Shown: piece by piece, positions 1 to 64,000 of the stretch | Layout: each line of letters begins with the position of its first letter | Numbering within the stretch: position 1 is the stretch's first letter | DNA from: Yuukianura sp. NJ FZ-2021 | Taxonomy: Eukaryota | DNA length: 64,000 bases | Assembly (NCBI GenBank): GCA_046563655.1 | Contig: CM102290.1 | Coordinates: 8,928,001-8,992,000 of the forward strand | Direction: 5' to 3' | The notes under the pieces: model-generated | What the model was told of the DNA's origin: nothing | The model's database searches: none | The model's input: the letters and a program-made list of their open reading frames with translations, nothing else | Made by a program: the position numbers and the translations under genes

Positions 1-2917
1 ATGTTGCGAACAAATCGTTGTAAAATTATTTGTTTCATTCCTGATCATGCTACTTTTTGTTGTGGTTTTGTTTTGTTCCATTCCACTGCTGAAATTGTAA
101 AGCACAAAGTTAGAATCAATTTGCGTCTGGAGGTCTGAACGGGAAACACGTTTAACCCATGTAGATATTATTAACTTGAATTAGCTTAGCAAATTACAAA
201 TCGTTTTAGCAATGGCGTGGGAAAAAGCGTAACGAGTCTCGGAAGTTTTCTAAACTAATAGTACAAACTTCCCTGTTCCTTAACTTTACTAATTGTTTTT
301 AATCCCGGATGGAGTGGGTTTTATAACTGAAAATGACTTTGAAATTTCATTATGTGAGTATCGATGAAAAACAAAACTAGCGCCGGATTTGGCCTTAAAT
401 TGAACTTTAGTGTATCAAATATTGTTTACGTGCTGCACTTAAATTTGTATAAAGGATCACTGTATCTGTGAGCCTATTATTACCATGATATCAACTTCAA
501 ATCTACCATAAAAGTCAAGTGTAAAAATGTTGCGGCTCCACCGCAAGCATACAGAAATCTGTATCGGTTTGAGAACGAAGCGTGGCTTACGCAGCTCAAT
601 GTTTCGTGCCTATAAAATACCTGTTGCTAGAAAGAGTTTCAAATCATCAAAAAATCTAAAAGCAACGTGCTTTATGGAATTGCCGGAATAGTTTTCATGT
701 TATTGACACTTCAATCAAAAATATACCATGGACGATAATATTTTAAGAAAAGTGACAGGAAAATATGCAGATTATCGGCGTTAACGCTATTTTTGCTCCA
801 TTTCTTTTTGAATCGCTTGTGTTTCACGTTTGAAGATTATGTATGTCATTGTTGTCCAGAGGCAAACTTAGAAAAAATTTGATTCTTTTGAGTTGAGATT
901 TTTGATGTATGTACTGACTGTACACCCACTGTCATTTCATTACTCTATGTTCTCGCAATGTAGTAAATTGGCAGGAAATTCCAATTGCGGAAAGGGGCGT
1001 TGCGTTGTTATGTTATGTCGAAAAGTAATTTTCAGTTTTGCTAAAACCTCTGCTTAGTACGATTCAATCCAGATTATTTCGCAGTGCCAGTAATATGCTG
1101 CTCTTACATTGTTGTTTAAATATGTCAATTTCCAAAAATTGAGTTTTTTTTAAAGATGAGGCTTACTCAGCAGGTCAAGGTTGTTTATTCGCATTTTATC
1201 ATGGTTTCGTTTATATTTCAATGCATTCATCCTGGGTCGCAGTCTATGGCAAAAGATACGGCACAATCCATACTAGAAAATGGTGTAGAAATAATCCTGC
1301 TTTACTAAATTTTTTTTCGGAGGATTTTAAAAGTAATTTTTGGAATCTGGAATGCTTTAGTTTAGTTATAAATAAGGAAAAGCTAATAATGGGATGTTAG
1401 AGTTGAAATGTTGGTGAAAGGTGGCTTAAGTTGGTGGTCGTTGTGGATCTGTGAGTTGGCATTTGAGGGCTACCGGCGGTCAACTCGTGGAAGTGCGGTT
1501 TGTTGATGGAAAGTTTTTTCTTTTTGGAAGGAGGGAATTGGCAGTCTGTGAGCGAAGACTGGAAAGTATTTTGTGCCGTGTGGACATGGAGTGGGAACTT
1601 TCCGTATTGGCGTTTTGAGTTCCTCCGAATGAGTAGAAGGGGTTTTTGTGTAGTAAAAATCGATATGCGGCCTCTCTCATTCTACCCAACCTCTCTTCGT
1701 TTCTACCAAAAATGTGATGGTAGTCACACCGAAGAGGAGGATTCGGCTAGGGGAATAATGCTAGAAGACGACAGTGGAACCATATGAACTCTTCTTGTTA
1801 AGAAGGTAAAACAGAAGAGCAAAGACAAGGATCAAAATACTTGCTGTGTTCGTGGTTGCTTAGGCGCTGGCACCTTAGGAAACGCACTTATTTTTAAAGT
1901 TTTTCAATTTTTAGAAACAGCCTGGATAAGATATGTTGAATAGCCAAAAGGACTTCTTCTAAAGCGGAAATGTTTTTTTTTTTGCATAATGTTACTGGTT
2001 GACGCCTTTGCTGTCAAATGAAACTGGTGGCCGTATTTGACGTAGAAATTTGGAATTTTTGCCGTCATTTCGGCCACCAGTGGCAGAAATGCGTAATTGC
2101 CATTTCTGTCCATTAAGCATCTTTTATGTACCCAACTCGAAAGCCGGTTAGTTACGCAATAAACCTAGAGATGACACAAGTAGCAACGTTCTGCTATGAC
2201 ATGTCAGTGTCTGTTGTCGTTTCTGTGAGGTCATGTGACCTTCCGGTGGTCACAGGGTGGTTAGATGGCGAATTGGTGGCTAGTCAGTTCGTTGGATACG
2301 TCGATAGAGATGAGGTACTAACATGGAGTGAGCGTAGTCGGACGGAGTGGCTGAGACTGTACTGGAGAAACAAGGTCTTGGTTTTGAGCTAGGGGTGTTC
2401 TGTACAATGTGCCTCAAGACCTCTTTACTTGAACAAATGCGCTCTAACTTCTCACTCTCTGGCTCTCTACTCACTTTTTTCTCACTCCTTGTGTCTCTCT
2501 ACAACTTTTTCTGCACGACCATTTTTATATGGGGTTCTCAGATTTTTGTGGAAGCGAGAGAGGAGGGAAATGAGGATTTGAGTTTGATTCCTTCAAAGGG
2601 GCAAAGAATGTTGTTATTGTTCAAGAGGACATGACGAGGAGGCTATATTCTGAGTCTTCCTTTGGCTTTTTTCTTAAGGCTGGAGGTCATTTCACCATGG
2701 TTACTTGACCTCCTCCCGTATTCTTGTTTGGATTTGGAGTACTCATACCTTTACTTTTTCCTTGGTCAGGAGACAATGAAGACACCACTGTTTTCACCAG
2801 TTGACTTTAGTGTGGATTTTCGAATATTACTGATACCGTCAAAAAACGGTCAAAAATACTACGTTGAAAGTAGAATTGTAATTTTGATCCTAGTAAATCT
2901 ACACCTCTGAGAAAGAA

Positions 2918-3035
2918 ACTCAAAAAAGTTGTAATATTTTTTATAGAAAATATGTAGTAAGAAACTCAGAAAAGCTGGAATATTTTTTATGCATAATATA
3001 TGAGAAAAACTCAGAAAAGTGTTAGAAAAAGTTAT
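2918..3035. repeat. Imperfect ~45-bp tandem repeat, about 2.5 copies
   Basis: Units begin a(a)actca(a/g)aaaag and continue ...aatattttttat..., recurring near 2918, 2962 and 3007. Confidence 0.55.
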
Positions 3036-4118
3036 AACTCCAATGAGTATTTTTCCGGATTTTAGGAATCCGATGAAATAATGTTGTCCAACTGTCGTAT
3101 AACGCGCGCGGTATACGCCGTGAATTAGGGTGAGTGAATGAATTGGTGGAGGTGGGAAGTGAGCAATTCCCAGAGGGAGTGACATTCCATTCATTCCAGA
3201 GAGATTCACTATCCTTGGCCTCAGAACCAATTAGGCCGAATGAGTTGATCCAACGATGTAGGGCATGACACGTCTCCCAGAATTTCAGTTTATTTTAAAA
3301 TCTTAGTTGGTCCAACACGTCTAGTTGACATTTGCCAAAAGAGTAGACCACCCCGGAACGCATGTCCCATCTCTGACACTTGACTTAATTGAGGAGACGT
3401 GATAATTGGTGGGGAGTGGTACATTGTGATGTAGAGGAACATGGATCAAAGCATTTGTTGACATGATCTCGTCATTGCGACTGGATTACTATGAGTTAAT
3501 GTGAGTGTTTGTATTGTACGAGGAGAGAGGCTAGTGTTTGAAGGCTGGTGACAAGTTGTTTTAAAGCTTTTATGCACTTGAACGTTTAATACAAAACTCT
3601 GTTCTTATCCGAATTACATGGGATGGGAATGCCTCGTGAGCATCTTCTGTCCCGTCTCTTTTCTTCTCACTCTACTGGCTCACCGTCAGTTTTGAGTGAT
3701 TTACGAGGGTGTCCATTAACATTTAATTACTGTGGAGTCAAACTCAACACGAGAGTAGCGTCAAGTGGTTACTAATTTCCTTAGTAGCATTATTAGGTGG
3801 ATTAAGTTGTCAGCAGGTCTTTTTAAGTTGTGAATGAGTAAGGAAGGAGTAAATGATGGGTTGTCTGTGCGAGATGTTAGATTTCAAAAAATTGCAAACG
3901 ATAAATGTTTTCATGCCGTATACGCTAATGACGCTTTTGTTTTGGCGGGAAAACTTTTTTTAACATACTTTTTAGATGGAAGTCCACCAAATTTTTTTTT
4001 CAGTGTACATTAATATTACAAGAATACGGAAGGGTCCTTGATAAGTACTATATAAAATATGGCATACCCCCCTCCCCCTCTTCACCCCGCCCGGCTTCCT
4101 GCAGAGATCATTCTATGA

Positions 4119-4496
4119 AAAGCGTACCTGACAGTGTCAGGGTTTCCATTGTGTCCTGGAAGTTAGAGTTTCTCATCAGGTTTGGAAACTAATAAAGCAA
4201 TCTTTATCTTTGGACGCAGATTTTAAACTTGTGATCAAACTTTGTAACAGGTTTTTTTCCACTTTTGATGGGAAGTGTGTATTTTTAGATGTAGACTTAA
4301 AAAGACCATGATTGTAGGAACGTCTGTGACAACAGGAGTGAAGTTGCGTGGCGACGAGCGAGCGGTGGAAATGATTTTGAGTGAAAGCGGAACCTGTTGT
4401 GTGTTCATATCCAACAGCATTCGGCATGAGGGGAAACCAGCTTTCTCCAGATTCAATCTGCTCCAGTTCTTGTTCTTTTACCTCGTCTTCCTCCAT
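4119..4496 (-). pseudogene. Possible decayed coding fragment (unidentified; TE or gene relic)
   Basis: ATG-started acidic ORF MEEDEVKEQELEQIES... Coding-like text switches between frames and ends at a plausible donor (cag|gtacgc, ~4119). No family recognised. Confidence 0.2.
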
Positions 4497-5745
4497 CTAC
4501 TTTCCTATTTCAATTTTAGTAAACTAATATTTCTAATCCGCTTTTTCACCGTTTTCTTAGTTTTAGATAACACCGGATAGATTTAGATAGACCTAAACCT
4601 AACTACGTCGAGTTTTCATAGTTTTCATAGTTTCATTCCTATTCAAATTTACTTTCTAAGCGACATTTTTTGAAATGACGCTTTAAGGTATTGTTGCGGA
4701 CTTTTTACACTAGAATTAGACGAAATCTCGGCTCATAACCCGCAACTTAAAAAAAAACTAAATATTTTAAGCTATAGATTTAAACTGAAATTTTATATTT
4801 TAATTAACCTAAAAATTGAGGTACATGTAGAATATTTATTTTGGATATGCAGGTTGGTTTCTTTGTTCCATTTGGAGCAATGTCTTGTTCGATTTACTGC
4901 ATTGCTTCGTTCAAGTTGCTAAATCACCTTGCTTGCCAACTATGATTTAAAAATATCTGTTCATTTGGAGTTGAGAAGAAAGGAGATTTTTTGAAGTAAA
5001 CCCAAATAACCTGTGGGGTGTCATGGTCACGGGGCGATAAGACCATATTACTTTTGGGTGAATTGTAAGCTATTTGTGTGTTTTCTTTCAACGTCCTTCA
5101 TACTTCTGGGTGACCCTGTTCATCGTTGAATGGAAATGGAGTAAAAGGAATTTGTTCTCAAGGCTTTTCAAATTCTTGGGGTTTATGTATCGACTGGGTG
5201 TTTAAGCTGAAGTAGTTTTTGCCCTGCTCCCTTGCTGTAGTGTTCTCATAGCATAACTGTTTCAATACAAAAAGATGGAAATAAGTATAGGAGTGGAAAG
5301 AGAATGGATGGTGCAGTAGCGGAGAAAGTGGAGACAGATTAGAGGGACATTGGGTTGCTTCTGGGAATTGGCAACAAGTGGCCGTTTGTTTTGTCTTGCC
5401 CTACCTGTCCTACCTGCCCTGTACTTTCCGTCTCCCATGGAGCCAAGTGAAAGTAATTCAAATTCCCAAGGCTTTTATTATTCGACTTTTGTCCATTAGT
5501 ATTTTTCGGACGTAAATGGCGGCGGCGCACATCCAGCGTTAATTATGAGAACTTTATTTTATTAAAGCCGGATTCTTTTACTAAAGTCTGGATAGCGTTT
5601 TGTTCACGATTCATTACTTAATAATTATTAGTATCAACTATTATTAGAGGGTGTAAAAGCTTTACCCACTAAAATTTTAACCGTAAAACGCAAAAATTTG
5701 TTTAATATGATTATTTCGCATGAGCCGTAAAATGTATTAGTTAGG

Positions 5746-5950
5746 TTAGGGTACCCACAAAACTCGTACCTATGGGCATTTGGTATGCTTGTGTGGGTAC
5801 TTGGACTGAGAGAAATAGAGACGTCGCAATTAGAATTGAGAGGTGGGTTAGGGTACCCATGTAGCCAGTACCGTACGGGTACTTGGTGTGCCAGTGTGGG
5901 TACTTGACCTAGGAGTAATAGAGACATCACAATTAGAATTGAGAGGTGGG
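5746..5950. repeat. Diverged tandem duplication, two ~102-bp units
   Basis: Both units (5746-5847, 5848-5950) start ttagggtaccca, contain gtgtgggtactt and end caattagaattgagaggtggg. Confidence 0.8.
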
Positions 5951-6739
5951 TGACAGGTGACCTAACAAAGGGCGCAAGGCAGCAATTAAAAGAGAGAGAA
6001 ATGAGGTGAATTGGGAGTAAGTTGAGAGTGTTGTTTGTGTTGGGCCTTTCTCCTCATTTTTGTTGGATTTGGGATCCCCTGAGAGATGGAGAGCATGAGT
6101 TAAGAAGTGGAGCTGTGCTGCCTGGGTGAAGCGTCTCTAGAGCCACAGTGTCCTAGTCTCTCTCTCCCTTTCTTTTTGTAGTTGCCCCCTCTTCTCATGT
6201 GCCCCCTAGCTCAAAATGAGTTCTCTTATGGGCTCTCAAAGGTACAGGCAGAACAGGATGGAACAAACCCGTTTTTTCACCCGTGTCTCCTCAAAAACCT
6301 CGCTTTTCTTCTTTGGCACACAAGAGAGACGCACAGGCCGATGGAATTTGGTTATTCCAAATGTTGAAGAACCGTCTGTGCCTGTGCCTGTTCATACTAT
6401 TCGAATGGAGCGTCCAAACAGGCAGCACGAGGCTCACTACTTTCCTTTTGTGTGTCTGGGACCCTTTCATGTCCTATCTCTTTTGTGACATTAGGATTGT
6501 GTTATGTGTAGGATCTGGACATTTCCTGGCTCCTCTGGGCGGCTGCTAAGGGACCAAAGACGCTTGGAACCACACTTGACCTCAGAATATGCAAAGGTCG
6601 CGGTCCATAAGTCTAATGTATCAGGTGTAGCAGATATATTCTATAAAAACGCCTGAAATGTTTAAATATTTTTACTCAAAACCATTGACATATTTAGTTA
6701 GTTAACATTTAAATGAATATAATATTTAGTCATAGAAAG

Positions 6740-7328
6740 CAGAGATGCCGCGAATGTTCTGCCGCGGAATAAGTATTCGTCATATTACGCTGCCGGGAAA
6801 TCTGAACGAATTATCTGACGAGATATTAGGCTGTATAATTTCTATTATTTAGTTATGAAAATTTATGACTTTATCGAGAAAAGATAATTACTCTTATCTA
6901 GAAACGACAAAAAAATATTAGCCGAGTGAGTTAAAGTATGCCATTGTCACTGTTGCTGGATATCCGCCTTTTTGACGTTTTGTCTAATGGATATCCAATG
7001 GATAATATTCTTCATCCGGAAGAAGTGGCTGGAAAAAATAGATAGAAATGGATAGTTTCGGATACTTCCATCCAATTTCCTGTAGACGGAAGAATTTGTT
7101 TTATCCATCCGATAACATTGGCTAAACAAATTATATGGGTGTTTCTACTCCTGTAAGCGTTTGTTACTCAAAACTCAAACGGCAAAGAACTCAGAAGTGT
7201 CAGTTTTTTTTTCATTTTACCACCTTTCTACGCAGTATTTTATTCGGCCTAATATTGTTTTCCGAATATATTTTCCAAAGTTACTCGGCTATTTGATATT
7301 CGGTCAATTCAATATTCGGGCATCCTTA
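6740..7328. mobile_element. Degenerate hAT-like non-autonomous element (MITE)
   Basis: Left end cagagatgccgcgaatgtt resembles the reverse complement of the right end (taaggatgcccgaatatt). Subterminal tattcgg/ccgaata repeats. Flanks atagaaag / atataaaa match at 6 of 8, fitting a decayed 8-bp TSD. Confidence 0.5.
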
Positions 7329-7576
7329 ATATAAAATATTGGTTTCGTTAACATCAAGTGCATTGGGCCTAAATATTAGTATACGGTCCATAAGTAGCCG
7401 TTTATAAGTGTCAGAGAACGGGAAACTGAAAGTGGAAGATGTTGGCATCACGTCGTATCCTCTGGTCCCTCAATCCGAAAAGTCCTCAATTCGGGGTATT
7501 CTCCCGCGTTCGTTTTTATTCCGTTCGGGTTGTTCGGCTGAAGTAAATGAACAGAGACCCCTAAGATGAAACCGGT

Positions 7577-7720
7577 GCTCTCTCTCTCTGGTTCGTAGCT
7601 AATATATCATTTGGGAATGTAGCTCCAACAGGAGAAGAGTCCACCTTGTCTCTCTCTCCTTCCACTAGCTACCACAAAAACGGTTGTTTTTTGTCTGCAT
7701 GTAAACACTCTCAGTCAGTT
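7577..7720 (+). promoter_or_regulatory. Putative LDB/Chip core promoter: (CT)n/GAGA tracts and tandem TCAGT initiators
   Basis: ctctctctctct at ~7577, tctctctctc at ~7649 and tcagtcagtt at 7711-7720, upstream of the LDB coding region. No transcript data. Confidence 0.4.
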
Positions 7721-9208
7721 GGTTGAAGTGAGGGAAGAAGGACATAGTTGTTCTCTGCTGTCATCTCGAGTCAATGAGGCTTACGAACTAACTGCAAATT
7801 TGGCTTTAATCACTTTCACTTTCTTTTGTCCCTTCACGTGCTCCGTGACCTCCTTATGATGTTTACATAGCCTACAGGTTGCATAAACTTAATTTTACCG
7901 CGCATTGTACTCGTTCTACTGTGTAAATGTCACAGAATTTAGTAGGATCATTGGATTTGGCGAATGAGAAAGTTAGGGAGTCGTTTTCCGAACATTCAGT
8001 TTGACTGGACTTGTTTTTGTGCCAGTGTGCTACTCCCGAATCTCTTGGACCGCTTGACAGTTTCAACTTTCTCCTACCTGCATTTTTGCACATTTCATCT
8101 ATATTGGAAGAGCGATTTTGGCAGTTGTGTCACAACAACATAAACCTTAAGACGACGCGTGCGACATTTTTTGTTTTGTCGCAGTGCTAATCTGCAAATC
8201 GCTGCTAATTGTGATTTCGTGTTCTTTTGTGGCTAGTGAGCGTGAAATCTTGGAGTCGGATGTGGTTGTTATCAGAGGTCGGACGAAGATAATTATTGAT
8301 TCTGATGCGAAGGGAAGCGTTAATGACAGAGATGGACGTTGTGAAGTGAGTGATTAGATTTAGATACTAGCGACGACACTGACAAGAAGATGCTGACGTC
8401 TTTAAACAGTCCAGTTTGTCTCCTAAGCCATGTTGCATCCGAAGAATTTCATCCAGAAGAGTCAATGAATTCCGAGTCTTTGGGTTCATAATTTTCCAGG
8501 AAGCGAGCGTTGAAAGTAATGGAATCAGTGGCTGATTCCTCAGATTCAGTCATTTTCTCTCCGTTTGTCCAGAAGTCATATGTCCATGACTTGGTAAAAC
8601 TAGGCGACCTCTTCCTCAGCACATTGGGGAAATGGTGGGAAAAAGTAACAGAGCTTAGCAGATTGACGTCTCAGAAGTCGGAAGTCTTTCACCGTACCTC
8701 AGAATTATCAACGGCATATTCGCCTAGTTACTATCAATCGTTCTACATTAGATGCGGATGTCTCCGCAACTCTACACTGCATCTCAAACCATCATCTTTC
8801 CTTATTTGTCTCTTCTCCACGTGGTAGAGGAGATATGTATCTTGTGTTGTTGAGTGTAGCTCATTGTCTGTCAAGAACCCCGGAACGAAAATTCTGAACT
8901 CTACTAGTGAAGTCAAATAAATCACGACGGGTAAAAAAAGGAATAACCAAATTGGAATAAACTCGGAGCCGAAGAAGTTTTTCGACTTCAAAAACGAATT
9001 TCTGGGAGGGGGTGGGAGTGATAAAGTTGTCGTGGACGGTGGCGGGCAAACTGTGGTTGACCAGTGGGTCGATCAGCCACCCCCGCGCCCGCCACCGTGT
9101 TCCTGTGCTGCCTGTTGTACAAATTCCGATCCGTGGGGTGGCTGGGTCCCACCTCCGCCCCGTTCCTGTGGCCCACCACCCTTACCGCTTGGGCCGTCAT
9201 GTCCTCCG

Positions 9209-12200
9209 ATGGGACCAGGACCTTGTGGACCCCCGATGCCCCCCGTTCCTAACTCAATGCCCCCTCAGTCCCCCATGCCCATGCAAAATGGGCCACAAAC
9301 TCTCATGGGACCTCCGAATATGGGGGAACCACCTCGCATGCGAGGGAATTCCGAACAATTCTACTGCGGACCAGGACCACCACTCAATCCTCCACCACCA
9401 GCGGCTTATTATAGGTTTTTACAAAAACAATATTTCCTTATATTTTCCGTAGTTACGGCTTTTCAACACCTTGCTTTCAAAAACGCAGTCAAATAATATG
9501 TTAACAGAATGAGGTGAATCCAGTCAATTAGAGTCACTGAATCTAATGAATTATTATGTTTATATACTAGGCTGAGTAAATGAAGTGTGAAATAATTTGT
9601 GGAAAAAAGTGACAACTTGTAATTCTGACTTTTAACCTGTAATTTGTTTTGGTTTTGTTTGACAGACCGATGCCCATTCCTAGAAGAGCCGCCCCTTACT
9701 TCGGACAACCCGATTACCGTATTTATGAGCTGAATAAACGATTGCAGCAGCGGACCGATGACAGTGACAACCTTTGGTGGGATGCATTTGCAACCGAGTT
9801 CTTTGAAGATGATGCTACCTTGACTCTCACATTCTGCCTAGACGATGTTATCAAAAGATATAGTAAGTGCAGGAGTTGAGCAATGTTAATACTTTTTCCT
9901 TTTGATTTATCCGTGGATATTGTTTGATTCATTCCGGAAATCACGCTGAACCAACCGAAAATCGACAAATCGGGGAGCTAAGTTACCTATATGACACATT
10001 TCCCATTACTTCGTTTGTTGATTCCGGTTGCGTTTTGCTTGTAATTCAGAAATTAATTTTTGTATCAAGATAATTCAAAGCGATGGTTGTTTTATGTGTG
10101 TATTTTGAGTAGGATATTTAGATTTTCCTATTAAGAAATCCGTGTTTGATGTGATAAAGGCTAACTGAACTGCGGCCGGAGAAAGTGACACACCTTAACA
10201 TTGCAAAGCATTCTTTCTGAGAGAAAGTTCTTGTGAGGAAGTGGGGCAACAGTCCAATTGCGATCTCAATCTGATTCAGTGCAGAAGAGTGGTTGTTTGA
10301 GTACTATAGTAAGATCAGGTACATTATATATCCGACAATACCCATCAAGTACTATCGGTTTCCCGGGTTGGTAGGCCAGGAGAGGGAGTAATGTCGTTGT
10401 GAACAGAAACATTTTGTATTGATCAGCTATGTCGCGAGCCATGAATAATACATTTCCTACTGGTCGATGCGTCCTGAAAATAATTCGGAACGGAGGTATA
10501 GTAGATAGGAAGGAGAATACTTAACCCGGTACTAGGGCACAAGATTGTACTTTTCCAAAGTTTGCTACTACAATGAAATGAAAGTTTTAAAATTAATTTA
10601 CAAAACAAAAAGATTTAAATAAGTTGTGCATGCAGTACATATAAGTACACGTATTCTTTTATACAGGAATGTAGATTGCGTGCAGTACCACAATTTAAAC
10701 AGGTTGTAGAATCCATACGAGACGTGTTACGTACAAATCGCGAATCGTATCTGTTAATTTCTCTGATTTTCACTACGGGACAGAGAAAAAAGATTTTCAA
10801 GATTAGCAAAGTCTGCAACTTTGCTAATATTTTCATAGAATCATCAATTTTATTCACAATCTAATTCATAATTATAGTCTAATTCATAATAATCAAATTC
10901 CGAATTTTAAAATACTGTATTTGTTTGTTTTACAGCCATTGGAAGGACCCTCATTCCTCGGTACTTTCGAAGCATCTTCGACGGCGGCGTGACAGACCTA
11001 TCATATAATTTGAAGCATCCTAAAGAAACGTTCAACAATACCAGTATCACTTTAGACTGTGACCAGTGTACTATGAATACTGTACATGCAAAATCAATGT
11101 ATACTCAGGTACGAGACGCTTGATTGAAAAATTGGAATTGGCTCTGATAATTGATGTTACGTATTAATTTTGTTTCTGGTTTCCAGTTTCCTCTCCAAGT
11201 GTGTACAGAAGGTAGATTAATATTAGACTTCACTTTCGACGATTTAATGAGGATGAAATCGTGGCATTTCGCGGTGAGACAAGCTCGAGAGTTAGTTCCT
11301 AGGAGTGCTGTGGCCATGCATGCCCAACAACAGGATCCTGGTATGATGGAACAGTTGACGAAAAACATTACTCGCCAAGGTTTAACCAATTCCACACTCA
11401 ATTATCTCAGGGTAAGCAAGTAATTCTGGCGTAACGTTTATGAACTACAGCATTTACGCGTTTATATCAATTTCCGAACTGGATTATGTTATAGATGCGC
11501 TCTGAATTTTAGATTTTTAGTGTTATTAATATTTTTGGAATTGTTTGGTTTAATTCCAGCTCTGTGTAATACTTGAGCCAATGCAGGAACTCATGTCTCG
11601 TCACAAAGCCTATGCACTAACTCCCCGAGATTGCCTAAAAACTACACTTTTTCAAAAATGGCAAAGAATGGTAGCACCCCCTGGTAAGTTTGTCAATCAT
11701 TTATTTACTGAATGTATTGTTTAATGCGACATGATCCGATCTTGTGTTTAGAAGTTTAATTTAGATGCTTTCACTAATGAACATCTTCACATTCACAAAG
11801 CCGATTACGAATATTTTGCACAATACTGACTGTACTTCTATTTTAAATTTTGCAGAAGCCCAACGACCGACGTCAAAAAGACGAAAACGAAAAGGCTCAG
11901 CGTCAAATTCCACAGGAGTTGGTATTAACCCACCTACCACAAATAAGAAAAGGTCACCCGGTCCAAGTTTTTCACTCGCATCCCAAGATGTGATGGTTGT
12001 AGGAGAACCATCATTGAGTAAGTTTCAAACTGAAGTCATCTTTTTTAAACTGCAACACTCAGAATCTGGATTTCGAAATGGAGTGTGGTTATTTACTTTG
12101 CAGTGGGTGGTGAATTCGGTGATGAGGATGAGAGGTTAATTACAAGACTTGAAAATAGTCAATACGACGCAAACGCAGCGTTGGACACTGAGCCTTTCGG

Positions 12201-12435
12201 TGCGGATTCCCCACTACAAGGTGCTGGACCCACTTCCTGGCAACCAGCTCAAGATCGGCCACCTCATGGTACGAAGTTATGTTATGAGAACAATTACTAA
12301 ACCACTGTGAAACTACTTGACAGATCCCAAACGGATAAATAGTTAATTCCAACCTAGGAATTGCGAAGAACTTGAAATGACTTTGTTAATTTGTTTGGAA
12401 CAGGGAAGAAGAAAAAGCAACTTATGATAATATGA
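9209..12435 (+). CDS. Chi: LIM domain-binding protein (Chip/LDB1/LDB2 orthologue)
   Basis: Exons: ..9414, 9666-9862, 10936-11108, 11187-11411, 11560-11683, 11856-12017, 12104-12268, then a last exon (12404-12435 or 12324-12346, uncertain). Motifs: PYFGQPDYRIYELNKRLQQRT..NLWWDAFATEFFEDDA; IGRTLIPRYFRSIF; NSTLNYLRLCVILEPMQELMSRHK; NLS KRRKRK; LID DVMVVGEPSLMGGEFGDEDERLITRLEN. First in-frame ATG is 9209, but the frame is open from 8921. Confidence 0.96.
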
Positions 12436-13089
12436 CTTCTCATGACATCCTCATCACTCCCTGCGCCTAGGCCAATGAGTCAAACGCATCTTTGTCTTCT
12501 TGCGTTGATAACCGCAGAATTTCAGAGGCAACGATTGGCTCCTCCCAACTACCAAGTCCTTACTACAGAATACGCGCACGAACTACTTAACTTCGTGAAA
12601 CCAAAGCACGGGCTGGTTAACTTAACTTATATTGTCTTCTTTACAGTAGACCAATTTTGACAAGAACTACTTATTAGACGTTTAGCTTAGTTTTTCCATG
12701 TAGCTACTTTAACACCCTCCTAAGTACCTACAAATTTATTTCTAGTTCAAAATTGGTATTTTGTTTTGTATTGTTCAAATGAAACAATTTTATTTATACT
12801 CCAAGCATTTATTTTCAGTGATGATTCTAAGAATTAATCAAGTATGAAATTTCTATTCCTTCGTACAATAAAACGGTACAGTTTTCAGGTACTCTCATAA
12901 GCAAACTTATTTCGCAACACTCAAGCCATTACAACGCAGGCGTGAAATTCAACTTCAAGGTAATTTACGTACCAATACAATAATATGAACTCGTATTTGG
13001 CTGACTTTGTGTTTTTTTTAATTTTGGATTTTGAATTTTAGTTTGAATTTCGCGCTGGAGGCTAATTTTAGAAATGTAAACAGAAGGCG

Positions 13090-13140
13090 TGACGTCATGG
13101 CCTTCCATGGAGAGGATAGGAAGGCCGGGGGTATAAAAGC
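13090..13140 (+). promoter_or_regulatory. TATA-box promoter with upstream CRE-like palindrome
   Basis: gtgacgtca at ~13090-13098 and ggTATAAAAG at ~13131-13139, followed by an ATG-free leader up to ATG 13691. Confidence 0.7.
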
Positions 13141-13228
13141 GGCTGCAGAGAGTGAGAGCTCAACAATCGCTCGCCAGCAGCCGAAGGAGAAGGACCTCTC
13201 CCACCACCGCTCCGAGGACCAGCCAGCC

Positions 13229-13590
13229 GACGACCGGGACACGAGGGCTACACCAGAAGGACGACCGGGACACGGACTCTACACAAGAAGGACGACCGGG
13301 ACACGGGGCTCTACACCAGAAGGACGACCGGGACACGGACTCTACACAAGAAGGACGACCGGGACACGGGGCTCTACACCAGTAGGACGACCGGGACACG
13401 AGACCTTGGCCAAGTACCGCCCAGAAAGTCACTGAGGGATTCTTCATACTTCTGGGTCGAAAGGCTCGGGTATCTCGACCGGGACATCGCGGGCTTCTAC
13501 TCCACGACGACCGGGACACCCACCTCTTCAACCACACGACGACGACCGGGACATCGCGGGCTTCCATTGGACGACGACCGGGACACCCAG
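13229..13590 (+). repeat. GC-rich minisatellite array, core GACGACCGGGACAC, about 10 copies
   Basis: Cores at 13229, 13260, 13291, 13323, 13354 and 13386 (spacings 31, 31, 32, 31, 32; 63-bp higher-order unit). Four more cores lie between ~13475 and 13590, two of them followed by atcgcgggcttc. Confidence 0.92.
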
Positions 13591-13690
13591 AAGACTACAA
13601 CTGCAGACGACCTTGAAGCCAAGCATAGACACTTCACAGCCGGATCTCTTCGCCGCCATTGGACCATTCACTCGGGGCTCATCTCTCAAC

Positions 13691-15157
13691 ATGACGAAGG
13701 TGGGTCTCTAATTCCGCAGTGATCCTGCCTAGAACTAGAGATGACGATCGTTACTAATATCTTCTCTTTGCTTAATTTCAGGAACTGCTCACCCTGGACC
13801 TGGACAACACTACGGACTCTGGATTCTCCTCTGCCGTTGCCACTCCGGAAGATGACTTCAACTTGGATCTGGACCACTACCTCAACATCATTGGGACAGC
13901 AGTCTTCGAGCCATCCGGGGACCACCACTACGCTGGACAGGAGACAACCTTCACCATCCAAATTGGACCACATGGATTTCTGGACACCTCATCGCTGGAC
14001 ATCTCCGTCGTTGGACCATCCGGATCGAAGTACACCGTGGGGATTCACCGCCAAGATGACCACCACCTCTACTGCACCTTCCTGCCACTGGAAACTGGAC
14101 TCTTCGTTGGATCCGCCTTCGTTGGGACCTTCCATCTTCCGGGATCACCGTTCCACATCTTCATCGAGAGGAGCTACGCCACCATCAGCAAGCCAATCGT
14201 CACCATGGACGCCGAGATGCCACTACCAGACGGATTGACCAAGCGACGGAAGCCCTGGGGAATCACGACGAACCCTTCAACCGAACAGGTGAGAAAGCTT
14301 CTTTGCTTGGCTTGGACGCAATATCTAACGTTTTCGTTCGTTCTTTCTTGCAGATCTTCATCACGGACCGGGAGCATCACGAAGTTGTCGTCTATGGACC
14401 GGAGGGAGACTTCATCACAGCCTTCGGAGGACTCGGGACTTCAGCTGGACTCTTCTGCCGCCCAACTGGAATTGCCTACGACCCCCTTCTGGACCGGATC
14501 GTCGTGACGGACAAGGACAACCATCGCATCCAGGCCTTCACTCCAACCGGAATCTTCATGGCGCTTTTCGGCAGCAGAGGGAAGTATCCTGGACAATTTC
14601 TCTACCCCTGGGGGATCGCCGTCTCGAAGCATGGACTCATCGCGGTGGCCGACTCCAGGAACCATCGGATCCAGCTCTTCAACCCGGACGGAGGCATCTT
14701 GGGGATGATGTACCAACCCGGACTGGAGTTTCCTCGTGGCCTCACATTCGACCTCACCGGTGGGACATCCTGCAGCTCCAAGAAGACGAAGAAGCCAAGA
14801 TGAAGCAAGCAGAAGTCTAAAACGGATTCCTTGTTTTCGTCATCAGGAGACCACCTCTACGCCTCGGACTTCAACGCCCATGCCGTCTTCAAGATGCCGG
14901 TGGACTTCGCCTTCTGCCAGAAGATCGTGGATACTGGACTCTGGAGACCCTCTGGACTGGCCCTGGACAACTGCGGAAACCTCCTCGTGGCGGATACTCG
15001 GAACCACTCCATCAAGGTCTTCTCGTCGTCTGGACAACCCTTGGATTCCGTTCGTGCCATTGGACATCTTCCCCTGGAGCTTCCCACCGATGTCACCGTC
15101 TTGAAGGCTGGATTCATCGCCATCTTCGACTTCAACGGCAGGATCATCGTAGGCTAA
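13691..15157 (+). CDS. Filamin-repeat + six-NHL-repeat protein, TRIM71/LIN-41/wech-like, lacking RING/B-box/coiled coil
   Basis: Exons 13691-13699 (caacATG), 13782-14288, 14354-14759, 14847-15157, all phase-consistent. Filamin-like ISVVGPSG..HLPGSPF. NHL blades KPWG, RPTG..DKDNHRIQ, YPWG..DSRNHRIQ, FPRG..DFN, RPSG..DTRNH, LPTD..DFNGR. Confidence 0.9.
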
Positions 15158-16809
15158 TCTTCCCTAAATTTAAGTCTCGCTGTTCCGAAGTGTAATTTCC
15201 TTATATTTCTGTACTTAAGTTTAGTAAGCTTGAATAAGTTATCTAATGCTAATTTTCATAATTTAAGTTTTTTGTGCTCCATTGTATTCAATATTTTTAG
15301 GCTAATAAGTTAAGTTAAAATTTTGTTATTGTTCTAGTTGTAAGCAATTAGTTTGTAAGCTTCTCTAGGTTAAGTATAAAAATTTGTAATTCTAGATGTT
15401 AAGAAACTACTTTTCTGACGTTCTTCACAATTTGTACATTTTCACTTTTCTACTATTCAAATTAAAATTAACCTTTTAAAAATTCTAAAAAAACAAATGC
15501 TGGTACTACATTGCTTTCATTTCTTTTCCAATGAGAACAACGTTTTGAATTTAGAAGTTTATAACTTAAAAAATTTTTCCAACGCAGAAATTTTTCCAAA
15601 CTTGGTTTTCGCAAGGTCATTTCGAAGATGGTGTAAACTTTCCACAAGGAAGCCTCCGATCTGGGGAACGGAATAAGTATAAGAGTGTCAGGTCATGAAT
15701 ATTTGAAATGGAAACGACATAGTCATTCTAGCTATGCTTTTTTTTGGTTTTCTTATTCCAGTTTCCATTGTTACCAGTACCATTATAGGCTAATTTTTCA
15801 AAGTCTTTCACATGGCGTCAATAGGGCTACCCTCAGAAAGAGAAAATAAGAAAGTGAACTTTTCCAGTCACTACCTCAGATAGCTAAGCTGTTTCTTATT
15901 GTCATTTTGTCTCACAGACGTCATTAGAATTCGGTTCTCAAGAAGAGAGTGCAAAACTCACTTTGGGTAAGCTTAAAAATATACTCTATCAAGAACAACA
16001 TAAACACGACGTTCGACATCCAGCCACTTCAGCCACATCCTCTTACAATTGATTTTCTGTTCCTTTGTACTACCAAAGAAACGACAAATGTAGTTGCACA
16101 CTTGAAACTGAAAGTGTTTTTTTCTTGAAATTGGTTTCAGCCAGGCAAATAATTGTGGCTGTAAGTCGTCGGTGCAGAACAACTGGTTGTCTTGCCTTGT
16201 TACGCCATGAGCAGGATCATCCTCGCAGAAACATCTCGGTAAGTTTAGTTTCTTCATCATAATTATTAAACATTATGGAAGAATGTTGCATCAATCATTT
16301 CACGGCTGTGCAATACTTGAATGGTAAATTCGGAATGAGTATTAAAAGTATTTTATTGGTTCCAGTGTATAGGTTCTATGATTGAAGTCTACCTAGCCCG
16401 CCTTGAAATTGCAATTACAACGGGAGATTCTATGGTTCGATAAAAACATTACGTTGCTTGAAATTTAAATTATGGCTATTATTAGTATGCTTTAGGTGTT
16501 TAATTCTAGGAGTTCTTTTCGTTTACAGTTCTCGCTTCCACGTTAGACAACTTCTGAGTCGATGCACATGCACGGTTCTGCTATTGAATAGTCATTCCAG
16601 CTATATTTAAAGACCAAGACGGAAACAAGGTAATATGTTACTGTATTACTCTATTTCTGATTTGAGTAGTTGACGTAAATCACGCCTTTTCCTGTTGCGA
16701 GCGACAATTCAACAGTTGACTTATTACCTACAAAGTATTAAAACTCCTAAGCAAAAGTTTATTTTTTCAGAGTTTCGCTGGAATAGTTCAGTTGTGGTAG
16801 GAAGCTAAA

Positions 16810-19224
16810 ATGGAAAAGTTTGATCCGGGAACAGCGGTGGTGGCAACATCAACGGTTGAGATATCGATCTCGTGCAAGTATGAAAAATTCAACTAGCACA
16901 CACCATGTAGAAGTTCCAGTTTTAAGATGTTTTTTAAAAACTTGTGTTTTCCTCAGGAATCTCTTGGATAAAGATGTTCTATCGAAGTCAGATCCAATGG
17001 CAGTAATTTACCATCGTCCTCGCGGGACGAACCATTGGGTGGAGCTTATGAGGACCGAAACTATTAAGGATAACTTGAATCCAGAGTTTGCGGCTAAAGT
17101 ACACTTCATTAAAACTCTTTTGATACAATTTCTATGTATCCTTTTACGTATTTACTATTTCTACAATGAAATGTTTTTTTTAGGTTACCGTGGAGTACAG
17201 GTTTGAGGAACAACAGTCGATGCGGTTCGAAGTGTACGACATCGATAACCCTTCAGGGAAATTGAGCGAGCAAGATTTCTTGGGGTTTGTGGAATGCACT
17301 TTGGTATATTAGTTTAGAACAATCACTATAATTAAATTGAATATTCAATACTTAACTATGCTATTCTCTCAGGCTCAAATTGTTTCTGCTGGTGCAGGAG
17401 GATTGGAACTTCCGTTAGCACAAATTGCTTATGTCTCAAATTCGGGAAGAAAAGGCAGCAGCGGCGTCATTAAAAGTTGCGGTTCCATCGTTTTATTAGC
17501 TGAAGAACTCGCTTCTCTAAAAGATGAGGTAACCTTTTGAACTATCAACTGATTATTTATCACGGCATTGTGAGAGATGGATGGAGATGGATTGTTTCGT
17601 CTTAGGTTTCAATTCGTTAAAGGAATTTCGTTTGATTTCACAGGTTACGTTTAAATTTGGAGGAAACTCAATGGGAAAATTCAGCTTCTGTATATTTCCT
17701 CCTAAACTGTTCTACGTTTTATCCAAAGTTAACGAAGGAGGAGGGTTTACAATTGTTCACAGAAGTCATATTACACAAGGCACAGAACCTAACTGGGGAG
17801 CAGCTACGGTTTCTATACGTAGCCTTTGTAACGGTGACAGGGACCGTGGGCTGAAAATTGAATGTTTCCAGGAAAAAAGAAGTGGATCTCACAAATCACT
17901 CGGTTATGTATTCACATCGCTTAACAAAATAATTTCTTTGGGGACTGGAGGTATTAAGCTGCTTTCATCGACAGACCAAAAAGTATGGCCACATGACACC
18001 ACAATTTTTATAACTTAATCGAAGCGTGACGAATGTGACATTTTGATATTTACTTTCAGGAAACTTCAACAGTGCTACTCATCATCTACTGTAAAATTTC
18101 TCCTATTTACACTTTCTTAGACTACATCCAAAATGGAACTCAGATTCATTGCTGTTTTGGGATCGATTTCACCTGTAATTACGATCTTAAGATCAAGTTT
18201 TTAAGTACAATCCTAGCAACCAATTCTTTTTAAACGACTATTCCAATATTTACAGCATCAAATGGTGACCCCAGTGACCCGACATCACTGCACTACTTCT
18301 CACAAACTCTGGATACCCCGAACCCGTACGAGCAAGCCATACAAGCCGTAGGTGACATCATTCAAGATTACGACACAACAAAAATGTTTCCTGTTGTTGG
18401 TTTCGGAGCTCGAATTCCACCCCATGGAGGTGTATCCCATAATTTCTTTGTAACTTTAACAGAATCTCCGCAGTGTTTTGGAATCCATGGCGTAATGGAA
18501 GCATACCGGTGAGTCCTATAGTACACTATTAAGTACAGTTCAGATTTTGTTTTCATGTTTTTACTTTTTAATTCATTCCAGAAACTGCATTCGGCAAGTC
18601 CAGTTATACGGACCAACAAACTTTGCTCCAATAATTAATCACGTTGCTAATTTGGCGGCGCAGAATCTGAATGGGGAACATTACTTTGTCTTGCTGATTA
18701 TAACCGATGGTGTGATCACGGATATGCCGCACACGAAAGAGGTAAATCAGTTTAATTTTTTGCAAAAATCAATGCTCAACAATATTAAGGAAATCCTTCT
18801 TCGTTCACAGGCGATTGTAAATGCTGCGGATTTACCACTCTCCATCATCATCGTTGGAGTTGGAGGAGCAGATTTTGATGCGATGGAGGAATTAGATGGG
18901 GATTCCGTTAGAATTTCCTTCAATGGAAGGCAGGCGTCTCGTGACATTGTTCAGTTCGTGCCCTACCGAGATGCTTTTTCATGGATGGCATCGACTGTCG
19001 GTCCAGGTTTGGGTGGGCCTCTACAGTCGCGTCAAGGAGCTTATGCCCCGAATCCTCAGTCGAATATGAACACAGCTACTCACCGCATGGCGCAGGTCAA
19101 ATTGGCACAGGAAGTTTTGGCAGAGATACCGCAGCAGCTAACGAGTTACATGAAGAGCAAAGGCGTTTTTCCTCAGAAACCAAGCTCTGCCCAATCACGT
19201 CTGTCGGTACGATGCCCTCCTTGA
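16810..19224 (+). CDS. CPNE: Copine (C2A-C2B-VWA), copine-8/5-like
   Basis: Multi-exon from aaaATG 16810. Motifs: [148 protein letters not shown]. Confidence 0.95.
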
Positions 19225-21462
19225 GATTGGTTCCTACAATGCGACGTTTGAAAGTAAACTTATTCAAGAATTTTGCTTACCTTACTCCGTACCTTTTCCT
19301 TTGGGACCTAAAAATACTGCGTAAACATACTGTGAGAATCATGTGTTTCTATTGACTACTTTCTCCTCCCAATTTAATTCTAACCTACACTTTTGTAAAA
19401 TGTCACCTCCACTAAGTACTATCAACTACTTCCTCTTCTATCATCTTACGGTGAAAGCTTTAGCTTCTGCCATACACGTTTCTAAATATTGAACAAAGAA
19501 AAGTACAAATAACTAATGTAGGTATTAATGTTTTTTGGCGGTAATTTTTGGAGTACGATTATGAAATTCTGACTAAACATTACTTAAACTTTCCTGTATT
19601 TTGTACTTAAGCCTTTCGCCCAACTCAGCTTTAATCGTCCACTTTTCATGACCATTTGTGGTCGGTGATGCTAATTGACTGTTTGAAAGATCCAACTTGC
19701 TTACGCCTCCAAACTAAATACTCATTCAAGTAACAAAATTAACACAATTTCTACTTACTACATTTAAAAGCATTACGCATTTAAGCGTCGCTTTCTTCAT
19801 CTTGTCAAGTGGTGAAAGCTACTTCATAATCTTAAATTATTAATATCCGCAATGCTTTTGATAACCCATGTATTAATTATTTACTCTCATGTCAATTGGG
19901 AACTTGTAATGTTACCAATTAGTTCTAATCTGTGCTGTTATTTCTTCATTTTTTGACTGTAATTACTCTATCAACTTGTTATCCAATTCTATCAGTGATG
20001 ATTTGTTTCTTTTTTGTGATCTTAGCAGATCAATTTTATCAGTTAACCACAAGCATCCGCAGGATGATCTGCAGCTCTACTATTAACTGATATAATGTCA
20101 AATTAAATTTTATGCATCCCATCTTCATTGGTTTTGCACGCTGTTGTGTTTGTAACAAACCGCATCTAATGAAAGCTGTTAATCATAATTTTAGCCTTGA
20201 GAGACTCTAACTTTCTTCATTTAAGTATGGTATGGCAAGTATCACTTTTATCCAGGCGTTATCCCAAATCCCGAGAGTTTTTGCGGTTCTTGGCGTTTTA
20301 ACTGGTACAGTAATGCTGTGGAAGCATTTTGCTGTTTTGTGCTTCGCGTTGAGAAACCATTTAGGCAGCATTTCAATTTGGAGAAAAGTTCAAATAAGAT
20401 TCTGAACGAAGACTATTTCATTGGTGAAAGTAGATAAATCAACAGTATGCACCAATTTGAGATTGTCGCAAAATTGTATAAAATTTATATAACCAAAAGT
20501 ACTTCGTTGCATTTCGTCATCGGAAAAGTTTCAGTGTTATAGTCTCCGGCTTATTTGTGGAAATGTTTTTTGACAAGTTTTTTGGAATTCAATGGTCATT
20601 GAATTCCATGTAGACCGAATTAGGTCATCATTAAGAAAAAGCTCGAAATGTGTCAAATGTAGTAACAACCCAGGTCTTTTCCGTTCCAGAATGTCAAGAA
20701 TTATGAAGCGTGAGTCCCCCCTTAAGCATTTTGTCTCGAAGATTTGGTAAGCTTATAGGTTCTAACCACATTTTGTTTCTGGAAGGTTTAAGCTCCGTTC
20801 CGGTTGGATTGATTTTAATTGCCATTACACTCCTTGTTCTAAGTGGTATAACGTCACCTACTAGCCTGGCCCCCCCCCCCCCCACAAGTGTCCAAATTCT
20901 GAATAGGACAGTAGTGGGGTTCAACTGTAGTATTGATTCCAGCTCCTGAGTCAACTCCAGCCAGGAGGAAGATCCGGACGCAAAAGGCTGTGCGAAGTGC
21001 GACCTACTACTGTTCCAGCCCACTCACTTTCCTCCAGGGTGACGTCAGTCATCTTTCGCTGGCATATGAACCACAATGTATCCACCAATCCAATAATTCG
21101 TCCAGAAATACTCTCCATACCCATCACACCAAAAGTAACAATTCCTACTTTCTTTCCTGCTTTTCAGCGACTGCAGCTCGTCCAACAGTTCGAATTGTTA
21201 TCCAAGTCATCCAGCAATTGTTAGCCAAGTTCTGCGGACAGAATGGTAACTGACTAGGCTTAAACTTCTCAGTTGATTTCATGTTGAATCAGTGACAAAT
21301 GGGAAGTTATTTCACAGTTTTAATAAGAGCATTTATTAAATCACAAGTTTTTCATTTAGATACAATTACAATCTGGAGAATTTACTAAAATTTGTGTTTT
21401 TTTGGTGCAGGAACTTTTGCAGTAATTACTACGCGTAGAACAGATTTGGCTTAAACTTGACG

Positions 21463-24322
21463 ATGGCTACTGTCTCGGTAGTGTCACCGCTTATGGTACC
21501 TCAGGACGATGTAGATGACCGGAAGTCGGATGACCTGGAAGACTGGGATGCTTGGGAAGGGTGTCGTCCAGAGAGATGGGCTCCCGTTGGAGCCAACGAC
21601 TCTGACAAGGAACACTCAATTTGCGGAGCTTTCGATGAAAGGTAGCTTCAAGTTCATTGGATATTAACATTCAGTACGAAAAATCATTCACTTATTTGGA
21701 AAGACTAAGAACTGAATCTGGAAAAAAAATGTATCACGGATGCTTAAAAGCTTTTAATTTCGTAACTTTATGAGTAAAGTTAATTTGGGAAGTGTACACA
21801 AAGAGACAATTAAGTTCTGCATTGAAAAAGTATGAATAATCGATCATATATATCATGCTCATTACATCAAACTTCATAACAGCAGTTTAGAAATTCAGAC
21901 TAAGACGATCGGAGAAAGCAAACTTTCTCCAACTTCTTGAAGTTTCTTTTTTTTTTTTTACTTTCGTACATGCTCGTTTATCCCTTGAGATTTCAAACAA
22001 AGTTTTGTAAAATACTCCAACTTTCATTGGCATTTTTTTTTCTTAATTTCTAGCTGTGTGGATAACATTGAGCTGCTGAAGCTGAAAGAGGAACAAGAGC
22101 AGTTGACCTCAGCTCTTCTGGCACTAACAACACATTTTGCGCAGGTACCATTTCGGTTTATCAATACTTACGTAAGACGGTACTTTGCAAGTTGCAAGAC
22201 GAAGCTTATTTCCTTCTACCCAGTTTTCACTTTAACTGCCTCTTTGTTACTTTCAGGTTCAGTTCCGAGTGCAACAAATTGTCGTAGCCCCACCGGAAAA
22301 GAAGGAGCTTCTCCTGAAAGATTTGGAGGAATTTACATTTCGAGGTATCCCATCAGTAGTTACGGAACGCTTTGGGACTGGTAACAACGATGACTGTGAA
22401 GTGGATGATATCAAGGACAAGATGAAAGCTCAGAGGGAAAAACAAAAAGACTTAATCAATCAGTTGAAGTCGCAATTGGAGGACTTGGAGTCTTATGCTT
22501 ATGCCACTGGAGAAGCAGGTCTGCCTCAAAGCGTTCTTTTGGAACGACACAAATTAGTTGTAGGTAAGTTTAAATAAGGGAATTACGTTATTCTATCTGC
22601 AGAAGAATGTTAGCAGCAATTTAACTTACTTATTCTCACAGAGCAATTGAGTGCACGCTTAAATTTGAACATGGACCTGGAGAAAGTTGGGAATGATACA
22701 GACTTGAAGGTTCATTTGGAAGAAGCAATTAGTGGGGTAAGAACGGAGACTGTTTCACACAATTTCAAAATTCATTTTAAAATGAATTTTCATTATCCTA
22801 AAAATATTTCAATTTTTTTCACTGTATAGGTGGTGAGTCCAATGAAAATGAAGGAACAGCTCGTGGACCAACTCAAGACTCAGATTCAAGACTTGGAAAG
22901 GTTTATCCAGTATTTACACGGAGAAGGTAGCTGGGAAGGAAGCTGTAACTGCACATGTCCTAAGCACACCACACCAGAAACAGTAAATCAAGCAAAGATG
23001 AATCACGATGAAGAGGTAGAATTCAATTTTTAAAGGAAATGCTAATTATTTAACTCGATTTGAGCTTAGGGATATTCCTGCTTTCGCAATTTTTAAAAGT
23101 TTTGATGCTCTTGTTCCCTAGCTCCGAGATCGAACAATTCACATGATGAAGAAAGCGTTGACGCTGATTCAAATGTTCGCTGTGGCTCAGTTTGGCTGTT
23201 CCCCAAACAACTTCCACATGAACACGCTAAAGAAAAGTGCCAAAGGAAACCACTGGGGGTAAGAATATACTTTGCTCCAAGACTATTTTGTTTAATATAC
23301 TTTATAGTTCATTATACTAAAGGATTTTGTGTCAACGTAGGGACTTAAGGGCTTCTTTGGAAATGGCAATTAGCAAAGTATACAACCTTGCGGTAGCGGC
23401 AAATATACCACCAGACAGTGACTACACTTCAGACTGCGAAGACAGTCCATCCATATCGTGTAACCAAGCCCTTACGGCAGCCGTAAGGAAGGACCTGTCA
23501 TCCGCGTTAGCAGATTTACTTCAACACGGTCTGATCCATGTAGGTGTACTTTCTATTTTGAACTCTGAATTTTCTAAAAAGTTAAAATCTAAAAAGTATT
23601 TACGAATTGCAGTTAGGACAGAGTCAGAGCTTAGTTCCATTCATGAGCTGCTTTCCAGCTCGCAGTGGACAAATCTCTGGGTTTCTTACGGCATGGGATC
23701 TCATCCTTAAATTTTATCAAATTAAAAATGGAGAAAAATATAACGCCACTCCAGCACGACGCCTCTCTCAGAGTTTCGGTTTGGAAATTGTTGGTTCAAC
23801 GGCCATCACCAACAAACAGGTAAACTATTGATCATTCTACGACTTTTTTGAAAAGCATTTTGTATGTATGCTTTGTACTTGAAACTTTCCAGATTCTTTT
23901 AAGCACAATTGACAACATAATTTCAAGTCATTCACGATACAAGCGAAGTATGGAATCCCATTTTAAAGCTTTCGTTTGTGCAGCACTCAAGTACGTTTGC
24001 TAAACTGTTTTCATAAATAGAACAAAATGCAATTGAGAATATTTGCAGTGCACGTCGTTTGGTACCATGGCTGAGACTAATCGTGAGGTGTCAAGGACTC
24101 GTGGACAACTATTACATGCCATGGAGTTACGTTTCTAAAACAGGTAATTCGATTAAGAATCGTAATTTAAGACATTTACAGTTCAATTCATTTGAAAATT
24201 TCTTTAATTTAGGTTTCGAAGATTCATTTCGGTCACTTGACAAGCTATCTACGCTTGACTTTGACCTCCCAGTTGACCTAGCCATACGACAATTTCAAAA
24301 CATCAAGGACGCCTTCCAGTAA
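21463..24322 (+). CDS. RUNDC1: RUN domain-containing protein 1
   Basis: Multi-exon. Motifs: ERWAPVGAN; EEQEQLTSALLALTTHFAQVQFRVQQIV; KEQLVDQLKTQIQDLERFIQYL; NHWGDLRASLEMAI; AWDLILKFYQIKNGEKYNATPARRLSQSFGL; C-terminal FDLPVDLAIRQFQNIKDAF. Confidence 0.93.
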
Positions 24323-25965
24323 AAGGTTCCATTTTACAGATCGGTAGAAGAGAACGTATTAAGTTTCAATTTCCGTCTCGTTACTACACTAAAGATGCCA
24401 TGCATTTTCCGCCGAAAATTATACGCTTGAGCCATACCGACGTGGAATCTGAACTTTAGCTCGTCAAAAGAAGGAAAGCTGCGTGGAGAAATTTAATGTT
24501 ATTTTTTGTCATTATGTTACCCGAAGATTATGAACGGAAATATTATACGGTGCAAATGTACTATTTATTGATTCAACTGAATCGTGATGTTAAAATATCA
24601 TGTTGAAAATATTACCACTGATCTCTTGAAAGTACTACAACTACAAATGGCGAAACACTATAAAATAAGGTCAACAGCCCCTCATGACTTTCGGTATTGT
24701 CATTCGTTTGTATTATTTTAGCAAAATTCGACTTGTCCGTTAACTGTAATTTTAGTTGTGCTAAACCAAGAAGTATTGGCATAAATAAATCATCCAGTCC
24801 TCACGTTTACTGAAATTGCGTTACTCTTGCGTTAAACAACAATTTACCATAGTGCCGAACAAGGATGTTCTGATCATTAGTGCAGCATCAGCAAGATTGC
24901 AAATGCTAAATTCATTCGCGTCTTTAATTTACTCAGTTAAAATTCTTTTCCAATTCTTTGTCGTCTAAATAAAATTGAATAGAATTCAGTTTTCAGTTTT
25001 TTAGCACCAGTAGAGGCTGTTTCACACGAACTGCTGAGGGAACGAAGATTAATCATCTCTGTCATCGACATTCATTCCTTCCTAAAAATCGAACAAAAAC
25101 AACACAAAGTATTAGTGACACTAAAATAAAAGAAAAACTGCAGATGAAAATGGATTAGTTTCTGTAATTCGGTAGATTAACCAATCCAAGATCTGGAATT
25201 AGACTCTCAAATAAAGTAAAAACAAAAAAACTTTTGTAAAAAGTACCTTTTGAATGTTGATTGTGCCTCACAAAAGCCATGAAACTATAAACGCTATTTA
25301 CTGAAAACAAAAGTGCAAAAAACCAAACAAAACGGATCTACTACCTACTAACCAGTAAGTATCCAAACGCGGTTGAGTTCATTCACCTCGATGTTAGCAA
25401 TTGACGAAAATCTAAGTAGCTGCTAACTAGTAGCGAGACTAAAATTAATTCTGATACAATTAGCGTCTCTAGCATGACTGGGAAAAGAAAATTAGGAAGC
25501 GAGAATTGCGGATTTGTAATTTTGCAGTAAAAATTGTTACATATTTCAAAAATTACGGTTAATAAGCTTCAAAAGCTGGCCCGTAGTGTAAAAATGGCTG
25601 CTCGGCAGGAAAGCAGCGTGAAAAAAATGAAATAGAGACGTATTATACACTTCAATTCAAATTGGTATTCATATGTGCCCATTTGATGGAATGGACTTCA
25701 TTTGGACAAATAAATTACGTCAATGAACAAATACAGGGAAACATTAAGGGAAAGTCCAATAGGTAGTAGTGCTGGGTTAAGAAAAAATCAAAAAGTTAAT
25801 CAACTAATTAAAATTTGTGTGAATAATGAAACTCAAATCAACAATGTCGTAATTGTGTCAAACGCAAAGATGAGACTAGATTTACTTTAAAGTCGGATAG
25901 CTATTAGTAAGCACGCAAACTTAGAAAAAAGAAACGTTTCAGTTATGGGTGTTAAACAACAACGA

Positions 25966-27742
25966 TCACCAATTCTCCACCTTTGTTTTAAGCTGAAGAT
26001 ACTCAATTATGTTCTTGACGACATCCATGCTGGTTGCTTGCCCTCCAAGATCTAACAGACGATGATGAATTTAAGACTCAAATCGTGTAGTCAATTGTTG
26101 CACAAATTCCTTTACCTGGTGTGTGAATCTTGTCCTCATTAATGGTTTTATTAATTCCTTCGGCCAACCACTGCGCATGATTATCCAGTCGCAGATGAAG
26201 AAGCAAATCCACTGCAGCGTTCATCATTGAAATTGGATTGGCAATATTTTTACCAGCAATTGCTGTTCCAGTGTTACGTGTTCCGGGCTCGAAAACTGCA
26301 TACTATCCAATGAAATGTGCGATATCAATAGATGAAGCCATAAATAAGATGGTAGATTTTCCACATTCAATTATAGCTACAATTTGACTGTAAAAATGGA
26401 AATGTTCTCTGAATTTATCACCTCGGGTCCATAGTTCCGTCCGGAGAAGAGTCCAGCTCCACCAGTTAATCCACAAATGACATTTGACACAATTGTCCCA
26501 TACAGGTTTGTTGTCAGCATGACATCAAACTGATGAGGGCGAGAAACAAGTTGCATGCAACAGTTATCGATGATCATGTCGTTATGTTCGATATCCGGGT
26601 AATCCTTGGCTACTTCACGACTCACGGCTAAAAACAAACCGTCTGAGGATTTCCTGAGATTCGCAAGAAAAATTCTCAGCTTTATATCAATTAATTGTGA
26701 TTCGCTGTGTCAAACTGATGATTTACATAATATTGGCTTTATGCACAGTTGTTACTTTCTTGTGTCCATTACTCCTAGCCAAATCAAAGGCATAGCGAGC
26801 CAATCGTTCGGAATTGTCCCTTGTAACAACTTTCAGGCATTCAACAACTCCTTTAACACTCTGAAACCAGATACAAGGTCAAACTAATTGTGTCCTATAA
26901 AATATTAATTTCCAGACTTATGGTAAGCCACTTTACCTCGTGCTCCATCATGGCATATTCGCCTTCAGTATTTTGTCGAACGATGGTAATGTCGATATCA
27001 TGGTGACGAGAGGGGATGCCAGGATACGAATAACAATGAAGCACATTCACGAAAAGGTCAAGCTCATTCCGGAGAGCAACGTTGCGAGACATGATGTTAG
27101 GATTGAGACTTCGGGTTTCAATATTCCCTAAAATATAAAACACATTTAAAATTTCGGTTGAGCAAAACAGTAAACAACATTAAGTCTTATACTCACCTTT
27201 CAGTGCGACACCATTTCTACGAATTGATGTAATTGCATATTCCAAGTCCTCATTCCCCTCCGAACTCGGATCAATTGCAACATCTTCGAAGTCTACTGGA
27301 ACTCCAGCATATCTAAGCCAAAAATAAATTATAACTTAGGCCCTGCCCTAGTCGTCTGTAATAAGTTGATGGTATCAAAAAATAACTAACCTGAATACTT
27401 CTTTAACATAGGACATGAGTTCTGGTCCAATCCCTCCACCGGGTAGCATTGAAACAGTATGTCTTCCACCGTACTTGGCTTTCGGTATTACATTCTATAT
27501 GGTAAAGTGTTGCATACTAAATATAAAACGTCTTTCTTTTTGAAACAAAAAGGAGAAAGAGATAACCGAAAATCGCTTACTAGCGCTTGTGCTAATCCCC
27601 GATTCTGTTGATACTGATGATAGTATGCAGAGTCTTTATTGAGAGATGCTCCACTTAATGGTGTGAATACTTTTGCAGAATTTAGAGGGAACCAACCATT
27701 GGTAAACATTCTTTGAAGATACACCTGTCTGAGGGCCGCCAT
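25966..27742 (-). CDS. IDH3G: Isocitrate dehydrogenase [NAD] subunit gamma, mitochondrial
   Basis: Multi-exon, presequence-like N-terminus. Motifs: [106 protein letters not shown]; ends KTKVENW*. Confidence 0.93.
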
Positions 27743-28890
27743 CACTGACTGAATTCGGGTTTGGATTCCGCTAAATCAGACAAAGTAAAATACAAAATGA
27801 AAGTATTTGACAGTTACTTCACTCTGCAGTGCTTCATTATGAAATAATTAATTAGATAAAACCCATCCAAATCAATTATGAATGATTGAAGGAACATTGA
27901 GAGAGAATACTAACTACCTTATAATCTTTCTATTACTTCAGATTCTGCGTATTCCTTTTGCAGCCTTAATTGAACCGTGTACCTTCACCTTACCTGGAAA
28001 AATAAAATTATAATAAATAAAAACTTTCACGCCAAAATGACAAGTCCCTGGTTAATTAAATTCCAACAATCATCTTTGTCTTCTCGTTCTCACCTTTTAA
28101 ATCCAATTCCCAAACGTACGGTCAAATTGTTTCTTTGAACATCAAACAAACATTTTACGTTCTACAAAACAAATGGAAATTGAAATCTTCCTGTCCGTTC
28201 CAAATTCCAGTAACTTTGAACTTTTACTTGTTTTCTGTGCGATTTTGAATTCAGCGCCACTAGAAATGAATTGCACGAAGTTATTATAATTTGGATTTGT
28301 GCAAACTACCAGTATTTCACACCAGTATTGGATTGTTTAGATAATTCATAACTATTTTATCTTACTCATTAACGTAAGTACTAATTACAACCAGGTGATA
28401 TTCCCTCTTACATAGTAAATCGATTCATCTTAAGTTCTCAGCATCGAAATACACGAAATAGGTGCATTCGTTTATCAAATGCTGACATCTAAATAAGTAG
28501 AGCCAATAATTATCAACAGACAGCAGAAAAAAATAAAAACTTGTGAAAACCAAAAACTTTGATTGTTAACGAAACTTTACGACCTAACATTCCTTAATTT
28601 TTCAATTTACTACGGAACGTTTTACGAAAAATTTTCATGTGAATAAGGTAAAGTAACGCCGAAAAGTTGACCTAAATTGAAGTACGCGGTATTTCCCACT
28701 TTGAATTTTATCAGTTTGCACGCTTCAACTTGAAATTAAATCCCAGGTTGCTGTCTCTCATGTGTTCCGTCTTCCTTTTGTCTTTTCCCTGCACTTCGCA
28801 GTCATACACACTTTTTAATACCGTTCCTAATTAAGTTCGACTAAATTATATTTACCTCTGAAAAGTCAGTGACCCACAATTAGTGACGAG

Positions 28891-31284
28891 ATGGGAGACG
28901 CAAGAGTTTCGTCTAGAAACTTAGATGAATTTTGTAGACAAGTGGCTACTCTGCAAGGTAGGCTGTGCAATTCTATTCATGTTTCAATTTATTTACGTTT
29001 CGATAACTGATTTTTGACAGGCAGCAGTTGGGTTCAAGATTTGGTTCATGATTTGTCCGAAGTATGCCCACGGATACGCTCGCTGAAGAATTTAATTCCA
29101 TATTGTTTCATTTCAATTGCAGATGTATTATTTACTCCACTTGATAAGTCAGCCCACCGATTTCTGCAATTCCGTGAACAGAAACTACTGGACGCTAAAC
29201 TTGAGTGGGCCTTGATTTATCAACCGTCTAGGATTATACCGGAAGACGAAGAATTGACATTCTTAGAAAGTCTCGATCCAGCCCAGTGGAAGGTCAGTAA
29301 AAACTTATTGTTCACCCACCATGTTATGGTCTCATTGCCGGATCCCGGTCGGTAGACAATGGATAAGATCTAATCCGATCTCCAATATTATATTTAGTTA
29401 TAGTTAAGTTATGATCGTCAAATGGGTAGTATACTGTCTTGCACGAGGTTGTATGCCTTCATGCTGCTGGTTGAATAGGTTTTTCATGCAATTAAATTTG
29501 TATTCTTCAGACTGTATTTTAATTCATTGATTCTATTTTTTTAGGATCAAGATCACTACGCTGTTATTGGTCTGGGACATCTTAGAATTCGTGCAACTGA
29601 TGAGGATATTCGCAAAGCATGTAAGTAGATTAGTATTTACAAACTGTTTGTCGGAACGCTAATGGCATTAATGGTTCTCTGTTGAGCAGATCGCCAGCGC
29701 TGTCTGAAACATCACCCAGATAAGAGGATAGCTGCTGGACAGTTTATTGCAAATCGTGACGGAGATTATTTTGCGTGTATTGTCAAGGCGTTTGAGACGC
29801 TCGGATCGAATAAGCGACGTTCCTATGATTCAGTTGATCCCAAGTTTGATGACTACATTCCGCAGAAGAGCATTAAGGATCCTACTCAATTTTTTAAGGT
29901 AACCCAACCGATGGACTGTATTTAAACTGCCGAATTGAAAAATTAAATCAATTCTTATTTGTAGACGTTTGGCCGATGGTTCTACATCAACTCGCAATGG
30001 TCGACTAAGGTTCCAGTTCCACTACTGGGCGATATGTTTACTCCAAGAAGTGATGTCGAAGCATTTTATGAATTTTGGTACAACTTTGACTCATGGCGAG
30101 AATATTCTTATCTGGACGAAGAAGAAAAGGAGAAGGGCACATTGTAAGCCTTGATTTTGTTACGTTCCTTGGGTTGTACAATTTAAACTCAATGTTTTTG
30201 TATCGTAGCCGCGAGGAAAGACGATGGATTGACAAGCAGAACAAGGCCGCACGGGCCAAACTCAAGAAAGAAGAAATGGCCCGGATTCGTTTAGTTGTGG
30301 ATAATTCATACGCATGTGATCCGAGGATAGTTCTTTTTAAATCTATGGACCACATGAAAAAGACGGAACTGAAGGAGGCTAAACGGAGAGTTTTACGACA
30401 AAAACAAATGGAAGAAGAGCAGGTTAGTTCTTACTGCACGACAACAATTACGCTAACCGCAATCTCAATTCCAGCATAACTCATTCAGACGTTTGTTTAC
30501 TTAGGCTCGACGCGAAGCCGAAGAACTAGAGCGAATCCTGCGCGATAAAGAAGAGATGGAAATTCGGGAGAAGGAACTGATAATAAAAAAAGAGAAGGAT
30601 GCTCTAAAGAAAGCGCTGAAGAAGGAACGGAAAGTTCTGAGAACGACTTGTCAAGAACACAATTACTATGGCGCCAATGATCACAAGGTCCAGATTAAGA
30701 ATATGACGCACTTGGAGCATCTGATTGAAGTACTTTCTCTACCCGAGTAAGTTTACTCGGTGGCTACCGAAGTGCCTAAATAAGCAAAATTCCCATTTTG
30801 TATTAATCCATTTCAATTTGGATTCCTTAGTCTCGAAGCCCTAAACCAGAATTTGAGTGGAGCTGACGTTAATGACGCTGCGAATGTATTTTACTCCGCC
30901 GTTCGAAAGTTTACACAACAGGACATCGAATCCGAATCTGCCCAGCCAGTTGAAGAAGAACGTCCGATTGACAAACCCTTGTCTACGAAGAGAGAGTGGA
31001 CCGTCGAAGAACAGAAATTGCTGGAGCAAGGTTTGAAGACATATCCTGCATCAGATGCGGAGCGCTGGACGCATATTGCCGAGTGTATTCCCGGTCGGAC
31101 TAAGAAAGAGTGTATGATTCGCTTCAAGGTAAACAGAAGACCAAAACCTAGACATGTTCATGCTTTGCAAAATTCATCCCATAACGAAGCTAAGCATCAA
31201 CTTTGTTTTTTCCAGGATCTGGCAGCTGCCGTGAAAGCCAAGAAAGCGCAAAGCACACAGCCAAAAAACGGCAAGGTCTTATGA
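28891..31284 (+). CDS. DNAJC2: DnaJ homolog subfamily C member 2 (zuotin/MPP11-like)
   Basis: Multi-exon. Motifs: [26 protein letters not shown] (J-domain HPD); [65 protein letters not shown]-terminal [39 protein letters not shown]. Confidence 0.94.
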
Positions 31285-31733
31285 TGCTTTCTCCGCAATT
31301 CTGCTAACCGCTCCACTACAACATCTTATCGTTTGTCGTTTGAAAATTTTAATTGTTTCTGTACTTATCAATTTTTGTAAGCCGGCGGCACCCCGTTTGC
31401 TTCACTCTAACAACGTAACAACACGAACCGAGTCAACAGCGTACTCTCAGGCATCAATAATTCGTCCACTTCCCTATGCTAATGTGCACTTGGTTGAGCT
31501 GACATTTTGACTGCCCTTGTACATCGTTGACCTAATAGAAGTCACGCCGGAGGTATCCTAGGCACCACTGCTCACTTCATCAGTCGATTCGTCAAGTCTC
31601 CCCGTTTTTACTAAACATGTATTTACTAATTAGAACTGGACATGCTGTCTTTTTCAGTTGAAATTGTCAGTCCTTTTTATGTAAAGTGAACACGACGATG
31701 ACTTCACGCTCCTTCCTAACTAATAACCACACT

Positions 31734-32130
31734 TATTACTACTCCTAGACACCTAACCTGAAAAAAACAGTAGAGTTTGTCTATTGAGCGATCAGCGAAA
31801 AACGTTTTAGGAAAATCTCAGATCGCCCCAACTACAGTGGGGCGATGTGAGATTTAATTGCAAAATTAACAAAGTTTAAAATGTTGCAAATTAATTTAAG
31901 AAATGACATTTAAAAAAAAACTGGAAAGTCAATTATGAACGTTTTCTGTTTTTTTAAAACTCCTTTTGGAATTCTTTTTAAACTTTCTTTGTTAATTGCC
32001 TTCTTTTATTCTTAGAATTTGGAATCGCTTTGGGGTGATGTGAGATTTTTGCAAAAGCGTTTTTTTCGCTGATTGCTCAGTAGAAGCACTCCGCTGTTTT
32101 TTTCACGTTAGGTTTCTAGGAATAGTAGTA
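31734..32130. mobile_element. MITE/foldback element with ~95-bp imperfect terminal inverted repeats
   Basis: Left arm tattactactcctagacacctaacctgaaaaaaacag...aaatctcagatcgccccaa pairs with right arm ttggggtgatgtgagatttt...ctgtttttttcacgttaggtttctaggaatagtagta. TA at both ends, AT-rich interior. Confidence 0.88.
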
Positions 32131-32424
32131 TCGAACTGATTACTCGAACTGGTAAGTGTATCCAGAACTGGAAGAGGATACCGTGTAGCGGTAATTATCT
32201 GTAAATAAATTCGCTAAACCTATTTAACTTACCACGAATTACAAAATATAATTAAAATCCTACAACAAGGGGAACTCTCTTTAACATTTTTATTTAACTA
32301 ATACAATATATAACACTTAAATCCATTTGCAGGTTTCACAAAAATATTGGAACGGATTTTGGTTTCATTTTGATTTTGCAGGTGCTTTCAAGAGATCATT
32401 TAGTAAAAATTGGACATTTTTGAA

Positions 32425-33048
32425 CTACTTCCAGAATTTTGACCAACGACGACGTACTTGAATAGGATTAGACAATTGGTTCCACTTTTGAATGAGAACT
32501 GTCATGTAAGGTTGCATTGTTCTTTGGGGTGGGTCCACAAGGCCATCTTTGTTCAAAATGTCCAATTGTGCTTGACACTCGAGTTTAAACGAACTCGCCC
32601 ACTTGAGAATCGCTGCATTTGTGTTGCTCGTTGTTTCGTCGTCGCCTTGGTCCTTGACGCATGTCTCGTCCGTCTCCGTGAGATTCACTGGCAAATCGTT
32701 CTTCGCAGAAGGCCGTGGGGATAAGGTAAGATGGTTCGGCGGAAATGGAAGCATCTCGTTACTGTGTTTCCAGAAACAGTACAGTCGAAGGAACGCTTCG
32801 ACTGGCTCCATTTTCTTCAAAAGTAGAAGCGTTTTGGATGGAAGTCCAAAAACAGCCTGAACAAAGTCCTGCGCTCCAACTTGGTATGTTGGACCAACTT
32901 TCCGAATTTTGCTGATGAGCTTCCCGTCGACGCTGTCGTTCCAGCTAAGGTTTTTCATAGCGGTCACGAGCGTCGAACGACTCGGAGTGCTGGAGAGTGA
33001 GTCCCACTCGCGGCGACTCAGATCCAGCGTATCAGACTCGAACGACAT
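32425..33048 (-). CDS. Uncharacterised ~207-aa protein (no family recognised)
   Basis: Uninterrupted ORF. ATG at 33048 (gaaATG) follows a pyrimidine-rich acceptor near 33085, with a probable non-coding upstream exon near 33160-33290. Confidence 0.65.
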   Translation of the reverse strand: MSFESDTLDLSRREWDSLSSTPSRSTLVTAMKNLSWNDSVDGKLISKIRKVGPTYQVGAQDFVQAVFGLPSKTLLLLKKMEPVEAFLRLYCFWKHSNEMLPFPPNHLTLSPRPSAKNDLPVNLTETDETCVKDQGDDETTSNTNAAILKWASSFKLECQAQLDILNKDGLVDPPQRTMQPYMTVLIQKWNQLSNPIQVRRRWSKFWK

Positions 33049-33538
33049 TTCAATCCTTGCGGTGAAGCAAATTCCAATGAAATCTAACAAAGAACAATAA
33101 AAGGCGGCTAAGTCCGGGATTAGGTTTAGGTCTAAGCTAAAAAAACAGAATAGTCAACTAACTGTTGCTTTGGTGGTCCCAGGATGATTCAAGCAAGAAA
33201 CGATGGATCCAAGCTCAAATTCAGATAAATTTTGTCGCCATTTCCAAAAGCAATTCTAAACTTCTTCCATTAGCATAGCATCGTTCCGAAATCAACAAAC
33301 GGAAACGCGGAAAACTGTTGCCATAGTCACGTTTGGTCATGCTCATAACCTTTTATTTCCTAGCGTTTTAATTGATTATTTTAAAAATCTATATTTGTAA
33401 ATAGTACATCAGTCTGCAGAAGGGATTCACTAAACACAAGTGCTAATGAAAGAATCTAAGTATGCCCCACAATAATGTGTCATCGTATTTTGTCGTGTTG
33501 AGGCCAGAGGTCTTTTTGCACATCGTAGATGATAGAGC

Positions 33539-34464
33539 CTAGGATTCTGTTGACGTCCTTTTGAATAGGTCCGGCAAAACATATAGCCAAACGGTGTCGA
33601 TTCCTTCCCCAACTGTTGATTCTGGGATTAGATGAGGTAATGGAAAGCGACAAGCGACAACAACTGATCCCGGCTTCAATTCCTTTCGGCATTTTACTTC
33701 CAGCGGTTCCATCTTACAGAGAAAACCGAATTCGAATTTAACAAAATGTTGCACTAACATAAGATTCAGCCAACTCTACTAATTACTAACCATTGAGTCC
33801 ACTCCGAAAATGACGACTTGATCGTACGCTGCCAAATCCGTGTGCCAGATATTTTTCCGATGGAATTTTGCAGATGACGAAAGTCCGAGTCTAAGGGCCA
33901 TTACCTTGGAGTATATGACTAGCCAGGGGTTAAGTTCGACTCCAATTCCTTTGAATCCATTTCTTGCTGCCTCAAACACCTAAAACAACATTGCCCAATT
34001 TGATCAATTTAAATTTCAAACTTCAGCTTTAGCACAAATGATTCTTTTTGTCTAACATTACAATACGCCCGTCTCCACTTCCCAAGTCTACAAGACTTCC
34101 TTTCCTTCCCTTCAGCGCTTGAAAGACGTTTCTAACTTGAGCGTCCGTTGCAGGAATATATGGCAAACATATTCTTCGAAGCGCCGGCGTAATGAACGGA
34201 ATCGAAATAACGCTGAGGGTTAATGCTCCTCCACCTAAAATTTGGTTTACAATTTAAGTTGCTTAGTTAAGCAATGACTTCATTATGGAGTAAATGAGTT
34301 TACAAGTTACCTATTACTGCAGCAGTGACTAGTCCAGCAACACTGCTCTTTTTTGTCTCCGACAAGGAAGGAGGCGAAGGACCGAGTACATCCAAGTAGT
34401 TATGATTATGAAACCCTTGTGGCGATTCCGAGGCCCCTTGTAAGGTACGAGTTTCCGTTGACAT
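33539..34464 (-). CDS. ATPSCKMT: Mitochondrial protein-lysine methyltransferase, FAM173 family (ATPSCKMT/ANTKMT-like)
   Basis: Four exons. TM segment then PFITPALRRICLPYIPATDAQV; LVDLGSGDGRIV; GVELNPWLVIYS; VVIFGVDSMM; VVACRFPLP; GEGIDTVWLY. ATPSCKMT versus ANTKMT is tentative. Confidence 0.92.
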
Positions 34465-34603
34465 TTCTGCAAATGAACTAATCTTAACTGATGAAACAGT
34501 TTATATTGAAAATTAAGTGATTAATTAATTACAACTAATGCTCGAACGCACTTCCGGCGTTTATTCAGAGTTGAAATGTATTTGATTAAAATTAAACACC
34601 AGT

Positions 34604-35990
34604 CACTGTGGCACCTTCGCAGCCTGACGCGACCGAGTCGCAAATCGAAAAGTCGCTCCCCGAAGCGACTAGTCGCAGCTGACAGCGACCTAGTCGCAGC
34701 CAGGATAGGAAAAGTCGCAAGTGGAAGCGACTTTGTAGTTTTTCGTGTTTAGGACGTATTTCCCACCGGTGAAAGTTTGAGTTTTTTAATTTAATCGAAA
34801 GAAAATTACTTTTTTTAAATTTTCACCGTGGGGTTTCTTGCCCTTCGGACCGGTTACAAAGTTATTCAAAAAACCGTTTTCAAATCCCGAATTTTCGCTG
34901 TTTGAGGCGTTTATTTTGCATAAGCAGGGTACCACGATTTAGGAAATTTTGTCTAGTTTTTTAATCAGTAATTTAGATTTCGATAGCTTAAGCAGTTTCC
35001 GAGATATTCTAAAAAAAGTGAAGGGAAGTCGAGCGGGTCGCAGCTAGAGTAGGCCGGGTCGCTGCCTAATGCGACCAGAGAATTAAAACCAGGGAACAGA
35101 TCGGCAACGTTGTAATGCGTTAATTTCTCATTATAACCTGAATTAATCCAATGTTCAAATAAGTGAAATAATTCATACGGGGACAAATTCCTAAAACACA
35201 TTAGTGTAAGTTTAACTGAAATATATTTTAGTTCAACTAATTATTAACACGACATGTTACCCTTACTATCTTTGGTATGTTGAAGCAGTGCACGTAGTCT
35301 GTATCATTCGTATAATACGTGGTATAATACCAGTATTTTGTATGGCGCCTCAATGCTAAATATATTCAGGATGTATAATACGTATTATACAGTTATACGT
35401 ATAATACGGTATAATACAGTATGTATCCGAAAAATACTGTATTTTACGTCCCTGTGTTAAATTAGTTAAATCTCACAAGTTAAAAATTTTAATATAAAGG
35501 ACTGGTATGTCCAGTCAAGGTTCATATGTTTTGAACCAATTGGTTTACACCATGGTTTAAATCATGGCTTAAACCAAGTGGAGTTATATTTAAATAACGC
35601 TCGAATTCATCATTCCGTGAAGAAGATGAACACGTCTTAGTCGAGCATGGCACATGCCCACTAAAATTTATTTTATCATAAATTATTCTTGTGATAAAAA
35701 TCCGTTTAAAATTGTATATACCAAAAATAAAAAACGTGATTTTAATCAGTATAAAACGTATAAAATGGGGTTTGAATGTAAAACTGCACAGTAAATATAG
35801 GCAACAGCGCTTTTCAAAAAAATTTGCGACCGGTCGCTTCCAGTAGCGACTTTCCGTGCTTTGGTAACAAATTCAACAGATGGCTCTCGCAAACGGTCGC
35901 TCCTGGAAGCGTTTTAGTCGCAGCCTCGAGCGACCCAGGGTCGCTCCCAGAAGCGATTTGGTCGCTCCAGAATGCGAAGGTACCAGACTG
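34604..35990. mobile_element. ~1.39-kb non-autonomous DNA transposon with 5-bp TSD
   Basis: Left end cactgtggcaccttcgcagcctgacgcgaccgagtcgc versus right end reverse complement cagtctggtaccttcgcattctggagcgaccaaatcgc. CCAGT flanks both sides (34599-34603, 35991-35995). Dense subterminal GCGAC/GTCGC repeats, no transposase ORF. Confidence 0.8.
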
Positions 35991-36695
35991 CCAGTGAAGA
36001 AAAAGTGTAAATGGTTGACGTAAGATTTACGTTACCTGGTTGTTTCCCGTTCCGCGTTAACACTAGTTCCGGAACTCCCCTGTAACGCCAAACTCAAAAA
36101 TTCAAAAGTTACATTACAATTGAATGAATTACCCCACTTCCCAGCCCAATGGAGGGGGTATCCCTACTCTATACAGCTTAGGTTTGGTTAGACAAACACT
36201 GGACCGTGAAAATTTGGGGGGTGAAATGTAAATATGAAGGTAGATACTGAATAAATATATCGAGTTTTCCGCATGCGATTCGCAAATGGATGTACAATAC
36301 AATGCAAAAAGGGGGTTACAATAAGGGAACATAAATCTCAATGCGACTGTAACATCAGCTGTGTTCTTTAAGGGGGCAAAATGACACTCTGTCCCTTTTA
36401 AAGCAGGAAAAGGCGTCTTTCTAAATTCAAAATTCTACAAAGGAGGGAAAGAAGAACAATCAAAACACGCACTAAAAACACGGTATGCGAAAAAATTTTA
36501 AAGTAAAGTAGTTTTTCGTTTTATTTCGTCTGATAGCATTTGCCGTCTCCTATGGCGTGGTGTGGTATGTTAAGGTCAGTTTTTTTGTAAACAAGACTGA
36601 CTAGTTAATAAGTGGGTTTGATTTGTTTCGTTTTTCATTTGCACTTCTACAATTTCCGCATACCGGTATAGTATACCTACCGTACAATCAACCCA

Positions 36696-39600
36696 ATGGA
36701 AATGGAAGGTTCCGCCGGCTACTATCTTGGTAAAGAATCAACGTATACTGACCTTGAAAGGCATAATTTTACCGATGTTGATTTTTTAGGACTGGGTATC
36801 GATAACTTGAGCCCTTGCGTGGTGAATGCTCCGGCGTCAATGGACGAATTCATTAACTCTTTACTCTATGGAGAATTTTATTTTACCGAAGACAAGTCTC
36901 TCGTGGCGTCTACGTCTGCCGCTGACATTGATCCAGGTCAAGAAGAAGAAACAGGTAAATTATGTTTATTGTTATTGACATGGATAGAGGAGGATAGTGG
37001 TAACTCAATATGATAAACATTTTTTCACATCGTAAGATGTAACAAAGCAGAGAGTAGTTAACTAGCTTCTCTGAAATTCAAAATTGTAATTCTGAAAGTC
37101 ATTTTTTTTAAATACTGCCACCTCATTGGTTATTTTTGCACGAATTTTTTTTTAATTGTGCGTTTGATCTTATCTCATTTTCTTATAGACGATCGGAGCT
37201 CGCCAGAATCGGAGAGTAGAAGCTTTCACACGTTTAGAACAGATTATGAACTACTTCATCGATCAAGTCGTATCATAAATCTTTCGAGTGCGAAACAAAT
37301 TATCCTAGATAAATTAGCATCAATTGTGAGCTGCCGTACTCCTACAAATGCAAGAACCACACGGACGAGGGGGTCTGAAGCTAGTGCCCAACTAAATTTA
37401 TATTCCAAGCCTCGATTACCATCGCTCCGACGGAAGAATCGTGATAATTTTGTGATTGATTGGGAACACTGTAAACTCGCAAAACAGTTCGACCCCTTGA
37501 ACTTTAATGCAAGATTCAGACGGCGATTACGCCAGTCACTACTGGAAGAACAGTCGCTCAAAAGGTACGCAAAATGAAATTAGCTAGTACATACAACATA
37601 TATCGTTTTAACGGGTCATTATTTAATTTTACTAACACGATGCCGTCCGCTTTCGTTCTCGCAAGCATGAAATACTATACTATGAATATTATATTCATTT
37701 AATACTGTTGGATATGAATAATAATAACGTATATTTAATCTTACAGTTTGCCTCCTGCCCGCGGAACTGAACTTCTTGTGACTCAAGCAAAGACGAGTAC
37801 CCTTACATGTGAAGATGACACACAAACCCTAACAGCGACACAGTTATGTTCAATAGGGATCGGGACGGAAAACCAATATACAATATTGTGTACCCCTCCA
37901 TCGTCAGTTGCGCACGGACGGTTATCCAATGACAAGTACTTTCGCGATAGTAAATCCCTCCTTGGTCTCGAAGATTTCACATTCTTGCTTTCCCCCGAAT
38001 CTCAAATGAGCACAGACATCGATCATGGGAAAGAGGTTGAACTGGAGGAAATTGTTGGACGACCACAAAAAGAAAAACGAATCCTCGACTACATCATGGA
38101 TACTTTGAAGGGATGGAGTGGTGACAAGGTTGTTATAAACAGGATTGATGAAGCTCCGACTGCCGTTGAAGTTGATGATCACAGTGATTTGTCTTCGCTT
38201 CAACAAACTACACAGATTGACGACGAGGGAACATGTAGCGTTGTCGCAGACCGATCATTTCTTGAAGCGAAAAAAATACTTTCTAAAAAGGACAGAGGTC
38301 GTCCGCTGATGCAAAAAGACCAAACATCTCAGTCACAACGTTGGAGTTATCGAAAAACGAAAATAACCGTCGTATCGACGACACAGTCAACCAAACAGAA
38401 GTCAGACGAACTGTTCATTCAATACATGGAATTAAGAAAAGAGGCTGTCAAGCGTGGGATACCGAACGAGTGCCTGCCTACCATGCCACCAGGTTCAGCT
38501 ACTGCGCGAAAGCATGACAAAGAATATTTCACGACCGAAGTACTTCACGAACTCATTGATCATGTCACTTCTTTACTTTCTATGCAAAATTCGGAGCAAC
38601 ATTCTGTACCTGAAGAACCGGAATCAATTTTACCAAACATTTCGGAATCAGACTGCGAAGGCAATTTCGAGAATAAGTTTCAAACCCCTTTTGCGGAAGA
38701 CTTATCATGGTTTGAATTACAGAATGCTACAGAAACTGAAGGACAGGAAGTTGAGGAGGATTTATTTGCAATGTCTGCTGACGTGGTACTAGGAAGTACA
38801 AAAATGCTGTCAGATGTCAAGGACGAGTGTCTCCTACAAACGTATAGTGAGGATGAAGATTCCTTGGCGGAACAGATAAAGAAGATATTGCTGGACCGAA
38901 TTTTTAAAGAAGAGGATCTCATATCGGAAATATCTGGCCCTAATGCCAGTAATTCGACAAGGAAGCGTCGAAAGATTTCCAAGAAAATACCGGAGGATCT
39001 ATGCTTTAGTGATACAGAATCTTCAGAAGATGGGGAGTCGATTGCTAATAGTGAAAGAGTCAGACGAATTCTGAAGAGCAGAATAAAGGAATGGGATTTG
39101 CTCTCGGAAATTGGGAGTATTCACTCAACAGAGAAACGAAAGCGAAAACCTGGCGCGAAGACAGACAGACTATCTCACTTACCTTCTCCAGAAACTGTGG
39201 ATGACCCCGATATCGATGACACCAGTTCCACAAGGAAGTTGAATGCCATGATTTTGGATAGAGTTCTTCAAGATGTTGACCTAATCTCAGACATCACTAG
39301 CATAGCTTCAAAATGGAAAACGTCTTCGAAAGTCAAGAAACCTAAGTTGAAGATAGAACCAGACACCGAGGTTGTCGAAGTAGACTTAACGTCTGAGGTG
39401 ACCCTTGATGGTCTTGATGACATTGTCGACGACGTTGAAGATGTACCAAATCCGACTGATCTTCTGGACCAACCCATTGATTGCCCTAATGAAGCGAAAG
39501 TTGCCCAGGACATGGAAATATTAACGGAATTTACAGATATGGAAGTGTGCGAGAGCGAGTTTGCACACTATGACGAAATTGGTTTCAGTATCTGGGGTCC

Positions 39601-41614
39601 AATGCGAGAAAATGTTAACGGAGGACGCCGTATGGGTTCAAAGCCCGGTAGTATCGAAATTCTTGATCCACTTTTGATTCATTCTGGAATGCTTGATGAA
39701 GAGAAGGCAGATGAATTCAAACTACGGGCGTGCGACGAATTGAGTATAGTATCTGAAGTGTATGATGAATTTACAACTGAGTTTTCGTAAGTTTTGAAAA
39801 ACGTAACATTGGAAATTCAAAGGAGATAATCTATTAATGGTTTAATTTGTGTTTTTAGTGCCGATCATGGAAAACATCCGTCCACTTTGGTTGTTTCAAA
39901 GGATTTCCATGGGTCACTAACAGCGATTTCAGCACAACCACCACTAGAATTTTGCAGTTGGAAGAGATCACACACTTTGGATCTGTTCAACAGATTGGGG
40001 TTTCTCGGTGTTAAAGATGAGCCTGGACTGCCCAAACTTCGCATAACTGATCAAATTGGAAGTGCAAAGGTAAGTTATTTACGAGAAAAGAGTGGACTTT
40101 TGCAGAGTTTCTGCAATAGGTCAGTACGAGTTGTCACACATTGAGTTAATTTCTGCTTTAATTCTTTGTTTTCAGGAACGGATTATGGCTCGGAAAACCA
40201 AGGGATCTACTACAAACTCCAAAGCGGTGAGTAAACTAATACTAAAGGTCTCCATCTATCACTCTAATCCTGGAGAACATTTAGAACGATTGGGGAACCG
40301 GTATTTCACGTCTAAGTAAGTCCCGATTTGAACATCTACAACATCTTCTGTAGCCCTGAATTAGATTTCTAATCGTTCTATCTTTATCACATCAATTTTA
40401 GATGGACCGCTCCAACGGTTGAATTGGAGTTTAGCGAAACTCAACTCGTGTTGGAACTACGGAATAGTTTGCATTGCCTCAAAGATTGTGTGACTACACT
40501 GGGTTATGATACGACAAAAGCCTTTCGTCTAACCCTGGAGGACGTTGCCTATGTAAGTCATCGTGTATATTCCCACGTATGTTTAAAATTATGCTCACCT
40601 TTTTGTTGAATTTGCAGAGCACGAACCCTGATTGGTACATGCTGATTGACGATACATGTATCTACGATGGGCGGCATTCGGGTAGTATTGAAGCTGCAAA
40701 TGAATTTGCTCTTCGCAGCCAGGACACTTTCAAAAAGACTTTATTTTTCCTGGATGCTTCCCAAACTAATCTTGGTGATCTAAATATTCGTTTCGGCTAT
40801 CCGTATCGTTTGTTTCATCAGGATGGCTGTATGCACACGTTTGTATTCAACGGAGCTAGGTAATTCACATAATTTTTTAATGTGCTCGAAATTGGTACTA
40901 CTAATGATAACAACTTTGATTTTTTATTTTTTAGGTTGAGTGAAGATGTTGATGAGTTGAATTCACCATTTCCGAAATACGTTCAGGAAAATACGTTTCC
41001 AGACCTGATAAAGTGCGAACTGGACGACGACACAATTGCAGAGTAAGTTACATTTACCGCAATTTTATTTTCAGCGACTTGCTACTAAGGAATTAACCAT
41101 TAAACGGTATTGTGAATTTTTTAGGTGGATAGTCGCAGGATCGTCGAAGATAGAAGATAAGGACTTCTTGTTTACATGCAAGGAATGCGCTAACGAAATA
41201 CTCAACAGCGAACGTCAGCAGGAAGTCATCAATTGGACAACGGCTTTCAGAATTCAGTACGACTCGACAACCGGGATTGGAAGCGTGCCGGATCGAAGCA
41301 TTGGATGGAAGTCAATTCCCAGTAGTTTAGCTCAATCTAAGCCCTACCAAATAGACGCTGATAAACCGCCGGATTTGTTACCGAAGCCAACAGTCATTTA
41401 CGTTCAAGTACCGGACGAACCCGCGTCCCCGAAGCTATACAGATTCATTCAGCCGTTTCTACTACACAAGGATATCAAGAACTATCGTAAAAAACTTGAA
41501 CGAAAACCTAAAGCTGTTAAGGAGGTCCCAGCGGCACCTAAGAAAAGAGGCCGAAAGCCGAACAGTAAATTAAGTAATTATATGCTCAAACGACTGAAAG
41601 AGAAGTGTATTTAA
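36696..41614 (+). CDS. Large divergent SNAPC3/SNAP50-like protein with long acidic N-terminal extension
   Basis: About nine exons, including a ~2-kb exon (~37747-39786). The C-terminal part resembles the SNAP50 domain: MLIDDTCIYDGR, LGDLNIRFGYPYRLFHQDGCMHTFVF..RL, KCELD..IAEWIV, FTCKECA. Basic C-terminal tail. Confidence 0.7.
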
Positions 41615-42648
41615 ACTAACCTTCAACGGTAATTGTTAGTATAGGTAATATTCTCAGAATGCTAAATTTTGATTTTCTAAATCTAAAACTTCCAAGTAAC
41701 CTGACGATTCTGGTATAAGTTACTGGGTATTCATTTGTACAACAGTTTTTTCTAAACCAAAATAAGTTTAAGTTTACCCACCCGAATACATCAATCCTAA
41801 ACAACGTTAGGATTGGTCTTATCTGTGACGTTAACTAGTAATTTTTGCAAAAGCTTACACCAGGGTAATTTATCCTGCTACTACTGAACATACCTCCAAT
41901 TAATTTGATATTTATATTATATATAATATGGATTTATCAAAAAAAAAATTACTTGTGTTCAGTAAAAAAAGAACATTTTCTGACGCATTCGCATTAATTT
42001 GATTTTGTAACGCTTAAATTACACCAAGTTTTTCGCAGTAGTAGAAAATAATATGTCTGTCGGTTTATGTTTTTCAGTCAATGAATGAATAGTGACAGCC
42101 ACGCGCGTTCACATCAATTAACAATTACTTTCTAAATATTAACATTCAAGACCAGTAGCATTAAAGACCACAGCAACATCACAGAAGATTCAGTTGGAGT
42201 AAAGCTTGGCTCTCTTCATTGTAACCGCACAATGTAGCCACGTTGAGGCTATGATGAGTTTAGTGCTACACTACGTGGCAACGTGGCTACTTTATGCTGC
42301 CACTTTAGGTTAGGTTTCGTAAGGTAGTGGCTACAATGACTTTCGCTAAGCCCTACTTCGTATGAAAACTCTTGCTTTTATTTATTTTGCCTTTGCATCT
42401 CAAAAGAATTCGGAAAAGTCTTAATAATCCATATTTTCCATATGTTTCGTTAGCATTTTAGTAGAGAATAGCAGGAGGCTGTTGAATCGGAGGAGATTTA
42501 GGGAGACATACTGGAACTGGACAACAACGGGAAGGTAATGTCTAATCTCTGATATCATAGTACTTTTAATATAATATAAACTGTTTTACGTTGGCTAATA
42601 CTGTCATTCCATGGGGTTAATGAAGGTCCATGCGAACTCCTCCGAAAC

Positions 42649-43853
42649 ATGTCCACGATGAACACTTCAAAATGGGAAAGCAAGTTCTGTGACAACAAAT
42701 ACGTCTTGGTTCGAAGAATGCAGGAGTTACAAGACAGCAGTTCAAGAAATCAGCTGGAATGTGCCTTCTTGAATCTAATCAGAACCAATTTGGAGATAAC
42801 TCAGGAATTGATTGATATCCTAGATGACGTCAGAAATACCCAACTGACCAAACGGGTTGTCAGCACGACTGGGACCTCAATTGGCGCACTTGGTTGGAGT
42901 TTTATGTTTAGCCGATCTCATCTCCAGTGGATATATTCAAACACAAAACTTTGTAAACTTTTGATTCTGTTTCGCTAGGGGCCATCTCAATGGTAGCGGG
43001 CGTTTTCTTGGCTCCAGCAACTGGTGGTGCATCAATGCTTTTGGGAATGGGGGCCGTGGCATCGAGTAATGTTAATTTAATTTAGCAACGTTTCGGAACA
43101 CAACTTCCTACCTATTCGAGAAATTGTTAACTTGATTGTCTTTAAACAGTTACAAGCGGAGTGGCAGCAATTGGAACATGCTTCTACAATCGACGTTCAA
43201 CTCAAGCCTTCGTGCAACATATTGAGCAACTGCAGAAGCGTCAAAATCGAATCTCCGAAGAACTGGACTGTAAGCTAGGCATTATCAATGCTCTTGTAGT
43301 GGAGCTAACACGCCAAGGAGTTGAGGAGAAGGTCGCAGTTCGAGCTGCCATATCTGTCATGCGAGATCGTATTGAAGACATGATAACAGGCCCAAATGGG
43401 GAAATATCACCCGTAAAGATTCTGAAGCTTGCTCAGAGAATAATGGCGGACATCAACTCCGTTAGTGGCTTGGCTGCTGCAGCGGGGGTGACGTTAGGAC
43501 GTGATGCCAAAGTTGTGAAAGATGCAGTGAAGCTCTTTACTGACTTCACAACGAAGATTGGAGAGACTGGCGCAAATGGAGTCGCTAAAGGGCGTCAAAT
43601 GGCCACAGCATTGGGGGAAGGAATTGCCGCTTCTACAACGAAAACGATGATCAAGCGTGTGGGTGCCGTTACAGGAGTAATTTTCACGGCCATTGATATT
43701 GCCTTCTTGGTCAAAGAGTGGAAAACCCCTGACCCACTCATCGCACACATTGAAGATGTCGTTTCTGTACTGATGTTTGATGTGGACAAATGTCAGAACA
43801 TGGTGGACATAATTCGTGGATTGTCATGTGCGTCCCAACTATGTATCCATTGA
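42649..43853 (+). CDS. Apolipoprotein L-like protein
   Basis: Three exons (~42649-42892, 42979-43065, 43150-43853). Amphipathic helix then TTGTSIGALGAISMVAGVFLAPATGGASMLLGMGAVASITSGVAAIGT (ApoL LAPxTGGAS hairpin); C-terminal GAVTGVIFTAIDIAFLVKEW. Confidence 0.75.
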
Positions 43854-44199
43854 GGTAGTGCAGTAACAGTGATATCTGGGTCTTACTTTAATGTTAAAAC
43901 ATTGTGTGTTGTCATATCAGTACCGTCCTTATGAAAAAGAGACAGCTACTTTGGTACTATTCTTAAACTCGTCACACAGTATTGAGTGTAACCTACGACT
44001 CAAATCGAGCAATAATTTTACTTATACGAATAGAAATATTTTCTCATTTCATCTCTCACACTTCCGAGTAACTACGTTCTTAATAAACCAATCACGAAAA
44101 TACTCGATCGAAAATGCAATCGGACCATAACGGAACTCTTATTTTGTTTTTCGTATATTAAATAAACCTGATCATAATCAATAGTAATTATTTGCAATT

Positions 44200-46552
44200 T
44201 CAGTCGTCGTCCCCTCCGGTCTTCCTCTTCTTGCGTTTCTTGTTCACTCCGCCAAATTCCAAACTCTGCAGAGGATCTTTTTTCCCTTTCTTAAAAATTG
44301 AAACACATCAATTAGGTTTCGGATTAAAATTGCAATATGTATTCTTATAAAGAACATAGTGAAACATACCTTCCTATCAAGGTGTTTCTTGTTAAACTTC
44401 TTCCGTTTTCCTTTTGTGGCTGATCTTCCACTGGCGGCTAAGCACATTGCAGCAGTACTTTCCACTCGACCACTGCTCCTTCCGCTTCCTCTCCCACGAC
44501 CCAGTTGCATCAGTGTTTTGGGAATGATATATTCCGGGACATGCTTCAAATGAGGCTGTTGTTTGACAATGTGCAATGCCTTATCGTGTCTCAGTGCCTT
44601 TAGTTCGTGCGGATTGGCTTCAAAGTAGCCCTGTTTAGCAAGAAAAATGTTAGTCCACTTCAACATTGTCGCTTTTGAAAAAATTGTTACCTTTAGCTTT
44701 TTAGAATGCATGATTTCAAGACGAATTTCCTTAAGACGCGCTTCACGAATTGCGATTCTTGTTACAGCCTTCCAAGCATCTCGAGCTCTGTATCTGAAGC
44801 CTTCTACTTCGTCCATTTTAAAATTAAATCCCTTCATTTTTAAGGTGTCTTCACCACTTAATTGCTGCAGAATGGATTCGACCTAAAAAATAAAAAATTC
44901 TGAACTGTCCAGCAACCTTGACGGTTTGCCAAGAGTATTGCTACTTCACATGCATTGTTGTAGGAAGCATTACCTCTTGAAGAAGTGGTTCCTCTTTACT
45001 ATTCACAAAAGAAAGAGCAGCACCCTGTTTTTGTGATGGAAAAGGCAATCAATTAATTTCTTTAACGCCGATTTTAAATAGAAATAGACATGCAAGAAGT
45101 GAGGTCTCACCCGATTGTTTCCACGAGCTGTCCTTCCGACTCTGTGTAAATACGAAGATGAGTCAAACGGGAAGTCAAAGTTGATCACATTTGAAACAAA
45201 CTGAAAGTCAATCCCGCGTGCAACTCCGGATTCCTTGTCCCTCTTCATCAGTTTCTTCTCTGTTCCTGAGCTTGGTCCAGCTCTATAACACCAAAGTATC
45301 TGTTAATTTTTTCTCAATAACTGAAACTTTGATTGCTATGCCTATATAATCCAATTGTCAAATCCTGTCTGGTAGATTGTAGTGTTTTTAAGCTTACTCT
45401 GGTTCAATCTTAGGTTCAGGAGCCTTTTCATCCAGATGCCGATCATCTGATGCGATGATAATATTGTAAACTCCCATATTAAACTGCTGAACAGTGTGCC
45501 ATCGAGACATTTGCGGTAATTCAGCATTCAATACACATGCCTTGATTCCAAACTGTTCCAAGTACAGTTTCAGCTTGTAAGAGCGATCCACGGTATTCAC
45601 AAATATCAGAGACTTTCCACGAATTAGTGTCAGTTTGAATAGGGCGTAAATCAAAACAAATTTATCTTCTTCCTCCGCCTAGAATGAAACATGCTTACAT
45701 TAACTAACCGTTTCATCCTTGACTCATGTCATGTCAACTTACGCGAATGACGAAATGTGATAGTTGCGCTGATGTGGGGATCATGGGTTCTTCTAATTTC
45801 AAAATGACAGGGTTGTGAAGAATTAGCTTCTTCAATTCTATTACGTCCTCTGACAGGGTAGCACTGGCCAGTATAGACTGAAATCGCTTTGGAAAGTACT
45901 GCAGCAGGTTCTTCAAGTCTTCCTCAAAGCCAAATGAAAAGACGAGATCAGCTTCATCAATCACTAAGATTTCAAGGGATTCTTTTAAATCCAGGTTTTT
46001 GGCCTTGAGCTGAGCAAGGATCCGAGTGGGCGTAGTGACGACAATGTCTGGTCGTTCATTGAGAAGAGATTTGACGGAATTGACATCACCGTGTGATGAA
46101 ATATCAATGATTTTGATATCACGCGTACATGAAGATCCAAGTTGAAGGAAGTTGGAAAAAATCTGATGACATAGTTCTTTGCTGGGTGCCAAAATGACAG
46201 CTCGGGTGTGTTGTTCACGGGCAGTATTCTTTATTGTCAAGACCCGTTGCAGTATTGGTATGGTGAAGGCTCCAGTTTTTCCAGATCCGGTTCTGGCTCT
46301 TGCGAGTACATCCTTTCCTTCGAGTATTAATGGAATTGCTTTCTCTTGAATTAAAGTAGGCTCCATCCATGCTAGTTTTGCGATGGCCTAAAATATTGGT
46401 CCAAATTCTTTAGTTCGACAACCAGAAACAGAATGCAACAGTCAAAAGTATCAAACAAGAATATAAAGTGAAAAAAGAGTCTCAATTTGTACCTTGAGTA
46501 TTCGGTCATCAAGGCCCATATCATGGAATTGCAGCATCTGGGATTTGGACAT
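44200..46552 (-). CDS. DDX56: DEAD-box RNA helicase DDX56 (Dbp9)
   Basis: Motifs: [105 protein letters not shown]; ends KTGGDDD*. Confidence 0.96.
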
Positions 46553-47705
46553 CCCAATAGTGAAACTGTGATAGAACAGTTACAATTTACTAACCTGTAA
46601 AGGATGCGAGTTACAATTGATTCATTTAATAATTTGCGAATACATCAAATGATCAAATCATATGCACCATGTTTTTAGCTCACCTAGAACGATGATGAAC
46701 CGATCTTTAAACGCCAAACCTCCAGCTTTACTCAGCAATCAATCAATTAAGAAGAAATTCGATTACTTAACTATTGCTAAATATAAGTGCTATAAATACT
46801 ATAAATAAGTAGGGAAGATCAACGAGAATGATTGAAAATGAAAAAGCATGTGTTGTGTTAGAGAAGTGCAGAGTTCGCTAAAAGTTTGGCGCGTACTATT
46901 CATTTCTATACCACATGGATTGAGGTACTGCCGATTCAGCACCTCAATGATATCATGCGGAAAGCGGAAACCATTTTCCTGCTGGCATCTAATGTCTGTA
47001 AAATTACAATTCATTAATCAGCTAGTGTCTGTGAAGTACATACTTCTTGTACGATTTATACCAATTTCGTTGTTTTAACGGTGTACATCGCTTTATGTAT
47101 TTCGCAATTACCCTTCGCTAAGGATTGAAATTACACAGAAAGGGTACAACTAACCAAGTTACGCTGTAGAACGAGGTTTGCCTTATTTCAACCAATTTTC
47201 GCACTGATGGGTGCTAGTGGGTGGTACGGTGGTAGTGGCGCTGCTTTTTGTCGTAGTGGAAATTGTGATCCCGTACCCGTTAAGCTTTGCTACCTACTAC
47301 ATAGTAATACTAGATAGGTCTATAGGCGAACCCTCCTTGGTCAATGGTTTTTGTCTGTGTCTCTGTGTGTTGTAATCTCATATACATCGCTCGGAATCGT
47401 TTCTCGCTCCGTCCCCCCGCTTTAGTATCGTGGACGGCGGCGGCGGCGGCTATCCACTTCGGTTTTACGGTTTTCCTTCTCTCGCAGTCGCTGTCGGTGA
47501 ACTGTTCTGTTCCAGGTTCTTTTTTTTGTAGTAATTTAGCTTATTTTGTAGTATTTCTTCCTTTACTGAATACCTCTTGTCCCTTCAGGTTCAGGTCAGA
47601 CACTTCGTCCAGTGAAATCCAAGTAACTGGCTGACACACTACTGTAACTTGCCTCTTCTCCGATCGGAACTGGATTTTCCTTACGTAGGTTAAGGAAACA
47701 GAAAA

Positions 47706-50536
<2,831 letters not shown>

Positions 50537-51234
50537 GTGAGGATCCAGTGTCGGAGCACCTCACTCATGTTGATAATTTAAACCTAGGTTTTACTAATAT
50601 AACAAGCATCACAGTCCAAGAAATAATTTACCATAATAATTACACATCACATTTGTAAGCTTCTGCAGTCATGAAGTGTATTAGAGTTAATATACATGTA
50701 TTAAATTATCGTTTAAATATAAGTTCAGTTTAAAACCTAATTCATTACGTCCTAAATCTTGTGTTGCATCGCATTGCGGTATAATATGCATTATGACAGT
50801 GGAGGCCATGGAATCTTAACCTAAGACTCGTGTGAAACTCATACTTTTTGTTAATTTTTTGTTTTCCCGTTCACTTTTCAATTTTTCATGTGAATTGCAA
50901 AAAAAGGCATTTGGAAACATGGAAATGGGTTGGCTCGAACTCTTAGTTGCAACAATTACTTTGGTGCTAAAAAATTTCCTTGCTGGCGTTCATTTTGTAA
51001 AATTTCCAAGTTGTACGAAGATTCCTCTGGAATTGCCACTTTGCCGTTTGATGGTGTGACGTGTAGGGAAAGTTTATTGTTTGATTCCATTGTTATTTCC
51101 CTACGACTTCTTCCTACTTAACATTTTTTGCTCAATCAGGATCCAAGGTTTACCGTCAGTTTCTCAGGCACAATTCAATTAACCAGAATCAACTCAAATC
51201 CTCAAACTTCCACTTTCAGTTGGGTTTCTGCTAA

Positions 51235-52040
51235 GCCTACGTTTCCATTACTCGGGTAGAAGTTACTCGGGTACTACCCGAGTAGAAATTACCCGCGTTC
51301 CAACGACATTTATGAAGAGAGTAAGATATGAATGTTGCGCACTTTTTTCACGTGAGCAGCAAACTTCCAAATTGACTCGTCTCATTTTCTCTTTGAGACT
51401 GGAAAAGCACAGCTGATGTTGTAAACACAATTACCTGATATTTTCAACACATTTACTACAATAAGTACTTTCAGCACTTAACAACCTTATTAATCGTATC
51501 CACTGCTTTCAGAATACTTACTTGTGATTAAAGTACTACTTCAAACGGTTAATTAAGGTAATTAGTTTGTTTAGTGCTTAACTAACCCACTTTGTGCACG
51601 TACAGTAGTGTAAGTGCTGGTTAATGATTAATCAGTGCTCATTGTCCTTGAAATATACGATATTGAACGAATTAATCATAAACATAAAACACAAATCAAA
51701 CTTCGAAACGAAAAAGAATTTTAGGAAGTCAGAAAAGGCTTAAATACAATTCTGACAATTAGAGCAACAAACAAATCATATAAATTTCAAATTGTCTCAA
51801 GTCTGAAACAGCTGTCACGGGAGAAATTGTGCGCGAAATTCAAAATCTAACTCGTAACCTCGTTTACATTACTCGACTTGTTCTACTCGGATAAGATTTT
51901 ACCCTCTTATCCGGGTAACAAAGTGAGTTACTCTCTTTCTCGGCGAGTAATGGAAACGCAATCGAGTAGGGGTTACCCTACCCATTTCCATTACTCATTT
52001 GGGAGAGTTACTCTCTTATCCGAGTAATGGAAACTAGGCA
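51235..52040. mobile_element. PIF/Harbinger-like MITE (~0.8 kb)
   Basis: Left TIR gcctacgtttccattactcgg versus right reverse complement tgcctagtttccattactcgg. TAA flanks both ends (51232-34, 52041-43). Subterminal ttactcg/cgagtaa repeats. Confidence 0.82.
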
Positions 52041-52175
52041 TAAGGAGGGAAGAGCAAGTCTTTTTTGAAAGGTTTTTGAGGGAATTGGCTTGGTTCTATT
52101 CCGAAATTGTTTCCACGCCGGTACACTTGAGTTCATTCCGTATCAATCAATCAATCAACATTCTAACATTCCAAT

Positions 52176-54505
<2,330 letters not shown>

Positions 54506-54980
54506 TTCTCATCTCCACGACAACAAGAAGTTTACGAATCTAGAAAAATTGATAGCAGCATCCAGTAAATTCCGGTGATAACGGTGCTAAATGTCACCTT
54601 GACTAAAGGTGTGGGAACAAAACGAATCTATTTCTGTTACGCAATCAAATTGAACAATCATGACTAGACTTCCATGAACATTGCCTTACTTTTGAAAATA
54701 AATTATGAATACTCTAATTTTGAGATTCATCAGGATGCAGTAACGTTTATTTGTAAAATTCTTATTCTTATTTTCGCTCCAAAAAAATGTAATGTTAGTT
54801 CAGCCAAGAGAATTCATAATTGTAAGCTCAACGCTATTAGTGAGTACTTTATGGTAACGTTTTGATTGGATGAAGTGTATTTGGCATCTTCTGCCACTCT
54901 TCATCTCATAAATAACAAGGAATTTGGAATTTTGCTTGGATTAGTAATTCTCTTGGGACTGAGGTTAGTGAATTAAATGT

Positions 54981-56676
54981 TTAACATCCTGGAAGCACTG
55001 GCACAATCTCTACTTTGCCAGTGACGAGCTTATGGCGAATGAAGAAAGCGGCGATACTGTGTGCCACTTCGGATGGAGAGTCTTCCTGAATCGCATGACC
55101 AACATTCGGAAATACTTGCATTTGGAACTTCCCTTGCATTTGACCGACAGTGAGATCGCGATCCAAGCGATCTACACCAGCTAACAGCAGAAGTTTAGGA
55201 CATGGTAGTTGAAGAAATCTACAAATTGTAAAGAAGAGTGAATTACGACCAGCCATAAACATTTTTCTACAAACTTGTTTACGAATCTTATACATTTGTT
55301 AGCATTCTTACTTCTTTGACAGGCCTTCAAACCACTCAGTCCAATAGGGTTGAGTAAGGTTGAGATCAATGCGCCATGTAAAACTTTCAAGCTAGAATGA
55401 TGTTAAAAAAGGTTGCTAATTGTTTCTACTGATGCATACTGGTAATTAAAATAATTATGAATATAAGTAGAGTTTAAAAAAAAGAAAACGTACATTAGGA
55501 TGTGGCACTGGCTTTGGCTTAGGGAAAGCGATTTCTGGTGACGGTTCCGATTCCTCGCTTTCACCTTCTTCTACAATCACATCACCACGAAGAGGAAGCG
55601 CTGACGGTACCTCAGGTTCGGGTGAAGTACTGCTTGGTTGGCCTTCAACGGGTTGATGGCTTACGTGTGAGTTTGTTGAGGATTCGACTACTGTGCTATT
55701 GGAAGGTAAAGGCTGGAGCTTAATTGTGGCAGGCTCATTTGTACGTGCGTTTTTCAGTTGACCCGGCATAGAGACCCGTGCTGACTCAATATTTCGGATT
55801 TGGCCCGATTTGACGCTACAACAGATGATTGCATATTTAATTTGGTATGATCAACAGATGATAGTAAACTTTAATACTACTTCACTTACCACCATTCGAT
55901 TGCTTTGTTAATGCTAGGGAAAGCAAGTGGTCGACCACGAAGAACAAGATTCATTGTCGTTAGAGATTCCAGGGCTGATCCTTCTACGACATCAATCACG
56001 ACTACTCCAATCACTTTGAATTCTCCAGGGGGTTCCATAGTGGAAGCAAAGTGAACTGCTAGAGCACCACCGAGAGAATGGCCCACCAAAATTATTGGAT
56101 GATCGTTTTCTCCAGAAACTTCTCTCATGACATCCAGCAAGTCTCTATAAATATATGCAAAAATTGATTAACCTCGTCGTTTAGCATATAAAACTGTCAG
56201 TTTTCCAAAGATTACTTACCTCACAAGCTGGTCTTTGTTGAGGTCGTAGTCTGAAGCGGTTGTAGTCTCACCATGACCTCGCAAATCTACAGCGACTACT
56301 TCGCACTCCACAAGGTCCAGTATACTCTTTGCCATCAGAGACCAAGTGAGCGCTGAAAATCCACCGCCGTGAAGAAAATAAATGACTGGACGAAACGGAT
56401 CCGCCGTATTGGAAGAGCGATACACGCAAAACTTGGCTCCTTTTCGAGCGTTTACGACTTGTTTCGTTTGAAAATATTTTGACCAAGGGACAGGACTGAA
56501 ATCACGGGCCATGAGGACGTTGCTTCCACTGCAAACAAGATTCAATTTACAGACAGATCTGTAGTTAAGGTAAATCTATTGACTGTAAAGTGGTTAAATA
56601 TCTACCTGGAGGTTCCAGTACGAGGAGTCAATGGGAGGGGGAAACGTCGCATGATTGACTTTTCCAAACTTGACAT
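54981..56676 (-). CDS. PPME1: Protein phosphatase methylesterase 1
   Basis: Motifs: RDFSPVPWSKYF; LHGGGFSALTW; DLRGHGET; VGHSLGGALAV; IDVVEGSALE; SARVSMPGQL; PKLLLLAGVDRLDRDLTVGQMQGKFQMQVF..GHAIQEDSP; ends PGC*. Confidence 0.96.
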
Positions 56677-57545
56677 CAATCGGTATCGGTTACGATTGCA
56701 GTTTAACACGGAAGAACAGTCTGCAGCATTTGCAATTAGTTAAGCTCCAAGACAAATTGACTGAATTGGACAGGATCCCGAACGACAGAGCGAACGACTG
56801 ACAACGAAAATCTTCCTCCACAGAGACGAGATTAGGGAAAATAGAAAGATTTCTGCCGTGCCCGCTTTGCGTTTTGTTTTTCTCAATTGGCAAACGAAGT
56901 GTCTGTTGCTATGACACTAGCGACAATAGTCTGACCAATTATTTTATCATAATCAGAGGTCAATTTTTATACGAGTTGCTCCACATTCCTGTTATAGCGG
57001 TGTGGTTGGGAAGTTTTTATTTTTCTGATGGAAAATTATAACATTAAAAGGTTCATGCATGGTTATTTGCTCTTGCGCAGTAAGAGTAGTGACCCATGTT
57101 ACGAGTTTTAGCTGTAGTTTAACGTTAATAATTAAGCGTTCTGCTAAATCCTAAACAGATGTGGTGGTGAAGTTCATGGTAATGTGTTGGAATGTTTACA
57201 TTTAGTTTAAAAGGAAAGGCACGAGAGAGGCTGTTTTAAAGAGGCCATCTCTTCCGGAAGTTAGTTTGCTAAAAGTTATCACAAAATATGTTAGATTTGA
57301 TTGTTTGGAATATTTTGATCGTTATTTCTCCTAAATACTAATCCTAATGGAAGAGCACAGTAGTTGGAAGGAATCCCATTGATAACAATTGCGATTAGGT
57401 AACAATTTCTAAACTACAATTATAGAAAAAAGGAAGCTACGATTCCATAATACGCAGAAACTTCTCGATGGAACGGCGGTATTTCGTTAGTTTCTGTGGT
57501 GTAACGTGTCATGTGCTGCTGGAGTGCTGGAGCCATACAACATTT

Positions 57546-60500
57546 TCATAAGTATTGGTGCTTCGAAGTTGACCGCGAAGAGGCTTGTTTCCCATTCAAG
57601 CTCAGATTGGATGTTCCTATGACAAGTTGAACACATAAAGTTAACAAAATGCTACAAATGTTGGTATGAAGAATTGAAAATGTCGTCGTACCATGATTGT
57701 CTCCAAGACCACCGCCACGGGGAGGCAAAGTGGGGTCTCTGCTTCCCGAAGAATTGCTGCCACTGGACTCCTCGCTTCCGCGCTTGCTCTGGAAGCCACT
57801 ACTTCCAGAACCCTGACTCTGTGACCTCTCCTTTCCTGAAGATGGCTCCGTCCAATTAGCAAATTTCGTTTTCATATCTTGGAATATTCCAAGGGCTCTG
57901 TTCCGCGTAGATAGCGGAGATGCCGTATTCGTAGAATCTCCACTCTTCATTCTTCGTCTGTAGGATCCTTCGCCGTTGGGTGGTTTTATGCCAGATCCAC
58001 TTCGTGATCCATTGTGTACGGTCGATCCATCGCTATTCTTCAAATCTGATTCACCGCTCGACTCTAACTGTGGATTCGATTTTTTCCCTTTCGTTCTTGG
58101 AGGTGGAATTGGCAATTCTCCGGAGTTGGTGGAATTGTGGTAAATGTGGCCCTTAGGACTACGCATGTCCACTTCGTCTTCTCCTTCAACTCGAAACCCA
58201 CATGACCCGTCATCTGTTCTGCATTGCTCCAGGGTCACATAATCATTTGCATATCTACCACTGTGAAAACCATGACTAGTACTAGATGACGCTGACCCCT
58301 GACCTCCATTTTGCTCTTTCGAACGAAACGAAAAAACAGATTTCTTTCCTGTTCGGTCTTCAGTGTGAAACTGATCGCAAATAGATTCGAGAGAAGTGGG
58401 TTTTTTGAATGTGAAGCAGGAGAGCGTTGACATTCCTGCCAGAGCGTGCGGTGAGTGCGATTGTTCATATTCCGAACGTGACGGGGCTTTGAGCGATCGA
58501 TGATATTTAAGGCTTGGTGATTTCTTTGTTTCTGGGTTCGTTTTAAAATTAATATCAGAAGACGGGTCAACAGTAGTAGGAAATGGCCTGTAAGGCGTCT
58601 TTAGCTCGTCCAGTAGCCCATTAAACTCACTGATTCGATTCTTCACAGTCTGAGAGCTGCCGGCAAATGGAGAGTTCCGGTGGACGGACTGATTAGAGGC
58701 GTCTGCAAATGAGCTGCCACTGTCGTACGTTGGTTGCGGTGATGTTGATGATGAGTGGCCGTTTGCATGTGATGGCCAGATTGGTTCGTAATCCTTGTGT
58801 GTCCTATGCGAAGAAATAAGAGGTTCATCACGATGACTTTCTTTAGTAAGAAGTTTCGAAGTGGCGTAAGGCTGTGGGGAAGGTGTTATGCCTTGGTAAT
58901 TCTGTTCAGTGTCGTTTTGAACTTCTTTCCAAACAGCTTGGCGAAAACTGTTACGCCTTTCTCTCATACCCATCGGTAAGTGATTCCTGTTGACAACGTT
59001 GTTAACTGTTACAGGATTGTTATTTGATATCGTGACGACCGTAGTTCCAGAAAAGTTAGGACGATTCATATCTAAAAGCTCATCTGAATCCGACGGCGTA
59101 CTAGAAAGTGATCCCTTTAACATTGTCGTCGGATTTGTAAGCTGCGGGTTCAGAAGTTGTGGAGAATCCTGGCGGCCATTTTGGGAAATACGTCTATCAA
59201 TAGATTGAGATGGTGTACTTGGTAAAGAATTGGAGCTGTCCGAAGTATATTGTGTACCAGACAACACACTCATAGTACCAAATGGTGCATTAATTTTTGC
59301 CAACAAACCAGAATCCTTCTTGCCAAAGCATGGTCCCGAGTCCAGTTCCACTGGACAATTAGTATAAGCTGCAACTTTAGGTAACCTCCGCCTTGCAACT
59401 GGGTTATCCAGAATAGGAGACAGGGTGGCGTTTTTTAAATCATTCTTTAACAGCGACACGTCAGCCTGAGGTTTTGTTTGTTCCTGATCGCTGCATCCAC
59501 TTTTTAGTTCAGTTTCGGATTTATGTGTGCTTTCATTTGGAAAAATTCTGGTCTTCAGACTTGGGTCTCCATTGGTTGGCTGCCAAACGTGACTGTGGCT
59601 CCTCGTTAGGCATCCAGACGCCATAACCGAGCCAACGAGAATAGCAGACATGGGGGCGATGCAGTCCGTCTCGTTGGCTTTTATGATATCCTTGCTTCGT
59701 TGAGGCTTTGACATTACGTTTTCCAGTGGTTTAGTTTTCTCCTTCATTTGGGAAGTCTCTGGAAAAGTTTGTGTCTTCAAAGGGAGTAACGGTTTGGTAT
59801 GCGTCGATTGAAGCTCATGCTTGAACTGTTCCAGGGATCCGCGCCGGCTACTTTGCTCAACATTTGGTTTCAGAAGCTCGTAGTCATTCTCTACATGTTT
59901 GGAACTGGTACTTGATACACGTTGTAATGTTGGTATTTCTGTTTGCCTTACACAAACTTTTATAGGATTTTGATGTGAAATCCCATTTCCCACCAAATTC
60001 TTATTAACTGGAGACTCTTCCGGATGTATTTTTAAAGACTTGCTGCGCTGGACAGCTGCTGCCGTCTTAACAAGAACTGGAGGCTTGCATTGATTCGTTC
60101 TGAATTCGGTGACTGTTGGACGTTCCAAATCCTCATGTTTAAGTTCCTTCTTTTTTGAGTTGGACAAAACTCCTGAGGAACCTTTAGAGCCAGACAGTGA
60201 CGCTGCGAAAGAATATAAGCGAGAGGACGCTGTAACATCTGATTTTGCTCTGCTTAGGCCATTTATGGTGACATTTGCTTTCTTCGTAAGCTCCTTTGGT
60301 GTTTTCTCGAAGAATGCCTTCAGTTTGCCAATACTTGGCTTTCTCAGAATGAATGCTGCTCGACTGGGACTTACTGAGGGGGGTGATACTTTACTTCCCG
60401 ACGAACTGGAACTGCAGTCAACCGTGTCTTCACCACGAACTTCGTTTACGTATCGTCTGCTGAATTCTTCTTCCAGCTTTAATTTGGGCTTCCCTTCCAC

Positions 60501-62204
60501 TATTGCATTGGACTTAGATACGCTGTCATATGCAGTATGGCCACTCGTCTTAGAAGATGATTCGATTTCCCGTTTTCCTTTCCAAACTGGAATTTTCATG
60601 GATGTCTTTTGTTTCAAGTTGTTGTTCTCCGTTAACGGTTCTATTTTTCGTTTTACAGGGGAAGGAGGCCGAGGAGGAGTAGGACCCTTACATTGGTAAT
60701 CAATGGTTGCGTATGTTGGTTCTTCCAACTCTTGTCTAATTTCTACTGGGAGCCCGTCTTGATCAACATTTGCATATGGATGAGCGTCAATGATTTTTAG
60801 TTGTTCTTGAAATAATTCCTTCACGGCTCGATGTACGAGTATATATTGATCTTTCGTCTGAACCATCGCAATTCGTTGTCTTCGCATCTCACGCACCAAA
60901 TGGAACAGGCTAAAATCTTCAGTTAGTTTCTATCGGAAGAAAAACAGATTTTTTTTTAGAATTCAATATGCCAAGTACTAAGCGCAGTGAGCGCGTTTAG
61001 GTAAGTTCTTATGTTAAGAGTTCTTAAGGTACCCCAAGTCTCAGTAAACCCCAAACATAGTCAATAGCACAAATTGTTCCTGTACGTCCACATCCTGCTG
61101 AGCAGTGAACCAAAACTGGAAGTGTTTCTGACGTCTGACAATCCCGTATTAACCGCACCATGTCAAGTAATGGACGGACTTTTGTAGGCACTCCGTGGTC
61201 CGGCCAAGCAGAATAGTGAAACTGACACACATTTCGTTCCTCTGTTAAAAACATGAAGTTCAAACTTGATCATGAAAGGCAGTTACTGCAGTGTGAAGTA
61301 TTATAATTATTTACCCAATTCGCCATTCCTGTTTGGAAACCGGATTCGCATTGTTCGGACCAAAAAATCTGAACATACTGTTCGGCATTTCTTGAGCCAA
61401 ACCGTAACTTCTCCAAACTCCCTCTCCACTCCGTCTTCCTCAACCCAGTAATTTTCGCATTTGTGCTAATGTAAATTACAACACACAAAATGAAATATAC
61501 AGAATTGTAATAAAAATCAGTTGCATTAACTATGTCCGTACCTTTCCTGATTCTTGTTCCATGCAAGCCATGACTATTACTTGAACTTCACTTTCAACGA
61601 CCATTCTCCAGAAATCGTTGACTGTGTGAGGCAGTGGACCTTGACAAGCAATGTAGGCCAAGGACCCACTTGCTCCACGGATGAAATTGGCATTGACATA
61701 ATCGCTTCCCGGAATATCTCCGACATCAGACAATGTCACACGACTGTAGTCAACTAAAATTGAAAAAAATTGACATTTCAATTCTTCAATTGGAATCATC
61801 ACTGTATGCCTTTTTAGCCAGCAATATGGGCAGTCAAGTTTACATTCGGTAAGTTAATGTTATCTCTTACACGGTAGAATGTCCTTGTAGCGATTCTTTT
61901 TCCGATTTATACTTCGCTCTCCCTCTTTGGATTGATAGTATGAATCTGATTTCAAGCCTTCACTGAATTGCTTTAGTTCCTGTTGACAAAAGTGTTAAAA
62001 TTAACGTCAACCACTTACAAAATCTTATAATGCCCTCCTCCACAAACTTACCTGAAATTCCTGATCGTAGAGGTCGATGTCTCCATTGTGTCGATTTTCG
62101 TAATTGTCAACCAACTTGAGGAAATTCCGGAGAATGGTGCGCAAGGGGACGATGTTCTTCGGAAACGCAGAATTTTCATCCAAATCAGTTTGTTCCATAC
62201 TCAT
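57546..62204 (-). CDS. Non-receptor protein tyrosine phosphatase, PTP-PEST-like (PTPN12/18/22 family)
   Basis: N-terminal PTP domain: [65 protein letters not shown] >1000-aa Ser/Pro-rich disordered tail follows, mostly in one exon. Confidence 0.9.
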
Positions 62205-64000
62205 GTAGCGATGGCTTGTTATAGATTACTTTACCGTATGAAGATATGTCAAACGACGATTGCTTCGATTGAACAGCGCTTAGTTAGTTTAAAAAAATAA
62301 AGTGCTTTAGCAGAAGACACCGTTTACTCAGGAACAACTTGATTTTAGTCCTGTTGATCAATTCAATTCCAGAAAAGGAAATCCAAAGTGTATTTCCAGG
62401 CACAAGGAAGGCACGCGTTGAACGAAAGACTGACGATTGAATTGTTCACAAGGAATGGGAAGTTCTGTTGAGCCGTTGGCTGGAATCGATTAAGTTTGAG
62501 CCTTGACAATGACTTGCTGGGGTGATGTGAAAATGCCTATTTTTACGAATGGTGAGGGTGACGGTTTACTCTGGAAGAAGAGGCGTTGATCGTAGAGTCG
62601 TAGGTGTAGTGATATCTGGAAGATCAATGTCAGTTCTATTAACCGACACTGACAGGAGGCGGCCGCGTGTCCATTGAACATGGAATGTCTCTGTAACTGA
62701 TTGTCTCCTATTAGTTCAAATTGCCAGGTTTATTTTCCATTTGACCTTGAGTGTAACCTTGTAAAGGTCTCTTTTTCAGCAGAGTGCCTATGTCAAATAA
62801 AAAATATACATGTAACGTTATTTCCAAGATGAAATATAAAAAATAAGGAAATAATGAAGTCAAATGTTAGGAATACTTTGAATTACCTTATAAATTGTTG
62901 CACTTGACTTGACACTTGGCCTAGAAGGTTAAGAATATGGAATATAACACTTTTAACTGAATACTGTATGAAATTTCATTGTGACAGATTACGTCATATC
63001 GCTGTAATCACCCAAAACGACGTGACATTCCGGTGAGACAGGAAGCCCTTCCCAAAGCCTATAAGCGAATGTAATGTCAATATAACCAGGGAAATCCTTG
63101 TGACTTTGTTCTAAAAAGATGTTTTTAAGTTGACTGTGTCTCCTCGACTCCCTACGTCTTCTTGATTACTATCAGCAGGAGAAAGAGGCGTATATGATGA
63201 ATGGAGAGTTTGAGAATCCTTTGTTAGTTGGACTAATTGCGGTTGATAATTGGTGTAGTTGGTGCTTAAGTGTTGGTGTGGTGTTGGTGTTTCCTATAAG
63301 AACTAGTAGATGAGTCCCTAGCCCCAAGGCATGAAATGATAGTAAGTAGAGAGTAGAAGTGTTTTACTTGTACATACTTTGTTGTAACCTGTTGCATTTT
63401 CATCTCAATCTGCATCCAATGTAGGAGCATCATGTCCTTCTTCCTAACTTTCACTTTGACCTTACCATCTTAAGCGCATCTTTTAACACTCCCACGAATA
63501 AGATCAGATTCTCACCATTCGTTTTGGTCAGTACTCATCCATAAAGTATGAGCCATCAAGCAACTCCGCCTTAACGTGATTTGCGTACCTGAACCAGCGA
63601 GACTTTCAATAACTAATTGTAAATTAGGTTAGGTTATGAAAACAATAAAATAAACGATTTAGATCAAATCTGGGCTACTTAGGATACTAAACACGGCGTC
63701 TTTCGGATCTTTGGCCTTGAATGAAATGAAATGAATTTTGAATGCATTTTGAAATGAAGAAACGCGACCATTGTAATCATTTAGGTAGGTTTGGCGAACT
63801 TACCAATTTGACTAAAAGTTGTAAGAAAAATGAAATGGGAAATAATAATTAGGATGCGTTAACTGCAGAAGTTCAAATTAAGGTTGATGGGAATCCGTGA
63901 AATTGGCATAAATGCTGTTGCATAGCATTTGTTTGGACGGGATAAATCTGAACCTGTCACAAGATCATTTTGAGAAATGCTGGGTATTACCCACCCAGTG

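Follow-up and report, generated by a model that had tools for sequence, protein, structure and literature searches.

TRIM71/LIN-41 is a central regulator of developmental timing, and the respective shares of RNA binding and ubiquitylation in its function are still debated. For TRIM71, the RING domain has been described as dispensable and the NHL domain alone as still reaching RNA, deletion of the whole TRIM region strongly attenuated repression in tethering assays, and a sub-region of the TRIM part was found to act jointly with the filamin domain in repression (PMC3592402). Hairpin contacts of zebrafish LIN41 (DrLIN41) are made by C563, R564, R581, S582, R611, K628, D629, Y658, W660, R676, R707, F722, R752 and R770 (Kumari et al., PMC5908797). 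Wech, in which this pocket is partly conserved, still prefers structured RNA in RNAcompete according to the same source.

Here, these systems are compared with a filamin-NHL gene on the plus strand (13691-15157) of the window, i.e. the whole 64,000-nucleotide stretch of Yuukianura sp. NJ FZ-2021 DNA that was analysed. With a probability of roughly 0.6, we interpret this locus as a complete gene for a TRIM71/LIN-41-derived protein of an old family lacking the RBCC region (RING, B-box and coiled coil), which is predicted to bind structured RNA and to carry an N-terminal phosphodegron. The gene consists of four coding exons with an intact frame, from an ATG at 13691 to a TAA stop at 15155-15157 (Table 1). 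Its three introns (13700-13781, 82 nt; 14289-14353, 65 nt; 14760-14846, 87 nt) are all of the GT-AG type, and the spliced coding sequence of 1233 nt encodes 410 amino acids plus the stop. The complete gene of ~410 amino acids proposed in a preliminary description of this DNA was thus confirmed, with exact coordinates and canonical splice sites. The frame of exon 2 is closed by a stop two codons 5' of the acceptor and contains its first Met only at about residue 150; the three-codon exon 1 is therefore required. No AATAAA was found in 15158-16800, and an ATTAAA is the candidate polyadenylation signal.

Table 1. Features of the filamin-NHL locus and its surroundings; positions are those of the window.
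Feature	Position	Strand	Basis or remarks
LDB gene	9643-12300	+	Pfam
TATAAAA box, putative core promoter	13132-13138	+	~260 nt beyond the LDB AATAAA (12867)
Putative long 5' leader, ATG-free	13139-13690	+	ATG count
31-32-nt tandem repeats in the leader	13229-13585	+	Ten exact copies of CGACCGGGACA
Coding exon 1	13691-13699	+	Met-Thr-Lys; donor AAG/GTGGGT; sole in-frame ATG
Coding exon 2	13782-14288	+	aa 4-172, covering the acidic leader, the filamin repeat and the first part of NHL blade 1
Conserved leader motif DSGFSSAVATP (aa 15-25), candidate GSK3/beta-TrCP-type phosphodegron	13815-13847	+	Pattern match
Coding exon 3	14354-14759	+	aa 173-307 and first base of codon 308: NHL blades 1-4
Coding exon 4	14847-15157	+	aa 308-410 and TAA stop: NHL blades 4-6
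Candidate polyadenylation signal ATTAAA	15461-15466	+	~300 nt 3' of the stop codon
Copine, next gene downstream	16787-19221	+	Pfam
RUN-domain exon	24017-24319	+	Pfam
Isocitrate/isopropylmalate dehydrogenase	26081-27179	-	Pfam
Zuotin/DnaJC2-like with Myb domains	29686-31281	+	Pfam
DEAD-box helicase	45006-46387	-	Pfam
DEAH-type helicase (HA2, OB)	47785-50533	+	Pfam
Thiolase	53392-54502	+	Pfam
Alpha/beta hydrolase	54984-56575	-	Pfam

Directly upstream and on the same strand lies the LDB gene, with Pfam matches to LIM_bind and LID within 9643-12297 (LIM_bind at 9643-11420, the two halves of the LID motif at ~11990 and ~12100), the stop of its last ORF at 12298-12300 and an AATAAA at 12867. The ~260 nt between this AATAAA and the TATA box bear out the earlier claim that RBCC exons cannot fit between the 3' end of LDB and the TATA box. 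Furthermore, neither RING nor B-box was detected with Pfam in any of the 101 plus-strand stop-to-stop ORFs of at least 35 aa in 1-13700, of which 24 were scanned at E <= 0.001 and 77 at E <= 0.05.

The putative 5' leader contains no ATG in the 555 nt from 13136 to 13690. In 2000 mononucleotide shuffles of 13160-13690 the average was 4.8 ATGs and 1% of the shuffles were ATG-free, a test whose independence is lowered by the tandem repeats in this region. The repeats are arranged in a block of 5.5 copies with 88% match (13229-13400) and a degenerate block of 3.3 copies (13476-13585). The 11-mer CGACCGGGACA occurs in ten copies spaced by 31-35 nt in the two blocks, exclusively on the plus strand and, within the window, exclusively in the leader; the repeat core was not seen in the contigs of relatives, apart from chance 7-mers in one of them (L007). 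The 11-mers could be an array of sites recognised by a sequence-specific factor, or the repeats may be no more than a minisatellite. As RNA, the 541-nt leader gave a less stable fold than all 100 of 100 shuffles (z +3.24); the leader repeats thus do not form LIN41-type hairpins, which would have pointed to autoregulation. Two additional ORFs, one antisense and overlapping the leader (13160-13567, minus strand, 135 aa) and one out of frame and overlapping the filamin-NHL gene (13741-14238, plus strand, 165 aa), lack family matches and appear to result from sequence composition and the tandem repeat.

The window is gene-dense and contains housekeeping genes; its short introns and ~40% GC suggest a compact animal genome. 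A window-wide scan enumerated 210 ORFs of at least 70 aa, 183 of which were searched against Pfam, the 27 omitted ORFs either overlapping the filamin-NHL gene (13) or being nested in two long ORFs (14). One of these long ORFs (37739-39787, plus strand), uninterrupted over 683 aa and without a Pfam match at E <= 1e-4, is located just 5' of a SNAPC3-like exon (40510-40860). The other, of 1127 aa (57549-60929, minus strand), takes up the final catalytic-domain piece of a protein-tyrosine-phosphatase gene (57549-61853, minus strand) and shows no further Pfam matches beyond that piece. A tblastn search of the protein against the window recovered a single copy of the filamin-NHL gene, a match at 39962-40030 considered as a second copy being judged to be chance (21.9 bits, E 2.3). 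The idea of a lineage-expanded effector thus finds no backing within the window, and the relatives described below look like one old conserved family.

In the 410-aa protein, an acidic leader precedes a single filamin repeat, which is followed by six NHL blades. Pfam identified Filamin (PF00630) in the exon-2 residues 46-125, corresponding to 13917-14156 (32.3 bits against a cut-off of 26.9, E 1.9e-7), and NHL with 82 and 47 bits against a cut-off of 20, and no other domains in the four exons. The leader (aa 1-48) contains ten D and E residues and one K or R. Both the Pfam calls and this charge count agree with the previously proposed order of short acidic leader, filamin repeat and six blades. 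The filamin repeat is located directly 5' of the NHL region, and the zebrafish structure 6fpt aligns over the junction between filamin and blade 1. The six blades follow the TRIM71 register, and exon 4 aligns to residues 171-278 of the TRIM71 chain 7qrx. All nine blade signatures named in the preliminary description are present in the TRIM71/LIN-41 order given there, i.e. KPWG (160), RPTG (208), DKDNHR (225), YPWG (256), DSRNHR (272), PRG (299), DFN (315), RPSG (341) and DTRNH (357), with DFN occurring additionally at residues 28 and 402. The reported lack of RING, B-box and coiled coil was upheld as well, since Pfam finds neither RING nor B-box and the 48-residue leader, judged by its length, has no room for a coiled coil. 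Its predicted domain content places the protein outside class VII of the TRIM (RBCC) proteins, which is defined by RING, B-box and coiled coil.

For the comparison of RNA-binding pockets, residue numbers were anchored by a gapless alignment of a fish TRIM71 (P0041, 386-775) to 6fpt_A (20-409), with 435-824 as the range of the construct (PMC5908797). The 14 contact columns are occupied in the window protein by R, K, R, E, R, K, D, Y, W, R, R, F, R and R. Eleven of these are identical to zebrafish LIN41; of the other three, R564K counts as a conservative exchange, which leaves C563R and S582E as differences. By residue identity, the basic hairpin pocket of DrLIN41 is thus present (11/14 plus one conservative exchange), and the RNA-binding Arg residues are kept rather than lost in this 14-column comparison. 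Canonical TRIM71 retains all 14 contacts in nine rows, two insect rows retain 13, mosquito wech retains ten and has R611 replaced by L, and the Trichoplax and Brachionus outgroups retain at most one. K564 and E582 are common to all family members covering those columns. Two length differences from TRIM71 also mark the family, namely one inserted residue in blade 1 and a shortening of blade 5 by about four residues ahead of the R752 equivalent. With an acidic residue at the position where LIN41 contacts a flipped-out base (S582E), together with C563R and the shorter blade 5, specificity may differ or be lost.

The relationship to TRIM71/LIN-41 was assessed using IQ-TREE with 40 rows and 400 columns, with Trichoplax and Brachionus nhl-1 as outgroups. 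Thirteen stand-alone rows, one of which (P0202) was assigned to the group via alignment and tree, form one clade (100/100) on a long stem (1.89). This clade falls inside the TRIM71/wech ingroup (100/99) relative to the two outgroups, where long branches meet, and adjoins insect TRIM71 and dipteran wech (94/95), with which a quick tree is concordant. Placement within the LIN-41 clade, as proposed earlier, is thus tentatively indicated with respect to the TRIM71/wech ingroup, in a tree rooted by two outgroups and composed without TRIM2/3, Brat, Mei-P26 or Thin rows. Those families enter the comparison through a family profile, which scores 304 bits against the TRIM71 chain, including one in-register stretch of 205.6 bits, versus 300 bits summed from four out-of-register stretches against the Thin chain, ~165 bits against TRIM2/3, 154 against Brat and 100 against Mei-P26. 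TRIM71 is thus the best in-register sequence match to the profile among solved structures. Together with the clade placement and the 11 of 14 identical RNA-contact residues, this supports the TRIM71/LIN-41 type assigned in the preliminary description.

By alignment and tree, the filamin-NHL protein is one of at least 13 related proteins without an RBCC region, which constitute a small, conserved and uncharacterised family. In a BLASTP search against 365 proteins, the relatives P0093, P0321, P0106, P0096, P0351, P0122-P0126 and P0115 share 39-47% identity with the query, compared with 33-37% for canonical TRIM71 proteins. One of them (P0093), a 534-aa protein of the springtail Allacma fusca, aligns from query residue 1. 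B-box (PF00643) and RING are absent from the precomputed Pfam lists of all complete family members, and the family alignment lacks an RBCC region. Searches for longer proteins with exon 2 as query yielded 509 candidates, none of them at E <= 0.001. Exon 3 as query retrieved 521 proteins at E <= 1e-10 among 744 candidates, and the family profile retrieved 347 at E <= 1e-20 among 5063 candidates. An exhaustive search of representatives gave 127,920 matches at E <= 0.001; the best 150 of these are mostly giant multi-NHL proteins and include three that match the full profile in a single stretch (P0093, P0321 and P0351). The window's own protein was absent from the matches of the protein database searches.

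A metagenome scan provided additional relatives, with 608 pattern matches, 362 of them confirmed and 80 kept, representing 78 loci. In four contigs of 1.8-2.4 kb (L001-L004), the match is continuous (intronless) and complete ORFs of 485 to ~590 aa are present, all four with an in-frame stop before the first ATG and no RBCC region; in L004, the 3' end has an AATAAA followed by an A run. These contigs look like mRNA, which would mean that the RBCC-less form is expressed in relatives. In the genomic relatives L005-L008, tblastn alignments break at query residues 172/173 and 307-312. The intron after aa 172 is common to the window gene and L006, L007 and L008, and the intron near aa 307/308 to the window gene and L005, L007 and L008. 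These shared positions of introns 2 and 3 support both the model of the window gene and an old age of the family. In L007 (1233-2758), a single exon contains both the start Met and a DSGYSS motif, and the mini-exon of three codons is missing; intron 1 thus seems confined to the lineage of the window.

As a stand-in for the window protein, the structure of a 42%-identical relative (P0106) was predicted, with a mean pLDDT of 73.8. Values were below 50 for residues 1-95, about 80 for the Ig-like sandwich and at least 90 for the propeller, and the leader is modelled as disordered except for one 13-residue helix. The best Foldseek hits of this model were the zebrafish Lin41 filamin-NHL structures 6fpt/6fq3 (E ~2e-33, ~400 columns), and comparison with the TRIM71 NHL domain gave a TM score of 0.89 (normalised to the target) and an rmsd of 2.7.

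The leaders of the family are unalignable except for one motif. The pattern [DSE]SG[YF]x[ST]xxx[ST] occurs once in each of the eight complete family proteins and in none of 25 canonical TRIM71/wech proteins, and its presence in the ORFs of L005 and L007 extends this to ten of ten complete N-termini. In both the query and L007, it is located near the N-terminus. Doubly phosphorylated DSGXXS is the binding motif of beta-TrCP and S-x3-S(P) a primed GSK3 site, with beta-catenin LDSGIHSGATTTAPS as the model case, and RASSF1C is entered with SSGYCS in Table 1 of that source (PMC5954166). The variant in the Allacma leader, SSGYCS, is the same hexamer. Given that the leader motif matches the GSK3/beta-TrCP form, we infer regulated turnover from this sequence pattern. 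The abundance of the protein is probably controlled post-translationally via its N-terminal DSG-Phi-x-S-xxx-T-P motif, which has the form of a GSK3-relay/SCF-beta-TrCP (Slimb) site. According to a preprint, C. elegans LIN-41 is rapidly eliminated at meiotic maturation (10.1101/378398), which provides a precedent for the regulated removal of a LIN-41-type protein.

Structured RNA would be bound via the top face of the propeller, where the retained basic pocket residues are those that zebrafish LIN41 uses on an RNA hairpin with a three-nucleotide loop. Since a RING is missing and the leader is too short for a coiled coil, the protein should be capable of neither ubiquitylation nor TRIM-style dimerisation. 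TRIM71 requires its B-box/coiled-coil region to repress, and the window protein, which lacks this region, would depend on other partners or act by occupying LIN41-type RNA sites. Hairpin RNAs should thus be accessible to a protein reduced to filamin and NHL whose pocket is intact, whereas most repressor activity, all E3 activity and coiled-coil dimerisation should be missing. As far as can be judged from sequence, it is most likely an RNA-hairpin binder without an E3 or repressor module of its own. A stricter possibility, which follows the decoy idea of the preliminary description and appears doubtful, is that of a pure competitive decoy that occupies the same hairpin sites as a canonical TRIM71/wech of the same animal without any repression, acting as a natural dominant-negative whose level is tuned by the leader degron. 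The retained pocket residues are compatible with such a role, as is the attenuation of tethered TRIM71 repression upon deletion of the TRIM region while the NHL alone still reaches RNA; however, in TRIM71 the filamin domain itself plays a part in repression alongside a TRIM sub-region (PMC3592402), which may leave the protein with residual activity. The family-specific pair K564/E582 furthermore hints at a shifted specificity and not at the same targets.

That the protein is instead an adaptor, with propeller and Ig-like repeat docking proteins and not RNA, is unlikely. Fly Wech, the nearest insect relative, functions in integrin adhesion and docks proteins at muscle attachment sites, so NHL domains of the Wech-side clade can also bind proteins, and in the tree insect TRIM71 and wech are the neighbours of the family (94/95). 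NHL propellers have moreover been described as versatile binding platforms (PMC9634614), but 11 of the 14 LIN41 RNA contacts are kept, more than in mosquito wech, and Wech itself favours structured RNA in RNAcompete (PMC5908797). Least credible, and very improbable, is a locus that does not stand alone, being an unexpressed relic or the 3' end of a larger TRIM gene with RBCC exons far upstream or beyond the window. Although an exon 1 of only three residues could point in this direction, the region immediately 5' is taken up by the LDB gene, which runs on the same strand and is terminated by a stop and an AATAAA of its own, a TATA box and a 555-nt ATG-free leader precede the start codon, and the frame and canonical splice sites are intact. 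Further arguments against it come from the mRNA-like contigs of relatives, which lack an RBCC region and have an in-frame stop ahead of the start codon, and from the leader motif, which both the query and L007 carry near their N-termini.

The reading as a stand-alone RNA-hairpin binder could be extended to the whole family, possibly of basal hexapods, as hairpin binders derived from TRIM71 that lost the E3 and repressor module, gained a GSK3/Slimb-type degron and serve as signal-degradable antagonists of LIN-41/TRIM71 repression. This is speculative and, in our estimation, rather unlikely; if true, such an antagonist would give the heterochronic pathway an extra kinase-controlled switch. More generally, a natural and conserved protein consisting of filamin and NHL only would be a ready-made separation-of-function allele and a small, probably monomeric tool for hairpin recognition, and through the conserved leader motif, the availability of such an RNA binder may be tied to kinase signalling.

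No published description of RBCC-less filamin-NHL proteins, nor any of TRIM71 in springtails, was found in literature searches, and the relatives are present in public databases under automatic names such as 'unnamed protein product' and 'tripartite motif-containing protein 71'. Proteins of similar length with Filamin and NHL occur in other phyla; the bare architecture is thus not unique, and what gives the protein its value is the pocket it has kept and its leader motif. What is new, on the sequence comparisons presented here, is the combination within one conserved family of a well-preserved LIN41 pocket, loss of the RBCC region and a degron-like leader. The similar proteins in other phyla are represented by ESM Atlas clusters named TRIM71 (416-529 aa, mostly Cnidaria and Chordata), which resemble the window protein in length and Filamin/NHL content with scores of 0.91-0.95; they are leads only, with three Pfam families displayed per cluster and some members that may be fragments. 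GSK3/beta-TrCP substrates such as beta-catenin, Snail and RASSF1C share with the leader, as a pattern match only, the DSGXXS motif and a Ser/Thr at four-residue spacing, the query motif ending in Thr-Pro. TRIM71/LIN-41 (class VII TRIM-NHL; 6fpt/6fq3) has the same filamin repeat followed by a six-bladed NHL propeller, whereas the window protein lacks RING, B-box and coiled coil, is only 33-37% identical, and differs by C563R, S582E, a shorter blade 5 and the DSG-type leader motif, which is absent in 25 of 25 canonical proteins. Wech/dappled, the dipteran LIN-41 homologue, occupies the same neighbourhood in the tree, and its Pfam sets are also without RING, which represents a partial loss of the architecture. 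Unlike the window protein, Wech keeps the B-box and is ~800 aa long, and mosquito wech has lost more pocket residues than the protein described here.
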